Below, one piece after another: positions 1-64,000 of a DNA stretch of 64,000 nt (position 1 is the stretch's first letter; each line of letters begins with the position of its first letter). The translations under genes were made by a program, and so were the position numbers. The stretch is taken from positions 1,536,001 through 1,600,000 of the forward strand of contig CM000207.1 of assembly GCA_000002445.1 (NCBI GenBank), given 5' to 3'. The notes under the pieces are model-generated. The model searched no databases and was not told the DNA's origin. It was given only the letters and a program-made list of their open reading frames with translations. This DNA comes from Trypanosoma brucei (Eukaryota).

Positions 1-1170
1 TCTAAATTCAGCACGATGCGCCTTCCATCCCGGTGCTGCAAAGTTTAGCCCCTTTCCAAATGACACCCTTTTCTCCGAGGCCACTGAAGCGGGGGAAGAA
101 ATCCTTTTTTTACCGTATCCCATGGCACTTTGTGCACCCCCAAACCACACTGGAGCGACTGGTGGCTGCGGCGGCCGAGATATGTTTTCCTCCTCCACAC
201 TGTCAAAAAGATGACTTACGTAGGGGAACTGGACGGACATGCGGGTGTAAAAACCATCGTCAGTGTAGGAGAACTTGTTAGTGTCTGCCTTCCCTTCAGT
301 TGGGAAGTTGAAGAAGCTGCGGAATTTGTTTGAACGGAGAAGGATTGGCTGAAGCAATCCAACCAAGCCCATACCTAGAAAATATAGGCAAACTCCAGAG
401 CGGAACTGTAACGCAACCGGGAGAACACAAAGACACCCAAGTCGGGCACCCCATACAACGTTTGACATCCACCCCGTCTTCAGTTCTTTACTAATCGATA
501 ACTCAAAGTTGGCCAAAGTTAAACCGCAGAATGCCAGCGGTAAAATACCATACGGATCAGGCATTGTCAGCGAGGTGCACCACAGAAAAGGTGAGGTACC
601 GAACTCCAGGTACGGATTCTCGCAGAGCGACTTCGCTTGAAACATACCAAATAATACAATTGGGGAACCGAGTATTGACGACAGACACTGCGCATTTGAC
701 GTCTTTTCCTCCGCAAACACACGGCGTCGCTCACCTTTCAGTGCGGTTGCTGCCAACTGGATATCAAGGGATGTGGCCCCTTCACTGTGGTACACGCGTT
801 GGTACGCCTCATGAGGGGTCTTCAACTTACAAATTGCTTTTCGCATCCGCTCCGACGCGCGCTCACCATAGAGCGAAAAGCCCAATGTAGCGACACGGCA
901 AAGGACACCAAGAAGAAGGATGGCCTCCGGGGCCCCTAAATTCAACCCTTCCTGGAAACTGACGAACATGTTTGTGATGAATGCAGGTTCTTGTGAAGGT
1001 GCGATGCCCACATCTGACACCCCGAACCAGTGGCAGTTCCATATGCGATCCAAATAGTCAAAGTATGTTACCCGTTCATTGGACGATACAGTGCACCTGC
1101 TGGTGAGGATTGGAGTGCAGAACACCGGCATCGCCCTTTGCACTGTGGAGCTTCGAACCAATTTCCGCAT
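1..1170 (-). CDS. Hypothetical hydrophobic (multi-pass membrane-like) protein, 3'-truncated by the window edge. N-terminus MRKLVRSSTVQRAMPVF... The frame stays open to coordinate 1, so the C-terminus lies outside the window.
   Basis: I translated the minus strand by hand. There is a stop (TGA) at 1204-1206 and the first ATG is at 1170. The frame is then uninterrupted for about 390 codons through coordinate 1, with several hydrophobic segments (e.g. ILLLGVLCRVATLGFSLYG, ILPLAFCGLTLANF). The ORF track omits it because it has no stop within the window. Confidence 0.5.
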   Translation of the reverse strand, partial: MRKLVRSSTVQRAMPVFCTPILTSRCTVSSNERVTYFDYLDRIWNCHWFGVSDVGIAPSQEPAFITNMFVSFQEGLNLGAPEAILLLGVLCRVATLGFSLYGERASERMRKAICKLKTPHEAYQRVYHSEGATSLDIQLAATALKGERRRVFAEEKTSNAQCLSSILGSPIVLFGMFQAKSLCENPYLEFGTSPFLWCTSLTMPDPYGILPLAFCGLTLANFELSISKELKTGWMSNVVWGARLGCLCVLPVALQFRSGVCLYFLGMGLVGLLQPILLRSNKFRSFFNFPTEGKADTNKFSYTDDGFYTRMSVQFPYVSHLFDSVEEENISRPPQPPVAPVWFGGAQSAMGYGKKRISSPASVASEKRVSFGKGLNFAAPGWKAHRAEFR

Positions 1171-1553
1171 GACGGCTGACAACGCAAGAGCATTGGTGTT
1201 TGTTCATGTGGTATATTTACCAGTACATGGCAACCAGTCACGCAACCAATTACGGTGGAACGCATACACGAGGAGATAAAAGAAAGACAAATGAAGTATT
1301 ATGCGCGTGTTTGTTTGTGCATATGTATGTATAAGAGTGACAGTAGATCAGTACCCAGTTGCACCACGGAAAGGCAAACCATCTCCCCTCTACAATGCTC
1401 ATCCTTTGCCACTAATATGTACGTTCGCTTTTATCACATCTCGCTTCTCTTCCTGACGACCCATCCCGTTTTCCATCCCCCTGGTCTTCATGTCACATCC
1501 CTCAAGACACCGTTGAACAAGGGGGAAAAAAAGGGAAGATGAATAATCGTTGC

Positions 1554-1997
1554 TCACTTGTATGCTACGAGTGCTGGGCGCAAGTGCACATCCAGCCTCC
1601 GCTGCACCGCCGCCGTTTTCAATTTGAGGAGACCCATTTCCACTTGATAGCCTACCAGGCACAGAATAGCTTTTCCACCCACCGACATGGCGCAGAGTTT
1701 CTTACTACCGAAATCGATCAAGACTTGCTCCAAAGCTTCAGGTTCTAATTCATTTGTTATCTTGCTTTTTGCCAAGTCATTTTGGGCGCTTGCACGCCAT
1801 ACGTTTCCTATGGCAGCAATGATCATGGTTCGTTCCCTTGAGTACGAGTATTCTTCGCTGCTTGATGCAGAGGACAACAGGACACCTTCTTCGTCGAGAA
1901 GAAGTGCCGCCAAAATACCACTCCCCACGGCGCCATGCAGACACTCATTAACTACTGCCGCTTCAAGCATAGCTGTTTCTCCGGCTTTCCGAGACAT
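1554..1997 (-). CDS. Roadblock/LC7 (MglB-fold) domain protein, most similar to LAMTOR2/p14. The ORF as given runs to 2024; the likely start is one of the internal Mets (MSRKAGETAMLEAAV...).
   Basis: Blocks ALLLDEEGVLLSSA, IIAAIGNVWRASAQN and KLCAMSVGGKAILCLVGYQVEMGLLKLKTAAVQ line up with LAMTOR2 ([13 protein letters not shown] / [11 protein letters not shown] / [32 protein letters not shown]) as I recall it. Confidence 0.6.
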   Translation of the reverse strand: MSRKAGETAMLEAAVVNECLHGAVGSGILAALLLDEEGVLLSSASSSEEYSYSRERTMIIAAIGNVWRASAQNDLAKSKITNELEPEALEQVLIDFGSKKLCAMSVGGKAILCLVGYQVEMGLLKLKTAAVQRRLDVHLRPALVAYK

Positions 1998-3176
1998 TGA
2001 TAATGAACTGCAGCCCACAAGCAACTATATGCGTTGTACGCTTTCGTGTATCCTTTGGTGTATGTATGTGCCCACGATAATTGTGTTCGACTCCTTGCAC
2101 AGCCCTCTGGAATTAAAATTAAGGAGAGGGGAAAGACAGCTGAGCCTCCTGTCTCAAAAAATAAATTGACCGACAGTGTGTGTGTGCGTGTGAGAAACAG
2201 CAAATGTCGCGTGCAGGTCAAGTTAGTGGTGCCAAAACCGTGTAAGAAGTAATACGCTATACGCAAACGAACGAATGAACGAACTGAGCTACAAAGAATA
2301 GGGAGGGCGTGATGGCAATGCCACCGAGCTTACTCTTCTCTTTCGTCCCCCTGGTCCTACGCGCGTGTATTACTTATGTTTTCCTTTTCGTCCCGCCAGT
2401 CGCCCCCTCACAAAATAAAAATCCTTCGGGACCATCACCCGGTAACAAATAACCTGTGCCCCTCCTGCGATATTGAGTGCAGCTCTCACACGGACCCCAC
2501 ATGTCTTAACCACACGCCCACAGATATCTTAACCGACCGAACGCTGCACTAATGGTGCGAAGTTGCAGAGAAAACAAAGAGAAAAGGGAAAACAAATGCC
2601 ATCCAACACGTGACCAATGATCTCAATGGATTTTACTTGTTTCCAATAGGGAAGCTACCTCCAACCCTCTCCTTGAAGACAATGGTCTAGGCAATCAAAA
2701 GGAAGACACAAGCAACGCAATCAGATGTGTAGAAGCACCCTGTATAAATGCAGCTGCGGGTCTAGCTCATTTTGAGAGCCTGTCCGTACTGTCACGAATA
2801 ACTGTTGTCGAGTTTCTCTTTTCCCCTCATTGCCGTACATACACACTGAGGCCTTTTTTTGTTTGCCCTTATGTGCACCACTCGATGGCTACATCAATAC
2901 GGTTTTAGCCAAGAGTCGAATAGTTTATTCACAACAACCTGAATGAATAAAATAATAATAATAATGAGCCTACTGTATTGTATTTGGGGTGGCAACACAT
3001 CCCGCTTGCATACTGCGTTCCTTTAGTTGCTTGGTCGTCCTGTTCTGTTCCTCATGCCAGTCGATCTTGCGGCTGTTTTATCTCTGCACGCCTTGTCGTC
3101 ACACCAAGTCATGTAGCCAGACTGAAGCGCTCCATGACTGAACCAAACTGAGGATGGGATGTGACACTCACATCCT

Positions 3177-4124
3177 TCAGTTCTTGAAAAATACAACTGG
3201 TTCTTCTAAAGCTGCCACGCACTTGAACGGCAAGTCGTGGGCAAAGTCTTGAGGCACATAGCGGGACGGCGGCGGCATGCTTCTGTCGAGCAAATCGAAA
3301 GTCGCGAGGAATGAAGCAACCAATGACCCGTTGAACAAACGGAACGTTTTATCAGGTTCGACGAAGGTAGCCAAATGCTGCTTCATCACCTCCATCTCCT
3401 TCAGTTTTTCCTTTTGCCCATTTATGGCGGAGTTTGACGCACCGCTTTTAATCATCTGGTAGATCTTACACCTCTGGCGGCACATATCCACCACACATTC
3501 ATAGTGTTTGTGCTCCCGATTGTACCGCATACTTGCTGAGAACAAATACCACGGATGGGGTTCGAGTTTCTGAACCTCCTCCGCGAAGACAGATGCAACC
3601 GCTGCATTGGGCTTGCGTCCAGCATCCGCATCGGCTACAACGAGCCTCCTAAGCGCAATACCACGCGGCATTCGATCTTTGATAAACTTTTCCAAGCTCA
3701 ACACATGAGCTCCCGTGAAATCACTGAAGAAAACATGGGGGACTCCCTCCTTTACCCAAATGACCCCAACATCATCCCACGAAGACTTCAGCAGAACCTT
3801 CGACAGAACACTGTACAGTTTGTGGCCCCAAGTAGGCAGCGTGTACCACCGATTACAGATTGCGATAACATCACCTGTTCGGAACGCACCCGGTGGTAGC
3901 TCTGTCACTTCCCACGTCGCACGATAGTACATGTCCCTTCCCTCAGCAACAATTAATATTGATATGGGAAGCGCCTGCAACACCGCCTTGAGATGGACAT
4001 GTAGTTTCTGCCGCCGCGATAACTTTGGGCCAATGCTCGCCATAATAGTAGCGCGGCGAACGCACAGGGCCCTACAAATGTTGGGGATAGGGACAGAAGT
4101 AAAGCAAGAGAGAAAGATAAGCAT
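3177..4124 (-). CDS. Conserved hypothetical protein (315 aa ORF). No family recognised; the true start is probably an internal Met (MASIGPKLS...).
   Basis: Long minus-strand ORF with coding-like composition, in register with neighbouring genes. Confidence 0.5.
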   Translation of the reverse strand: MLIFLSCFTSVPIPNICRALCVRRATIMASIGPKLSRRQKLHVHLKAVLQALPISILIVAEGRDMYYRATWEVTELPPGAFRTGDVIAICNRWYTLPTWGHKLYSVLSKVLLKSSWDDVGVIWVKEGVPHVFFSDFTGAHVLSLEKFIKDRMPRGIALRRLVVADADAGRKPNAAVASVFAEEVQKLEPHPWYLFSASMRYNREHKHYECVVDMCRQRCKIYQMIKSGASNSAINGQKEKLKEMEVMKQHLATFVEPDKTFRLFNGSLVASFLATFDLLDRSMPPPSRYVPQDFAHDLPFKCVAALEEPVVFFKN

Positions 4125-4266
4125 TTCTTTGAGTGAAAAGGCAAGAGTACCAGACAGATTAATGGCGATGTTGCTCCTGATTCCAGTCCATCAGCTTTCG
4201 ATGAAAGAAAAATTTAAAGAATGGTAAGAGTACGGCAAAGTGTAGACGTGCATTTGTGCATACTGC

Positions 4267-5337
4267 CTACTTGCCACTCTCCGACAATCCGTATGTGACC
4301 AACGCCTCGCCCGCCTTAACGATATCCCCTGGTTTAACCGCTACTGACGCAGTTTTTGGAATGTCCAAAACCAGCACGACGGAGGAACCCCAGTAAAAGG
4401 TAGAGAGGAGGTCCCCTTTTTTTGATGTGGCCGCCCTGCTATAACACCTGTGTACAGCGTATTCCGGGGGAGCTAAAAAATTTGTTTTGATGCGTTGATC
4501 CAAATGCAGTACGATACGCCCAGTTAGTGTGCCGCCCACAAGGGCCAACCCCATGTTCCCACTGGCACTGTGCTCGTCAGTCCAACTTCCAAGGAGAACC
4601 ACCCGCTCGTTTAATGGAAGGACAGAGGGAATCCAGTGATATCCCGCCGGTGTGTGCGGTAGTAAAGCACCGGGTATATACACGACTTCCTTACAAGTAA
4701 ACAAACACGGCGTTACCACATGATGATAATCTTGGGTTCGCAGATGTAAAGCAACAGCAATCCGCCGATTCCCCTCTGCCACGGTTCCCAGCGGGCTATG
4801 GAAAAGCCGTCTTACGCTATATGTTACTCCCTTAACCTGCAGCAACTGATCGTCTACCACATCCTCCTGGACTGAGAGCACAACACCATCGGAAGGCATA
4901 ACAACAGGTGACGTGGCAACTCGTCGCTCGCCATCTTCCCACCTACGAACGAAGAATTCTTGCAGTGTTTTATATTCCCGTTCTTTTCCCCGCGGCGCAT
5001 CCATACCGTACCACCAAATGATTGCCGCAATAACTGCACGATGGAAAGAAGACGGCAAACATTCATTCTCACTTATCCTTCCGCAGATGTGCGAAATATA
5101 GTTGAAGGGGAAAAGCATTAGCATCTCCAACATTCCAACAGAACACAAGCGAGTTCCCCCCTCGGGGTGACGTGTTGCCTCCCATGCGGCAAGTTGGTAC
5201 CGCCCACCGACGTAAACTGCGCCACCAATGATCGCACCACCAAAGAGGTAGTGATACAACCAGCGCCGCATCGGGTTTGTGAAGGGTCTCGTTGTGTCAT
5301 TCTTGTAGAACCGCAGTTGTCGTGTGAGCGAAGCCAT
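4267..5337 (-). CDS. PSD: Phosphatidylserine decarboxylase proenzyme
   Basis: PSD hallmark HLRTQDYHHVVTP (LRxxDYHRxHxP-type) and the proenzyme cleavage-site motif WGSSVVLVL (LGST-type) are present. A purine-rich tract on + at 5473-5502 gives an upstream polypyrimidine tract in mRNA sense. Confidence 0.8.
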   Translation of the reverse strand: MASLTRQLRFYKNDTTRPFTNPMRRWLYHYLFGGAIIGGAVYVGGRYQLAAWEATRHPEGGTRLCSVGMLEMLMLFPFNYISHICGRISENECLPSSFHRAVIAAIIWWYGMDAPRGKEREYKTLQEFFVRRWEDGERRVATSPVVMPSDGVVLSVQEDVVDDQLLQVKGVTYSVRRLFHSPLGTVAEGNRRIAVALHLRTQDYHHVVTPCLFTCKEVVYIPGALLPHTPAGYHWIPSVLPLNERVVLLGSWTDEHSASGNMGLALVGGTLTGRIVLHLDQRIKTNFLAPPEYAVHRCYSRAATSKKGDLLSTFYWGSSVVLVLDIPKTASVAVKPGDIVKAGEALVTYGLSESGK

Positions 5338-6256
5338 GAAAGAATCAGTCCCTTTTCTGTTTTAGTTGCTTTCTTCCAGCGGGTCCTTTAGTATTTAACA
5401 AGGTGTGGGAGATTCCCCTCACTCCTCACCCAAGTTTTCTCGTTAGACCACCGCTGGGTGCTCTACCATCGTAAAAAAAAAAACAAAGTTAAAGAAAGAG
5501 ATACTGGCGGACGCACATTACGTATTTATGTTTAGGCGTATGACAGCTCGTCGGAATATATATGAGAATATGAAAATATAAGATCAAATGAAAGCAGAAA
5601 CTTACTCCACCAGGAGTATCTGAAATGTGAAGTCCCTGGTCAGTTGGAGGCGCTGTATCGGCCCAAATTTGCAAAACAAAAATCAAACAGTAACTTGAAG
5701 GTACGCCGAATAGCAAAGGAATAAGATGCACCAACAAATAATTTAAAAAAAGGATTTCACCGATAACCAGCTCATTATGTTAGAAAAGGTAAACATAACC
5801 ATAACACTAAAAGAGAGAATCATCTCAACAACCCCTTTCTTCGCTTAAGTTTGTCCGTAGATCATTGCCCTTTAACGTGGCTGATTTTGTAGTTAATTAC
5901 ATTTATTTACAATTATTTTTCCTCTTTTAAAAATATTCATTTATGAGTTATATCAATACTTCCCCCCTCCCATCCTAACGGCCACCTTCCTCTTTCCTTA
6001 ACGGGCGTCGCCGTTGCCATCAGGGAAGTGACACCTTAGTTACCGGGGAAATGGGGTTCCATCAGCAGCACAGCCGTGAGCCAACAGAAGGTCAAATTGA
6101 AAAAAGAAAAGCTAAAAACAGAGATATAGCAGCTTGGTAGACAAGCAGGGGATCCCCAAACCCTAAATTAATAACGAGACAAACGGAAATGCGTGACTAT
6201 CAACAGTGCGTGTGAATAACAAAATTGGGAGTAACGGGCACAGGCGAACTCCCGTG

Positions 6257-9200
6257 TTACTCACCGTCACGAGCGAGCAGCCGCTTGACAACGTAGCTAG
6301 TGATTGGCCAGAGTCGCTGCTGGTCTGCCTCACAAAGACTTGAAAAGCCTCGTATTGTCCCCGCGCAATATGATGAACCGCACAGGCAAACAAAAGGGCT
6401 GTTCATTACCCACTCTGTAGTACAATAGTTGAATGTAACCATTTCCCCTTTCGAAATTTCCCTCAGTGTCACAAACCGAAGTCTGGTCTTCTGTTCATTT
6501 ACCTCAACTTGCACATTCGGGTCACAGTGGTGAGCAATGCACTCCGCACCCTCACCAAAGAGAAGGTGCCTACTCTCACCCACACAAATGGTGTACATTG
6601 TGGGAAACGGGACAACAAATCCAGACACATCAAAAAGGACGACCCCCTTCTTGATGAATGTGCTTGCATAGGCCGTCTGGCCCATGTCTCCGTTCTGACG
6701 GATTTCAATTAGGGGTGATGTTGACTTAACAGTCCAGCCATCGCGCATGGCCTGCGCCCGCACGGGAGGTTCACACAAGTAAAGGTTTTGTTGCTTAGTG
6801 TCCTCTTCCATATGACAGAATCCGAGGCAATGCTGAGAGTACGCTCGAGGAAATAGTGGTTTCATATCATATACGAAGTAATTCATATTAACCGTTAATA
6901 GTTCACCCGCTTCAATGCTGCGCAGCGCCAGGAAGCGGCCTTCCACCAGCACGGTGTTCCCTTCCTCCTTATGTTGAATGATGTACCCATTTTCACCAAC
7001 TGCAACCTGTACTGGTTGAATGTCAATGTTCGTGCACTCCAATAGCACCGTTTTGCGCGCGACAGGGCTCACCGCGTATAACATTCTTGACTGATTGACA
7101 TCCAGGACGGGTGGTAGTCTTACAGACGCAGTTAAGCCGGCCAGTCGACGCATTGCAGGCGTAATGTACCTTTGAAGCATGGACCGCTGCGCGCTTGAAA
7201 GGAATTTGAACCCACGAATATTGTGCAAGCAGCTGGAACTATTACACTTACATTGGAACGGGCTGTGCAGCTCCCATTCTGTCGTCACGAAGTTCGCCGT
7301 CACGACCTCCCCGACGGCGATGTCTCTTATGGTTTCAAACTCTATCGCCTCATTTAAAGCATCCACGCGTATACAAGTGTTTGGATCGCAACTGTGGGAC
7401 ACGAACTGCGCACCGCCAGAGGGAAGGAGGTGTCTGCGTTCCCCCAGTTGCAACGTGAGAGGCGTTGGGAATGGCAAAGAACGTCCCTTTGTGGCGAGCA
7501 AGCGAGTGCCGGCCGCAACGCGAGTTTTGGCAATAACCTCCAAGCCGGCAGTGCAGCTGCGGAGTCCAATAAGCTGAGAGTCAGAGCGACTTGTGAAACC
7601 ATCCCGTATTGCAGCAGCGCGCACGTCCGGCTGCGCGAAAACGATTAGTGCCTCCTTATCTTGCTCATCCAACCATTTGAAACCTCGAACCTTGTGCGGC
7701 TGAGCAAAGCGGCAACACTTGCACTCGATCTCTTCTGGAAGCGAGTAGCTCAGGCAATTAAGGTTAACGTTTAGTTCATCACCGGCAGAAACAGTACGTA
7801 GCAGTACGACCCTCTTCTCAATGAGCGCCGCGGTTGGAGAGCAGTGGTGTTTGAGGCGAACTCCATCAATGTAAACGAAGTTGTCTAAAACTTCCACTGC
7901 TGAGTATTCGATGACGACTGTCCCTGCCACCATTTCGGTTGCCACATGTACCGTCCCCTCGTCGCATACCATAAGCCTTTTGGAAGCAATCTGTATCCAG
8001 GCACCTTTTGGGTTACTTTGAGTGTCCGCCACAAGGGACTTGATTGCTGTGGATGTCACGTTCCACAGCTTCTGACGCGCGTCATTGCCAAGGTGTTTAA
8101 ACCCCCCTATCCATCCGTAACATTTTTGCGATCCGCAGACACACATGAAAGGGTACTGCATATCCCATTCCGTCGTGAGGTAGTTAAATGATATGACCTC
8201 ACCTTTCCGAATATCTCGCAATGCAATGCACTCGATTGTCCTCGCAGTGTTGTCTGTAAGAACGCGTGTGTTTGGGTCGCAGCTGTGCGCAAGACACTGC
8301 GCTCCGCCACCAAAAAGAAGATGCCGCCTGTTGCTTAGAAGAATGGTATGCATAGTGGGAAAGGGTAAGGTAAGGCCATTCACGCGAAAGAATCGGGTTC
8401 CCTTTTTAATGTCAGACTTTGCGAATGTCGACTGCCCCATTTGCACATCCGCCTTCACTTCCACAAGTGGGGAAGAACTTTTAACGAGGAAACCATCCAA
8501 AACAGCGGCCTCTCGAACATGTGGGCTCGCACAAATCAGCTCAGCATTCTTCATCTCGTCAGTGAGGCCTTTGAAGCCGCTCACTTCTCCAACGCAGTGT
8601 TCTCCTTTGCAGTTGCACTTAAATGACGTAGTAGTGTAGCAAAGGTGGTTGATGTTGATTGTTACAGCTTCACCACGCAGCGAAGCCCGGCGAAGAACAA
8701 CACTTCGCCCCAGCAAAACAGCGTTGGCAAAGCACGAGTGCTTGACGCGTATATCATCCAGTGCAACCTCATCACCAATTACCTGAACGTCTGTGACGTT
8801 GAAGAGCTTAACCCCAGACGTCGTGTCACACATTAACCGAAGCTCCCCCGATGTCTCGTGAATAGAGATAAGCGAGTCATCAAGGGATGCCAACACACCA
8901 CGGCGTTGGCGCGAAAACATAGACTTCACTCCCCTTGCTGCGTGCGGCCACAAACGTAGTTGGGCCCTTGCGTCAAGATACCGAAAACCTCTGATAAGGC
9001 CATAGCAGTTAGCAGTACCACAGATGCACCTGAAGGAGGATGCTAACTCCCATTCAGTAGTGAGGTAGTCGTAAGTTAACATCTCGTCCAGTTTAATATC
9101 ACGCAGCGACAGGCAGTATCCGCTCTTTGTGGACCTGTCCATAACAACACGCAGGTTAGGTTCACAACTATGTGCGATGCAGCGTGCCTGATCCGTGAGA

Positions 9201-10606
9201 AAAAGATGCTCGTCATCCCCAACGAAAATTGTGTGTTTGGTTGCGAAGGGCAGTACCACGCCTCGCAGATCAAACACCTGTGTACCCTTGGGGATGAAGT
9301 CGCCGGCATAAGTTATTTCACCCATTGTTGGGTGCCTCCGTGTCACTGCCAGAGAATTACTGGAGCTCCAGGGACAGCCATTCTGCAGCGCCTCCAGAAA
9401 CACGGGCTGTTGTGTGAAAGGCAAGAGCTGCTTCTTTTCCTCATCACTGAGCCCACGAAACCCTCGAACGGTATTTGAGCATTTCGGGGAACCACATTTG
9501 CATTCGAAAGGCGCAGGAAGCTCATATTGAAGTGTGGAGAGGTTGAGAGAGAGTTGGTCCCCAGGTTGAAGCATCCGTAGCGACACAAGCCTGCCATCAA
9601 GAAGAACTGTATTGGCATCACAGCTGTGCGCAATGGACAAGCTGTCAATGACGACTCGGTGCGGGCGTATATCAAATCTGTCTACCTGCAACAGTACCGT
9701 GCCCGGTGGGACAAACTGCTGGGTGGCGATCTTACCATCAGAGGTCAAAGTAAGCACCGTTGACTTCTGCAGCCCAGCGAGTGATGCAGTTGGGGGAACC
9801 ACCGCACTGTGTCTCTCCTTGATGGCGGCACACACACTCGGCAATAGTTGCGCTTGCTGCTCTGATCCAAGGTGGCGAAATCCACGGATAATACCGTAGC
9901 ATGAAGTAGTCTTGCAGGCGCAGGAGAATGGATGCGCGATATCCCACTCGGTGCACAGGAAATTGCGTGTGAGTTGTTCTTCTTTTTCAATAGCTCGCGT
10001 AGCAACAGCGGATATGGTTGTTCCACTAATTTCAAGTTGAACGTTTGGTTGGCAAGAATGCCGGACGAATTCCACACAACAAGAGGGTCGCAAGTACTTC
10101 TTACCGGGTAGTTCAATTGTACCTTGTGCAGGGAACGGCAGAAGAAGCGCTGTACTAGTGAATACGATGCTTCCTGCTTCGTGACTGCAAGTTGCTAGGG
10201 TTGCAAAGCCAGAGTCTGGCTTCCGTACGATTTCCACACTCTTTTGGCAACAAGTGGCGATGAACCCGTCCGCAAGTGCCTGTTGGCGTACCTTCTCATC
10301 TGCGTAGGGAAATAAACGTTGTTGCTCGTCTTCTCTAGCGTTTTTGAAAGTAGAAGCAGCGGAGCCCTGAGGAAGCCTTGCGCCGTCATATATCACCAAA
10401 CAAGGGTTGACCACCACAAACTCATCTTTATTTATCTCCTGCGTGGCGATAAGGAAGTTATTAATGATGGTTGCGTTAAATTCTTCGCCTAGTGCTACGC
10501 GGCGTTCGTCATCCAGGACAAGTTCGCCGTTCCCAAATGTATAGTTTGTGGGAATAGGGCATATCACCTCACCGATCTTGAAGCAGAAATTGGCTTTCAT
10601 TACCAT
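6257..10606 (-). CDS. Multi-SET-domain protein: 1449 aa with nine tandem minimal SET+post-SET modules of about 145 aa. Five are canonical (HSCxPN ... F/YxYxTTEW ... CxCGxxxCxGxIRGF) and they alternate with four degenerate ones (H[SH]Cxx[AT] ... CKCxxxxCxxxVRGF).
   Basis: Repeated SET signatures VRHSCQPNVQLE, IAHSCEPNLRVV, LAHSCDPNTRVL, VSHSCDPNTCIRV and IAHHCDPNVQVEV. Each is followed by an ELTFDY-like motif (MLTYDYLTTEW, VISFNYLTTEW...) and a post-SET Cys cluster (CICGTANCYGLIRGF etc.). Between them are variant modules IAHSCDANTVLL / VKHSCFANAVLL / LKHHCSPTAALI, each with its own post-SET-like CKCGSPKCSNTVRGF. Confidence 0.8.
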   Translation of the reverse strand: MVMKANFCFKIGEVICPIPTNYTFGNGELVLDDERRVALGEEFNATIINNFLIATQEINKDEFVVVNPCLVIYDGARLPQGSAASTFKNAREDEQQRLFPYADEKVRQQALADGFIATCCQKSVEIVRKPDSGFATLATCSHEAGSIVFTSTALLLPFPAQGTIELPGKKYLRPSCCVEFVRHSCQPNVQLEISGTTISAVATRAIEKEEQLTRNFLCTEWDIAHPFSCACKTTSCYGIIRGFRHLGSEQQAQLLPSVCAAIKERHSAVVPPTASLAGLQKSTVLTLTSDGKIATQQFVPPGTVLLQVDRFDIRPHRVVIDSLSIAHSCDANTVLLDGRLVSLRMLQPGDQLSLNLSTLQYELPAPFECKCGSPKCSNTVRGFRGLSDEEKKQLLPFTQQPVFLEALQNGCPWSSSNSLAVTRRHPTMGEITYAGDFIPKGTQVFDLRGVVLPFATKHTIFVGDDEHLFLTDQARCIAHSCEPNLRVVMDRSTKSGYCLSLRDIKLDEMLTYDYLTTEWELASSFRCICGTANCYGLIRGFRYLDARAQLRLWPHAARGVKSMFSRQRRGVLASLDDSLISIHETSGELRLMCDTTSGVKLFNVTDVQVIGDEVALDDIRVKHSCFANAVLLGRSVVLRRASLRGEAVTININHLCYTTTSFKCNCKGEHCVGEVSGFKGLTDEMKNAELICASPHVREAAVLDGFLVKSSSPLVEVKADVQMGQSTFAKSDIKKGTRFFRVNGLTLPFPTMHTILLSNRRHLLFGGGAQCLAHSCDPNTRVLTDNTARTIECIALRDIRKGEVISFNYLTTEWDMQYPFMCVCGSQKCYGWIGGFKHLGNDARQKLWNVTSTAIKSLVADTQSNPKGAWIQIASKRLMVCDEGTVHVATEMVAGTVVIEYSAVEVLDNFVYIDGVRLKHHCSPTAALIEKRVVLLRTVSAGDELNVNLNCLSYSLPEEIECKCCRFAQPHKVRGFKWLDEQDKEALIVFAQPDVRAAAIRDGFTSRSDSQLIGLRSCTAGLEVIAKTRVAAGTRLLATKGRSLPFPTPLTLQLGERRHLLPSGGAQFVSHSCDPNTCIRVDALNEAIEFETIRDIAVGEVVTANFVTTEWELHSPFQCKCNSSSCLHNIRGFKFLSSAQRSMLQRYITPAMRRLAGLTASVRLPPVLDVNQSRMLYAVSPVARKTVLLECTNIDIQPVQVAVGENGYIIQHKEEGNTVLVEGRFLALRSIEAGELLTVNMNYFVYDMKPLFPRAYSQHCLGFCHMEEDTKQQNLYLCEPPVRAQAMRDGWTVKSTSPLIEIRQNGDMGQTAYASTFIKKGVVLFDVSGFVVPFPTMYTICVGESRHLLFGEGAECIAHHCDPNVQVEVNEQKTRLRFVTLREISKGEMVTFNYCTTEWVMNSPFVCLCGSSYCAGTIRGFSSLCEADQQRLWPITSYVVKRLLARDGE

Positions 10607-10667
10607 TTCTCCTCGCTCTTAGTTTATCCGTTACGGCAGCCTAAGCTACCCCGTTTTCAAATGCTTT

Positions 10668-10712
10668 AAAAGGAACCAAAATACCGAAAAATAAACAAGA
10701 AACAACACTGAT
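10668..10712 (-). promoter_or_regulatory. Polypyrimidine tract (mRNA sense) upstream of the multi-SET gene
   Basis: + strand aaaaggaaccaaaataccgaaaaataaacaagaaacaaca lies 60-110 nt 5' of the ATG at 10606. Confidence 0.45.
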
Positions 10713-11415
10713 AGGACGCAATATTACACCTAGGTTGTACCACCACGCACCGTGACCTTGTTGTCGTTCGTTTGCTTTAGCTTCTTAACTTCCTTTTGTT
10801 ATTTATTATCTTACTCCTTGGAGGGCGCCTCTCCTTCCTCCCTTTTCTGCTCGTCTCTTTCTATCCCTGATTTTAAATAACAAAACGATCGATACTGTCG
10901 CTTCACCGAGTCTAAACCCTATTGCAAAGGAATGAAATGAGTTCAAAGAGATCATGAAAGAAAAATAGAGTTCCAAGAAGCGTCTAAAAGTGCAGATAAC
11001 GATGTTGAGCAGAAATGACGATATATGGGGTTGGATTCTCGTTCACATTTTTGTGTTTTCTGCACTGCAGATGTCCCGGCAAACCATTGTTTGACCTAAC
11101 GGGAAACGTTCTTTTTATTTGTTTACGCGTGGTGTTCAACACGACGCTCCAGCAACAGCAACGGACCACACACATACACACACACACAAATATATTTTCC
11201 ACAACTTTTGTCTACGATGTGTGTGTGTGCTCCCATCTTTCGGTATGAACATGGAGTTCAGCGGCGTAGTGCGCCTACACACACACGTTCTGGAAAAATA
11301 GGACCAAGTGAAACTAGACGTACAAACTTTTACAGAGATGTAACTACCACCCGCTCCTGTTGGAGTCACGTGAAGGAGCTCTGGTGGCACCAGAACGCTG
11401 TGGCCGAACACAGCA

Positions 11416-13881
11416 CTAATGGGGTGGCTCCGCGTTGAGGGCGCCACAAACAAGCGCTGCGCCGTGGCATCTACAATAGGCAGAACGTTCATTAGTTGTG
11501 TTAATGACTGATTGTGCCACCTTGCTGTGACGAAATGCGACGTGGAGCCGCATGGGGTTATCGGGATGAAAGTAAGTGAATACTACACTGAATGGCGTCC
11601 TAGAAAGGGCCGCCTGTACATAAACAGTCGGCATGGGGAACAGCACGGGCTCATTGACAATGTCTGCAGCGGAAGTTGACTCCATATCTCTGGGTTCCAC
11701 GAAAATGATCTCTGTCTCTAAGAGAAGCATGTTCATTGGCTTTCCAATTGGTACTACTTTTGAAGCTTTCCCAGGAGGTACAGCTACTTTTACAAGCTCG
11801 CAGCGAAACCGCGTTGTGGTACTTGATAGCCTGCCCACGGAGGCACCGACGCGGTGCTGAACTCCGTACTTCCTTAATCGAAGTATGAAACTGTCTTCTT
11901 GTTGCATCGTGTCATACAACATCCGGCGCACGCTTGCCCACATCATAAACTCTCTATCCTTCTGTTCTGTTGGACTGTGTGCAGCCCGGTGGTGGTACGA
12001 GACGAGGTCCCCAATCACCCCCTGCACATCAGCTAGCCGCTGCGGATGAGAAGTAAGTTGCCGCTGACAGCACAACCGCTCCGTTGAGGAGTAGCCACCA
12101 TACGGCAAAAGCGGAAGGAGCAGCGCCACCTCTCGGCCGAGTTTATCAAAGGAGTACTCCACGCGGGGCTCTGCCCCATTACATACGCGCTCCATCTCAA
12201 GAAAAAGGGTTTCGCAGGCCGACCGAAAGCAGTCTTTATTAGCCATTAATAAGCCCCGGTTCCCGCTGTTTTCATCGCTTCTACAATCCTTGCGACGAAT
12301 TAAGGTGTCGTAGTACGCCAGTAGCCGGCGCCTTAAAACTCCCTCGCAAAGGGACGCCAAAGCGACAGAAACTGTGCGCCGCTCTCGGGATTCTGGCACA
12401 AAAGTTTTTAGAAGGTTTAACGATAATTCGAACGCGGACAGTCGTGTCAACAGACTACACGTAATAAACCTGTAAAGTGCACCCACCAAACAAATACACC
12501 ACGGTTCCCGATGCGCGGTGCTTCCCATGCTGCTCTTCACATCCCTCAGGAACGTTTCATAGGACGGCAAAGCATCCACCGCCGTGCCCATACAACACTC
12601 TGCCGGGTCTTTGTCTCCGTCAAGCTGCTTCTTGGAGGGGGAAACCTCCACTTCGTTGTCGTCTCGGTTGCTGATTCGATCAGCAGTGCCGATTTCATTG
12701 CACAATCTCTCATCACTCATGTTTCCCCGCTCGTTGAATGCCCCAACATTCACGATCGCTCCAAGCAGGACAACACCAGCAGAGAGACAATGCATACACC
12801 CCTTACTAAGGATGCGCCCAAGTAAACACTCAGCGGGGTCTGAACCCTTAGGACCGAGCAGTCCGTCGAACAGCACTTGGTGGATCCTGTTTTCTTTCCC
12901 CAGGAGAAGCCACCGAGTAATCACACAGAGTGCAAGAGCGGGTTGCATAACAGGAGCGAATGCTGACCTCGTTACGGTTGAAGACTTCATTGGTGCCTCA
13001 ATCAAGGCCAGAAGAGGGTCAATGATTCCCGTCACCAGCGCAGGTCTGAGTTCCCTCTCCACAACCGTGGAAGACACCGCGAAGAGGTCGTTCACATAAA
13101 GTAAGTCATCCAACACATCCTCCGTCAGGCTTCTTATAGCGTCTACAGTGGGAAGTGGTGTTGCATCATCAGCATCACCAACGGCGTCGTGGTAGCGGTT
13201 CACTGCCTCCGAAAGTATCCCAATCTCAAGCCAAACATGTTTCGATATGATTCGAAGAATGTCTGGAAGGGCCTTCTCCATAAAAGACGTCAGAAACGTA
13301 CTCTGAAGCCGCGCAACGCTAATTACCACTTGCCTGGCGGCTCCACGGGCCATACGGTCGGACGTGTTGATCAGCTTGGCCGCGTAGTCAAACAAGGGGA
13401 ACACACCCAGCTGTCGGATGAAAAAGAATTGAACCGTGGTTTCATCACATCGCAGCGCAAGCGACTTCAAGAAAGATACATATACCGATAAAAGTTCATC
13501 GTCATTTTCATTCAGGTCAATGGATATCATCTTGTTAAGGTGATTTTTACTGCAGATATAATAAACGTTCTCCTTCATTGTAAGGTTGTGCAGCATCAAG
13601 GTAACAAAACGAAGCACCTCCGCTTTCACATTGGACGGTGACTCCACGTTTGTTACTATACTTTCCAGCGTGGTTATCATGTCTAGCTCAAGAAAAACAT
13701 CAAATGACGCATTGTTTTTTTTGTCGCCCCAGATTATCGCCTGTGCAAGCTCGCGCAAGATTTCAGAAATATTGTTGGTGGTGAAGGCTTGTGACTCATC
13801 TGTGGTTTTCAATGCCATACAGAGACGGCTGACATTTTCCTGAGAAAACTTTTCGTAGCTTTGGTTCTTAGCTTTCTGCAT
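11416..13881 (-). CDS. CLEC16A-like protein (FPL domain)
   Basis: The N-terminus ...LRELAQAIIWGDKKNNASFDVFLELDMITTLESIV... matches the CLEC16A FPL region (ILIWGDQNDSSVFDFFLEKNMF...). Downstream is YYICSKNHLNKMISIDLNENDDELLSVYVSFLKSLALRCDETTVQFFF, compared with NNYVNSII...DEEIMAYYISFLKTLSLKLNNHTVHFFY in CLEC16A. Confidence 0.8.
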   Translation of the reverse strand: MQKAKNQSYEKFSQENVSRLCMALKTTDESQAFTTNNISEILRELAQAIIWGDKKNNASFDVFLELDMITTLESIVTNVESPSNVKAEVLRFVTLMLHNLTMKENVYYICSKNHLNKMISIDLNENDDELLSVYVSFLKSLALRCDETTVQFFFIRQLGVFPLFDYAAKLINTSDRMARGAARQVVISVARLQSTFLTSFMEKALPDILRIISKHVWLEIGILSEAVNRYHDAVGDADDATPLPTVDAIRSLTEDVLDDLLYVNDLFAVSSTVVERELRPALVTGIIDPLLALIEAPMKSSTVTRSAFAPVMQPALALCVITRWLLLGKENRIHQVLFDGLLGPKGSDPAECLLGRILSKGCMHCLSAGVVLLGAIVNVGAFNERGNMSDERLCNEIGTADRISNRDDNEVEVSPSKKQLDGDKDPAECCMGTAVDALPSYETFLRDVKSSMGSTAHREPWCICLVGALYRFITCSLLTRLSAFELSLNLLKTFVPESRERRTVSVALASLCEGVLRRRLLAYYDTLIRRKDCRSDENSGNRGLLMANKDCFRSACETLFLEMERVCNGAEPRVEYSFDKLGREVALLLPLLPYGGYSSTERLCCQRQLTSHPQRLADVQGVIGDLVSYHHRAAHSPTEQKDREFMMWASVRRMLYDTMQQEDSFILRLRKYGVQHRVGASVGRLSSTTTRFRCELVKVAVPPGKASKVVPIGKPMNMLLLETEIIFVEPRDMESTSAADIVNEPVLFPMPTVYVQAALSRTPFSVVFTYFHPDNPMRLHVAFRHSKVAQSVINTTNERSAYCRCHGAALVCGALNAEPPH

Positions 13882-14283
13882 GTATGGTTCTTGATCGAAG
13901 AAGGAATAATGGAGTTATCCACGTAACTCCGCGGAAAGCTAAGAAGTAGGTGTAGCGGCAGGCCATCCTTCACACCACGGGGGTTATTAAAGAGATGTGA
14001 AAACAATAGGCAAATAGCGTATTGTGATCAATAATTTCCATGATGTTCGATAGTCCCGCAGATGAAGGTGAATCAAACTTCCGACAAAAAGAATTTATAC
14101 TTTTAGAATTGCTCACCGATAATGTGCAATAACACAAACTGGGCGAGACAGATGACAGCAAAGTTAGCACGCACAAACGGAAGCTGGATGCGTTTAGTGC
14201 TTAATGCTATGACCATTCCACCTGGAGCTCGCTAACGGTTCAATTATTTCAGGTCTTCTCTCCACATGTTGTTTTCAAAAATT

Positions 14284-16107
14284 TCAGCACATACTTGGGG
14301 TACTATCCGTGGTTGTGGCCCTACCTTCATTTCCGTCCAAAAGACGCAACAATAACAGGGCCCTCGCAACGTGCTCCCGTCGCGATCGGCGAGACACAAG
14401 GACGTGGTGCACCCCCGCCATAACAACTTCGGCGACACCCGTATTGAAGAAGTCAACAAACCCAACAAAGAACATTGATTCCGGGGCTCTCAGGCATTTG
14501 CCAATACCAAAAGTATCGTCTTGCTCATTCCACACGACAGACGCGATCAACTGGCCCATTGTACTGACCACAAATTCCACGCGTCCCGGTGACTCAGGCA
14601 CAACGGCTATGCTAAGCAAACCGCTACTAAGCACATGACCCGGGCCGTACATTGCCTTAACTGTGCTGTCCCCACCGGTATCACCACGATCATTAGTTGG
14701 CGGGGTGCAAGTACCATCAACATCCTCCCCAGCCAAGGCATACCGCTGCCTGTGCCGACAAAACACTATTCGACCCGGTGGGAGATCCGAGGAGGATTTG
14801 GAGCAATCGGAAAATTGACTTGCACTGCACTCACCCGAACCAAAAGTGATATCGTTTCCGCTGGCATCTGGTTTGCTTGCGGTATTCAAAATCCCCCATG
14901 ATAGTGTGATGAACTGCTGCACATCAGGAACCATCTGAACGGTGGATGCATCACCGTTTACGTGGCGTATGACCATGATGTAACCCAAACTATCCAGAAC
15001 AACAAGACTCATTGGTACGAACTTACCGCTTTCATTTCGCGAGGTATATACCGGGCTGTTGTCCGACAACACCTTCAGCCGCCGTTGCAACTGTTCCACT
15101 GCATCGCTACCACATGGCACCACCTGGGCTTGCGCATCGGAGCTTTCCACGAAGGCGACGTCGGCTATTGGACCTCTACTACGACGAACGACGCTACTTC
15201 TGCCGTTGTACATTATAATCACACGACCTCTGGTTGTACCCATTGCTGCAACCGCGCAAGGTGCTTCCCCCTGTTGTTTCTGCACTGTTAGAGCAGATAC
15301 GATACCACCGCACGACGGACTAACTAACCACGGAGCAGTACACGGTGGTGCATCGATAAGCCACATTGCCTCTAAGCTGCGTTCCTCCGTCTGTCCGGGA
15401 CGGAAGTGGACAAATGAGAAACACCCGTTAATGACATTGTGTGGGTCCCCCGGCGTAAGTACGCGTTGATTGCGCCTTTTGTTGGGCCCGGTACTCGCCT
15501 CTTTCCGCTGTTCATCATGGTAGCAGCTGCAAAGCACAACGTATTCTCCGTCTTTCGCTGATACACTGAACAGTGGATTGTAGAAGAGCCGGACGAGGCG
15601 CTGTCGGTTTCTTTCCTTAAAAAAAGTGGTCTCATTCGCCACGACGATGGGATTGTCTGGTGCAGAGAGGGTATCCAGCAGCGAGAAAAATAACGTCGTG
15701 ACGTGGGGTTGCTGCTGATGCTCGTGGCTGCTTTCCCATGCAACAACAACATACGTTGTATCAGGGACAGTGTGCTCATGCTGCTGCGTAGAATCTGGTG
15801 TGCCGGGTGGACCATCTTCCCCAGCCCCTGGAAGAAACGCAACGATGGAAGTAATTCGCACGTGACCTTGTTCGACATTAGGTGACCACAATTTTACAGA
15901 GATGATGGTCCCATCGCGTTTTACGATGTCGGGCCCCAGCAGATGCACTTCGGTGTGTGATGCGATAACGCAACAACTGAAACCACTGAGACTGCTCGTG
16001 TCATATGGCACAATCGCAGCGCACCCAACGCATGTGGTGCCGGGAATGTCCATGACTTCACCGCACGTTAGCGGCAGCGATGGCGCATCCATGCAGTTGT
16101 GAGGCAC
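14284..16107 (-). CDS. Conserved hypothetical protein (607 aa); no family assigned
   Basis: Long minus ORF with coding composition; the + strand ORFs overlapping it are short and antisense. Confidence 0.6.
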   Translation of the reverse strand: MPHNCMDAPSLPLTCGEVMDIPGTTCVGCAAIVPYDTSSLSGFSCCVIASHTEVHLLGPDIVKRDGTIISVKLWSPNVEQGHVRITSIVAFLPGAGEDGPPGTPDSTQQHEHTVPDTTYVVVAWESSHEHQQQPHVTTLFFSLLDTLSAPDNPIVVANETTFFKERNRQRLVRLFYNPLFSVSAKDGEYVVLCSCYHDEQRKEASTGPNKRRNQRVLTPGDPHNVINGCFSFVHFRPGQTEERSLEAMWLIDAPPCTAPWLVSPSCGGIVSALTVQKQQGEAPCAVAAMGTTRGRVIIMYNGRSSVVRRSRGPIADVAFVESSDAQAQVVPCGSDAVEQLQRRLKVLSDNSPVYTSRNESGKFVPMSLVVLDSLGYIMVIRHVNGDASTVQMVPDVQQFITLSWGILNTASKPDASGNDITFGSGECSASQFSDCSKSSSDLPPGRIVFCRHRQRYALAGEDVDGTCTPPTNDRGDTGGDSTVKAMYGPGHVLSSGLLSIAVVPESPGRVEFVVSTMGQLIASVVWNEQDDTFGIGKCLRAPESMFFVGFVDFFNTGVAEVVMAGVHHVLVSRRSRREHVARALLLLRLLDGNEGRATTTDSTPSMC

Positions 16108-16460
16108 CGCAGCCCGCTAATTGGTCTTGAAGGTTTTATACGTATTTCCCCCCTTACTGTCAGCGTTAGTACAGTTTCCAAAAAAGGGAACTCAGTCGAT
16201 GCAAAGGGAAAGTAATAAGCGAAATAGACCACAAAATAAACACTTCCATCCCGGGAAAAATTAGTATTGACGTCGGCTCAACGAGCAACAACGATATTAG
16301 AGGAGTTTATAAACAGCAGACTTTGGTACAAAGGCGCTACACAATGACGTCACATGATTCACGCTAAAGCCATGCGACTTTTGCTCATGCCTACGGTTAC
16401 TAACATCACTTTCCCCATCCATTCATCCATCCATAATATAGCACCTCGATTCACATACGC

Positions 16461-17138
16461 TCACCAGATATGGGTCTTTCCACACCGTAACTTTACTAAT
16501 TCATAACCCTTTTCATCCAGACTTTCCCTGATGTGTGCGAGAGCGGCGCGTTCTCTCCTTTCCTGTAGGAGAAAAGCCAGTTTATCTCCAGCCTCTTGGA
16601 TATGAGCCAGACATGTGTTCCACCACAGTTTCATCCGAAAACCAGCTTCAGCGTGAAGCATGACGGTTTCATCAAGAATCCGCGCTCGCTTGCGGTCCAA
16701 TTCCAGTTCATGCTGCTGCATCTTCTTTTGTAACTCTGCAAACGAACTAGGGGCTGTGAATTCCGGCACGATATTTGGCCGTGGTTGTAATGCCACTCGA
16801 TTTGACTCTATGATCCGCTGCAAATAGAGGTTTTTATTCCCATCCTCCAAGCTTGTGCTAATAGACTTACTTAACAAGTAATAAGCTGTTCCTATTGTCG
16901 TCGCCCCAACAAACATGGAAGCCACAAAAGCCTTGAGGCGCTTTGTGCTCACAAATGGCTTGGGCTCTACATACGGGAGCAGTAATTCTGGGGCCTCAGA
17001 AGCGGTCGGAGTGTAAACCGCTACTCTCTCACCTGTTCTTTCTGTACTTGGTGCATGTGCTCCATCTGATTTTACGGTAGGTGTAGTTGCTTGTTTCTTC
17101 ACGAGTGCTACGAGGACAATTCTTGAGGAATGCAACAT
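16461..17138 (-). CDS. Hypothetical protein with one predicted TM helix (FVASMFVGATTIGTAYYLL) and a C-terminal coiled-coil-like region
   Basis: ORF with a hydrophobic segment plus a charged heptad-like region (QKKMQQHELELDRKRARILDE). Confidence 0.5.
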   Translation of the reverse strand: MLHSSRIVLVALVKKQATTPTVKSDGAHAPSTERTGERVAVYTPTASEAPELLLPYVEPKPFVSTKRLKAFVASMFVGATTIGTAYYLLSKSISTSLEDGNKNLYLQRIIESNRVALQPRPNIVPEFTAPSSFAELQKKMQQHELELDRKRARILDETVMLHAEAGFRMKLWWNTCLAHIQEAGDKLAFLLQERRERAALAHIRESLDEKGYELVKLRCGKTHIW

Positions 17139-17578
17139 TATAGCCGGTCCCTACGTACGCTTTGTTTTTCTCTTTTAAGTGAGTGCGTGTGCGTACGTGG
17201 AGAAAGCAAGAGCGGTGGGTAACACAAGTAGAGAGATTCCAAACGATAGTCACGATGTAAGAAAAACATTAATAAAAATAACGCACATCACAGAAGCAAT
17301 GAATATACAGCGAACCCCGCCAGCAACGCGTTTCCCCCCTTTTCGCTTGGGCGTTATGCTCGTGTATGTGACGTCGTGTTTACACACACACACACACAGA
17401 AAGAGTAGGACTTATGTACAGGTTTGTGGCGCATCTTCCGCTCACACGCCACGGTCGACCGGGGGTCACGGTGTTGTGCGTGTGGGCTCCCAGTAGAGAA
17501 AGAGTTTTACGCTTGACGAAACGGTGATGATAGGAGCCGGGTGTCTGCATGCGACGTCTTCCCTCCTCTTCTTTTTGT

Positions 17579-17827
17579 TTAGAATTCCCATGTCTGTCGG
17601 CACATGGGGCATTCCGTGTTATCTTGCTCACGCTCAGCCCACCTTTCAATGCAATGGATGTGGAAGGTATGAGTACATTTCCCCGTAACAATGGGGCAAT
17701 CCTCCCCAGGGAAGCGGCACTGTGGGCAGCACGCCTCGAACTGCTGGCGACAAATGCCGCATGTGTCGTCCCGACAATCCCACACCCAACGGGCTACGAA
17801 GTGGGCACTCTTCACTTTTATATCCAT
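17579..17827 (-). CDS. APC11: Anaphase-promoting complex subunit APC11 (RING-H2, 82 aa)
   Basis: Near full-length match to APC11: VARWVWDCRDDTCGICRQQFEACCPQCRFPGEDCPIVTGKCTHTFHIHCIERW...CPMCRQTWEF versus human [50 protein letters not shown]...CPMCRQEWKF. It lacks the N-terminal extension of RBX1. Confidence 0.85.
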   Translation of the reverse strand: MDIKVKSAHFVARWVWDCRDDTCGICRQQFEACCPQCRFPGEDCPIVTGKCTHTFHIHCIERWAEREQDNTECPMCRQTWEF

Positions 17828-17881
17828 CGCCGAAGCTAAACCTCCCTTTGCTCTTCCTTCGCTGCACAGATATATACGTTA

Positions 17882-17908
17882 ATATATATATATATATATA
17901 TATATATA
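17882..17908. repeat. (TA)13-14 microsatellite
   Basis: Direct. Confidence 0.9.
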
Positions 17909-18110
17909 CGTTTACGTGCACACGGGATTTGTTCTGTCAACCTCAAGTTACTGAGATTAGTTAAAGTGTCGAAACAAAGCACAACGCAACCATAGTTGTT
18001 GGTAAATAAGTTAAATAAGCGACGCAGTTGTGAGCGGGAAACAAGAGGAAAGCGAGTTCACGTAAATACCTGAGGTTGCTGCCTTTGGAGGTTTTTTTTT
18101 CGCAGCGGCG

Positions 18111-18121
18111 CCCCCCCCCCC
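18111..18121. repeat. Homopolymer (C)11, preceded by T9
   Basis: Direct. Confidence 0.8.
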
Positions 18122-18593
18122 TTTCTCCCATATATGAGAAGACGGAAAAACGGCCCAGAACAGAACGTCTGCGCGCAAATGCACGCGTGTAAAGGGTTAA
18201 AGGCAATGATGATAAATATTCACCACAAAGTATTAGGGGGGAACTGGTGCCTTCACCACACACAGGGCAAATAAAAACCTCCGTTTCCCGCCAACTTCCA
18301 TTCTCCGAATGCACATTAAAAAAGTAACAGTGATGATGACGAACGCACATGTGAATTGTACACACACACACACAACTACGTTTGCTGCACGAGCTTTGTG
18401 TGATCAAAGAGTGGATTATATGTACTACATTATGTTAGGGAGTTGAATACCCTAGAAAAGAAAAAGAAAAAGAAAAAGTTCAACCGTCTCCGGATAGCAC
18501 AACTCCTATCTACCGCCATCCAGTTAGTGACTCCGCAGAAAGAAGGTCATCATTTCCCTTCCGCTTTCACCTCAGTTTGGCCCTTCACTGCGG

Positions 18594-20615
18594 TTAGTCA
18601 GCCGCATCATACACCATGTAGTGGATCTGTTCCACTTCTCGGTTGTTATGAGACGTGGTTGAGTTATGAGTTGGAACACTTAGCCGTTCTGTTTTCTCTT
18701 TGAGGCTCTGGTCTCGGTTTGCTGCTATCAACTCACCAATGGTGACGTTGCGTGTCAAGAGAATATCTTTCTGACTCGCACGGGTTTTCAGTTGCATGCG
18801 AAGGTTTTTCTTCATGGTGCATCTCATTGTCGCTTTCTCCCGTGAGGTAATGCCGTCTGGGGCATACACGCTGGGGTAAAATGTTCCTGTTTCAGGAATA
18901 GCTTTAATGCAGCTTTCCACTACCTCTTTACTCGGCATGGGTGGCAGAAATGCTGCGACCAATTCCACGACACAAAGCAGAAAAAGGACAGACGATAGCA
19001 CAAGTTCCACAGGCCATGGACCAGGGCGCACCACCTCAATAATGTAATTGGGACAGAAGCGCTGCGCCATCATGCAGGAAAGAGCGTCACCATCACCAAA
19101 GAAAGAGCAATCAATTTTGTGTCGAGAGTGGGATAGAATAAAAATGGTGTAAGCTGAGAGCACGGCGGCGGCTGCCGCCAACAAAATTTGCACACACATT
19201 ACGACCATGTGAAAAAGTGGGCGCGATTTTACCGCAAGCGACCGTGCAGTGAAGTAACCCACCAGCAATGTTGCTACTGATGCGAGGAGCATGCAGCACG
19301 TCGCTCCCACAACAAAATGCCCCGGAACGGGCGCGTTTCCAAAAAGGAAAGCGGTATGAACTTGGGCCAGCGCCGTGTTGTTATTGTCATCACAGAACGT
19401 CTGTTCACAGTACTCATCCGATATGTTATGATCTGCAGAGCCTGAGCAGGTATTTGATGATGCATCACGGCAACACGACCCCATGGCACTACGAAGGTAA
19501 ACGGTAAGAATCACACCGAACCCCGCCCCCAGGATAGCTACCGGGAAAGCAACTAACAGGCGGATACGGTTGAGACGAAAACGCGGGTTCAACCCACGAA
19601 GAAGAATATCAAAAAATTGGATGTCCAAAGGCCTAATGTTCGGGTACCTCATTCCTTCAAAAGGTGACTTTCCTTCGGGCGTGTCACTCCCCTCGTGACT
19701 CTCAGTCACTTCATCCTTATATCCCTTCCAATCGCTTACTCGTTGCGGTTTGTAAACAGTCCGGCTATTTGCTCGGCTGTCAGCAGGCGAGTCGTAGCCA
19801 AGTGCACCCAATGTCAAACTTGCACCGTGTGTTATCGAAGCATTGCAACCATCGAGTAGTAATGTATCCTCAGGGATAAAAGGTAGTGGACTTGCATTTC
19901 CTTCACCGTTATCCCCCACTTCCTCCTTCTCCTTCTCGAGCTCAGGTGCAAGTCTAAGGGGACACCATGAACCATCGCCGTGGTCAAACTCTAATGCAAG
20001 GAGTGTGCGGCCCCCATCGCCTGGTCTCCTTGTTGCTTCCGCCGCTGACAACTCTGTGCGGGGAGTAAATGAACTTCTTGACCTTACCGCCGAATACACC
20101 GCGACCCTCGTCCTGTCTGGAGATAACACCACAACGTCAACTTGCATCTCATTAAGAAACTTGAAGAAATGTTTTAACTGCAACTTTACTTTTTTGCTCA
20201 TTCGTCTCTCATCTGCACCTGCGAGGAATCGCGCCTTTACGGCATCAATGATATCTCCGCAATGATCCACTGTTCCCCACAAACCGAATGATGTGGCCAC
20301 GATGACGTTATTTGACCGTAATGCGCATCTTTGAAGGTCGCTGCATTTCAGCGCCTCCACCAGCGGCGGGTTCGTTACCCCACTGCCGACACTCATCCCT
20401 CTTTCCCCATCTTTTTCTTCCTTTGTCAACCTTTTCAGTTGATCGAGGAGCTCGCTTGAGATCGGGTGAAGAAACACAAACTCCGAACTGAAGTCCAACT
20501 TCCCCAGACCCACTCTAAAGCCCTTCATGTGTTTCGTTCCATAGGCATCGGTGGGAATGAGTGGGGTAAAGTCCTGCAAGTGGTTGCGGACGGAAGGGAT
20601 GACGTCTCCTTCCAT
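18594..20615 (-). CDS. Hypothetical protein with a C-terminal polytopic membrane domain (~670 aa). The start is moved to MEGDVIPSV..., because the 5' 33 codons of the track ORF are translated (TA)n microsatellite.
   Basis: The track ORF begins MLYIYIYIYI, derived from the (TA)n repeat at 20684-20711. The internal ATG is at 20615. The C-terminal half has at least 6 hydrophobic helices. Confidence 0.6.
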   Translation of the reverse strand: MEGDVIPSVRNHLQDFTPLIPTDAYGTKHMKGFRVGLGKLDFSSEFVFLHPISSELLDQLKRLTKEEKDGERGMSVGSGVTNPPLVEALKCSDLQRCALRSNNVIVATSFGLWGTVDHCGDIIDAVKARFLAGADERRMSKKVKLQLKHFFKFLNEMQVDVVVLSPDRTRVAVYSAVRSRSSFTPRTELSAAEATRRPGDGGRTLLALEFDHGDGSWCPLRLAPELEKEKEEVGDNGEGNASPLPFIPEDTLLLDGCNASITHGASLTLGALGYDSPADSRANSRTVYKPQRVSDWKGYKDEVTESHEGSDTPEGKSPFEGMRYPNIRPLDIQFFDILLRGLNPRFRLNRIRLLVAFPVAILGAGFGVILTVYLRSAMGSCCRDASSNTCSGSADHNISDEYCEQTFCDDNNNTALAQVHTAFLFGNAPVPGHFVVGATCCMLLASVATLLVGYFTARSLAVKSRPLFHMVVMCVQILLAAAAAVLSAYTIFILSHSRHKIDCSFFGDGDALSCMMAQRFCPNYIIEVVRPGPWPVELVLSSVLFLLCVVELVAAFLPPMPSKEVVESCIKAIPETGTFYPSVYAPDGITSREKATMRCTMKKNLRMQLKTRASQKDILLTRNVTIGELIAANRDQSLKEKTERLSVPTHNSTTSHNNREVEQIHYMVYDAAD

Positions 20616-20683
20616 GTAACACTGTACGATAGAACAAACAAGGTGCAAAACCAATAGAGAAATAAAGCAGATGAAGAAGAAAG

Positions 20684-20711
20684 ATATATATATATATATA
20701 TATATATATAA
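20684..20711. repeat. (AT)14 microsatellite (it inflates the 5' end of the track ORF 18594..20714)
   Basis: Direct. Confidence 0.9.
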
Positions 20712-20918
20712 CATATATAAAGAAATGAAAATGGAAAATACAAGGTAACGAAGGTTTCACAAGGATTGGATTTGCTTTCGGTGCACCGTTTATGCTGTAC
20801 CAACGAAAGGTGAGGAAGAGGAGGAGGAGGGAAGAGGCAAAAAAGTCGGGTGTTGTCACTGGCAACGCAACATTAACGTGATGGCATCAGTCAATACTCA
20901 CTCGCGCGACACCACTTT

Positions 20919-21395
20919 TTACGCATCTTCTTCCTCGTTATCATCCTCCTCAATCGAGCCGGAGACACTCACTGCCTCATCTTCTGATATTTCATCCCCA
21001 ACTGGGTACGTTGTTAGTGCAACGACGTCAGCTACCAGCTGTTTGAAGGAATCGAAGTCTAATGCCCCAGCGATATACCCTGTGCAGAGGTATCGGCAAA
21101 AATCCTGCGGTTGCTGCCACTCCTTCATCACTGCCTCAGCAAGTTGCTCTAATGACACTGCAGAACCTGAAGCTGCCTCTCGCTCACCAAACGTTTCAAG
21201 TATGGTATTTACTAGTGCACCGTACCGTTTGAATAGGGAGAAAAACTCCAGTGCCTCAGAACTGTCGTTGGCTGCCTCCAGCCGCTGGACGATATTATAT
21301 TCTTCAGAAAAGAAGTTTCCAATGGCGTCTGTGTTAGCTCCCTCACCAAAGAAGGCATCAAGGCGCTCCAACAATTCATTTCCCTCTCCCTGCAT
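20919..21395 (-). CDS. BART-domain protein (ARL2BP-like; ARF-like 2 binding protein family)
   Basis: ALEFFSLFKRYGALVNTILETF and GALDFDSFKQLVADV resemble the ARL2BP helices (YTPIFNEYISLVEKYIEEQL / TDFLAFKEMFLDY). It has an acidic C-terminal tail. The start is set at MQGEGNELLERL. Confidence 0.55.
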   Translation of the reverse strand: MQGEGNELLERLDAFFGEGANTDAIGNFFSEEYNIVQRLEAANDSSEALEFFSLFKRYGALVNTILETFGEREAASGSAVSLEQLAEAVMKEWQQPQDFCRYLCTGYIAGALDFDSFKQLVADVVALTTYPVGDEISEDEAVSVSGSIEEDDNEEEDA

Positions 21396-22365
21396 TCCTC
21401 TTGTCTGTAGTGTTTCACCGCACCACCGCAACTTGGTATGAAATTGATTATTGTGTTGCTTTCTTATCCAAACTTAGTTCACTACGCGGTTTCTCCTTCT
21501 TCTATTTCCACACTGTGCCGCTGATGGGAAAGGAAATAAGGGAGCAGGGAAGGAGAGGCAAGACAAAATGTACAAAAAGAAACACTATGGAAGGTATTAA
21601 TGTCGGGGCGCACCGGCAAAGCGCAGAGCTGAACTCCTCGCCACAGTTCGGCGTGAGGGACCGACGCCTGTGGCAAAGTGTTTAGAGGGAAATGCCTCTG
21701 GCCCCTCCCCCCATCCAACTCATGAACAAAAATTAAATAAAACGAACAATAGAAGTAATAAATAGGTAATAGTTACGGAAATATATGTGGGTAGATAATT
21801 AGAGATGGAGAGATCGAAACGAGGATATCTACCCCCCGCCCCCAATGTTCATGAGTTTCCGAGAGTTGGGAGTAATATCTCGCACGCGAAGGAAACAAGA
21901 GGTTGCTGTAAAACGGAATGAGAGGTAATAAGGGGAGGGGAAAATAATAAATAAAGGCAGCGCAAACGAGATATAAGAACAACATATTTTGTCTCATCAC
22001 TCCCACTGCTCAGATCGGCCTTCCGCCTTTCCCCCATCCGATGCCACACCGGATATTTACCCCATTGTTCTTTCCCATTCCTAATACTTTTGGGCGCCTC
22101 TTCTTCCCTTCTCTACCGGTTCTCCCATTGGTTTCTTTCTTCTCCTATTTTCTTCTGTCATTTGTTTTGTTCCTTGTTTATTTCCCTTTCATTGTTTGTT
22201 GTTGCTGTTGTTATAAAGAACGTTTAGTAGTAGTTCTTGATACGGGCACGTATACCTCTTCGGCTTTCTCCTGTTAATTGTTAGGTGAGGCTGAAGAGGA
22301 GACCGCCGAGTCGTTACCTCGTACGTTCCTTTTACGTTCCCGTGCTGTACGCGCAACTGCGCGTA

Positions 22366-22872
22366 TTATTCCTCCAAATCCTTCAAGTCCGCTGGTGCAT
22401 CCTCCTCCTCATCATCCGAATCGTCATCCATGGCTCCCATGTCCATACCTCCCATATCCATACCTCCCATGTTCATCATGTTGGAGAGGTCTCCATAGTC
22501 GCCAAATCCGGCGGGCACCTCATCCGCCTCGTCTTCATCCTTCCACAAATTCCAGTCAACAGAGAGCCAATTCTTTGTGCTGCTCGTTGGTTGGTCCACC
22601 AGCTTGTTCCAGTACCCTTCATCCTTTTTCGCCGCGCATACCTGAATGGACACGCCTAGCACCTTGAAGCTGGACTTCTCCGGCACAATTTCCTTCAGAA
22701 GGGTTATTTCATCCTTCAACTCGTGTGGCTCGCTGGAGCGCTGCGTGACGCCCTGACCGCTGATTTTGATCGTCTTGTCGGTGAAGGTGATGTTAACATC
22801 CTTCGCTGACGCCACCTGGAGGGTGATGTACAACTTATCATTGCGCTCTGCCCACTTGGTTGGAATGTGCAT
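22366..22872 (-). CDS. HSP90 co-chaperone p23 (CS domain), with a C-terminal (MGGMD)n and acidic tail
   Basis: PTKWAERNDKLYITLQVASAKDVNITFTDKTIKISG...WNKL...NWLSVDWNLWKD versus human p23 [35 protein letters not shown]...WPRL...NWLSVDFNNWKD. Confidence 0.85.
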   Translation of the reverse strand: MHIPTKWAERNDKLYITLQVASAKDVNITFTDKTIKISGQGVTQRSSEPHELKDEITLLKEIVPEKSSFKVLGVSIQVCAAKKDEGYWNKLVDQPTSSTKNWLSVDWNLWKDEDEADEVPAGFGDYGDLSNMMNMGGMDMGGMDMGAMDDDSDDEEEDAPADLKDLEE

Positions 22873-23740
22873 TTCGTTCCACTGGAAGGAGTAGAAAATG
22901 AGTAAGGGTTGTGTAAAATGTAACCTTATTACAATTGATTAAAAAACACAAAAACACACATACGTACGCACAGTGCAAAAAAAGTGAAACATACGTTCGG
23001 CGTGACATGAAGGCATTGTGCGCGTATGCGGAGGAGAAAGCATAGAAGTTAGAGAATAGAAAGGGGAGAAGTCATAGCGGTTGAGTTAAAACGAAATGTA
23101 TCAACAGATGCACATGTGCAGAATCATATGTTAATGTTTAAGCCGACGTGTCTATATGAATAAATGTTTATTCATATGACGTTACTGTTACACAGATGAA
23201 CAGTGCTTATTCGTCAAGTCACCAACAAGTGAAGGAATTAAAAGAGAAGTGGGAAAGGGACACCACCCGGGGCGGTTATTCTCCTCAACCGCCTTATTGA
23301 GAAAAACATATTCTCCTCGTTCGGTCACTTGCGTCTTCTTTCTCTCTCTTTCTTTCTCTCCCTCCTGTTTTCTCATCATTTCTTCCTCCATCTTGCCCCC
23401 TTTTCACTTCTGAATGCAACAAAAACCGTCAACTCCCTCCCTCACCTTCGCACAATTAATTCATCACAGATGTATAAACTGTTACGAACAGAAGGGGAGA
23501 GGTGATGATAAGGAGGATAAGTGCAAGAAATGGAAAGGGAGGGAAAAAGTCATGGTAGCGCATCCAACTGCGCCGACAAATGCGCGCGTCCACTCCCGTA
23601 TTCAAACCTCCTTCATGCTGTGTCTTTTCACAACTGTGCTTTGAAAAAGTAAAAAAAAAAGCTATGCACGCTCCCAAAGCTTCATTTATCTTTTTCTTTC
23701 TTTCTGTTGCGGCTAACGTTGGTCCATATGAGCATCACAT

Positions 23741-23968
23741 CTATTCCTTTGGTACTTCCCGAATGTACAACACATTATTGTTACGCAGCAGCATGTCTCC
23801 AAGTTCCGTCTCCTGTTTTGCCTTTTCCACTGCATCACGCAGTTGCAAATTCATGTACGGATCACAACTGACAAGTGTACCAACATATACGGGGCCCCAT
23901 TTACTCTTCACATGGACTGTGTTACCCACCAAACTTGCGAGAAACGCCGCCGGTACATTTGCATCCAT
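23741..23968 (-). CDS. Sm-like protein (SmF/LSm6 type, 75 aa)
   Basis: Sm1/Sm2 motifs: [31 protein letters not shown] ... NNVLYIREV, compared with SmF [29 protein letters not shown]...NNVLYIRGV. Confidence 0.75.
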
Positions 23969-23989
23969 TACTTTCTTATTTAATTTTAA

Positions 23990-26900
23990 ATTTGCACCTT
24001 CTTACTATTTTTTTTTTATCTGTATGTTTGTCCGTATGGTTTGATTTCTTTTTCCCCTTCCCTCCGTAGGCACACCGGCTGAAAATTACAACGATAATAA
24101 AGTGGAGTAAAAAAAAAGAAAGAAAGTAAAGTCAGAAATTGGCCGCAATAATAATAATAACGAACAACAACAACAGCAACAAAAAAAAAATAATTAAAGA
24201 CAAAAACAACATATAACCATGGAAATTTTGGGACAGATGTAAAGAAAAGATATTTAAAAAATTAAATTAAAAAGAATAGCTCCACAAGGGAAGAATGCGT
24301 ATCAGAATAAAAGGTACACAATACCAATTCTCCTAACGGACGAAACCACATCAAAAACATTCCTCCCTCTCTCTCTTTCTCTCACATTTTATCCCAACTA
24401 ACACATAACATAACAATACGTAAAATATTGTACGACATTACGTAGTTGTGACACCTTTTCATGTTGTTGCGATGCTCGCAAAACTCCTATTGTTTTTTTT
24501 AAAAACATTATGCCATGATTTTTCCTTTCCTATCCTATCCTATTTATTTAATTATTTTTAAGTTGTTGCTTATCATAAGGTGATATTATTCCCTTTCAGG
24601 CGCATTCGACTCCTTCAGAAAAAAGAAAATGAAAAAGAAAGAATGTGAGTTCAGCAGTACAGGACGAAAGTAAGAGCACGCAGATAATTGAATTTATTTT
24701 TTTATTTTTAAAGAAAAATAATAATTGAGAAACTCAACGGTGAGATATTTTTGAACAAAAACATTTCAGTTGGAAATAAATTCGAAAGAGTTGTTCGTTC
24801 ATTTTCTTTTTTTTTCCTTTAAAATGACCTTTTTCGTGTTCCCCATTTTTAATTTCCTTCCTTCCACTGTTTTTCTTTTTTCCTTTTTCACTTATCTATC
24901 TAATTTTGATCTTCTTTAGGTTTACAACAAGCGGAAAGGAATTCACATGAGGAACACACTCCCCCCCCCCAATACACCACACACACACAAAAAAAAAAAT
25001 GTAAATGTAAATATCACGAGTTGAAAGCGGTTCCGCAATGGAGATTGTAAGAGGTGTAATTCCAATAAAACAGAACGAACCAAAGGGAAGTTTGAACGGT
25101 GTCCATACGGTGTTATTAATGTTGCTTTTATAGAATTTGAAAGTTAAATAAATAAATAAAAAGACGGAAGAGAAGTTGAAAGAGTTTTCTTTCCTTTTTT
25201 TTGTAAAAAAAAAAAGGAAAAAGAAGAAAAAGAACCACACTGGGGAGGTGGGCGACGGTGTTTTACTTTACTGTACCCCTTCCTGCTATTTATTCCCTTC
25301 ATTGTTCCTCTCATCACAGTTTGTAATAACGATAACAATAACAATACAAGTAAACATGATAATGATAAGTGAATCAATATCTCTTCTCAAATAATATTTG
25401 TGTACAAATAAAATTGATGAAAGCAAAAAGAAAAAAAAGAAGGGGAAAAAGAGGAAGAAAGAACCTATACAAGAGTCACCAGGTAGTAAAGCTTCAGTGC
25501 ATTCTTTTTGTTTTTTCTTCTTTTTTCTTTTCTTTTAAAAAAAAAAAACGCCGGAAAAAAAATGTTGTTGAGGTGACTTCCACATTTTTCATCGTTTTGT
25601 TCCCCCCCCCCCGTAATAGATAAAACACACACACACACACACTTTCCCCCGTCTGTTATATTTATTTATATAACTCCATTTGAACACTCGTTTATATGTG
25701 CCAATATCTTCTTTTTTTTTTTCTCGTCCTCTCTTCACTCCATATTTTGGTCCTCACACCGCCCCTCACCTTCTTCGTAGCAAAACTAAAAACAAAAAAG
25801 AAAAACAAAAAAAAAAATTTGGTTCGAAAATGAAAACTTAATTTAATTTAATTTAATTTGCAAAAACAAACAAACAATAAAGAGATAAACCCTTTTGGGC
25901 AGCATTATCGATGAGAATAATACTAATAATAGTAATAAGTTTTCTCATCAATATATGTAATAGCAGCGGAATATGATATAATGGTACAAAGCGAGTGCTG
26001 TATCATTTCAAAAAGTGAATATATATATATATATATATTTATAATGAAAAACAAAAACCGAAGAAAAATTAATGGCAACGTGTGACCTCTTAACCACTTT
26101 TCTTCATTTCACTCAAAACTTTCACTCATTTCTTCCCCCTCCTCCAATACATCCACACACAAGTGAAAATTAAAAAAAAAAAGAAAAAAAGAGGAAATAT
26201 ATATATAACGGATCAAATAAAGCAGCCAAACAGCACCAAAGAAAAGTAAAAAAGAAAAAAAAAGAATGTTTTATTTCATTATTACCTGCTGCCGTATCAT
26301 CCACCTCCTCTTATTTTTCTTTTTTACAATTTTCGTTCCTCTTACATGAGAGGTTGTTACACCGAAAGTATAAACAAAAAAAAAAGAAAGAGGGGTTTCT
26401 CTTTTGTGTGAAAATATAAATACGGAACGTCAAAAATAAATAATTCGATTGAAGCAAAGTGTTTGAAGGAGAAACAAAAACGAAAAGTAGAAAAAGCAGC
26501 ATTCATCCAATAATCCAAAAAGCGTTTTTGTATAAGTCAGAAGAGAACAGAAACTGGGAAAATAACTGTTTGTTTTTTTTTTTCCTTTCTTCTCCTTTTC
26601 AATTATATTCTATTAAAATGTTGTTATTGTCAAAGTTCCCTTTTTTTTTTATAGAAAAAAATTTCCATCAGTACAAATGCAAAATGACAACGGCAACATC
26701 ACGAACAGACACCCAAAGGAGGAAAATTGTGATCGGTTAAAAATGCGATGAAAATTAAAAAAAAAAATTCTCCCACTCTGTTTTCTTTACTTTCTTCTTC
26801 TTCTCGTCACGCCTTTTAAAAAAAAAAAAGAACTATTGGTGTTTGCTCTTTTCTAATAATAATAATAATTATTATTATTATTTTGGTTTATATTCCCCAC

Positions 26901-27164
26901 TACTTCTTTATATTCATTCACTCATTTTTATTACCTCCCCCTTATTATAATAATTAGTATTATTATTATTATTATTATTTGCCTCCTCTTTGTGGTGCAT
27001 TTGTAATTGCAAGTAGCCAACACCACCACCACTACCACCCTTCTTTTTTTTTTCCTTCTTTTTTTCCCCCTTTTTTTTTGTTTCCACCAGTTTGTGTAAG
27101 TTCCAGTTCCCTCATGCAATATTTTTCCCAGACATATTTTTCTTTTCTCTTTCTTTTGTCAAAC

Positions 27165-27198
<34 letters not shown>

Positions 27199-29866
27199 AA
27201 ATATGTGCTTGAGCATTTGGATACCGCGTGCAGTGGACAAAACAGCGCTAATGTTACAACTAAGGAAAAGTTGGAACGCATTGAGGGGAGGAAAAAAAAA
27301 TTTTTTTTTTTAAAAAGGAAGAAACCGCAATAAATAAATAGATAAATGGAGATTGTTTTTTTTTTCCTCCTGCTTTAAAAATCATTCACTTGAAAATTTA
27401 AATGCGTGCTCGTGTGCGCTGAGAAGCAAAAAGAAAAACAAAAAAAAAAGAAAAGAAACAGATTAATTTTTTTTTTAAAAAAATGAGAACTAGTGGAAGA
27501 AGAGGAGAATAAAAAGGGACGAGGGAGTATAAATTAAACAGAAATAAATTGTTGATTCATGCTGAAAGACAAAAAAAAAAAGAGGGAAAAGAGGACCGAG
27601 CAATACGCGTGTAGAATTTATACACAGCATACATAAATATAAAACCAGTACAAAAATAAACATAATGACAAAAATAACTGTAGCAATAAAAGCAATCACC
27701 ATCATATTCAGTTGTGACTTCAGCAAAATTATTACGTTCTTCTCTTTTTTTTGTTTTTCCTCCATTTTATTCGTTGCTTTGTTTTACATTTCTTTGTTAC
27801 ATTCTTTTTCTTTTCTCCCTCTAACGGTTACCGTGTCCGTTACCTTTAAAAAGAGGAAAAGAAATCAAAAAAAAAAAAGTTGAAAGAAACCGCAAACGAA
27901 GTCAAGACATTTATAACCAAAGAAAAAAAAATGAAACTTTTTTTTTTTAAAAAAAAGATAGGTACCACTAGCACTGGAAGTATAGAATAAAAAATATATA
28001 AAATACGTAGCACTATTCATTTTTCCTTTTTTTTATTCTCATAATAATCAAAAATAAACAATAATTTTCTTCTCACTTTGTAACGAGAAGAAAGAAGAAA
28101 AAAAAAAACAAAATCGCCCCACAGTTCATCCATAATGGAATGGATGGTAATAAAAGGGGCTGCAGTAAAAAGAAAAGGAAAAGAAAAGAAGAAAACAAAA
28201 CAAAACAAAAAAGCAAATTTAATATAACTTCCCCATGATTCCTTTTTTTTCCCCCTTTTCTTTATTTCTTTATTTGATTTTGTTTTGCCACACGCAATTC
28301 CTCATTTTACTTTCCTTCTCCCATTTCCTTCTTTTCATCATTTGTATTCATTAATGAAAGTTTAATGAATACAAAAGCGTAAAAAAAAAATAAATAAATA
28401 AGAAACAAGAGATTAAAAAAAAACAAAGAAGGGGAAAGGAAAGGAAAGGAGAGGAGAGGAAAAGAAATGCAACAAAATAAATAAATTCGTAACAAAGAAA
28501 GTAAAAAAAAAAGGAAACCACGTACTAAAAGAGACGTCACTAACACCACTGTCAATAAATAAGCACAAAGATATAAAACTATATAGTGAATATATATATA
28601 TATATAGGTATATACAAATATACATATGACCAAAAAGGAGAGGGGAAGAAAAGAAAACAGCAGAAAAATAATATAAAAGAAAAAAAAATTTTAATGCGTG
28701 CACGCGCGAAAACAAAACAGACGAAATGGAAAAAAGAAAAAGGAGCCAAGAGTTCTCTGGGAATAAAGTTCCAAAATCTTCAGCAGCGAAAAAAAAAAAG
28801 AAGCAGGAATGACGGAAGGAGACCGCCTCAATGCTTCATCTCTACACACTAATAAACGGTGACTTTTTTTTTAAAAAAAATTACTCTTGTGTATTCTTTT
28901 CAATTAAGTCTTTGTGTAGGATAAATAAATACGTGCGGAATATATGTTTATTTTGCGTATAATTATGCTGCTGAATTTACTCTACCCCCACTTCGCTTCA
29001 CTCGCTATTTTTCCAGTCTGTATTTTATTTCATAGTACCTTTGCCCCTCCTTTTTTTTAAAAAAAAGGGTCATCTGCTTTTAGCTTTCTCGCGTTTTTTT
29101 TAAAAAATTTTATTTCCTCTCAGTTTCTAATTTTTTCCCCTCCTTTCTTCTTCTTCTATACATTTGTTTTTAATCCTTCCCTATTTGTGGCATTACTGCA
29201 CATTTTCCTTTATATATTTTCCCCTTTAAACTAATCCTGTTTGCTTGTTGTTGTTGTTGTTTTTTTTTTTTACCACCTGAATAGATCATCGTTCGATGGT
29301 GAGCCCATTACTTCGCACTATCAAAAAAATGCCACTAAAAAACCAGCAAGGAAAAAAAATTAACAACAGGGGCACGCCACAGTATTTTAAAATATATTCA
29401 CATAATTTTCCTTCATTTTTTCCTTTCCCGTTTCTTTTTTTTTTAAATTCTCTCACACTGCTCGTCTCAGTTCGTCAATTTTTTTTTTCGCTCTTCTTTC
29501 CATTTAACTCCTTTTTTTTTTACTTTTCCTCCTCCCTTTTTTCTTTTTTTATTTCTAACATGCCACACCTCTCAAACGGCTATGATTATCATTGTGATTC
29601 TCTCCTTTTTACTATACCATCTTCATAAATGGAACAAAACAAAACAAAAAAAGTGAAAATAGTGAAGTAACGAAAAAAAAAAGTAAAAAAAGAATGAACT
29701 GACTTTCACATCATCATATGTACTTGAAGCATGAACCATTTTGCCTTTTTTTTTTTGCATTGTCTCTTTCTCTTTCTCTTTGCCAAGGGCCTTCATGTGA
29801 AGAAATGTTTTTTTTTCCTTCTTCTTCTTCTTTCTTTCTTTTTTTTTTACTTTTTTTTTTTCCACA
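23990..29866. repeat. Gene-free ultra-low-complexity A/T tract of about 5.9 kb: homopolymer A and T runs, (TA)n, (TAA/ATT)n, (GAAA)n-like. Every ORF in it is a poly-K/F/L artefact.
   Basis: Direct inspection shows alternating A-rich and T-rich blocks, for example 24111-24190 and 25191-25230 (A-rich) and 26560-26660 and 29480-29560 (T-rich), with sparse G/C. No coding-like ORF is present. Confidence 0.8.
24081..24210 (-). promoter_or_regulatory. Extended polypyrimidine tract (mRNA sense) upstream of the Sm gene; a likely SL-acceptor and polyadenylation-coupling region at the distal end of the A/T tract
   Basis: + strand gtaaaaaaaaagaaagaaagtaaag...aataataataataacgaacaacaacaacagcaacaaaaaaaaaa. 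Confidence 0.4.
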
Positions 29867-30244
29867 TCACTTGGCTACCCACTCATTAGGGTCCTCACCA
29901 TGAGAGAATCGACAGTTGCGGCGGTTGCAACGACTTCTTAAATGATGTCTGCAAAGGGAAGACGGAGACACCTTCGAATTCCCTGCTGCCGGTTCCACTG
30001 AAGCCTCCTTCGTGTAACCATCGCCACTCGTCCCAAGGAGTAGAACAGTAGTCGACAGATTATTGTTAGGCATCATAAGCGGCCGCACCACCGGCGGGAC
30101 GGGAACCGCAGCCCACATGTAAACGCATTGAGGAACGACTGGAGATGTTTGTGGTGGGGTTGGGGGAAGCGGGTTATACATCATGGGTGCCGCAAGAAAG
30201 AACGGTTGTGTCGGCTGAGGTTCTGCTGCACTGGGGAAGATCAT
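29867..30244 (-). CDS. Small CCCH zinc-finger protein (ZFP1-like), with a proline-rich N-terminal half (NPLPPTPPQTSP) and a single C-terminal C-x7-C-x4-C-x3-H finger. The likely start is the internal MMYNP (about 105 aa).
   Basis: C-terminal CRHHLRSRCNRRNCRFSH, preceded by a Pro-rich region. Its 3' end abuts the 5.9-kb A/T tract. Confidence 0.6.
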   Translation of the reverse strand: MIFPSAAEPQPTQPFFLAAPMMYNPLPPTPPQTSPVVPQCVYMWAAVPVPPVVRPLMMPNNNLSTTVLLLGTSGDGYTKEASVEPAAGNSKVSPSSLCRHHLRSRCNRRNCRFSHGEDPNEWVAK

Positions 30245-30963
30245 GTTACTGGGTTTCTGTTTCGCTTTGCTTTGCTTTGCTTTACTTTCCTTGTTGTTGA
30301 TGTTTATGATGCTGTCGGGAGAACTCTCCTTCTTGCCCGTTTGCTCCTTTTGGAAGTTGCTCTTGATGAAGCGTCTTTTGTAAGTAAACGCCCCAACGAA
30401 AGATATGAATATATATACCAGTTGATCTCTTTTTTATCCCCTCGAATCAGGAATGGCTCGTCCACGTACTACAGAAATATCCTTCAGTCAAATGTAGTAT
30501 TGCAGCAATGTCGCGCTCTTTCTTTTCCCCTTGCGGTTGAACTTCAACGCCGTCGAAAATGAAAGAAATAAGGTAGTGGAATGACATTCCGTAATATAAG
30601 AGTACCGAGCATAACACAGATACATATACATAAAGAAAGTGGATAAAGGAAACATGGGAATCTCGAGACATTGCATGAAACAACAAACAACCCTTCTCCC
30701 CATCACACACACACACACACCCAAACAAACAAATATACAAATGAGGGAAAATAAGAGCATACACCAACCACCCACTCTCTCCATTTTGGGGGGACTTTTG
30801 ACTACAGTTTCCCAAAAAAAAAAAAGATAAATGGGAGAAACGAAGTGTTTTAGCAGCCTCTCGCGACAAGCCTCCAAAGGGGACCAAAAAAGTTATAGCA
30901 CTTTGCGGGTGTCGGGTGGCAGGGAGAACAATGCTTAAAAAAAAAAACAGCCAATACGATTGG

Positions 30964-31539
30964 TTATGATGACGAAGGCACTTGCATAACAAGAAGCCGC
31001 CGCGTTTCCTCAAGTTGGCGTCGAAGTTGGTTTGACAACATATTCCGCTGACGCACGTAAAGTAGCGCATCGTGCAAATCTTCATTTATTGCAGCAACCT
31101 TCGCTTCCACGGCGCAATCCCGGAATGGCAGTCGCGTAACCGTGCGCCGCACCGTTGCCGCCTCCTCCTGCCGCTTTTGCTGCTGGCGCTGGCGCTGGCG
31201 GCTGAGAACTCGGGCATGGGCCTCCAACTTCGAGGCGAGGCGGGACGCTAAAACATCCTCATCGACGCGGTTGCGTTGTTGAGAGACGGATGAAAAGCAA
31301 CTGTCACTGCTTATGCTGCTCCGTCTACTTCTTTCAACCGCTACGCCATCACCACCACATTTCTTTAAAGCTCCCAACATTCGCATGTAGAAGCACTCCG
31401 GGAAGTAAGCGTCGTCATTGTTGCTATCCGCTGCATCTTCAACCGCGCCACAGGGTTCACGGGTGAAAAGCGCTCGAACCTGCTCACACCACACTATGTA
31501 GCGCTCAGTCTCGCTCATCGTAGTGGGGGGTTCCCTCAT
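30964..31539 (-). CDS. Hypothetical protein (191 aa); the C-terminal half is a basic/coiled-coil-like Q/R-rich region
   Basis: Minus-strand ORF in register with the cluster; no family recognised. Confidence 0.45.
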   Translation of the reverse strand: MREPPTTMSETERYIVWCEQVRALFTREPCGAVEDAADSNNDDAYFPECFYMRMLGALKKCGGDGVAVERSRRSSISSDSCFSSVSQQRNRVDEDVLASRLASKLEAHARVLSRQRQRQQQKRQEEAATVRRTVTRLPFRDCAVEAKVAAINEDLHDALLYVRQRNMLSNQLRRQLEETRRLLVMQVPSSS

Positions 31540-31583
31540 TTTACATTAATTCACTTATCCTTTTGTTTTTGTTTTTTTTTTTC

Positions 31584-31613
31584 GTGTGTGTGTGTGTGTG
31601 TACGTGTGTGTAT
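31584..31613. repeat. (GT)n microsatellite; (CA)n tracts also occur at ~30703-30720, ~34141-34160 and ~25625-25642, and (AT)n(GT)n at ~27165-27198
   Basis: Direct. Confidence 0.85.
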
Positions 31614-32760
31614 GTAGCGACGCGTTTATGTGTGGTCCCCTTTACGGTGACACAAGTGTGCAAAGTGTTACCTTCGTTCACTTCCTTCTACGACCTTCAC
31701 CAACTTGGAGAAATGGAAACTCAGATAATTAAAAAAAAAAAGCATCGCATCAACTACACGTGTTGCAGCATTAGTGTTTGTGCCAACACATTTGCCTCGT
31801 GGGCAGAAGCGCCACGAGCGTCCACATTTAGAGTTAAATCAATAATAAACGATTATATATTTATTTATGTTTGAAAGTTCGTTTGTTTGTTTTTGCTTCG
31901 CCCACGTCACGCCAGAGTCCAGCCCGAATAGCGGGTCACAAATCCTAACAATTGGGCCCGAGATCCCTCCACCTCACACTCTACAATGACCCTCTTTTTT
32001 TTTTTATTTTTCTTTTCTCCCTCTCCTTCTCTCCGATTTGATCAATTACTATTTTAAAACGAACGGAAAGAAACAACAAAATAAAAAGAACCATATCGTC
32101 ACAATACAACGAGCGATCGTCTTTCCACCCCCATCTCACATCTTTCCTCAGTGTCTGTAAACGCCGCACGGCGGATGAAGAGAAGAGCGGCTCTTCAGTG
32201 AACAAAGGTACACCCCTAAAAAAAAAAAAGATAAGAAACTAACGAGAACTAATGATAACAATAAATATTATAACACGTAAATGTATATAATAGAAACACA
32301 CGAACCCGTCACCCGTTCATCCTCCTTACATGTTATCCTTGGCCTTCTCCTTCCTTTCAGTAATATACTCCTCTATCTAGCAGAAACTCCGACCATCAAC
32401 AAAATTAAAAAAAAAACATACAGAGACATGAATGCCAAACACAGATAAAGAAAACAAGAAAGGAAAAAAGAAACTGGCATACATCTTGCCGTACGATCAG
32501 CTTTGATCTTCTTCCCTTCCCTATTTGCCCTCCTTAAATCATTGCCTATTGAGTGGTACCCCTCCCCCTCCCCCTCTTCTTTTTTTTTTCAACTTTTCAT
32601 CCGTACAGGGAGAGACCTCAAAACAAAACAAAAAAGAAAGTGAGGAAACCAAGTGAGCACATGGTCGAGAAATTGAGGAGAGAGGTCGACCGCTGAGAGA
32701 TAAAGAAGAAAAGCGAGTAAAGAAAAAAGGAGGGCCCTGGAAGGCGCGTCTCAAACAAAA

Positions 32761-33714
32761 TTACTTCTTTCCGGAACCACCACTTGTGCCAAGACCAAGT
32801 GTACTTTTGTATGTGTCGTAAATCCACCACTGCAAACCTGTCAGCGTGCCGATCATTATAATACGTGCCATCAGCCCTTTCGTGCAGAGGTTTCCATAAC
32901 CAATTTCATTGGCGATTTGGCCGTACGACTTTCCCACATTAGAGGCTTTACCGCGGGCAGACACGAGCATATCGGCTGGATGTGAGACAATGGCACAAAC
33001 AATACCCGCAATGTAGCCAGAAGCAAAAGTTATGCTGAGCTGCGTACCCTTGCTGTACTCCTCCTTGGGTTTTGTGAAGACGTTGCTGTAAAAAAACCGC
33101 ACCACCTTCTCAAAAAAGAAAAACTTCGCCATTGTGTAGGGAATCTGACGGGACCACAGGGGCACAAGAGACTTGAAAGGGAATCCAGCAGCTGGGTCCG
33201 CCCGCATGGTGGCAACTGCAGCTCCAAGGGATGTCGGGAAGGTTCCACTTGGGGAAGTTTGCACCTTCACTTTCACCATTTCCATCGGGCATAGCGCCAC
33301 GTCAGCAAAGAATTCGGCACTTGCAGAACCTGCCAACCAAATAAGTCCTTCATACTCCTTGGCAGCCTTCTGACCGGCGAGGTTGGCGTAGAAATCTTTG
33401 AACACTTCATAGAGACCAAATTTGCAAGCACCTTGCATTGAGTAACCAATGAGGGTAGGCAACCAACCCTTCCAAATACCTTTAGCACCGAAACCATCCT
33501 CCGCGGCCAGCACCTTAAAGCCGCTTCCAATACCCCTGAACTTCTCCGGGTTCACTTGCATATTACATTTCACAACATCGAGGGGACATACGGCGGTGTG
33601 CGTTAGGCCACAGGAGAGGACGCCCCCACCTATGCATTTCAGATAGTAGCTGTTGTTGTGAGGGATGTCGGGGTTGGCGTAACGTGCGTCCCAAGTTTTG
33701 TTCTTTGCGCTCAT
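32761..33714 (-). CDS. Mitochondrial phosphate carrier (SLC25A3-type mitochondrial carrier family)
   Basis: Threefold carrier architecture. PLDVVKCNMQ matches the PiC signature PLDLVKCRMQ, and the GIWKGW and SLGAAVATMRADP stretches are also present. Confidence 0.85.
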   Translation of the reverse strand: MSAKNKTWDARYANPDIPHNNSYYLKCIGGGVLSCGLTHTAVCPLDVVKCNMQVNPEKFRGIGSGFKVLAAEDGFGAKGIWKGWLPTLIGYSMQGACKFGLYEVFKDFYANLAGQKAAKEYEGLIWLAGSASAEFFADVALCPMEMVKVKVQTSPSGTFPTSLGAAVATMRADPAAGFPFKSLVPLWSRQIPYTMAKFFFFEKVVRFFYSNVFTKPKEEYSKGTQLSITFASGYIAGIVCAIVSHPADMLVSARGKASNVGKSYGQIANEIGYGNLCTKGLMARIIMIGTLTGLQWWIYDTYKSTLGLGTSGGSGKK

Positions 33715-34917
33715 TATTTACCTTCCTTCTGTTTTTTTGCACTTTTTTATATTCCTCAAATCGTGACCCGGCCCGTCTTTTGTGATGCAAGCGGTTTCCT
33801 ATTTCTTTGTTTCTTTATAAACGTTTTCAAAGGTATTGATATTGGACTCGTATGTGGCCATATACCGAAGATACGCGAAGGGGTGGAAGCGAAACGTTTA
33901 AAGAATAGTGAAGATACCGCAAACCTTATTGGCAAAAACAACCTGACGACGGCGGGGAAGGTGCGCCGGTGCAGCATCATTCTTCTCTACTTGTCTTTAC
34001 GACTGAATTACGTGCTGAAAAGATTTTGGCAACGGGTACCGCCAAATCCGGCAGCTGTGCTTACCACAGCTTAACTTTACGCTAAAACGTACACCACATT
34101 CCCTCATGGGTGAAAAAAAAAAACAAACGAAAAACAACGGCACACACACACACACACACAGGACAGAATTGATGACGAGGTTGATTACGCAGAAGGCGCT
34201 CAGCCAACACGGCCGGAGACAGAAAGTGTATTGGGCACGATTCGGAGCGGCAAACCCGTCCATATTAATTCAGTCCTTCCAAACCATGTCACTTGCCAAC
34301 GCCGGCATGTCATGGGGAAGAATGAATGGAATACGAAAACCTCATGAAGTGTGCGGCGCTTTCTCGAGACTTCCCCGCCAGCGGTACCGCCTTCTCTGGT
34401 GGTTGAGATAATCTCCTCTTTAAAGTGGTTGAAGGAAACACACCATACGATATCACACCAACCCGCAATAGTAAAGTAAGTAGTGGCATTGGGCGACATT
34501 GAAATAACCAGTCCCGCAAATCAAACGCTCAAAACGGGTACGACGCGAATCATCATCCCGATCAACCAAGTAATTAACGATATTTTTGGTCAAGTCCTTG
34601 TTTGGTGTAACGAGTGAAAACATCATGGATGCGGACGTAATCCATCCGAGTGGCGTGGGTGCCGATGATCCGGTGTCCCATCTGTCGAGTGAGTTCCTCC
34701 CGTTTTCATCTGCATCTGCGTTGGTGTCTTTGTGGACGCTAGAGTTATCTTCTCAAATGCGTACGCATAAAACGAGAACGAGAATGAGACGGGAAATTTC
34801 CCACTCTGTGAAGAGTAGTGATGGGTACCTCGGAATGATGTGAGATATCTCCCTACCCACGGTGTTGGTTCAAGCTGCATTTACAAAAGTGAACATTGTA
34901 CTGTTTTCAATCCCACC

Positions 34918-36396
34918 TCATTTGAGAGACTCATAAGCTTGCATGTCAGCATCCTCTAGAATCTCCACTATCGAACCTTCGAACCCATCCCGCCGGAAAA
35001 AGTGTGTCCAAATGATGGAAACCAAAATCGTTCCCCAAACTATAATAACGGTAACCAAAGCTATCTTGAGGCTTGCACACATTGATGCCACAATAAGGGT
35101 CACACTGAACGCTATGGGAACAATTCCACAAATCGCTTCACCCCACAAGCCACCGGGTACACGGTAAGGTCGCTCCAAGGTGGGTCTTTTGAGGCGTAGT
35201 TTGAGAAAGGCGAAGAGGATAGAAATCAATCGCAAGGAGTATAACACCTGGTCAATCTGTACCAATACCGTGAAGGTTAGACACACCGACAGAATCGAGG
35301 TAATCACCGTGTTGGTGACGATAGCGTTGATTGGAGTCCCCAAGTTCCTGTTATACCTTGAAAGCCAGGAAGAAACGAAAGGAAAGGCATTGAGGGTCCC
35401 CATTCCTGCTAGTGACCGTGAGGTTGTCGTTAGTTGCGTTGCCATGAGGCCGAATGTCGAGGCGGCGCCCCCAACCATCATGATTACCGCCATTTTGTAG
35501 CCTCCAACAGCATGAGCCACGCGGACCCAAAAACCGACGCCCCATTGATCAAATGGTATGTCACGCACTCCCTCTGCACTTGCTCCAACGAGCACTGGTG
35601 GTATGTAAGTCGCGAGGGCTGCGAATATCATCAGAACGAGGGCCCGTGCGAATGTTTTTTGCGGATTGGTAACCTCTTCAATGACGTTGCCGGCGCTCTC
35701 GAAGCCGGAGAAGTTCCACGCAACGACGGGAATGAACAGAGGCCAATCGATACTTTGCGGCACTGTCGTAATGCGAGCCCAGTCAAAGCCTTCAGGGATC
35801 TGGATGAAGAAAATTAACACAAACGGTATAAGTGTCAATGCCATCACAAGGACGCTCATTTTCCCCACCACATGCACTCCCAATATGTTGATGAAAGCGC
35901 AAAACCAAAGAAACCCTAGTTTGACTAGAGACTTCGAGAACGCTGAGATGCCAAGCAGCGTAGCGCAGTAATCCGCGAGGATTGTCGGATATAAGCTGTT
36001 ATCAACGAAATTGAGCATAGCCGTCCACAAAATAGTTGAGAAGCAGAGCCACGGCTTAAACGTAACGTTCACCCACATAATAGGTCCAGCATTAGAGGGG
36101 ATTGCGCATGACAGCTCCGCAACACATAGAGAAACCGGGATACCCCAGAAGATTGGTATGAGACAAAGAAATATAATGGTCAAAAGGGGACCGCCAGCGC
36201 TCACGGACTCCTCCAAGCCATAACCACCACTAATGCATGCAGTATACATGACACCCAGCAGTGTAAGGGTCGTTAACGCTGCGCGGGGTTGACTTTCAGT
36301 ATTTTGGTTGGGGTTCTGGAAACGAACCTCTGGAAGTAGCTCCCTCCTAAATTCGGTGGCCATCATCCTCTCGTCGGTGACATTAGACATGTGCAT
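34918..36396 (-). CDS. APC-superfamily amino acid/polyamine permease (12 predicted TM helices)
   Basis: 492-aa polytopic protein with an N-terminal GYGLEESVSAGGPLLTIIFLCLIPIFWGIPVSLCVAELSCAIP, typical of the APC-family TM1/TM2 region. The sub-family is not determinable by eye. Confidence 0.65.
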   Translation of the reverse strand: MHMSNVTDERMMATEFRRELLPEVRFQNPNQNTESQPRAALTTLTLLGVMYTACISGGYGLEESVSAGGPLLTIIFLCLIPIFWGIPVSLCVAELSCAIPSNAGPIMWVNVTFKPWLCFSTILWTAMLNFVDNSLYPTILADYCATLLGISAFSKSLVKLGFLWFCAFINILGVHVVGKMSVLVMALTLIPFVLIFFIQIPEGFDWARITTVPQSIDWPLFIPVVAWNFSGFESAGNVIEEVTNPQKTFARALVLMIFAALATYIPPVLVGASAEGVRDIPFDQWGVGFWVRVAHAVGGYKMAVIMMVGGAASTFGLMATQLTTTSRSLAGMGTLNAFPFVSSWLSRYNRNLGTPINAIVTNTVITSILSVCLTFTVLVQIDQVLYSLRLISILFAFLKLRLKRPTLERPYRVPGGLWGEAICGIVPIAFSVTLIVASMCASLKIALVTVIIVWGTILVSIIWTHFFRRDGFEGSIVEILEDADMQAYESLK

Positions 36397-37807
36397 CTAA
36401 TAGACACGCCTCGCTTCCGCACTACTGCCGAGCACCAAAAAGGAAAAATAGAAACAGAAAAAGAAGTGGGTTGGACAATGACGATCTAGAAAAAAGCGAA
36501 AAGAAGACACCGAGCAAATTAAAAACAAACAAAGGTAATCAAATATTTAACCCTTTGTTCCTATGACAAGCAACATACTTTCGAGCAAAGGGTTTCGCAT
36601 ATCATGACACCTTCACCCCGCAGCAGCCAGCCGGTGTGCTACGCTACAAAACCGTCTTCATCAGACATAGCTCAATAAAGGGCACCTAATCACCTCCTAA
36701 ACACTCAACAGTGTTAACGAAGCAACCCAGTAATGAAATGAACGTCAAACGGGAAAGATACCACAATGAATTCGCTTATTTGTTAGGGCGGTGGGAAACA
36801 ATCCTTTAAGAAAGGGGGTAAACATACGGGTGTATTTCATTCGAAACGGTGATTCCCTTTGCATTATGCTCATTTCCGCATGAGCTGAACCCACTGGATT
36901 TTTATGACCCCGTAATCTAGCAATCGCTCACCCTAATTGAAAAATAAATTAATACATATTTATAGTTAGCGTCGAATCCTGAGAATTTTGCTCAAACAAT
37001 GGCACAGCCCTAAAGGTTGCACACCTCGCACCCCATTCTCAAGCAGCTATATCGAAACTAAAAAAAAAAAGAAGTCCCACTTCGCACACGTAAAAAAGAA
37101 TTGCTTCAAACACATGAGCGCGCGCACCAGGTATACCTACACCAATCAGAATAACCTCGCATATAGGATTGCTTGACTAAAATACAGCAATACCACTACT
37201 TCAACCCCACGGAAAGATTGAGCAGGTCCTTCCCCGCACTTGAACAAACAACGTAAACGAATTCTCCAAAAAAGAAAAACCCATTCCCCTTTTTTTCTCA
37301 TCCATTAGCGTTCCCTTGTTTCCTTTCAGCGCAAAATGAAGCACCAAGATTGTATAGCGCTGCAGCAAAGCAAAAACAAAGAGTAGTTAAAATATGGAAA
37401 CAAATGCGGGAGGTGAGCGGGAAAGGAAAATGACAGGCCGCGGAGCAAAAATTGAGGCGTAAGTTCAGGCGGTGGATACCCTCATATTCTACGGACCAAA
37501 ATTTTCCCTTTAAGCATGTAGTTTTTTAAAATGGTGAGAAATAACCGCGGTGTGGCCACATAGCTAATAACTGCGCGCAGAGAGGTACGTAGAGAAACAT
37601 ATATCCATTTACTCACATGTACATTGATACGCGTTTCTAGCAATTGGTGGGCAGCGCGAAAAAACAGATACGCACACACCTTATCACGGCAACTGACAAG
37701 GTTAAAGAATCCACAACAACTGACATAACGCATCAATGTGCTTGCTCCACTCTCGAATTTGTGAAAAGTTCACAAAAGAACATTATTATGCAAAACAATT
37801 TCCCACA

Positions 37808-38431
37808 TTATTTACCCCGTAACATGTCAAGTCGTGCACTCAGCTCATCAAGATCCGGTTCAGCTAATTTAGTTGCCTCTGGCGCCACGGGTTGCTGCTG
37901 CGGAAGCTTTGCCTTATTGAATAACTCCTCCTTAACGGCCAGACCTTCCTCTTCAGCCACCTGCAACAGGAGTAAAGATACCTCATCCTCCGGCATGCTG
38001 GTAGACGTTGTTTGCCCTATTGCGGTTTCCATGTATTCAGATGCAACATCCATTGTTTCAAATTGTTTCTCAAATTTCTCCATGAGTTCTGATATCTTCT
38101 CTGGGTTCATGGACTGAACAACCTTGTCCATTCCATGTACCATCTGACTCATCCCTCTTGTTACTTTGTTCATCTTGATGGCTGTATCGAGGCGTGAGAC
38201 AACGGCATCCATACGCGAGGCGAGGCGGAGGTGGCTCAGGGACTCGTTCCTCTTTCGAATGCTGTTTTCAGCAAAAATACGCGCTATATCCATGTTGCCC
38301 TTCGCCATTGCCTTTTTACACTTACCCAATTCAGCCTTCTGTTCCTTCTCACATCGCGTCGAGTTTTTATTGAACTGTTTCACAACATACTTGAGTTGAA
38401 AGTGAAGGTCCTGCAGCTGATTAACAGACAT
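37808..38431 (-). CDS. ESCRT-III protein CHMP1/Vps46 (Did2), Snf7 family
   Basis: LHFQLKYVVKQFNK...AMAKGNMDIARIFAENSIRKRNESLSHLRLASRMDAVVSRLDTAIKMNKVTRGM versus human CHMP1 LFQLKFTAKQLEK...[54 protein letters not shown]. The C-terminal MIM-like ELSARLDMLR is also present. Confidence 0.8.
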   Translation of the reverse strand: MSVNQLQDLHFQLKYVVKQFNKNSTRCEKEQKAELGKCKKAMAKGNMDIARIFAENSIRKRNESLSHLRLASRMDAVVSRLDTAIKMNKVTRGMSQMVHGMDKVVQSMNPEKISELMEKFEKQFETMDVASEYMETAIGQTTSTSMPEDEVSLLLLQVAEEEGLAVKEELFNKAKLPQQQPVAPEATKLAEPDLDELSARLDMLRGK

Positions 38432-39179
38432 TTACACCACTCCTCTGCTTACTACTATATATTCTTTTGTTTCTATGCGGCTGCGTCCTAGAAGAGGGAA
38501 AAAAGTCGTAAATCTCCCTTATATTCAAGTTAAACCTCCGTTGCCGTAGATTCTGAATAAAAAGAAATGCGACGTACTCTTTAGTACAAGCGAAGTGAGG
38601 GAACCGGTGGAAGGAAGTAGAATCCAAAAGTGAAACAAAGTAAGGCGTGACGAACACTAAAGCAATGACAGCGGCAAACAGGCATGGAAGAAGAATATTG
38701 TAGCTAACAGAAGTCCATGGAAAACAACATACCCAACATGCACGCACACCGTGAAGTAGGTAAATAACAAACGACAACACGACTTTCAGTCCGAACGCCC
38801 TTTTAACATGTCCCAGTTCTTAAGTAAGTAATTTTGTGAGGGTAATAATTGCCGCAACCGGCGAGCTTCATGCCTCTTAACGATTTTCCCCAATGGGAAT
38901 ATCGGCCCAAGAGGATGCCAGTGTTTTTTCTTTTTTTTGCGATGCGATGCCAACGTGCCTCTCCCCTCGCACACGATATATTGGCACAAGGGGTGCGAAG
39001 ACTTTACTGTTATCGCTCCCGCTCCAATAAATAAGGCTAAGCAAGGTTTTCACTGTGCCCAAAAAGGAGTTTTCAAATCAGACAAAGTAAATTTGGTGTT
39101 TCTACTTTCCACAGTTCCACCGAAGGCGTGGAACGGCATATGTGCTAATACGAATGAAGGGAAGGAGGAAGAGAAGAGT

Positions 39180-39638
39180 TCACTCACAATTAATATGCCT
39201 CTCAACTTCCTGTAGAAGCGCCTTGTCCTCCATTGCTGCCGCCAGTCTCTCCTTGTCTGCAACCTGTTTTTCTAATTCACGCTGCCGCACGTGAGAGCCA
39301 TCCACAAGCGTAATGTCGAACTTTGCATTATTCGACAGGGAAAACACCTCCCGAAGCCTTACATAAACACATAAACATATAAACTCCATGAGACTACAGT
39401 GAGGCACAGTGGGTTGTAAGATAACTTTCACAACAACACTTGGTTTTCCGCTATCGTTGCACCCCTGCCCGCGCAACGATTGAAAATCAGCCGAACTTTC
39501 AATATATTCGACACGGCAGCGGTTCATTGCTACAACGTCAAGATCAGCCAACGTGCAATCCGGCCTTTCTGGATCTCGTATGGTGGAAAGCTCATAGAAG
39601 ACATCCTCTGCCGTTAAACGGTCCGTCATCGCCAGCAC
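39180..39638 (-). CDS. Cytosolic Fe-S assembly component CIA2 / MIP18-family (DUF59) protein
   Basis: EDVFYELSTIRDPERP-DCTLADLDVV...PTVPHCSLMEFICLCVYVRL...ELEKQVADKERLAAAMEDKALLQEVERHI versus FAM96B [24 protein letters not shown]...[20 protein letters not shown]...[29 protein letters not shown]. Confidence 0.8.
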   Translation of the reverse strand: MLAMTDRLTAEDVFYELSTIRDPERPDCTLADLDVVAMNRCRVEYIESSADFQSLRGQGCNDSGKPSVVVKVILQPTVPHCSLMEFICLCVYVRLREVFSLSNNAKFDITLVDGSHVRQRELEKQVADKERLAAAMEDKALLQEVERHINCE

Positions 39639-40137
39639 CTCAGTGCTTCAATTGTTGAACCAACCCCTGCCTTCGTATGCTCCTATAGCTCCAATTACGA
39701 TAAGTGGGAGGAGGTGAGCTTCCCGAAGGCAACTACGATTAGTTAATCGAAGTTGGAGAATGGAGAGGGAGAAGGAGAAGGAAAAGGAAAGGGAAAGGAG
39801 CAGGGAGAGTGTGCTTCTCATTAGAAAAGCGACAGCGCGTAGCTGCCGCCAGGGGGCGCCGTGGGGGTGATCAAATAAAAATTGCGTCGGTGACCAAAAT
39901 CAATATATTACAAACAAAAATGACAAAGGCGTCTACAACATTTTAGGGGAAAAGATGTTGTTCCTCCCCTCTCCCCCTACTTCTCGTACTTCATCACCAC
40001 TCGACTCTAATAAACATGGGGTGCACCGCCCCTCCTCGACACCCACTGCACTTCCCCAGCGTCCAAAGGGTTCTTAGGAACGCTTAAATTGCATGTGGGC
40101 ATTGCTGTGGCTAGTCGGGTGCGCACAGCAGGAAATC

Positions 40138-41229
40138 CTACTGCTCCGCGGCAACACCTCTGAAGGGTATCTCAAACCAAATACACCAGTCCTCGATGTC
40201 CTGCACAATTGGATGTCTTTCACCATAAAATTTCTGTGATGTTGTGCGAGCTGAAAGAAGGTGTTCTGCTGCCTCATCGTTTTTATTCACCCACAAAAGA
40301 TACAAACCCAGTAAAAATTGCGCTCGTGCTGTCGTTGGATGTGAGATGGTGAGGCGCTCTTTCTGAATGCTAAAAATACCAAACAACATTTTGGATACAT
40401 CGGCGAGATTTTCCTTTCCAAATGCCCGTGCTGAGGCGTGGCCGACCTCATGTGTGACTTCATCATCGTCATAACGCTTAACGAGCTTAGCTGCCATCGT
40501 TTCATCAACAATGTCTTTGAGTACTCGACGTAAGTGTTTCAGCCAGATGTTTTTCACCGTATCGTAAAGTGCCATCGCCGCCTCCATGCACGCCTTGGTG
40601 GCAAAAACATTGGCCAAGTCAAAATAAGCAAAGGTTGTCAGTACATGCTCTGGGCCATTCATTACACTTAGATAATACGTGGCGCAGGTTAGGTGCTTAA
40701 CAGAAACATCTAGTTTATTGTCCGCGGCATACAGTAGTCCAAATGTCTGGTGGAGTTCCGCTTTTATGGTCGCATCTGCTTCATCTGGATTCTGAAGGAT
40801 AATAAAGTGCGCAAGGGATAATATTTCCTCCGCATTCCCGTAACGTTTCAAAAACTGGTTCGTTCGAGCAAGATGGAAGTGCGCTGGCACAAGCTTTACG
40901 CTTCCCTTTCCATAGAACCTCTCCTTCAAGCGAAGCGTTTTCACGCCTGCCTCCGCTGCTGCCTCTCCGTTTCCCTCCACAAGCAACCGTCTGCTTTCAT
41001 CCTGTGCGCGCGTCAGCAGCTGCTCAATGACCGCACCCACCTTTTCGCGATGCGCCGACCTGGCTGCAAGAGCGTTGATGCCACTAGATGGCGCATCCAT
41101 TAACTGCATCAACTCGTCAAACTTTGGCTCCAGTGTTGACCAGCCAACATTGGTGATGTCGAGTGGGTCCACCAACTCCTTGGCGGCTGCACGCGTGGAG
41201 GGGAGCACTTTTAAATTGGCGCCTTGCAT
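40138..41229 (-). CDS. Conserved hypothetical protein (363 aa), predicted alpha-helical/TPR-like
   Basis: Long minus ORF with coding composition; no confident family. Confidence 0.55.
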   Translation of the reverse strand: MQGANLKVLPSTRAAAKELVDPLDITNVGWSTLEPKFDELMQLMDAPSSGINALAARSAHREKVGAVIEQLLTRAQDESRRLLVEGNGEAAAEAGVKTLRLKERFYGKGSVKLVPAHFHLARTNQFLKRYGNAEEILSLAHFIILQNPDEADATIKAELHQTFGLLYAADNKLDVSVKHLTCATYYLSVMNGPEHVLTTFAYFDLANVFATKACMEAAMALYDTVKNIWLKHLRRVLKDIVDETMAAKLVKRYDDDEVTHEVGHASARAFGKENLADVSKMLFGIFSIQKERLTISHPTTARAQFLLGLYLLWVNKNDEAAEHLLSARTTSQKFYGERHPIVQDIEDWCIWFEIPFRGVAAEQ

Positions 41230-41981
41230 ATGACTTCAAAAACGAAACCCGATATGCCCAGCACGTGTTAATAAAGTAAAATGTAGAGGAGAGTTGGGGT
41301 TATAAATGGTGCGTCCGAGACAAACTTCAACAAGAGAAAGGTAGGAATCAAGAGAAGAAGCTGCACTCAGTTGGTGTGCCCAAAGAAGGTACCTTCTTTT
41401 TAAAGACGCATTCTACCCCCTAAAAAGCCCTTACAAAATATTTCCTCCCTTACGAAGCACCAACTTCTCTGCTACTCCCATCCCCTACACTAATCAACCA
41501 ATAGAACAAGATGAAATAGAGACTGATGGTTTGCTGTACCACATGCGCCGATAAACCTACGGAAACGAACTTGAAGGCTTCCCCAAATTGTCACTGCCGC
41601 AAAGGTACCAATTTCGCAACCCATCCTCTCGTTCAAATTCGATGTGAACATCGTTTACTTACGGCATAACAGCTTCTGTCCACTTCAGTGCATGACTACC
41701 TATTAAATTACTTATCCGCCGCTTATCATTTACTCATTATTGCCGCTACACATCGAGACATTGCCAAAAATGTGGGTGTAAAAAAAAAAGAGTGTGTAAT
41801 TATTGCAACAGATCAGAAGGTCCAAAATCCTGACAGACAAGCGGTTGAGGAACATATGTAGATCGTGAGGTCGCGTGAGCTGTGTGAGCACTCCCCGGCC
41901 GTTCAACACGGAAAAAAACTTCTTTAATACTTAAAACATACTTCAATTAATTCACAGTTAAGGTGATTGCTCTTTTTCGCT

Positions 41982-43469
41982 TTAATCGCTGTCATCGAAC
42001 CTTGTGGTATTACGGTTATTGTCGAAAGAAGGAGATGGCCGACCAAAGCCACGGCCTCCACGGTCCCCAAAGCCACGGCCTCCACGATCCCCAAAGCCGC
42101 GGCCTCCACGGTCCCCAAAGCCACGGCCTCCACGATCCCCAAAACCGCGGCCTCCACGGTCCCCAAAGCCACGGCCTCCACGATCCCCAAAGCCACGGCC
42201 TCCACGGTCCCCAAAGCCACGGCCTCCACGATCCCCAAAACCGCGGCCTCCACGATCCCCAAAACCACGGCCTCCACGATCCCCAAAACCACGGCCTCCA
42301 CGATCACCAAAGCCGCGGCCTCCACGATCACCGAAATCACGGCCTCGGCCGCGACCCCGTCCGTTTCCATTTTCATTTCGAATAAACTTTCGAACAGGCT
42401 CGTCTTCCCCCTCCTCGTCATCACCAATGGATCGCTTACCATTGGCATTCTGCTGCACCTCTTCTCCATCACTGTCAGACTCTGGCATAGGTTTCTTGGG
42501 AGCAACCTTTGGTGATGCTTTCACTGGTTTACGCACGGGCTCATCATCATCACTGTCAGACTCTGGCATAGGTTTCTTGGGAGCAACCTTTGGTGACCTC
42601 TTAGCTGGTTTACGCACGGGCTCATCATCATCACTGTCAGACTCTGGCATAGGTTTCTTGGGAGCAACCTTTGGTGACCTCTTAGCTGGTTTACGCACGG
42701 GCTCATCATCATCACTGTCAGACTCTGGCATAGGTTTCTTGGGAGCAACCTTTGGTGATGCCTTCACTGGTTTACGCACGGGTTCATCATCATCACTGTC
42801 AGACTCTGGCATAGGTTTCTTGGGAGCAACCTTTGGTGATGCTTTCACTGGTTTACGCACGGGCTCATCATCATCACTGTCAGACTCTGGCATAGGTTTC
42901 TTGGGAGCAACCTTTGGTGATGCCTTCACTGGTTTACGCACGGGTTCATCATCATCACTGTCAGACTCTGGCATAGGTTTCTTGGGAGCAACCTTTGGTG
43001 ACCTCTTAGCTGGTTTACGCACGGGCTCATCATCATCACTGTCAGACTCTGGCATAGGTTTCTTGGGAGCAACCTTTGGTGATGCCTTCACTGGTTTACG
43101 CACGGGCTCATCATCATCACTGTCAGACTCTGGCATAGGTTTCTTGGGAGCAACCTTTGGTGATGCTTTCACTGGTTTACGCACGGGCTCATCATCATCA
43201 CTGTCAGACTCTGGCATAGGTTTCTTGGGAGCAAACTTTGGTGACCTCTTAGCTGGTTTACGCACGGGCTCATCATCATCACTGTCAGTTTTATCTCGAA
43301 TATTCTTCGGTGCAGCAATGAGAGCCGAGAACTTCAGACCCCGGCCCGCCTTTTCCACTGAGGGATTACTTGCTTTCAAAGCATCCGCAGCTTCGATGTA
43401 GTTCGACTCTCTCAGATATCGGTATACCTGGGCATCAAGCTCATCTTTTGGAAGACGTAACACAGACAT
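41982..43469 (-). CDS. Nopp140-like nucleolar phosphoprotein. It has an N-terminal LisH-like motif, ten 29-aa acidic/basic repeats (DSDDDEPVRKP[VA]K[AR]SPKVAPKKPMPES) and a C-terminal GRGRGR + (FGDRGGRG)x13 RGG domain.
   Basis: N-terminus MSVLRLPKDELDAQVYRYLRESNYIEAADALK (LisH-like, as in Nopp140). Alternating Ser/acidic (CK2-site-like SDSDDDE) and Lys/Pro basic blocks. The C-terminal RGG repeats are like those of trypanosome Nopp140-like/NoLP proteins. Confidence 0.75.
   Translation of the reverse strand: MSVLRLPKDELDAQVYRYLRESNYIEAADALKASNPSVEKAGRGLKFSALIAAPKNIRDKTDSDDDEPVRKPAKRSPKFAPKKPMPESDSDDDEPVRKPVKASPKVAPKKPMPESDSDDDEPVRKPVKASPKVAPKKPMPESDSDDDEPVRKPAKRSPKVAPKKPMPESDSDDDEPVRKPVKASPKVAPKKPMPESDSDDDEPVRKPVKASPKVAPKKPMPESDSDDDEPVRKPVKASPKVAPKKPMPESDSDDDEPVRKPAKRSPKVAPKKPMPESDSDDDEPVRKPAKRSPKVAPKKPMPESDSDDDEPVRKPVKASPKVAPKKPMPESDSDGEEVQQNANGKRSIGDDEEGEDEPVRKFIRNENGNGRGRGRGRDFGDRGGRGFGDRGGRGFGDRGGRGFGDRGGRGFGDRGGRGFGDRGGRGFGDRGGRGFGDRGGRGFGDRGGRGFGDRGGRGFGDRGGRGFGDRGGRGFGRPSPSFDNNRNTTRFDDSD
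42040..42350. repeat. About 13 copies of a 24-bp tandem repeat (ccacggcctccacg(a/g)tccccaaag) coding FGDRGGRG (RGG box)
   Basis: Direct periodicity in the sequence. The antisense frames are open only because of the repeat. Confidence 0.9.
42460..43290. repeat. Ten near-identical 87-bp tandem repeats coding the 29-aa Nopp140-like unit. Two sequence variants (KPVKASPK / KPAKRSPK) are interspersed.
   Basis: The period is visible directly: ctgtcagactctggcataggtttcttgggagcaacctttggtga[tgc(t/c)ttcac|cctcttagc]tggtttacgcacggg(c/t)tcatcatcatca. Confidence 0.9.
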
Positions 43470-43820
43470 TTAAAGAGATGTTCTTTAACTTTCCTAGGGC
43501 GACCAATAGAAAGCAAAAAGGGAAAAGGGAAAGATCAAAAGTGAGAAGTCGGATATGTGGACCGTTATCTTCCGTAGGTCACTGTCTCATTCATTGAAGA
43601 AGGATTCAAAAGAATGACCGCTCGTGGTTATGTATAACTTTTTTTTCACAGACAGATTTGCACGGAGACAAAACGCATCTCAATAAGGATTCAGCATGAT
43701 GAATACAACTTCGTGTGGGTTGGTTCCTGATTTTGCACAACAGAGGTCAACGATCAAGAGGGGGTCCTGCAGGAAGCGTCGGCTGTTGGCGTACTTCTGT
43801 TCCTGGTACACCTTCATCTG

Positions 43821-44120
43821 TTATTTCCGTCCCCTTTGAACCCTCTTATCGTATCGTATATGTCGTAGCTTCTTTCCGTGTCTACTAGTCGATGCCCCCG
43901 GTTTGACCGGGTGAGGTGTTCGCGTACGATTAAAAATCGTTTCCTCCGGGCGTCCAATGTAGTACGGTTTCGTCGTTGTCCCACACTCTTCACAGGACTC
44001 CCCTTGGTACACGCGCTGTGTAGTCCTCGTAACCCACACATGAGAGGAAGTCCACGTGTTGCTGCACACCCGGCAGCGAAAGATGCCCGGACGTCTAGCC
44101 AGTGGTGGGGGAGTAAACAT
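43821..44120 (-). CDS. Small zf-3CxxC (ZAR1-like zinc-binding) domain protein. The track ORF is 132 aa from 44219; an alternative start MFTPPP at 44120 gives about 100 aa.
   Basis: FRCRVCSNTWTSSHVWV...YQGESCEECGTTTKPYYIGRPEE matches the 3CxxC pattern (C-x2-C-x2-W-x-S-x3-W ... Y-x4-C-x2-C-x5-PY), cf. ZAR1 CKDCNIRWESAYVWC...YFKQFCRTCQKSYNPYRV. Confidence 0.55.
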   Translation of the reverse strand: MFTPPPLARRPGIFRCRVCSNTWTSSHVWVTRTTQRVYQGESCEECGTTTKPYYIGRPEETIFNRTRTPHPVKPGASTSRHGKKLRHIRYDKRVQRGRK

Positions 44121-44561
44121 AATATGCCGTGGCCGCAGAAGAAGAAGAGCGGTGATAGTGAGCATAAAGAGGGTTGCTATAGATGGGAAAGTTTCTCCTT
44201 CACGCCAACATATAGACACACCCCACGTGTTTTTGACTGCTGCCGTGAGGCAGTGTCCGGAAGTCGCTACCTTGCGCGTGCACGGGAGAAAGAAGATCAG
44301 AAGAAGGGAAAGATATAGTGCTAGTAGCTACTATTATGGGACGGCAAAAACACGACCACCTTTTTACAAGCATTCGCGTGTGTTTCCTCTCCATAAGCGT
44401 TGCTCCGGTTGACAAGAAAAATTTGCGGCTCTCTGGCACTTCCTCCTGCAAGTATCATCTTGTATTCAAATATTTTTCTCTATAGAAATACCCGTTCTAT
44501 ATTTCGATTACGATCTCTATGTGTTACCGCCAGTTTGTGAAAGCTCCCTCTATCATGAAGG

Positions 44562-47500
44562 TTAGCTGAATTGAAGCGCTGTTTCAACACACTCCTCCAA
44601 CCACGCAAACCCCTGAATGACAGCGACTTTTTTGAGCGCCTGAAGCTGAGTGTGGATTGGCTTTGCCTTTCCCACGAGAGGCCCACAACATGTTTGATTG
44701 ATAGAGTTTGCTGTGACCTCGTGACACTTACCACAAACAAAGTCCTGCTTTGTATAGCTCATTACCAGTGTGTTTACTTTGCGTACGAGGTAAGACTCGA
44801 CGGCGGAGGCGAATATGGGGGCACTGCATCCATTGCAGCGCATTCGTTTCTCCCGAATGCTCAGATCAAGAAGAACATCTGCATTACAAAAGCTACATTG
44901 AAACATCAGCTGGTGGCAATCGGTGTCTGCATCAGCAGTAATCTGTGCCAGTGGAGAGAAGGGACTCACCCCACACAGCCTCAGACAGTTATTTCGTACC
45001 TTTCCCAAAACCCCGTCGTTGGGGAACAGTTCCAATAGTCGACAAACCACCTTTGTGTACTCCAGTGCGACCGCAGCACCTGTTAGAGTTGTCTCACCAG
45101 CTGGGAACCCCTTTTCATGGAGATCCTTCCGCTCCGTGAGGTCGTGAACCTCCTCAATAAGTTCGGTGTGAAGTTTTCCTTCAACCAACTTCTTGTAAAC
45201 GCCAACTATCCTCGTAAGAATTTGTTCATTTTTTGTCGCCAACACGACTGTTGGATCCTCTTGAACCTCGACAAGCACGCTCTCCCGCGCCAACGCTATC
45301 GCGCGCAAGGTCCCCTCTATTCGAACCAATAAGATGTCCCTAACCTTTTTTGGCAGCTTACTCCATATGGTGAAGGAGTACTCAACTAGCATCTCGTCTA
45401 ACACCACCTGATCTTTCTCTTTTAGAGATTTGCATCCTTCGCTCGTGACATACAAAAATACGTAGTCCCGCTTGTCAAGAATGACAAACGGGCACCAGTA
45501 ACGAATCGGTTTCAGGGACAAGAGGAGGAGCATCGGCTGGTCCTTTAAGGAATCCACCATGAATCGTGCGAAGCTCACCGTATCTTGAATGGTGTGCTTC
45601 GGAGTCAGAACAACGATGGAGTCACCATCTACCTTCACCGTACGACCACCAAGCTTCGCAAGGCTAAATAAGACAGTTGTCAGTGCACGGTGTGCCAGCG
45701 TACTCACCAACTCTAACAGCCGCGGCTCGTAACATGATGAAACGGGGTCCCGAATCCACCGAGAGAAGCTAGCGAGAAGAACATCTGCTACAGCGTTGGT
45801 TCGCACTTGACCCAACAAATCCGAGACGAGATCTCGCAGTATGTTAAAGTGTGTGGTTACACCTTGGTTGCACAGAGCATGGGCATTAGGGTCATCGCCT
45901 TCTTGAATCAACTGTGAGAACAACACGGCGACCACATCGAGCCGCGCCAAACTAAACTCAACGCCCCACGAAAGGTAACCACCGGGCATGACAACCTGCC
46001 GCGGTCGCTCCTCTATGGAATCGAAGGCGATAGATACATCACGCGAGTTCCATAAGACATGGGCACGAGCATGCAGTGCTCTCGTGAAGAGCACATCCCA
46101 AGCATGGACACTCGTGTCTTGCATCAGATTGCATAGAGGGATACGGGAGAGGCGACTAAATGAGATGCGCTCCTCTACCCAAAGTAGAGATGCACAATAG
46201 CGCTGCAGCAGCCTCCGTGCGAGTAACCGTGTCCACCGGAATGGATCAGAAAGCAGGCGTTCATCCTCCGCTGCACCAAGGATACGGAGATATGGGAGTG
46301 ATGACGGAAGGCAACGTTGTTCAATAAGTTGCGTCGTAGTGATACTACTTTCAAGGACAGCAAACAACGGTGAGCCCCCTCCTTCCATCACTCCATTTAG
46401 TGAGCGATAGACGAGTCGCCACGCATTTTCGGTATCTGCGACGACCTCCCACGTCACATCCAGCGGAACCTCAGTACTGTTGAGAGACTGTGCTGCCTCA
46501 AAGAACAATGTTCTCCAATTTATTGTTGGGGCAGGCGCCGAGGCTGGTTGAATTATAGCTACGAAAGCAGTATGATCGAAGTGGTTCACAAGCCCAATTA
46601 TGCCGCGGGTGTCGGAAGCGACGTGAAAAAGAAATACAAAACGGTTAGACGAATTTTGGAGGTAATTTCCGGTGGGGACACTCGTAAGTTCATCTACGCT
46701 AAAAGTCCCTCTTGCATATGGTCTCTGCCTCGCGTTTCGCAGATAATCGTCAACTAAAACGTTCGCACAGCACCCGATTTTTTCAATCATCACCTCAGCT
46801 CGTGTAATGTGATCCTCATAAACCATGTGGACATCCTCTCGTCCTGTGAGTAATCCATTCAGCATTCTTTCGCCCTCTCGACCCGGAGGTAAATCAACAT
46901 GCAACAGGTTTGTCGAGCTTCGACTTCGAGGTAAAACAAGCGCATTGGTAACAGGTTTCGCGGAGGGTAAAAATGCATTATGATCGGCATCAACAACAAT
47001 GCGCCGTGGAACAATGCACCGGAAGGTGTAGAGGGTTTTATCCAGAGCTGCGATAACCGCCACCGTACCGTCGTCAGCTTTGTCCGTTCGTATTTCCATG
47101 ATATGCCAGGTTGTCGATAGTGCTTTAGTTTTCACATCAATGAAGTGGCTGCTAGTTGGCTGTCCATCCGCTGTGAGTAACTCACTTTCTTTCATCATTT
47201 GTCGGCGTAACGTAGCGCGACGTGTCCACGCTTGCTTCTGCAGCTTCAACCAAGCCCCCACACGTGCATCTGCGAAGAAAGCGGCATCCATAGGGTGGTT
47301 GCTGTTCGGTGCAAAATACTTGGACTTTAGCATTTCAACATCCTCAATTTCATGTAACTCTGCCTCACGCACAAGGCGGTATCCCTCATCGTCAGACACA
47401 TTAACGATACTAGCAACGTCCGAGTCAGTACCTTCGCTTTCTTGAAGGTAGTAAACATCGCCGTTAACCACCCCTGCAGAACCATTCTTCTTACGACGCA

Positions 47501-50500
47501 CATCTTTCTCTCCACCGGATGAGGGGGCCACCCCATCGCCCGTAACAAGATCCTCCACATCAGGCACACCACCGTCACCTGGTTTAGCCTTGACGAACAT
47601 ATTTGTCAGCGTCGTTTGCTTGAATCTTGAGTTCAGTTGTTGAACACGCTTCTGAAGCCAGTCCGGGTACGGCACTCGTGGGACTGGGTTGGGGACCTGC
47701 TGTAGCGCGGCAGGAATCGTTATAATTTTCTGCACGCATGCGTTGTAGCGAGCAATGTAATAATCCCAGTCAAGCAAATGTTGAAGGTCTACATTAGCGG
47801 ATATGGAGTTGTCACCCGTCCATTTGCGTAAGAAGTGTGTGCGAATGGCAGGATCTGCCCGGAAAATAGTGAGTGGAATCGCCCGCTCAGTAACAGGGCG
47901 GCCGCTGGGAAGACGCGAGATCACGAATTGGCAAGCAAGTCCCTTATCTTTAACCATCTGTGGACCAAGGAAGTCTCCAATACGTCGAGCTGTTGTCAGT
48001 GCAAGGGACTTCTGCGAGTCAGGATATTCTGACAGACGTCGAGTCATGTTGCTGCTCTCCGACAGCTTCTCAAGAATCTCCTCTGGGTCGTAGCCCTCGC
48101 CCTTGGAGTACAACATGTCGAGTGCGACGTTAGCTGCAACGGCCGCTGAGGCATACGATTCAACCAGGGTGGTGCCGTCCAAGAAGCGACGAAACACCTG
48201 CGATTGAAAATCCTTTATAAGCATCAACTCCCCACGTCGCTTGAGCTCGAACCCCTTCAAATCAGCAAGTCGGCCGTCCGGGTCAAACACGGCGTAACGT
48301 TTCTTAATACCTTTCCCCTCCTCCCTACTCGCTGGGAGCATCATTGCTAGATAGGGCCCATCAACTTCAAAATATATGGAGCACTCGCTACGGCGTTCGT
48401 ACAAACCGGGTCCAACGCAAGTTTGGTACTGATGGTTTGTATATCCGTCATGCACCATTTTGTTGAGCACAATACAGGGGTAGGAAATAGTCACCTTTGG
48501 TGTCGATGGGTTAGTTGTTGTGAAGGTAAAGTTCTCTGGGAAGGTGTTCGGAAGGCAGCACCAAATGCCATCCGTATCCAATTCAAGGGTGACTCCAATC
48601 TGTTGTACTAGCGCACGCGCCATTTGAATCAGCGTGGCACCGAGGTATGTGACAATGCCAGCCATTTCCATGCTGTACCAGCGGCTCCCTTTGCGCATTA
48701 CGTAGCCATAGAATGAGTTCAGAATGCACTTGTGAGCTAGCTGGAGGGACTCCATTTGCACACAACGACTTTTGCAAAGCTTGATTTCTTCGGTGTCTTT
48801 GGCATTGTCCAACCTCTTCTTCCACGTTTTGAGGGCCGCTTTGTACTCGTATCTGCGGTCTCGAAACAGACGCACTGTGTCCACGTAGAAGGAGTTTTCG
48901 CGCTGACAAACAACGTCGCTCCGCATGATCTCACGGGATTCGTGGATTTTGCCGTAAGCCTTCCTGCTGTACTCGGCAAGGCGCTTCTTGAGCATGTTAA
49001 ACTTTGTGGACTCCTGTAATTTGTAATACGCCTTAGGGCCACCTGCATCCTCATCCTCATCGCTACCGGAGCCATCTTGATCCTTTTGGAACTCCTTATG
49101 CAGCAGTGCATTCCGCGCCTCCTGGCGCTGAAAGTTGTTCTCGTGCCTGTAGTCGCTCTTGACATCGTTCTGTCGTTTCGCGAAGGGGCGCCTCTTCTTT
49201 TCGTACGCAGTTCCCTCCAAAACATTGTCTTTGCGGTTGCCGTACGTTTTCTTTTGGACAGCTGATAGGTTGGCCTGCTGAATAACCGATTCCGCAAAAG
49301 ACTCGTTCTCCAGCTGCGCCTTGACACGTTGATACTCATGGCGACCCGCTGTAAGGAATTCACCCTTCCATTTCCACGCCATAGTCCTTTTGCAGAAGTG
49401 TTCGTTCGTCGGAGAATTGAAACAACATCCCGCGCACACCTCAGCCTTCGGAATGGCGTAAGGTTGCAACCTATTTGTGAGAATAATGTTCGGGTACATT
49501 GCACCGACGTCCAGATGGTATATGATGGGCGTGGCATACTGAGATGGTCGATCACGTAGAACTTCAAGTCTAGCTTTGATGCTATCACGGATTTCCTCGT
49601 AATTTGTCACTTCATTCATCTTTACACTGTTTTCCACTTCTAATGAGAATCGCAGCGCGTCGTCGAGATCGTCGATGAGCTTTTGATACATGTCAGCACT
49701 CATTTGAAAATGTATGGGAATATCACTGCGGTAAACACCACTGCGAAGAGCCTCAACCCGGCCACCGATGTATGTTTCACTATCAATCAGGTGACCGTTG
49801 AAAAATCTTTCCAATTTAATCTCCTTCTTGTTGGGAAAAATAACGTTATTTGCATACGCTTGCACCATGAGCAACGACTCGCAAAGACCACCAGAGCCCT
49901 TCCGAAGCACGTCATCCGGGGCCATGGGAATTATCGTGGATAGTGAGTAAATAAAAGGATGAACGTACTTTTGGTAAAGAAACCATGTTGACAAGGCGTC
50001 GGAGACAGAGTACGACGCCATCTGTTGTGGGTTGCTTTGTGCAAGTGGCAACATATCCTCCGGATCGACTTCTATTGGCTCATATCCCAGTTTGTACTTC
50101 GTTACCGCCTTCAGACCTTGACTACCTTGCGGGAGGTAGCTGTCCCGCTTCACCCAGTAAAAGCAATCCAAATGCACTAATTTGTTAGCTACAAACGCCC
50201 CCTCAGAGTTCTGCGAAAAGCCCAGTTCTTCTCGCATGCTTAGATGGTGGAATAATGAGCGTGCGTGGATGAAAGGAAAGTCGAAATAGTCTCCGTTATA
50301 CGTAACATACACAGTTGGCTGGTATAGACGCATCTCACTGTAGAAACGTTGCAGCAATGCCTTTTCATCTGGTTCATTAAAGGTATCAAATATCCCTTCA
50401 TACTCGGGCTTGGGCGTGTATTCGAACTGATGAATATCTGTGGCCACAATTTCGCGGTTGACGATCAGATACCCACGCCCGTCAAGCACATACGAAATCA

Positions 50501-51302
50501 TGTAAATTTGATCCACCTCAGGTTGTGGGAACTTTAGTGGTGCTTTTGTCGTTTCGATATCAAACGCACACACGCGTGGCATAGCCGGTGCGTATGCATT
50601 AAGATCACAGCGGATCAGCTGCGTTTCCCCTTCGTGAACTTTGACGTCATACCATAATCCCACAAAAACACCAAGGTCAATCCCCACACGCATGCTGTAC
50701 TTCACGTCATATTCCCGTATTTCGTGAACCCAGTCAAACCACCTTTCTGATGCGGTGGTACTATTAACAGGGTCATCCTCAAATGTTTTGGCCATCACGT
50801 CCCCGATCGACCTGTCAAGTGGGTTGAGCAGCGTATTGCTTGCGCCCATCGATGCGTTTCGTTTCACTATCTTCTCTAAACGACCACGAACGGTAGTAAG
50901 GTCCTGCACATTAGAGAAGGAAACCTTTAGGTACAGGCGCTTGCGGCCGCTCAAATGGTTAATGAGGTCAAGGTCTTCTTTCTCCACAATTTCGATATGA
51001 CAGATCAATTGCGGTCCAAACAGCGACATCATGCCGAGCTCTACCTCATGCTCGTGACCCTCAACTGCGGAGACAAATATGTAGGGATTGTAAAACAAAT
51101 TTACCTGAAATACTTCACGCTCGTGATCTGTGAATAGAAGAACCAGCGCAGCGCGTACGCCTGAGCCACCATGCCGATCAAAAGCGGACTCCGGTGCTGC
51201 AACACTTGTTGGGTGATAATTAAACAGCCAACCGGTCCGGGTGCCACTCTCCATAATCGGCCACTCATCTTGTGGGGGTGGCATTTGTACGCTACAATTC
51301 AT
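44562..51302 (-). CDS. POLE: DNA polymerase epsilon catalytic subunit A (family B polymerase + inactive C-terminal polymerase-like half + C-terminal zinc-finger module)
   Basis: Exonuclease and polymerase motifs (AFDIETTK; ...DTDGIWC motif C; KCILNSFYGY). Overall length is about 2250 aa. C-terminal Cys clusters CSFCNADV...CNGCSAP and CGKCHEV...CCGPL. The track ORF runs to 51641, but the in-frame 5' extension translates the polypyrimidine tract (LFLFLFFLFL). The likely start is MNCSVQMPPP at 51302, or MPPP at 51284. Confidence 0.9.
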   Translation of the reverse strand: MNCSVQMPPPQDEWPIMESGTRTGWLFNYHPTSVAAPESAFDRHGGSGVRAALVLLFTDHEREVFQVNLFYNPYIFVSAVEGHEHEVELGMMSLFGPQLICHIEIVEKEDLDLINHLSGRKRLYLKVSFSNVQDLTTVRGRLEKIVKRNASMGASNTLLNPLDRSIGDVMAKTFEDDPVNSTTASERWFDWVHEIREYDVKYSMRVGIDLGVFVGLWYDVKVHEGETQLIRCDLNAYAPAMPRVCAFDIETTKAPLKFPQPEVDQIYMISYVLDGRGYLIVNREIVATDIHQFEYTPKPEYEGIFDTFNEPDEKALLQRFYSEMRLYQPTVYVTYNGDYFDFPFIHARSLFHHLSMREELGFSQNSEGAFVANKLVHLDCFYWVKRDSYLPQGSQGLKAVTKYKLGYEPIEVDPEDMLPLAQSNPQQMASYSVSDALSTWFLYQKYVHPFIYSLSTIIPMAPDDVLRKGSGGLCESLLMVQAYANNVIFPNKKEIKLERFFNGHLIDSETYIGGRVEALRSGVYRSDIPIHFQMSADMYQKLIDDLDDALRFSLEVENSVKMNEVTNYEEIRDSIKARLEVLRDRPSQYATPIIYHLDVGAMYPNIILTNRLQPYAIPKAEVCAGCCFNSPTNEHFCKRTMAWKWKGEFLTAGRHEYQRVKAQLENESFAESVIQQANLSAVQKKTYGNRKDNVLEGTAYEKKRRPFAKRQNDVKSDYRHENNFQRQEARNALLHKEFQKDQDGSGSDEDEDAGGPKAYYKLQESTKFNMLKKRLAEYSRKAYGKIHESREIMRSDVVCQRENSFYVDTVRLFRDRRYEYKAALKTWKKRLDNAKDTEEIKLCKSRCVQMESLQLAHKCILNSFYGYVMRKGSRWYSMEMAGIVTYLGATLIQMARALVQQIGVTLELDTDGIWCCLPNTFPENFTFTTTNPSTPKVTISYPCIVLNKMVHDGYTNHQYQTCVGPGLYERRSECSIYFEVDGPYLAMMLPASREEGKGIKKRYAVFDPDGRLADLKGFELKRRGELMLIKDFQSQVFRRFLDGTTLVESYASAAVAANVALDMLYSKGEGYDPEEILEKLSESSNMTRRLSEYPDSQKSLALTTARRIGDFLGPQMVKDKGLACQFVISRLPSGRPVTERAIPLTIFRADPAIRTHFLRKWTGDNSISANVDLQHLLDWDYYIARYNACVQKIITIPAALQQVPNPVPRVPYPDWLQKRVQQLNSRFKQTTLTNMFVKAKPGDGGVPDVEDLVTGDGVAPSSGGEKDVRRKKNGSAGVVNGDVYYLQESEGTDSDVASIVNVSDDEGYRLVREAELHEIEDVEMLKSKYFAPNSNHPMDAAFFADARVGAWLKLQKQAWTRRATLRRQMMKESELLTADGQPTSSHFIDVKTKALSTTWHIMEIRTDKADDGTVAVIAALDKTLYTFRCIVPRRIVVDADHNAFLPSAKPVTNALVLPRSRSSTNLLHVDLPPGREGERMLNGLLTGREDVHMVYEDHITRAEVMIEKIGCCANVLVDDYLRNARQRPYARGTFSVDELTSVPTGNYLQNSSNRFVFLFHVASDTRGIIGLVNHFDHTAFVAIIQPASAPAPTINWRTLFFEAAQSLNSTEVPLDVTWEVVADTENAWRLVYRSLNGVMEGGGSPLFAVLESSITTTQLIEQRCLPSSLPYLRILGAAEDERLLSDPFRWTRLLARRLLQRYCASLLWVEERISFSRLSRIPLCNLMQDTSVHAWDVLFTRALHARAHVLWNSRDVSIAFDSIEERPRQVVMPGGYLSWGVEFSLARLDVVAVLFSQLIQEGDDPNAHALCNQGVTTHFNILRDLVSDLLGQVRTNAVADVLLASFSRWIRDPVSSCYEPRLLELVSTLAHRALTTVLFSLAKLGGRTVKVDGDSIVVLTPKHTIQDTVSFARFMVDSLKDQPMLLLLSLKPIRYWCPFVILDKRDYVFLYVTSEGCKSLKEKDQVVLDEMLVEYSFTIWSKLPKKVRDILLVRIEGTLRAIALARESVLVEVQEDPTVVLATKNEQILTRIVGVYKKLVEGKLHTELIEEVHDLTERKDLHEKGFPAGETTLTGAAVALEYTKVVCRLLELFPNDGVLGKVRNNCLRLCGVSPFSPLAQITADADTDCHQLMFQCSFCNADVLLDLSIREKRMRCNGCSAPIFASAVESYLVRKVNTLVMSYTKQDFVCGKCHEVTANSINQTCCGPLVGKAKPIHTQLQALKKVAVIQGFAWLEECVETALQFS

Positions 51303-51314
51303 TAATAGCGGTGC

Positions 51315-51348
51315 CAAGAACAAGAAAAACAAAAAAAGAAAGAGGTAA
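51315..51348 (-). promoter_or_regulatory. Polypyrimidine tract (mRNA sense), the putative trans-splicing (SL addition) signal upstream of POLE
   Basis: + strand aagaacaagaaaaacaaaaaaagaaagagg lies immediately 5' (in gene sense) of the MNCS/MPPP start codons. Confidence 0.5.
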
Positions 51349-52091
51349 GTATTTTGGAAGAGCTGCAGATTGTCCGGCAAAACCCACACCTTTCGTTCAA
51401 GAATTTTTGTATCGAGGGGGGGAAGTTGAGGTGGAAAAAAGTGAGAGATCGTCCATCTATGGATGGACGAACCAGTTGAAATGGTTAAATGGGTCGTGAA
51501 CACAGGACAGTGAGAGTTAGTTGAACGAAACCGCGGAAAACAAAAAAAAATCAAAGGTGATGACTCTTTTAAAGAACCCCTCGCACAGTGATGTGCCACC
51601 ACGAACTCATCAGCTAACGTAAAAACGGGTTGATGCAACAAATTGGGTAGATCTTATAATATTTCTCCACCTTAGCAATGCACAGCGCACCGACAAGGTA
51701 CATGGGTTAAGATTATAGCTTCCATGGCAAACTGACGAGGCGTCTCTTCCTCCTCTTGTCTGCCTGCGTGGACCCACCCGTGACAACACACGGGCAGGGA
51801 AATCAGCATCCGCCAACTTAACCGAGATGAAAAATACACAACACATCCAAATGATGTGTCTGCACACTATTGGTGCCACAGAACGCACACAACTGCTCAC
51901 CGCAGTACCGTGCAAACAGGGGAGAAAATTTTTTTTAAAAAAGAAAAACGAAAATTAGGGGGAGAATGCACTGTAATACCCACACGCTCAAGGTACACCA
52001 CCGGCTGGTTCCTCCAGGTAGGTTCAAGTTAGCGTGTGGTGTCTCTCTTCACTTTCTATAGTGAGTAGCTACCTGCGTGCAGTCTCTGTGT

Positions 52092-55000
52092 CTACCAGAA
52101 ACTCAGCAGTGCGAATGCAACGCGTGCAGCCACTACGGATAAGCCAAACAAAAAGACCGTTCCCTCAAGTGGACGCCGCAACGCAACTACACCCATCCAA
52201 CAGGCGACAAACATAAAGGTAAATGATCCCACTTTTGTTAGTAGTTTCAACTTCGGGTACCGCCTGCCCAAATCTCCCATACTGTATTCTAAGCGCTCAA
52301 TCGTCCTCTCTCCCAATACCTCCTGCGATTCTAACCTTTCTCTCTGCTTTCTTTTCTTACCTTCCCGTCTCTCCTCACCGCCGCTACAGTTCGTCCCACC
52401 CACATATTGCATCTTCTTGGCGCTGCCACGATCTGTGATGCCGTCTTGATGAAGGAGTGCAAGGTACACCGTTCCGTAGACAACAGCTAAGCAGCCCTGA
52501 GCCACGGTAAGAGCAATAATTTGTTCAGGCAAACTTTCAAATCTCTCTGAGTCTGTTAGAGTTTCCGTTGGCAACATAAAGTAGTTTCGTATTAGAAGTC
52601 CACTTCCTTCAAAGTGAGTCGCCAACTGAATCGGGAATATAACAAGCAGACACAACTGTTGGTACCTTCGTCCTGTATTGGTAAACATTTCCTCAGGAAT
52701 GCACCAGAGAGAAGCAAGCGCGAAAATGCAAGATATGTTTGTGGTGACATACACGTGCATCCAGTAGACGGTGCTGTGCAGCACCATAGGAGCCAACCAC
52801 AAGAATGCAAAGGGCCACACCGCCAACCTGCCTGACGGCCGCCTAATCAACAAGGGTCGGATCACCTTGAATAGAGGCCACAACAAATAATACTGAACTT
52901 GCATCAACGACACCGATAGGACCGTTAAACAGTAACTAAACACCAAATGTACCATGTGCTCTAGTGTTACGTCCGCTGGAACGGCCGCCACCATGCGAAT
53001 CCAGGAGTGCCTGCACGTGTCCAGCCGTGGTGGCAGCGCACACAAGAATACCAGCGTGAGTGCTTCCGAAAGACTCATCATGTCTGTGATATTGCCACCC
53101 GACACCCGTGGTGGCTCCTCGTCGAGGCACACAGACAGTGTTTGTCTTACCACATGAAGGCTTGCGAGCTCGATCCCCAGGCCAACGGCTATGGCAAGAA
53201 TGGTCGGCGATACTTCGAAAAATCCTCGAACTCCCTTCTCAGGTTCACCCCCGCCTCGCGCGAGGCGGGGCACGTGGAAGACAACTATTATAACGAAGAA
53301 GAAAAGCACATAGCAACTAATAAGCTGTATGGCGACAGAATATGTTGTGCCAATTGCCATCCACCGCAAGCTGTCGTAGTTAAGGCGCCACAGCCAATAA
53401 CTGGGCTTGATCCACTCAGGGGACTGGTGCATCTTCGTGTCTTCGAAATCCATCTTTGGCTGTATGTCAGGTGTCAGCACGTAGACCACATAAACATTGG
53501 TTACGTTGAAGGGCGTCGTGTGAAAAGGGCGCCAACTGTATGTAAATGAACTAACATTTTCCACATACGGGCCGAAAAAGTACTGATTCTGGGCCTCCGG
53601 TTCATCTAACGCAACTTTCTCACCTCCCCTAAACGTCACACGAAGGGAACGCAAAGATCCACATATGGTGACGGGGTAAACTGTTCTGTTTTTCACGTAC
53701 AGAGATAAACTAGTTTCCATTTGGGAAACGCGCATATTACGAATAAGGGAGAATCTCCCGTACTTCTCCACGGAGATGTCTCCACTCAACTGCGAATAGA
53801 GTGTGGCGTCGTGAACCTCCGGTGAAGACAACTCGCGCAATGGGTCAATAACGTCGTGCTGCACAAGGGCAAAGTGGCTCACATTTACCTTTTCATTCCG
53901 AACAAAGAAACAAAATCGTGGACGAAGCCGCAGTGACGATTGCTCTCTACGCCTCCGTAGAACCTGGAAACTCAACGCGGTGCGGAGAACCGTACCCTCA
54001 GTAACGTTACTATCCTTGCGCCGGTAAGGAAGATGCAGCTTAGTAGCCAGCCGCACTTGTAAATTAGATTGAGATAAAGGCTCCTCATTTTCTTCATCAG
54101 CAACTAAAGTCAACTCCGGGAGAATTACTTCCTCCGCTTCGTATGTTGTTGCCCCAACAAAAATATGTAATGGGCTCCAGGACTCAGTGTCTTCATCTTC
54201 ACTGACGGGTAGATCTTGTAGGTTGAGTGTGCTCTGTCCGTCTGCACAGAGCCTTGTCAGACCATTCATAAAGTGCCTTCCGTCAGTCATGTGGTACTTG
54301 TCATTTTCAGAATCGTAGTGAAGGGCAGTAGTGAAGCGAAACTTCTCCGCACGGTAGGCATCTGAGTTTCGGCTCAGCGTTTCAAGAACCATTGGGAACA
54401 TTCGCTCCCTTCCCACCGGAAGGGTCGACTCCACACCAACAAGTCTACCTGCCTCGCCGGTCAGGGATGCCACAACGGTATAATACCCTGCAGAATCCAG
54501 CAACTGAACCGCGTACACGAGACCGCGGTGGCTGAGGGAGATACCACATCCCCGCAATTCTTCTGTGCATACATCTCTACGACCTGCATACGGCGGTTTC
54601 GTTGCCAACAGCGGTCGATGCTCAGGTGACGTCGAACGTCGACTGACAGTGCGCATAATATGAGAACTTCGCGGTGGAACAATATCTTCGAGGGCTCCAC
54701 CGTGAACACTGACTAGACTGACACGCTCCAACCGCCCCGCAATGTCCGCATGTGGGACACTATTCAGATTTTTCAAGAGCTCGTAGGTGCTGGACCCCGC
54801 AAGTATTTTTGACCAGTTACGCTGCGTGTTACTTATATTTGCGTATGGCACAGTTACAGCATCCTGTATGGTTTTCTGGAAGTAGACAGCTGGTAAATCG
54901 AATAGCAGAGGCGAATAGCGTAGAGGTGGGCCCGCCATAACCAAGCCAGCGTACAGCTCAGGTGCAAGCAAGGCGGCAAATACGCCTAGAACACCGCCAA

Positions 55001-55970
55001 TCGACTCTGTCCACAGCCATATCCCCTCACGTTCCACCCGTTGAACTTCTTGTCGTATGCGTTCAGTAGAAGAAAACATGGCAACCTCCTTTTTCAAGGT
55101 TGAACAGGCTGAAGGATCAGGTGAGTACTCACTCCATGTTCCACACGCACTGTCAACGTACTCGTTTTCCACAGAAGCAGCAACGGGTATCTCGGAACGA
55201 TTTCCTCCTGCGGCGTGCCGAAGGTCACCTGGTGGCTGCTTGAGAACATCGTGGTAATGATCTAGGAACCTTCGGAATAGTTCATGAACGCTATGATTCA
55301 GGTACATCGCTTCCCTCGCCATAACGATAGCACTGTGTGCATTGGATTCTTCAAGAAAGTCTGGCGCAAATAACTCCACACCCAACATTGGTGTATCAGC
55401 AACCACCATATTTTCCGCCCTTCTCTGAATATCTTTGGGGATCTGTATGCCGGCTCTGGGTAACTCCGAACCCTCATTCTTGTACAACTGAAATATCTTG
55501 TTCCTCACCCTCTCACCGTAGTGAATGGCGTTGTAACGCCGCAACCTAACGACGGACTCCCCAACGACCCTTCCGAAGAAACGCATATCTTGATAACAAC
55601 CAGCGTTCCCATGAATATAGATGACAGGGACATTGGGAAATGCCTGAGGTTGGAGCTTTCGAAATGAATCAGTTTTGTTATCACGGTACCGCCATAATTT
55701 GTAGAACTTTCCCGTGGGAGGGTCGAAGGGGACCTCCACAAAGGTGGGTTCCGCTTCAACAAGGATTGCCTGAAGATCTGTGCGAACAGTCGTGGTGAGC
55801 CATCGCACTGCTGAAAACGCAAAAAACAATGTGAATGATGCTGAAAGAAGAAGCACGAGGAGTTCTTTCCTTGACCAGGCACGGAAACAGCCTACCACTG
55901 TGCTACCTGAAAGAAGACCAACCGGCAAAGGGACAACGGGTGACTGGCGACGACCCCTTTTTCCCACCAT
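52092..55970 (-). CDS. PGAP1-like protein (GPI inositol-deacylase family). It has an N-terminal alpha/beta-hydrolase region and a large C-terminal multi-TM domain (1292 aa).
   Basis: PVIYIHGNAGCYQDMRFFG resembles the PGAP1 IPGNAGSYKQVRS box. The putative nucleophile region is LWTESIGGVLG (canonical VGHSMGG). Signal-anchor at the N-terminus and about 10 hydrophobic helices in the C-terminal 450 aa. Confidence 0.6.
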   Translation of the reverse strand: MVGKRGRRQSPVVPLPVGLLSGSTVVGCFRAWSRKELLVLLLSASFTLFFAFSAVRWLTTTVRTDLQAILVEAEPTFVEVPFDPPTGKFYKLWRYRDNKTDSFRKLQPQAFPNVPVIYIHGNAGCYQDMRFFGRVVGESVVRLRRYNAIHYGERVRNKIFQLYKNEGSELPRAGIQIPKDIQRRAENMVVADTPMLGVELFAPDFLEESNAHSAIVMAREAMYLNHSVHELFRRFLDHYHDVLKQPPGDLRHAAGGNRSEIPVAASVENEYVDSACGTWSEYSPDPSACSTLKKEVAMFSSTERIRQEVQRVEREGIWLWTESIGGVLGVFAALLAPELYAGLVMAGPPLRYSPLLFDLPAVYFQKTIQDAVTVPYANISNTQRNWSKILAGSSTYELLKNLNSVPHADIAGRLERVSLVSVHGGALEDIVPPRSSHIMRTVSRRSTSPEHRPLLATKPPYAGRRDVCTEELRGCGISLSHRGLVYAVQLLDSAGYYTVVASLTGEAGRLVGVESTLPVGRERMFPMVLETLSRNSDAYRAEKFRFTTALHYDSENDKYHMTDGRHFMNGLTRLCADGQSTLNLQDLPVSEDEDTESWSPLHIFVGATTYEAEEVILPELTLVADEENEEPLSQSNLQVRLATKLHLPYRRKDSNVTEGTVLRTALSFQVLRRRREQSSLRLRPRFCFFVRNEKVNVSHFALVQHDVIDPLRELSSPEVHDATLYSQLSGDISVEKYGRFSLIRNMRVSQMETSLSLYVKNRTVYPVTICGSLRSLRVTFRGGEKVALDEPEAQNQYFFGPYVENVSSFTYSWRPFHTTPFNVTNVYVVYVLTPDIQPKMDFEDTKMHQSPEWIKPSYWLWRLNYDSLRWMAIGTTYSVAIQLISCYVLFFFVIIVVFHVPRLARGGGEPEKGVRGFFEVSPTILAIAVGLGIELASLHVVRQTLSVCLDEEPPRVSGGNITDMMSLSEALTLVFLCALPPRLDTCRHSWIRMVAAVPADVTLEHMVHLVFSYCLTVLSVSLMQVQYYLLWPLFKVIRPLLIRRPSGRLAVWPFAFLWLAPMVLHSTVYWMHVYVTTNISCIFALASLWCIPEEMFTNTGRRYQQLCLLVIFPIQLATHFEGSGLLIRNYFMLPTETLTDSERFESLPEQIIALTVAQGCLAVVYGTVYLALLHQDGITDRGSAKKMQYVGGTNCSGGEERREGKKRKQRERLESQEVLGERTIERLEYSMGDLGRRYPKLKLLTKVGSFTFMFVACWMGVVALRRPLEGTVFLFGLSVVAARVAFALLSFW

Positions 55971-56558
55971 TTTCGTCCTTAGTTAACCTTCCTCCTTCCC
56001 CCCCTTTCCCTCTTGATTTAGTTCCTGTTACCCAACCCCACCCTTCCTTGACCTATCAGTCTTAACGTTTTGTCCCAACCCTTAGAAAACGAAAGAAAAG
56101 AGTTAAAAGAGATGCAAACGGATAGCTGAATCCACCAAACAACGTGAAAAGGGAGGAAGAACATACCGAGCGCGTTGGATGAATCGTCCCAGTAGGGCAG
56201 GGGAAAAAACCATGAAAGTCCCGCGATGAAAAACACGTTCAGCGAGTGCGCTTGAAGGAAGAAGAAATCCGAAGGAGAAAAGAAACAAACAAGGAGTGGG
56301 AGATTCAACTAGTGTTCTGGGCCACCAGCTCCTCGCACCTTCCCTTCTTTTCTCCTTTAAAAAAAATAATAATAATATTGCAAATGAATTTGCCAAATGC
56401 GTCAGTACAGTACCCTTCTGAAGTAAAACGAAACAGCGAATAGCCGCATACACAAACAAACTAACAGGCGACAAAAAAAAATGTAACGCAAAACCACCAA
56501 AAGAAATTGATACTCGAAACAAAGTGCCCTCTACAAGAAACATGAGCACGCATCTCTG

Positions 56559-57590
56559 TCACTTGTTCAGTGCACGTCCTGTCGACGCCGCAATGTATAT
56601 CTTACCTCCTGTTTTCTCCGCCTCCTCCTCAAGGATTTTGGTTTGACGCCACTTGAGAAATATAAGCGCCGTAATCGTAATGATCTCTTCGTCTACCATG
56701 AAGAACGTAACCCAAATGGAGAACCAAATCACCCAATAGCGCAACAACGTGTCCTTAAGCTTATCCCAAAAGTCAATCGGCTCCGGTGGCTTCTGCACCC
56801 GGCACTCAAACCGCAGATCTTTTTCGGTGTGACTCACCACAAATTCTCCCTGTTCAATGAGGCTGTGTGTTTCCTCCGGCATGGGCCGAACAATTAGTTT
56901 CTTCCACATCTTTTCTGTGTCCTCCACAACCAACTCAAAGTGCCCCTTCTCCTTCACCGCCGGGATGTCGAGCACACGTTTCAAATCCTCCTCGGTTTTT
57001 ATGTCCTCCAGTGGGAGACCCAATGCAAACCAGCGGCGACCCGACGTCGGAGCGAAGCGGCAGGTCCCGAATAAACGCCGCTCAAGCAACAAGAGATCAC
57101 TGAGAAGTCTGTCGGACTCCGGTGTCGACGTGCGAACCTCAAGAAGTGTGTTATGTACAGTTCGTGTGATGATGGTGTCACGACGTACATCAAAGTTATA
57201 ATGATGTAGGACAAACCGTGTGGCTTCTCCCTTCAAGGCGGTACTGCCAGCAGTACTTAAGTAGAAACCAGCAGCCATTATTGCCTCGTGTAGCTGCAGA
57301 CGATGAAAAGGGTCGCTAACAGTAGGCTTGTACAACTCGGCTCGACATTGAGTAATACACTCGTCTAAAAGGTTACGTGCGTCGCGCTTTTGATGAAAAT
57401 TAGACAGGTCCGACAGTAGATCCAAGGCGGGAACAAGCGGAGCAACCCCCAAAAAGGGTGAAGCATCGATGGCCGCCTTTTTTGCAGCGTCAAGTTGGGC
57501 GTCTTTGAGAACATGTGGAAGTTGCACAACATTGGTGGGCACTAGTGCGGTAAAAAGGTGCACACGTCTGACAAACGTACGACATAACAT
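56559..57590 (-). CDS. Hypothetical protein with a presequence-like N-terminus (MLCRTFVRRVHLFTALV...) and one C-terminal TM helix. The track ORF extends to 57818, but the polypyrimidine tract (mRNA sense) lies within that extension.
   Basis: ORF with coding composition. A purine-rich stretch on + at about 57740-57790 would place the trans-splice site downstream of the first Met of the track ORF. Confidence 0.5.
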   Translation of the reverse strand: MLCRTFVRRVHLFTALVPTNVVQLPHVLKDAQLDAAKKAAIDASPFLGVAPLVPALDLLSDLSNFHQKRDARNLLDECITQCRAELYKPTVSDPFHRLQLHEAIMAAGFYLSTAGSTALKGEATRFVLHHYNFDVRRDTIITRTVHNTLLEVRTSTPESDRLLSDLLLLERRLFGTCRFAPTSGRRWFALGLPLEDIKTEEDLKRVLDIPAVKEKGHFELVVEDTEKMWKKLIVRPMPEETHSLIEQGEFVVSHTEKDLRFECRVQKPPEPIDFWDKLKDTLLRYWVIWFSIWVTFFMVDEEIITITALIFLKWRQTKILEEEAEKTGGKIYIAASTGRALNK

Positions 57591-58304
57591 AGCTTGATGA
57601 TGTGTACGCCTATCTAGAGCAAATGTAGCGCTTAAAACCCTTAGTGAGTGCCTTCCCCACTTCTTACACCTCTTCCCTCGTGTATCAGGGTAATTTCTAC
57701 TTGCACTCGACGTATAATAGGCCACAAATTGTGGTACGGAGAAAGGAGTTCTTTCACTAGAAAGAATAATGATAAGCATAAAGTGTTCGTTTATTAAGCA
57801 AATAATGGATTGGATCAATTGTAGTGAGGGAAATTAATGTAAATAATATAAATTAATATATATATATTTATACGTGTATATGTTCCTTGTCGCGTCTCTC
57901 GTATTGGTTCTGTACATCACCGCGTTGATCCCCCACACACAGGGGGAGGGAAAACGCATAGTCCACACGTAGTGCATGTCATTTCGGACGAGGAAAGCGG
58001 GGATTTCAAGCTCCAAATTCGAGTTCAAACGAGTTGGCAGGAGACATATCCGTCGCGTACTTCTTGCCGGACGTGGAATGGATGGGTCACATGCGGGGAA
58101 GAATTTGCACACGCACACACACGAAAAAAACAAACAAGAATAAGTAAAGGAGGCGACCGCAGAAGAGTGAGGAAGATGTGACCAGTTGATAACGGTGCTA
58201 ATAATGACAAGAGCAGTAGCGTTAGCACAATGGACACCGTAACGTAAAACGGTTCCCCTCAGCATGAAGTTTTCCACTCTGATGGTTTGCTACCTACAAC
58301 GCCT

Positions 58305-60062
58305 CTAATCCAGAGCAAACAAATAGCGATTGTGAAAAGCAACCCCAAACAACTTCTCCGACTTCTTCGCAAAGTTGTATTCAATGCGACTCGCTGACGT
58401 TGCGGTCAACTCACCAGTTGTGGCTGCTTTGGCAGCAGAAGAGCCAGTTGTTCCATCGCATGTTGCTGGTGAAGGCTGCGGTACGGTCTTTTGATGTACC
58501 TGTGCTTCCCTACCACATCCATTACCTGTCACCCTCTGTTCAAGCCCAAGTTTTCCGCGGATATAACGACATATAGATCCAACAATCGAGTCAGGAAATT
58601 TTTCCAGCATTGCATCGATAGAATCACCTTTGCGCGTCTTCGACTCTAAACGGTGAAGCATGACAGTTAGCTGCCCTGGGGGTAACTTATCCATTTCCTC
58701 CTTGAGTGCAGGCGGGATTTCGCCCTGTTGAACGGCAGCGAGATTTTCCACATAGCTCTTTCGCTCCTGCATGACCTTCTCCTCCTCTTCCCGGAGCCGC
58801 TCCATCTTTTGTTTGTGTTCAAGTAGTTCCTTCTCTCTTCGCTCCCGTTCTATACGCTGCTCCTCCTCCTCAAGCAAAGCCGCATCGACGTCGGGTTTGG
58901 TGCCAAGGTCTGATGTCTCATCAGGAAGTTTCACGCGCAGCTTTAGCTTTAGTGTGCGTGTTTTCCGTACAAATTTGGCATCCTGCAACTCCTCGTCAAT
59001 CGGATAACCAAGCGGGACTGTGAGAAAGGGAACACCGTCTTCGCAATCAACATAGAGTAATTCTATGCGCTTGGGCGATACGCGAACGTCTACCTCTGCT
59101 ATTGTTGTCACGGTTGGTATGTGCAGTTCCACAAGGTAAGCGGCTGGCACGGTCTCGCGAAAATACGGGTTAATAGTTGGTTTGGAATGAGTAGACCAGT
59201 CGTAGATGCCCTCACTTTCAACTCTCATAACGGAGGGTTTTGGTTCCTCCGGTGGTGACGGTGAGTTTACAGTAGGGGGAGGCGCGGGTGCGGCTGCGGG
59301 TGCGGGTGCATCTGTTATTTCTTGCACAAGTTTCCCTGTCCCACTACGGCCGCCAACATTTGTCACTGGGGAAGCTGCGGTAGCATTTGCTGGGAGACGA
59401 ATCTCATCTCCCAAAGCATTGGCCACCTTCGGGGTTGTGGAAAGTCGAATTCTCTGCGGCTCCAGTGTTCCCTTAACTCTAAAAGACATGTTTCTATACT
59501 CCTGCAGGTTTAGTGTTGGCTCTGATTTTTGCTGAATCCAGTGGATACAGAGCGAAATGACGAAGCACCGAAAATCGTGATCTTGAGTGCATCTATGGAT
59601 TGTCGAAGGATTCACAATGACGTCGTACACCTTACATGGCTTGCCGCTTTTGTCAGACTCAGCACGCGCTTGACCACAACTTAAGGGAATACGAAATTTA
59701 ACCTCCGCTTCATTATCGTCGTCGATAGGTATGGGTTCGGCGATACGCTCGTGTTTGCACACATTCACAAACACCTTTCCTCCTCCCGCCACCTTGCACT
59801 TAACGCAGAATCCGGGTTCCGGAAGAATGTACATCCACTGTCCATTTTCATCACTATGAATCTCTTCTAACTTGGCCTTGGCTGATTTCATACTCTCTTC
59901 CTGGATCTTTTTCTGTAAGTCCGCCAACCACTTCTCTCGTTGTGGATCCCCCTCAGGTGGAATATTTTTAATATTTTCTTCACCACCCATCGCCCGCTGA
60001 AAAATCTCCATGAACTGCGGGTTCTGAAGGAGCGCCGCGCCTGCCTTTTGCGTGTCGGTCAT
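58305..60062 (-). CDS. PIH1-domain protein (Kintoun/DNAAF2-like), with a C-terminal CS-like domain and charged coiled-coil
   Basis: PEPGFCVKCKVAGGGKVFVNVCKHERI...FRIPLSCGQARAESDKSGKPCKVYDVIVNPSTIH versus Kintoun PGFCIKTNSSEGKVFINICHSPSIP...FRIPMSLGEPHAELDAKGQGCTAYDVAVNSDFY. Confidence 0.75.
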   Translation of the reverse strand: MTDTQKAGAALLQNPQFMEIFQRAMGGEENIKNIPPEGDPQREKWLADLQKKIQEESMKSAKAKLEEIHSDENGQWMYILPEPGFCVKCKVAGGGKVFVNVCKHERIAEPIPIDDDNEAEVKFRIPLSCGQARAESDKSGKPCKVYDVIVNPSTIHRCTQDHDFRCFVISLCIHWIQQKSEPTLNLQEYRNMSFRVKGTLEPQRIRLSTTPKVANALGDEIRLPANATAASPVTNVGGRSGTGKLVQEITDAPAPAAAPAPPPTVNSPSPPEEPKPSVMRVESEGIYDWSTHSKPTINPYFRETVPAAYLVELHIPTVTTIAEVDVRVSPKRIELLYVDCEDGVPFLTVPLGYPIDEELQDAKFVRKTRTLKLKLRVKLPDETSDLGTKPDVDAALLEEEEQRIERERREKELLEHKQKMERLREEEEKVMQERKSYVENLAAVQQGEIPPALKEEMDKLPPGQLTVMLHRLESKTRKGDSIDAMLEKFPDSIVGSICRYIRGKLGLEQRVTGNGCGREAQVHQKTVPQPSPATCDGTTGSSAAKAATTGELTATSASRIEYNFAKKSEKLFGVAFHNRYLFALD

Positions 60063-60553
60063 CGAAATGAAATTTGCAGTAGAAACCTATACCTTCTTCC
60101 TTTCCTCGTGTGGTAACTTCAACAACAGCAGAAACAAACTTGGATCATCATGTCTGAATATATAATTGCACATGTCGCTTCTCCTCTTACACGTAACGTC
60201 GAAGCAACAATATTAATGAAACGAAGGTGGAAGGGATGACAAGGGGGAATAAATATTCCAAGTGCATACCTTATTTGTTTGTGAGCATTTCTCCGCCGAG
60301 TAACTTTGCTGCGGGGCGGATCAACTCTCTCCACCGTGTTTTTGTCAAACGGAGATCTGGTTTTTGTGACCCGGAAAAAAATAATAATATTATTACACTC
60401 AAAGCGTAAACCGCACACGCACCTGTAATATTGCTTCCACTGTGAAACCTGATTCCGAGTGTAAACGTACGCAAAAAAAACAAAAAATAGGGCATGTTTC
60501 CTTGACTACAAATAAGTCACAAGGCAACATAGGTGACAGGACACCTTTACACG

Positions 60554-62143
60554 TTAACTGAAGCCATAATCTTCATGGAGATCGACAGGGTTAGGCATGC
60601 CATAGTATTTCTTTTTGTTCTGAAGCATTGCGTTCTCCGGGAAGGCCAACAACTCCCGTGCAAAGTGGTCCAATGTGGGAGCAACGTAGTGTGGCGTCTT
60701 ATCTCCATTCTTTTCCATCCATTCGAATTCTGTATCATTCTCCGATTTCGTGCGATACGCTACGGGCGTCACACCTACACCTGAGAGAACGTGCACGGAC
60801 GTCCATTTCCCCCCTCTTGCATTGGCACCCATTATATCCGTGTCAACATTGTCACCAACCATGAAAATTGCACGCATATCTTCCGGGTTCCAACCTAGAC
60901 GCGAGGTAACCTCCTTCATCCTGCGCTCAGCAAAGGCATAGGCAATGGCGCGTGGCTTGCCATAAGTTGTCACGTGAAGGTTCTGACCAGTGAGGCTGTA
61001 AAACACTGCATGAAGCATTTCACGGAATGCTCCGTTGCCAAGTCGAGGAAGTTCCGCCTCGGCCGCCCACAGAAAGTCATCACTGGCACAGTAAAGGGGA
61101 ATGCTCTGGGTACTTGACACGTACTTACCCACTTTACCGCGCGGCGAAAGCAACACATCAATGATCGTTTGGATATCACAAAACGCGTCCTCCGGTTCAC
61201 GAAGTACAAATACAGCGGCAATCTCTGGAAATGGAACGTTAACATCTGAGACTTTCTCAAGTGATCCCCATCTCCTGAAGGGAACCAGCTCCGGATGCTC
61301 CGCCTGAAATCGCTGTATTGATATAGCCCCATCAAAACCGTACGCCTTAGCCACGTTGGCACTCTCTAGGGAACCAACAATCAGCACTTTCTGCCCTTTG
61401 TACATTTGAGCCAATAGTTTCATCGGGGTGTGAGCGAGTAAGACTTGAGACGCGTCAATTGTACAACCCAACAGCCGCGAATATTCTTCTGCCTTCTTTT
61501 CCTCGGAGACTCCACCACCGTTTGTCATAAATAACAAGGGAATCTTCAACTCCATTAACTTGCGAATGGCCACATCAGATCCCTCAATAATCTTTCGCAT
61601 GCGATACACGACCCCGTCAACATCGAGAACAATCCCTGCCGTCCCATGCAACGGCCAGCGGAGTTCATTTCCGCGGCGCTCCACAGAAGACTCAAATTTG
61701 TATGGAATCTTTTGATGCAAGTCCGCTTTGAGCATGTCCAGCACATCATCTGAGTAACCGCCACCGCTCGATGGCGCGGCATGCGTTTTCAGTCGTGATG
61801 CATAGTCTCCGATGGCAGCCATTTTATTATTGTCGAAGTAAATCACAGGTTTTGCGCCGTATGGAACGAAGTCACGGCGCTCACGCAAAACAGCTTCGTT
61901 CCGCAAATGTAGCTCTTCTATTCGAAGCATATCAGAAGGGGATAACTCCTCGGTGAGAGCTTGCCTCTCCATTTCTTCATGGCGGGATTGCATTTTCTTT
62001 TTCGTAATCACTGGATTGCTACTCTGCATCAAGCCAGCGAAGAAATCATCAGCAGCTTTTCCATCGCGCTCCCACGGGGGAATAAAACGCCGTCGCAGTA
62101 GCGCAGTCGGCCTCGCAATTCCTCCCCAAGAGGCGGAGAACAT
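60554..62143 (-). CDS. HAD-superfamily subfamily IIA hydrolase (CECR5/HDHD5-like)
   Basis: GIVLDVDGVVYRMRKIIEGSDVAIRKLMELKIPLLFMTNGGG is the motif I DxDG plus the CECR5 hallmark FxTNGGG. The downstream motif IV is MVGDNVDTDIMGA. Confidence 0.8.
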   Translation of the reverse strand: MFSASWGGIARPTALLRRRFIPPWERDGKAADDFFAGLMQSSNPVITKKKMQSRHEEMERQALTEELSPSDMLRIEELHLRNEAVLRERRDFVPYGAKPVIYFDNNKMAAIGDYASRLKTHAAPSSGGGYSDDVLDMLKADLHQKIPYKFESSVERRGNELRWPLHGTAGIVLDVDGVVYRMRKIIEGSDVAIRKLMELKIPLLFMTNGGGVSEEKKAEEYSRLLGCTIDASQVLLAHTPMKLLAQMYKGQKVLIVGSLESANVAKAYGFDGAISIQRFQAEHPELVPFRRWGSLEKVSDVNVPFPEIAAVFVLREPEDAFCDIQTIIDVLLSPRGKVGKYVSSTQSIPLYCASDDFLWAAEAELPRLGNGAFREMLHAVFYSLTGQNLHVTTYGKPRAIAYAFAERRMKEVTSRLGWNPEDMRAIFMVGDNVDTDIMGANARGGKWTSVHVLSGVGVTPVAYRTKSENDTEFEWMEKNGDKTPHYVAPTLDHFARELLAFPENAMLQNKKKYYGMPNPVDLHEDYGFS

Positions 62144-62831
62144 TTGTCCCCCTCCCTATTAATCGCAAGTGACCCCGCTTGCTGTATCGCCCTCGATACT
62201 GCCTTACCTACAGTATTCTTTTTTTTTCTTTTCTTTCACACTTTTCCGTATACAGGTGTTGCCACCAGCTTCACCCGCGAAAACATACACACAAAAAAAG
62301 CGGGAATATGAAAATGAAACCCATCATTCACTTTAGTTCTTTACTGGCTGATGTGGTTAAAGGAAGATTGCACACACCCGCAGACGCACATGTACGAAAA
62401 AATTCTCTGCCTAGCTGCGTTGTGTACTGCAAAGTTAAATCTCAGTGCTATTTATCATTCCCTCTCATGTAATGTACAAGTGCATAAATATGTTTGTGAT
62501 CATCCATCTGCGTACGCCTATGAAACAAATTGAATGAGTTATAAATTGCATTTCAAGTGCGACAACAATAACGGCAAAAAAGTGGCACTTCCTCCCCTCA
62601 GCGTAGTCCCAGAGATTGTCCCGCTGCACATACACATGAAGGTCTCCGATAGCCCTCCTCCAATTTGTGACTTTGAGGCAAGTTCTGCGGGTTGTGAACC
62701 CTGCTTAATCATCTCGCTGCCCTCCTGTACATGATTATCAAGTTTTCTTCCTTCGCACAAACCACAACGCTCGCTCCGTCCGTGTTTGTACGGAAGCAAC
62801 AACAACAACAACAAAACGGGAAATTGAAGTT

Positions 62832-63236
62832 TCAACCTTTGGCATCTTCCCTATAAGCCAATCCACTATTTTCCAAACCAGCTCTATAGCTATTGTTCAT
62901 GTGTTGCACCAGCGTTACTGGTGGCAGCTTGGCGCACTCTTCAAGATCTGACTTCATACGGATCAGTACGCCTTCCACGAGGCTTAACAATATAACCAAA
63001 AGTATCAGCAGAGCAAAACAGATGATGTTTGCCATATTCATGTTCCTCAGTGAGTCTTTGAGCGTGATGGCCGTCAATATATCGTCCACATTTCCCAACC
63101 CAAGCAACAGTTCTTGCGGAAGGGAGTTGACGGTACGAGATGTGGCACTAGTCCACAAGACGAATAACACAACAGAACAAAATACAGAGAGTATACACAA
63201 GGCAAAAATGTTTGTGGTAACCAGCAGTGTGTGCAT
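62832..63236 (-). CDS. Small hypothetical membrane protein (134 aa, two hydrophobic helices)
   Basis: ORF only; no family recognised. Confidence 0.4.
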   Translation of the reverse strand: MHTLLVTTNIFALCILSVFCSVVLFVLWTSATSRTVNSLPQELLLGLGNVDDILTAITLKDSLRNMNMANIICFALLILLVILLSLVEGVLIRMKSDLEECAKLPPVTLVQHMNNSYRAGLENSGLAYREDAKG

Positions 63237-64000
63237 AAGTCCTAGAGTGTGGCTCTATGGAGACAATGTGATAAATAATAAGGAACACAAACATTAGGAG
63301 GTAGAAGATAGATGAAAAACAAACAACAAGAAGCTATGAGACAAATAATGACAACACATCATGTTGGAGGGGAAGATACCGAGGGCTACGCATCATTCAG
63401 TTGCAGTACCCACTGCAGACGGGTACATGCATGTATGCATATATGTGTTTGTCGTGAAAAAAATCGCGACATGTTGCATGAGGAGCCACCAGTATTTTCC
63501 ATCTTTCGCCGACCAAGCAGGTAGCTGCAACAATCACGGTAACATGGATTAAGATCGGAGAAAATATATATAAGAGAGCCACAACTAGAACATAACCAGT
63601 GGCAACTAGTGACTGCATTGATAAATGTAACTTCATACCCACCCAACCACAACAACTGAGGTACCTAAGTTTATCATACCCCGTACTCCTTCCTGGAAGT
63701 GGAGGTGTGCCCTACGCGCAGGTTTTCGAATCCTACGGTACGCCATAACCCTCAGAAACTCCACCAACATGGGTGAAATGTACGTGAATGCGTATGTGTC
63801 TGTTTGTTTGACGGCGCGATAAGTATTGAACAGAAAAAAGTTTACGATAAATGGACAGTAAATCTGGGTCCACAAACTTCCATTACATCAATTCGTCCCG
63901 CGAGTTCACGGTTAAATAGGAAAATCATACGAACCATTAAATAAGTCGCTTTGACTTGAGATGCTGGTGAAATCCCTGAATATAGTCTTGCGTGCGCTGC

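Follow-up and report, generated by a model that had tools for sequence, protein, structure and literature searches.

SET28 of Trypanosoma brucei, a cytoplasmic protein of ten alternating pseudo-SET and SET modules of the BurB type

What might a single polypeptide do with SET domains repeated along its length? One gene raised this question in the window that we analyzed, a stretch of 64,000 nucleotides from Trypanosoma brucei. A SET domain is almost automatically taken for a histone or protein lysine methyltransferase, and of the approximately 29 to 40 listed in trypanosomes most are unstudied. The original prediction, made from the DNA alone, had described a 1449-amino-acid open reading frame at positions 6257 to 10606 in a kinetoplastid context. 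Both points were borne out: the frame lies on the minus strand, and its translation is identical to Q38DZ4_TRYB2 (XP_827306.1) of T. brucei, the product of Tb927.9.10100, for which Table S1 of PMC8559703 is the source of the name SET28. Three Trypanozoon genomes contain exactly this protein. In bloodstream forms YFP-tagged SET28 is cytoplasmic, TrypTag reports the same location for procyclic forms, and the protein gave no signal in ChIP-seq. RNAi screens revealed no loss of fitness for SET28, and no published assay of Tb927.9.10100 was found in the searchable literature. The neighboring genes, encoding a phosphatidylserine decarboxylase and an FPL-domain protein, belong to a polycistronic eukaryotic array, and the gene order therefore carries no pathway meaning.

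Pfam detected SET (PF00856) in five stretches of SET28 (E = 6.6e-44), and the SET fold was recognized by both profile and structure comparison. The array consists of ten modules arranged as 5 x (B-A), in which B is a degenerate pseudo-SET and A is a complete SET/post-SET.

6257..10606, minus strand: whole coding sequence of SET28 (Tb927.9.10100), 1449 aa plus stop, from the open reading frame listing
10307..10606, minus strand: B0 (aa 1-100), truncated and most degenerate pseudo-SET, without His-x-Cys and without Cys cluster
9869..10306, minus strand: A1 (aa 101-246), complete SET plus post-SET; HSCQPN, CACKTTSC, IRGFRHL
9449..9868, minus strand: B1 (aa 247-386), pseudo-SET; HSCDAN, Tyr replaced by Leu, four Zn Cys kept
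8975..9448, minus strand: A2 (aa 387-544), complete SET plus post-SET; HSCEPN, TYDY, CICGTANC
8564..8974, minus strand: B2 (aa 545-681), pseudo-SET; HSCFAN, Tyr replaced by Ile, four Zn Cys kept
8090..8563, minus strand: A3 (aa 682-839), complete SET plus post-SET; HSCDPN, SFNY, CVCGSQKC; best BurB match of the modules
7670..8089, minus strand: B3 (aa 840-979), pseudo-SET; HHCSPT, Tyr replaced by Leu; C962, C964, conserved H971
7199..7669, minus strand: A4 (aa 980-1136), complete SET plus post-SET; HSCDPN, CKCNSSSC
6803..7198, minus strand: B4 (aa 1137-1268), pseudo-SET without Zn site; QHKEEGN, Tyr replaced by Met, LGFCHM
6335..6802, minus strand: A5 (aa 1269-1424), complete SET plus post-SET; HHCDPN, TFNY, CLCGSSYC
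6257..6334, minus strand: C-terminal helical tail of A5 (aa 1425-1449 and stop codon), from alignment with 16 single-domain relatives

The predicted strict alternation of canonical and degenerate modules holds, with the motifs at the claimed positions, as does the pair length of approximately 290 aa: the repeat period at the DNA level is 864 to 891 nt (288 to 297 aa). The count, however, is ten modules rather than nine, and the array is 5 x (B-A), starting with B0, rather than an A-B unit amplified approximately 4.5 times. The profile of the N-terminal 100 residues aligned with the B profile (HHalign probability 98.5 %, E = 2.2e-15), and a custom B HMM matched residues 12 to 76 of B0. Identity is 31 to 48 % among A modules and 20 to 31 % among B modules. 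The DNA copies, as anticipated, are not identical; they share just 60 to 74 %, which rules out an assembly artefact and points to ancient duplication. Three motif assignments stood in part. HSC[QED]PN occurs in A1 to A4 but not in A5, which has HHCDPN; the Cys cluster is kept in the degenerate modules B1 and B2, while B3 has C-x-C plus a His and B4 and B0 have lost it; and the terminal [IV]RGF[KR]xL is replaced in B4 by LGFCHM. In the alignment with the 16 relatives, the approximately 25 residues that follow each GFxxL form the helical tail of the preceding domain. The A5 tail is equivalent to the first approximately 25 residues assigned to each following module.

Residue conservation was scored across 13 trypanosomatid species (Trypanosoma, Leishmania and monoxenous trypanosomatids), using the numbering of the bacterial enzyme BurB. 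In A1 to A5, His93, Cys95, Pro97, Asn98, Thr73, Tyr124 and the Zn Cys residues are kept in 11 to 13 of the 13 species, mostly in all 13. For the SAM-contact His, the four Zn Cys and the active-site Tyr the figure is 12 to 13 species. A total of 29 alignment columns are identical in all five A modules, and conservation peaks in A5, with a mean identity of 68 % between species. In B0 to B4, the active-site Tyr is replaced by L, I, V or M and a loop of approximately 15 to 20 residues, which in BurB touches both substrate and S-adenosylmethionine (SAM), is deleted, with the fold retained. The Zn site, formed by CxCx4C together with the HxC Cys, has its four Cys in 13/13 species for A1 to A5, B1 and B2 and is gone from B4 and B0; in B3, C962, C964 and H971 likely form a Cys3His site with C922. 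The SAM, Zn and active-site residues have thus persisted in the A modules while their counterparts in the B modules of one and the same protein have degenerated, a contrast that suggests selection for catalysis, or failing that for binding of SAM, in the A modules.

By sequence, the A modules belong to a family of minimal SET domains whose sole characterized member is BurB of Burkholderia thailandensis (PDB 9l4t/9l4v). BurB is a SET-domain methionine S-methyltransferase, with S-methylmethionine formed from Met both in vivo and in vitro; it crystallizes as a dimer and is tetrameric in solution. A phmmer comparison with 9l4t gave E = 4e-15 over aa 724 to 848, the A3 region, and BurB was the best PDB match for both the A and the B modules. 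BurB and the A modules share xHSCxPN without the canonical Asn, the active-site Tyr, an S/T-T-E motif, the CxCx4C post-SET, I-x-G-x-K-x-L and the helical tail. The architecture sets them apart: BurB consists of a single 172-aa domain, assembles into homodimers or tetramers and is encoded in a bacterial biosynthetic gene cluster, whereas SET28 is a eukaryotic chain of ten domains of which half are dead. SET28 has neither the single homo-oligomeric domain of approximately 170 aa nor the DMSP/secondary-metabolite cluster (decarboxylase, transaminase, dehydrogenase). The wider family gave 1835 matches at E <= 1e-10. Its single-domain members from bacteria, archaea and protists (150 to 190 aa) are 30 to 48 % identical to A3 over the whole domain and share with it PTxYTIQ, HSCDPN, FNYxTTEW, CxCGSxxC and IxGFKxL plus the tail, but unlike SET28 they have no pseudo-SET partner. 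BurB is among the more distant members, at 35 % identity to A3.

The prediction that an active/pseudo two-domain unit had been amplified also fared well, with the order B-A. Complete stand-alone B-A open reading frames were found (P0036 and P0032), as were GNAT-B-A fusions, and to judge from these B-A is the evolutionary unit. SET28 is kinetoplastid-wide. Bodo saltans has B0-A1-B1, the same array start, and the strict alternation of dead and apparently live modules predates the bodonid-trypanosomatid split. Orthologues of B4 were picked up by a B4-specific HMM in T. borreli and among metagenomic proteins. Module number does vary: one metagenomic syntenic orthologue has 8 modules, that is, four units versus five. 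Among the trypanosomatids examined the array is length-invariant, with nearly all indels across the 13 species being 1 to 5 residues.

Other proteins with several BurB-type domains are organized differently. Mesostigma viride P0028 carries four such domains in a row plus a fifth in one polypeptide, every one of which keeps all motifs, and it also has an ATP-grasp domain, unlike SET28; Balamuthia mandrillaris KAL6053339.1 has two, both with the Tyr and CxCx4C. Neither shows the pseudo-SET alternation of SET28, and both look like independent amplifications. No multi-SET family of the SET28 kind was found in the searchable literature, and no solved chain in the PDB was found to match more than one SET28 module, in agreement with the prediction of an architecture unlike that of characterized SET proteins.

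An AF2 model of four modules (pLDDT 88, pTM 0.77) suggests a fixed inter-domain geometry of the array, predicted with confidence. From the domain order, the stand-alone units and the indel positions, we infer contact between B and A rather than between A and B or none. On balance we lean toward the reading that SET28 is a cytoplasmic SAM-dependent methyltransferase of five (B-A) units with five rigidly arranged sites, in which B is a structural partner of A. The five similar A active sites would be held in one rigid array for methyl transfer, and each B would be the permanent partner of the adjacent A, replacing the second subunit of the dimer or tetramer formed by single-domain relatives such as BurB. 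By analogy, SET28 may be a covalently fused form of the "prozyme-enzyme" arrangement for which trypanosomatids offer precedents in AdoMetDC/prozyme and PRMT1 ENZ/PRO (PMC6221367, 10.1101/776112). There, as in SET28, whose B and A domains are paralogous, a dead paralogue accompanies a live one; the known pairs, however, are separate polypeptides with biochemically proven activation, whereas in SET28 the partners are fused and repeated five times and activation would be an extrapolation.

Several observations count against this five-site methyltransferase. Any activity of SET28 is dispensable in culture, given the RNAi result. The BurB ligand contacts compared were the Arg42/Ala44 loop, Arg70, His72, Thr73, His93, Tyr124, Arg133 and His138. 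Of these, Thr73, His93 and Tyr124 are conserved in the A modules, but the SAM contacts Arg133 and His138 show no conservation there and His72 is mostly Tyr. The canonical Asn of NHxC is replaced, as it also is in BurB. In T. brucei the active-site aromatic of A1 and A4 is Phe, where the 12 other species have Tyr; this objection is softened by the finding that BurB Y124F retains >60 % activity, but not by the behavior of lysine methyltransferases, which can be more sensitive than BurB to the Tyr to Phe change.

The nature of the acceptor divides the evidence. Side chains of proteins or peptides on the one hand, and free amino acids or amines on the other, are each a substantial possibility somewhat short of an even chance. 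Protein side chains are the target of nearly all characterized SET enzymes, and SET28 may quite plausibly be a multivalent or processive protein-lysine methyltransferase of a cytoplasmic protein, such as a repetitive, oligomeric or polymeric substrate, which a rigid array of five similar sites would fit. The structural neighbors after BurB are lysine methyltransferases (S. pombe Set7, SMYD, MLL and NSD/SET2), the active-site Tyr is conserved, and the RimJ/RimL-type GNATs among the fusion partners of the family can modify proteins. Against this, the closest characterized relative by sequence and fold acts on free methionine, the PGAP name of the relatives, "SET domain-containing protein-lysine N-methyltransferase," is putative, and other fusion partners include enzymes of small molecules, namely a PLP amino-acid decarboxylase and an NNMT/PNMT/TEMT methyltransferase; D-Ala-D-Ala-ligase-type ATP-grasp domains and a cupin also occur as partners. 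In P0072, from a bacterial contig, a SET domain 45 % identical to A3 (E = 1e-31) is fused to an Orn/DAP/Arg-type PLP decarboxylase. Moreover, the family-specific motifs PTxYT and TTEW, at or adjoining the BurB residues that hold the backbone of the substrate amino acid, are conserved from bacteria to kinetoplastids. The fusions, the S-methylmethionine made by BurB and the cytoplasmic localization would all suit a BurB-type methyltransferase of free amino acids or amines whose array only raises catalytic capacity or stability, which may well be correct, short of being probable. The fusions, however, come from distant organisms and amount to guilt by association; BurB is distant and contacts Met through main-chain interactions, so that substrate specificity is not readable from sequence; a rigid five-site array is atypical of metabolic enzymes; and we know of no methylated trypanosomatid metabolite that requires such an enzyme, which also counts against this acceptor.

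The original prediction of a lysine methyltransferase or methyl-lysine scaffold is not supported as stated, in view of the BurB-type family, the fusions to small-molecule enzymes, the cytoplasmic localization and the missing ChIP signal. We consider it rather improbable that SET28 is a non-catalytic scaffold or reader whose SET folds have structural or binding roles alone, like certain SET-fold subunits of large assemblies; the lack of a fitness phenotype and the clear loss of activity in half of the modules would fit this role, but the SAM, Zn and active-site residues are kept in all five A modules across species. A role in methylating histones or chromatin, which the generic "SET domain" label would suggest, is highly improbable. 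SET28 does share the SET fold and post-SET Zn cluster with NSD1, SET2/SETD2, ASH1L and MLL/KMT2, and similarity to the SET domains of ASH1L, MLL and SETD2 reaches E = 1e-6 to 1e-2; BurB is nevertheless nearer than any histone methyltransferase, Pfam finds SET only, with no AWS/pre-SET or chromatin-reader domains, the NHxC Asn is absent, and in both life stages SET28 lies in the cytoplasm, with no detection on chromatin.

The most specific version of the five-site methyltransferase is a covalently fused pentamer of prozyme-enzyme pairs, in which each pseudo-SET would complete or activate a BurB-type SET, the five sites would act on a free amino acid or amine, and the number of units, four or five, would have been tuned in kinetoplastid evolution; we offer this as a speculative proposal that is unlikely to hold in every part. 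With no fitness phenotype in culture, SET28 is no obvious drug target. It is unusual in combining ten SET-fold domains per chain, strict alternation of dead and apparently live modules, and membership of a family whose sole characterized member methylates a metabolite. If the pseudo-SETs do activate their partners, the trypanosomatid prozyme principle would extend, in a form both fused and repeated, to a new enzyme class. Should the acceptor prove to be a small molecule, SET28 would be a eukaryotic small-molecule SET methyltransferase, and an uncharacterized family of more than 1800 relatives in bacteria, archaea and protists would be wrongly named as protein-lysine methyltransferases.

The open reading frame at 6257..10606 on the minus strand encodes a protein of 1449 aa, exactly where the original prediction had placed it. 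Its sequence is that of Q38DZ4_TRYB2 / XP_827306.1, is identical in Trypanosoma brucei TREU927 and T. equiperdum, and corresponds to Tb927.9.10100, to which the chromatin-factor survey of Staneva et al. (PMC8559703) gave the name SET28. Every large ORF of the window is encoded on the minus strand, and the following features accompany SET28:

11416-13881, minus strand, gene with an FPL domain (PF09758), directly upstream of SET28
41982-43469, minus strand, ORF of 495 aa with two tandem arrays (42043-42346 and 42467-43288)
44562-51641, minus strand, very long ORF (listed with 2359 aa, from a TTG), downstream and in the same direction of transcription

With 12.7 copies of 24 nt and 10.1 copies of 81 nt in its arrays (91-93 % matches), the 495-aa ORF has a repetitive protein product; the repeats probably also account for a long opposite-strand ORF (42004..43401, plus strand). 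A 6-kb block at 24000-30000 has a GC content of 0.28-0.35, against about 0.45-0.51 elsewhere in the window, and homopolymers and low-complexity sequence are abundant there. No ORF of at least 200 aa, tandem array (TRF score of at least 80) or Rfam family was found in this block, and, because the large ORFs all share one strand, it does not stand out as a strand-switch region.

Five stretches of SET28 match Pfam SET (E 6.6e-44); a match to Pfam SAF, at 19.1 bits against a cut-off of 21 and with no stretch, was taken as noise. Self-BLASTP of SET28 returned no matches between internal repeats, and module alignments and profile comparisons were used instead. When the chain was cut at conserved xRGFxxL motifs, five A modules, which are complete minimal SET/post-SET domains, were obtained with pairwise identities of 31-48 %, together with four degenerate B modules at 20-31 %. 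Alignment of the segments confirmed the strict A/B alternation that had been claimed from inspection. The underlying DNA repeats every 864-891 nt, and with no more than 60-74 % identity between copies, both misassembly and recent duplication are excluded as the source of the array.

Profiles were then built from 13 full-length trypanosomatid orthologues (1444-1510 aa; Trypanosoma, Leishmania, Leptomonas, Lotmaria and others), sliced by module. Every module is positionally orthologous and nearly length-invariant across this set. The best conserved are A5 (68 %) and A3 (58 %), and conservation of the B modules, at 42-47 %, equals that of A1, A2 and A4. The B profile aligns with the A profile at an HHalign probability of 99.5 % (E 2.6e-23), with a deletion across the LPFPTxxTI...HLL segment of A. 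The N-terminal 100 residues of SET28, left unassigned when nine modules were originally counted, also match the B profile (HHalign probability 98.5 %, E 2.2e-15). On this match, the sequence reads as ten modules in the order B0-A1-B1-A2-B2-A3-B3-A4-B4-A5, or 5 x (B-A). Single-domain relatives, when aligned, show the approximately 25 residues past each GFxxL to be the helical tail of the preceding domain, the final 25 residues of the protein being the tail of A5.

The best solved relative of these modules is BurB, a SET-domain methionine S-methyltransferase from Burkholderia thailandensis, whose ligand contacts were taken from its crystal structures (PMC12542666) and tabulated for each module in 13 species. 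In all five A modules, His93, Cys95, Pro97, Asn98, Thr73 and the three post-SET cysteines (BurB numbering) are kept in 11-13 of the 13 species, most of them in all 13, and the position of Tyr124 is Tyr in 12-13. As judged from sequence, the five A domains thus have complete, strongly conserved catalytic, SAM and zinc residues. The exceptions at Tyr124 are A1 (window 9869-10306) and A4 (7199-7669), which have Phe in T. brucei only, so that their active-site motifs read RNF and ANF where other species have xNY. BurB Y124F retains >60 % activity and Y124A is dead (PMC12542666); the substitution might reduce or change the activity of A1 and A4 in T. brucei. Alignment columns identical in all five A modules of all species number 29, against 3 that are strictly position-specific. 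On this count the five sites look alike rather than specialised, and the hypothesis that each has its own substrate pocket was dropped.

In every B module the Tyr is replaced by Leu, Ile, Val or Met, and the loop bearing BurB Arg70, His72 and Thr73 is missing. All four zinc cysteines are present in B1 and B2; B3 has three cysteines and a conserved His (H971), and the zinc site is lost in B4 and B0. The B domains have thus kept the fold and lost the catalytic Tyr and the substrate/SAM loop, while remaining under purifying selection.

A profile of sixteen B-A units, run against 1.84 billion representative proteins, found 6394 of them at E <= 1e-3, of which 1835 reached E <= 1e-10, and A and B domains were mapped with purpose-built HMMs on the best 150 matches. 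Bodo saltans has the start of a B0-A-B-A array in a partial gene, with clear orthology of B0, A1 and B1, and Trypanoplasma (Cryptobia) borreli has a B-A-B-A transcript whose final unit is of the B4-A5 type. The metagenomic contig L010 carries a complete ORF of 1150 aa (ATG, stop 3 codons upstream, TAG) with eight modules only, B0-A1-B1-A-B-A-B4-A5. The gene upstream of it (L010:98-1012) is colinear with the FPL-domain gene of the window (BLASTP E 8e-6). Because this gene order is kept, the L010 protein is a syntenic SET28 orthologue with four units, from a distant, kinetoplastid-like organism. Module number, raised in the original prediction as a possible variable, does differ between lineages: eight in L010 and ten in SET28.

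Single B-A units also occur alone. P0036 (306 aa) and P0032 (327 aa) are complete stand-alone ORFs, the only candidates bounded by an upstream in-frame stop, and their B halves likewise lack the Tyr. Other candidates were rejected: P0029, P0173 and P0174 are B4-A5-type C-terminal fragments of longer proteins, T. borreli P0021 is probably another, and the frame of P0031 continues to the edge of its contig. In a word-indexed search, the stand-alone alignment recovered its own members only, and tblastn of prokaryotic genomes with it recovered nothing, the derived patterns probably being too strict. On eukaryote-like contigs, B-A is fused to GNAT domains; P0033, P0044 and also P0045 (520-580 aa) have an N-terminal GNAT (Acetyltransf_3, RimJ/RimL-like) and one unit. 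On contig L002 the GNAT-B-A gene shares its strand with genes for a ubiquitin E2 and a proteasome ATPase, and the organism is thus a eukaryote, with kinetoplastid-like gene packing. Among the matches examined, pseudo-SET alternation was confined to kinetoplastid proteins, stand-alone B-A ORFs and GNAT-B-A fusions. These observations show that B-A is passed on as one unit.

Arrays of a different kind were found outside this group. In the algal protein P0028 of Mesostigma viride (EukProt EP00899_P008598; 1415 aa), a run of four BurB-type SET domains, all fully conserved and with a period of ~170 aa, is followed by an ATP-grasp domain of the D-Ala-D-Ala-ligase type and by a fifth SET; unlike in the alternating SET28, all four domains of the run are "live". 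Balamuthia has an A-A protein. Since these arrays lie outside the kinetoplastid/B-A group, tandem amplification of the minimal SET domain occurred more than once. P0146 and P0155 each have ATP-grasp and two SET domains.

The A domain itself belongs to a large family: hundreds of proteins of 150-190 aa carry its full signature and tail at 30-48 % identity, in bacteria (Stellaceae, Vicingus, Parcubacteria, Cyanobacteria), archaea (Woesearchaeota) and protists. No NCBIfam model was found for SET28 or two single-domain relatives, and the gene contexts of two of the latter, P0048 and P0069, were uninformative. Fusions among the relatives were as follows:

L001:130-1695 and L002:5001-6662, GNAT-B-A genes (P0033, P0044), contigs of 66-71 % GC
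L007:1294-2961, bacterial contig, P0072, SET fused to an Orn/DAP/Arg-type PLP decarboxylase
P0101, SET fused to an NNMT/PNMT/TEMT small-molecule methyltransferase
P0146, P0155 and Mesostigma, SET fused to D-Ala-D-Ala-ligase-type ATP-grasp domains
other non-SET partners among the closest relatives, GNAT acetyltransferases and a cupin

The SET domain of P0072 is 45 % identical to SET28 A3 (E 1e-31), and its pairing with a decarboxylase recalls BurB and BurI in DMSP synthesis; the gene adjoins a lipid-A acyltransferase and a weak match to a family-3 solute-binding protein.

The arrangement of the modules within SET28 was modelled for B2-A3-B3-A4 (592 aa, 13-sequence alignment), giving a mean pLDDT of 88.2 and a pTM of 0.77. 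Flexible linkers between four domains would give a far lower pTM, and a defined relative geometry is thus confidently predicted by the model. Indels across the 13 species are nearly all of 1-5 residues, showing that the array is length-constrained. A large indel occurs only between B0 and A1; inside the array, the few indels of several residues fall in A-to-B junctions. The indel map weakly suggests that B-A is a compact unit, with B-to-A the tighter junction.

We propose that SET28 would act as a five-site SAM-dependent methyltransferase in which each B is a fixed partner for one A. B may take the place that a second subunit has in the homo-oligomers of single-domain relatives. Trypanosomatids have prozyme-enzyme pairs, known for AdoMetDC and PRMT1, of which B-A would then be a fused counterpart. 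A non-catalytic scaffold is disfavoured, because A sites are preserved and B sites decayed, a sharp contrast within one chain. The substrate of a five-site enzyme could be protein lysine, making SET28 a multivalent protein-lysine methyltransferase, or a small molecule, as for BurB. The name "protein-lysine N-methyltransferase" on some single-domain relatives is automatic. Most fusion partners come from families that act in amino-acid or small-molecule metabolism, and the family motifs PTxYT and TTEW lie at or beside the BurB residues that hold the backbone of the substrate amino acid; GNAT and ATP-grasp enzymes can modify proteins too. Such evidence is guilt by association, yet "lysine methyltransferase", the default reading, is no better supported for SET28 than "amino-acid or amine methyltransferase". 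That it is a histone methyltransferase is contradicted by localisation and ChIP data: SET28-YFP is cytoplasmic in bloodstream forms, as is SET28 in procyclic forms according to TrypTag, and it is absent from the proteins with ChIP-seq signal (PMC8559703). Its RIT-seq class, 1-1-1-1, denotes that none of the RNAi experiments caused a significant loss of fitness (PMC8559703).

What is already known for Tb927.9.10100 is annotation and tagging. Searchable literature yielded no discussion of it beyond the chromatin-factor survey and no mention of tandem or multiple SET domains as a phrase; TbSETD, a mitochondrial SET protein described in a preprint, is a separate gene, Tb927.9.11350. Nothing found describes the ten-module architecture with its extra N-terminal module, the SET origin of the B modules, missed by Pfam, the variable unit number and stand-alone B-A units, or the BurB-family affiliation and small-molecule fusion partners. 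SET28 falls within the known SET-domain methyltransferases and is not a new kind of protein; its architecture is unusual, and both the pseudo-enzyme and the small-molecule angles are testable.

Follow-up and report, generated by a model that had tools for sequence, protein, structure and literature searches.

A long A/T-rich spacer on Trypanosoma brucei chromosome 9 and the annotated 5.1-kb 3' UTR of ZC3H48

The long spacer at positions 23969-29866 of the 64-kb stretch that we have analysed (the window: T. brucei brucei TREU927 chromosome 9, v4 1,536,001-1,600,000; positions are those of the window unless another version is named) is very probably, for the most part, the 5.1-kb 3' UTR of the mRNA of ZC3H48, an explanation that also takes in a 3' end set by trans-splicing and a stage-tuning role of the UTR. 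This long UTR is a feature already known and annotated, and the main proposal of a previous reading made from the letters of the DNA (hereafter the sequence-only reading) is thereby supported. Since the spacer is mostly an annotated UTR typical of the very long regulatory UTRs carried by trypanosome RNA-binding-protein mRNAs, we consider it ordinary. The new details are the conserved arrangement ZC3H48-long spacer-SmF, a deletion in Lister 427 and a poly(dA)/poly(dT) signature.

The spacer (5,898 bp) extends between the stop of ZC3H48 (29867) and the ATG of SmF, whose position at 23968 places its limits at 23969 and 29866. No credible gene was found in between: none of its ORFs of at least 80 aa, all of low complexity, has a Pfam match, there are no tRNA genes and no Rfam family reaches the gathering score (at E<=1 there are only irrelevant sub-threshold matches). 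The tract is therefore gene-free, as had been claimed, and the minus-strand orientation noted for the flanking genes applies to every credible gene across the window. The lengths of the remaining 20 spacers range from 142 to 1,651 bp, so that this one is ~3.6-40 times longer and roughly eight times the median. Its GC content is 0.304 (0.40-0.50 in each of the other spacers) and it holds 56 of the 79 A/T homopolymers of at least 8 nt (71%) in 9.2% of the window, along with (TA)10-12, (TAA/TTA)n, (GGAAA)n and (AAAAG)n arrays, much as the blocks and (TA)n, (TAA)n and (GAAA)n-type runs had been described. Two expressions of the sequence-only reading were overstated, even if the long gene-free A/T-rich gap is real. 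"Almost no G/C" is contradicted by a G+C of 30% and by the presence of C10/C11 runs and (CA)n, and "ultra-low-complexity" is too strong for a sequence in which tandem repeats make up 17.6% and the compression ratio is 0.289 (0.311 for its own shuffle, 0.321 for the other spacers). The spacer is mostly unique A/T-rich sequence dotted with short runs.

The assignment to ZC3H48 is carried by two published maps; the transcript evidence for the spacer is thus that of published tables and not read-level coverage. Tb9.NT.104 (5,836 nt, minus strand, 30550-24714; Table S7 of Kolev 2010) spans both the ZC3H48 coding sequence and the tract. Independently, the 3' UTR of Tb927.9.10280 curated from nanopore direct RNA, spliced-leader reads and poly(A) reads has 5,113 nt (Tb927_09_v5.1:1611712-1616824, minus strand; Supplementary Data 1 of Trenaman 2024), which corresponds to 24754-29866 with an offset of +1,586,958 that we have checked on three genes; with the end at 24714 it would have 5,153 nt. 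Both maps agree with the proposal that the zinc-finger mRNA has a very long 3' UTR occupying most of the tract, with the refinement that this UTR accounts for 5.1 of the 5.9 kb. Some data are less simple. The poly(A) dispersion table of Kolev 2010 places the major site of Tb9.NT.104 at 26172 (mean near 26410, spread 835 nt), so that a large share of the procyclic mRNA may end ~3.7 kb past the stop and not at 24.7 kb, and Table S2 of the same work lists Tb09.211.1720 among the ORFs without detectable transcript, in conflict with its own Tb9.NT.104. In the Trenaman 2024 screen a single library fragment lies fully within the UTR (24971-26226), with zero counts in both arms.

The gene upstream of the tract (29867-30244, minus strand) is ZC3H48 (Tb927.9.10280 / Tb09.211.1720). 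Its 125-aa translation contains one C-x7-C-x4-C-x3-H finger (CRHHLRSRCNRRNCRFSH) and has weak matches to the zf-CCCH family of Pfam, in agreement with the small CCCH zinc-finger protein predicted here. The 5' end of the transcript, i.e., the spliced-leader acceptor, is at 30550 (start of Tb9.NT.104, v4 1566550; Kolev 2010), leaving a 5' UTR of 306 nt (30245-30550, minus strand). The poly(A) site of the upstream gene Tb09.211.1740 (1566662, window 30662) is located 112 nt before this start, a spacing that fits coupled processing. Within an mRNA of ~5.8 kb the coding sequence (378 nt) represents ~6.5% of the total. As for its expression, the ZC3H48 mRNA decreases when RBP10 is silenced by RNAi in bloodstream forms, and increases as metacyclics enter skin, and the protein scored as a repressor in tethering screens.

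The last 785 bp of the spacer contain a processing signal, a minor transcript of 505 nt and the predicted SmF splice acceptor. On the transcript (minus) strand, a polypyrimidine tract (24651-24619) is followed by an AG (24614-24613), and the base directly after it, 24612, is the mapped 5' end of Tb9.NT.103, a processed transcript of 505 nt and low abundance (RPKM 0.19; 24107-24612, minus strand, v4 1560612-1560107; Table S7 of Kolev 2010). This RNA is separate and lies downstream of the poly(A) site of ZC3H48 and upstream of SmF, another refinement of the initial picture. Since polyadenylation is known to be coupled to trans-splicing further downstream, the tract and AG at 24651-24613 are most likely the trans-splicing signal by which the poly(A) site of ZC3H48, 60-140 nt upstream, is determined. 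Further on, the purine-rich stretch of the plus strand at 24082-24215 is, on the transcript strand, a long U-rich polypyrimidine tract ending in an AG (24081-24080), 111 nt before the SmF ATG. We did not find a mapped SmF acceptor in the accessible published tables, and this element (24080-24215, minus strand), predicted from sequence alone, coincides with the acceptor proposed for the Sm gene (24081-24210). It would give SmF (Tb927.9.10250 / Tb09.211.1695; 75 aa, 23741-23968, minus strand, with a 3' UTR of 601 nt down to 23140) a 5' UTR of 111 nt (23969-24079, minus strand).

Within the UTR, the proximal 1 kb (28867-29866, minus strand) is A-rich purine in the transcript (44-45% A), with 16 A-rich poly-purine tracts of at least 9 nt, and is followed by a U-rich block (28367-28866, minus strand; 54% U) with seven poly-pyrimidine tracts, one of them of 43 nt (28467-28425). 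By a proxy and not by the published motif models, the densities per kb are 8.2 for A-rich poly-purine and 8.2 for U-rich poly-pyrimidine tracts, the corresponding values for the other spacers being 1.7 and 3.4. Polypyrimidine tracts of at least 12 nt number 27 (4.5 expected) and UAUUUAU appears 13 times (1.2 expected); there are also four (AU) repeats of at least five units. In our view the tract is transcribed within a single long Pol II polycistron on the minus strand, and the part transcribed first (5.1 kb, 29866 to ~24754/24714) is the ZC3H48 3' UTR. As is usual in trypanosomes, the 3' end is most likely fixed by trans-splicing where the next polypyrimidine tract and AG are used (24651-24613), a site at which the 505-nt transcript also begins, and the second one (24215-24080) would then serve SmF. 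The UTR itself may act as a platform whose A-rich poly-purine, U-rich poly-pyrimidine, (AU)n and UAUUUAU-type elements are dispersed and redundant; through them RNA-binding proteins would tune the stability and translation of the mRNA by life-cycle stage, with greater levels expected in the bloodstream form and in forms infective to mammals. Among the mRNAs up-translated in the bloodstream form, long UTRs with a high density of both kinds of tract are over-represented (Trenaman 2024). The 27 internal polypyrimidine tracts would have to be barred from directing splicing or polyadenylation; masking of the type exerted by DRBD18, which blocks the use of such tracts within UTRs, is a plausible means.

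Comparison among strains and genera is in line with such a dispersed and redundant function. The tract is colinear in T. b. gambiense DAL972 (5,995 bp), with a divergence of 2.1%, no slower than that of other spacers, and in the long-read assembly of Lister 427 save for two deletions that leave ~4.5 kb. There, 1.16 kb are missing between two repeats, (TA)12 at 27165-27188 and (AT)12.5 at 26019-26043. The order ZC3H48-long spacer-SmF is kept in Leishmania and Leptomonas, where a spacer of 5.2-6.7 kb occupies the same position. These spacers have no sequence similarity to the T. brucei tract, and no sense-strand ORF is conserved among them. The divergence, the internal deletion and the persistence of a long spacer are all consistent with dispersed, redundant function.

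Other interpretations of the tract have to be weighed. It could be a series of independent processed RNAs (long non-coding or alternative products) generated from internal signals, with a ZC3H48 mRNA that usually ends early. The 18 internal polypyrimidine tracts of at least 12 nt with an AG within the next 60 nt, the internal major poly(A) site at 26172 and the existence of at least one distinct RNA, Tb9.NT.103, at the distal end point in this direction, as does the finding that other long UTRs give rise to downstream RNAs of this kind when DRBD18 is depleted. Still, we judge it unlikely, since two independent maps 14 years apart draw the transcript or UTR without interruption as far as 24714/24754 and Table S7 of Kolev 2010 contains no other novel transcript between 24714 and 29866. 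Far less probable is a head-to-tail boundary of transcription units, at which Pol II would terminate and re-initiate on the same strand, as might be imagined for a spacer of such length and composition within a same-strand gene array. This alternative, also listed in the sequence-only reading, is contradicted by Table S14 of Kolev 2010 (5'-triphosphate ends), which has no start between Tb09.211.1720 and Tb09.211.1695 and places ZC3H48 and SmF in a single unit from Tb09.211.2460 to Tb09.211.1470; a continuous spliced and polyadenylated transcript traverses the tract, which lacks the tRNA, snRNA or rRNA genes that often mark internal boundaries. Elsewhere on chromosome 9 the same table does include internal starts. 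We give the least credit of all to an assembly artefact or an unannotated protein-coding gene. A short-read contig of T. equiperdum breaks inside the tract (28099 and 26181) and an old annotation had a "hypothetical, unlikely" ORF, Tb09.211.1710, at 29329-29628, but the ORFs are low-complexity and match no Pfam family, and no sense-strand ORF is conserved in the spacers that occupy this position in other genera. A misassembly, contemplated from the beginning, was rejected because three independent assemblies, TREU927, DAL972 and the long-read Lister 427, are colinear across the tract.

A different matter is a possible additional role, raised in similar terms by the sequence-only reading and compatible with the UTR, as a zone in which replication initiates or a region poor in nucleosomes, which we regard as tentative. 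DNA synthesis would begin at poly(dA) to poly(dT) transitions, as at the T. brucei short-nascent-strand origins, which are found in non-coding DNA, poly(dA)-rich upstream and poly(dT)-rich downstream, with nucleosome-poor centres (Stanojcic 2026). An A8 upstream and a T8 downstream within 0.5 kb accompany 37% of those origins and 9% of intergenic controls (Stanojcic 2026); the same combination is found at 87% of the positions of the tract and 7% of those in the other spacers of the window, and six of the eight strongest A-to-T polarity switches of the 64 kb, including the top one (~28858), are in the tract. This is, however, a sequence correlate, and a UTR in which A-tracts and U-tracts abound yields the same composition by itself.

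Considering the ZC3H48 3' UTR again, several known systems resemble it. The longest trypanosome 3' UTRs (at least 5 kb) are found on mRNAs of RNA-binding proteins and kinases. That of RBP10 (Tb927.8.2780) is 7.3 kb long and low-complexity; its (AU)n repeats are functional and it contains several regulatory segments that are redundant. It is likewise a multi-kb UTR on an RNA-binding-protein mRNA, with many low-complexity stretches, (AU)9-11, poly(A) tracts and numerous internal polypyrimidine tracts, and RBP10 shares the bloodstream-form-specific expression that we suspect for ZC3H48. The RBP10 UTR, however, has been dissected experimentally into several independent regulatory fragments and its processing depends on DRBD18, whereas that of ZC3H48 is known from sequence and maps, and ZC3H48 differs in being a tiny 125-aa single-finger protein. 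The 44 genes of the Trenaman 2024 cohort were selected by >20 FIMO motif hits per kb and >3-fold translation; like the long (>2 kb) tract-dense UTRs of that study, the ZC3H48 UTR is long (5.1 kb), belongs to an mRNA-binding-type product and has both tract types 2.4-5 times denser than the neighbouring spacers, although by our proxy and not by the FIMO criterion. ZC3H22 (Tb927.7.2680) also combines a CCCH zinc-finger mRNA with a 3' UTR of more than 5 kb, but it is procyclic-specific and repressed by RBP10 through nine UA(U)6 motifs, while the ZC3H48 UTR has only two (3.1 expected by chance) and its mRNA falls, rather than rises, on loss of RBP10. Finally, the tract shares with the SNS-seq origins of Stanojcic 2026 the poly(dA)-upstream/poly(dT)-downstream polarity in non-coding DNA, but those are sites of ~150 bp defined by divergent nascent strands, whereas here the resemblance is that of the bare sequence.

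The gene-free tract (23969-29866) begins directly downstream of the ZC3H48 stop codon (29867), on the same strand and in an array made up of minus-strand genes throughout. ZC3H48 (Tb927.9.10280, old ID Tb09.211.1720) encodes a zinc-finger protein of 125 aa at 29867-30244 (minus strand), and the gene at the other end, SmF (Tb927.9.10250, old ID Tb09.211.1695), an Sm protein of 75 aa at 23741-23968 (also minus). Identical 125-aa and 75-aa proteins are encoded in T. b. gambiense DAL972 (FN554972.1) and in a contig of T. equiperdum OVI. Published coordinates were converted with an offset of +1,536,000 for v4, taken from ZC3H48 at Tb927_09_v4 1565867-1566244, and of +1,586,958 for v5.1, verified on ZC3H48, Tb927.9.10310 (mitochondrial carrier) and Tb927.9.10230 (CS-domain), whose listed 3′ UTR ends adjoin the window ORFs.

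Two published data sets show the tract to be the 3′ UTR of an mRNA of low abundance that codes for this small CCCH protein. Among the novel transcripts of Kolev et al. (2010; PMC2936537, Table S7), Tb9.NT.104 (v4 1566550-1560714, minus strand, 5,836 nt, RPKM 1.23) corresponds to window 30550-24714, includes the ZC3H48 CDS and crosses the tract. It starts 306 nt 5′ of the ZC3H48 ATG and 112 nt past the poly(A) site of the upstream gene, Tb09.211.1740 (window 30662). The 3′ UTR given for Tb927.9.10280 in Supplementary Data 1 of Trenaman et al. (2024; PMC11405848), Tb927_09_v5.1:1611712-1616824 (-), is window 24754-29866, that is 5,113 nt; the genome mean and median in the same work are 622 and 388 nt. 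That UTR set combines the TriTrypDB annotation with 4,703 manually curated UTRs (nanopore direct RNA, spliced-leader and poly(A) reads). Taken together, these tables, from which transcript continuity was taken, describe a processed transcript that runs from a spliced-leader site through the CDS into the tract and ends at 24714/24754, on the same strand and in the same transcription unit as the CDS and with no coding or structured-RNA gene inside. The proposal of the sequence-only reading, that most of the tract is an exceptionally long ZC3H48 3′ UTR, is thus supported. In procyclic forms the major poly(A) site of Tb9.NT.104 is internal (at 26172, spread 835 nt, in the poly(A) dispersion table of Kolev et al., 2010; PMC2936537), and a shorter ZC3H48 isoform is therefore likely at this stage. 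Table S2 of the same study lists Tb09.211.1720 (ZC3H48) as "not producing a detectable transcript", while Tb9.NT.104 in Table S7 contains the same ORF; anyone relying on these tables could be misled by this inconsistent bookkeeping. Searches for ZC3H48 in the supplements of PMC8982893, PMC9380746, PMC11260167, PMC2926603 and PMC2916883 returned nothing.

The distal 785 bp of the tract have a different organization. On the transcript strand, a polypyrimidine tract (24651-24619, minus) followed by an AG (24614-24613, minus) provides a trans-splicing signal some 60-140 nt downstream of the ZC3H48 poly(A) site (24754/24714), which thus lies roughly 100 nt upstream of a used polypyrimidine tract and AG. 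The base immediately after this AG (24612) is the 5′ end of another novel transcript, Tb9.NT.103 (24612-24107, minus strand, 505 nt, RPKM 0.19; Kolev et al., 2010, PMC2936537, Table S7), a separately processed low-abundance RNA flanked by the ZC3H48 poly(A) site and the SmF acceptor. Perhaps it is no more than a side product of two polypyrimidine tract/AG signals in succession. The second of these is a long U-rich tract (24215-24082, minus) followed by an AG (24081-24080), 111 nt upstream of the SmF ATG, which is the predicted SmF spliced-leader acceptor. The expectation of an Sm acceptor at this end of the tract is matched by the U-rich tract and AG (24215-24080), with the acceptor itself standing as a prediction; the published site tables searched list no mapped SmF acceptor. 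In the reporter screen of Trenaman et al. (2024), fragment peak_2096 (window 22766-24947) covers the UTR end, SmF and a portion of the CS-domain gene. It showed strong enrichment in the positive arm (log2 fold change 4.6) and was flagged with a downstream splice site, which demonstrates that efficient signals for mRNA 3′-end formation and splicing are present in this region.

In size and composition the tract stands apart from the other spacers of the window. Its 5,898 bp compare with 142-1,651 bp for the other 20 minus-strand intergenic spacers, confirming the unusual length of this gene-free interval within a minus-strand array. The GC content is 0.304, against 0.40-0.50 in every other spacer. 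Runs of A or T of at least 6 cover 12% of it (0-7% of the other spacers), and 56 of the 79 runs of at least 8 found in the window are inside the tract, which makes up 9.2% of the window. Tandem Repeats Finder (TRF) detected some 40 short arrays, such as (AT)n, (TTA)n, (GGAAA)n and (AAAAG)n, with a coverage of 17.6%. The description as having almost no G/C is nevertheless overstated, and since G+C reaches 30% and the sequence compresses merely 7% better than its own shuffle, "ultra-low complexity" is too strong a term for it.

When the annotated UTR is dissected along the transcript strand, its first 1 kb is A-rich purine sequence (44-45% A), the next 0.5 kb has 54% U and the remainder is mixed. 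By a proxy stricter than the published motif models (runs of at least 9 nt with at least 60% A or U), A-rich poly-purine tracts reach 8.2/kb, against 1.7/kb in the other spacers pooled, and U-rich poly-pyrimidine tracts 8.2/kb against 3.4/kb; both types together occupy 26% of the UTR bases and 6% of the pooled spacers. Trenaman et al. (2024; PMC11405848) set their threshold at over 20 motif hits per kb for each type, A-rich poly-purine and U-rich poly-pyrimidine (FIMO p<0.01); with 5,113 nt, the UTR is well within the length range of their long-UTR class (>2 kb). Relative to dinucleotide shuffles, there are 27 polypyrimidine tracts of at least 12 nt (4.5 expected), 18 of them with an AG within 60 nt, and 13 copies of UAUUUAU (1.2 expected); (AU) repeats of at least five units appear four times. 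The RBP10-target motif UA(U)6 is not enriched in the UTR (2 against 3.1 expected from the same kind of shuffle), and neither are T(n)A(n) palindromes in the tract (for example T11A8 at 27938), with 5 against 3.9 expected after shuffling run order.

Several other explanations for such a spacer have to be weighed against the 3′ UTR. A centromeric or satellite array, with units of about 30-150 bp, is contradicted by TRF, the longest period being 20 bp and no array exceeding 54 bp. A hidden gene is contradicted as well. A tRNA scan found none, Rfam placed no family in the tract when the complete window was searched at gathering score and, at E<=1 on the tract itself, gave only irrelevant sub-threshold matches on simple repeats, and the nine tract ORFs of 80-114 aa had zero Pfam matches. 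A tract ORF on the plus strand (29329-29628) had formerly been annotated as Tb09.211.1710, "hypothetical protein, unlikely". By tblastn of sense-strand ORFs between spacers, none is conserved across genera; the ORF matches between L. major and L. (Viannia) are in overlapping frames, as expected of non-coding DNA that is about 67% identical. The alternative of a head-to-tail boundary, at which Pol II would terminate and start again on the same strand, is contradicted by Table S14 of Kolev et al. (2010; PMC2936537), in which Tb09.211.2460 to Tb09.211.1470 form one minus-strand Pol II unit. Both ZC3H48 and SmF belong to it, and no internal start (5′-triphosphate ends) is listed between Tb09.211.1720 and Tb09.211.1695. 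The continuous processed transcript across the tract also speaks against a boundary, and no tRNA, snRNA or rRNA gene, a frequent but not obligatory mark of such sites, is adjacent.

A role at the DNA level, related to replication, is of a different nature, and judging from composition the tract may have one. T. brucei origins defined by SNS-seq, with divergent short-nascent-strand peaks, are reported to lie in non-coding DNA, flanked by poly(dA)-rich sequence on one side and poly(dT)-rich sequence on the other and poor in nucleosomes at the centre (Stanojcic 2026), and the tract has this arrangement of poly(dA) upstream and poly(dT) downstream. The signature (A8 at most 0.5 kb upstream and T8 at most 0.5 kb downstream) applies to 87% of tract positions, against 7% in the other spacers, and the strongest A-to-T polarity switch of the window is found in the tract, at about 28858. 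This origin-like composition also results from the tract content of the UTR. The composition of a regulatory UTR overlaps the replication-origin signature, and the two are therefore inseparable by sequence alone.

The tract of T. b. gambiense (5,995 bp) is colinear, about 130 bp of microsatellite sequence excepted. Substitutions amount to 2.1% in the UTR, while the other spacers have 0.4-2.0% and the coding sequences 0-1.1%, so the primary sequence of the UTR is under no special constraint. In the long-read assembly of Lister 427 (CM010680.1; locus L015, about 4008-4390 and 6088-6850) the spacer is about 4.5 kb and lacks window 26037-27197 (1.16 kb, with endpoints in two (TA)12 repeats) and 27932-28099 (168 bp). 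An assembly artefact as the origin of the tract is contradicted by three colinear assemblies, this one being colinear bar the two deletions. The Lister 427 ZC3H48 ORF is frameshifted just upstream of the last His of the zinc finger (…CNRRNCRFLMVRTLMSG*), probably through a long-read indel error. The short-read contig of T. equiperdum OVI (CZPT02001025.1) breaks inside the tract. Its 33.8 kb represent a unit of roughly 35.8 kb in circularly permuted order, running from window 26181 down past 1, through about 1.25 kb more that include a protein kinase gene, and then from 34510 to 28099, with both ends (26181, 28099) inside the tract. Unlike in this contig, the kinase gene is followed by a DnaJ gene in T. 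b. gambiense and in Lister 427. The permutation reflects either a tandem duplication of roughly 36 kb or an assembly artefact.

Beyond T. brucei, a protein of 253-267 aa with the finger CRHY[IL]NGRCNRRKCRFLH is encoded directly upstream of SmF, and its pairwise E-value with ZC3H48 is 8e-12. These orthologues are syntenic in Leishmania, Porcisia and Leptomonas (loci L006 4005-4799, L008 10001-10795, L009 10001-10762 and L010 2-721) and twice as long as the T. brucei protein, with homology limited to the zinc finger and about 40 preceding residues. The gene order amino-acid permease, mitochondrial carrier, ZC3H48, SmF and CS-domain gene is kept. So is a long gene-free spacer between ZC3H48 and SmF, of 5,201 bp in a species of Leishmania (Viannia), 5,581 bp on chromosome 35 of L. 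major and 6,731 bp in Leptomonas pyrrhocoris (the two ORFs called there being of low complexity and not conserved), compared with 4.5-6.0 kb in T. brucei; in a further kinetoplastid it measures 2,166 bp. Within all three large loci it ranks first or close to first in length among the spacers. The syntenic interval is thus long (5.2-6.7 kb) in Leishmania and Leptomonas without sequence similarity: blastn of the tract against the spacers of Leishmania, Leptomonas, T. melophagium and the further kinetoplastid returned simple-repeat matches only. Apart from a lower GC in Leptomonas, the Leishmania and Leptomonas spacers are compositionally like their neighbours, so the extreme A/T-run character is specific to T. 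brucei. In the 237-aa L. donovani protein P0025, the N-terminal portion of the ZC3H48 orthologue (as far as …CRHYINGRCNRRK) is fused to complete SmF; this model is an annotation artefact in which the roughly 5-kb spacer was treated as an intron.

Single-sequence and profile searches found no ZC3H48 homologue in other Trypanosoma species. In T. melophagium (JAJSEB010000001.1) the ZC3H48 motif is absent within 10 kb upstream of SmF. There, an LRR-protein gene lies 533 bp upstream of SmF (locus L005, 1-9500), and beyond it are long repeats of the (CTT)n/(ATT)n type as well as a retroelement, with gag-like, probable tyrosine-recombinase-like, reverse-transcriptase-like and RNase H-like ORFs (1769-5681). 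By its ORF layout, the element is reminiscent of VIPER/DIRS elements.

A way to approach the function of the ZC3H48 UTR is to look at comparable ones. The longest trypanosome UTRs are on mRNAs of RNA-binding proteins and kinases. The RBP10 UTR, 7.3 kb and rich in low-complexity sequence, contains several independent regulatory segments, and its (AU)n repeats affect expression. Long UTRs in which A-rich poly-purine tracts and U-rich poly-pyrimidine tracts are both frequent are over-represented in mRNAs up-translated in bloodstream forms (more than 3-fold over procyclic forms), a long-UTR cohort enriched for mRNA-binding proteins (Trenaman et al., 2024). DRBD18 binds long polypyrimidine-rich UTRs and blocks the use of internal tracts as processing signals. 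The mRNA of ZC3H48 itself goes down after RBP10 RNAi in bloodstream forms and up as metacyclic forms establish in the skin. By analogy with these UTRs, that of ZC3H48 would act as a redundant, composition-based regulatory platform, which fits the speed at which its sequence drifts, its tolerance of the 1.16-kb deletion and the preservation of its length. The single fragment of the Trenaman reporter library wholly inside the UTR had zero counts. A more radical idea, which we consider quite improbable, is that spacer length and not sequence is selected. In one version of it, the huge UTR would be the main functional product and the 125-aa CDS almost incidental; the UTR could then serve as an RNA-binding-protein sponge or scaffold, or as a DNA-level element, e.g., a replication initiation zone.

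As a 3′ UTR the tract is already present in the current TriTrypDB-derived annotation and the feature is known. Three modest points could be extended: the gene order and spacer size common to Trypanosoma and Leishmaniinae, with the sequence not conserved; the natural 1.16-kb deletion of Lister 427, which marks a dispensable segment; and the shared composition of regulatory UTR and replication origin. Only the cross-genus position and size of the spacer and the overlap with the origin signature might repay more work. Multi-kb low-complexity 3′ UTRs on the mRNAs of trypanosome regulators are a well-described class, to which this one adds little by way of discovery, and in kinetoplastids an over-long A/T-rich same-strand spacer beside a small RNA-binding-protein gene is by default best interpreted as a long regulatory 3′ UTR.
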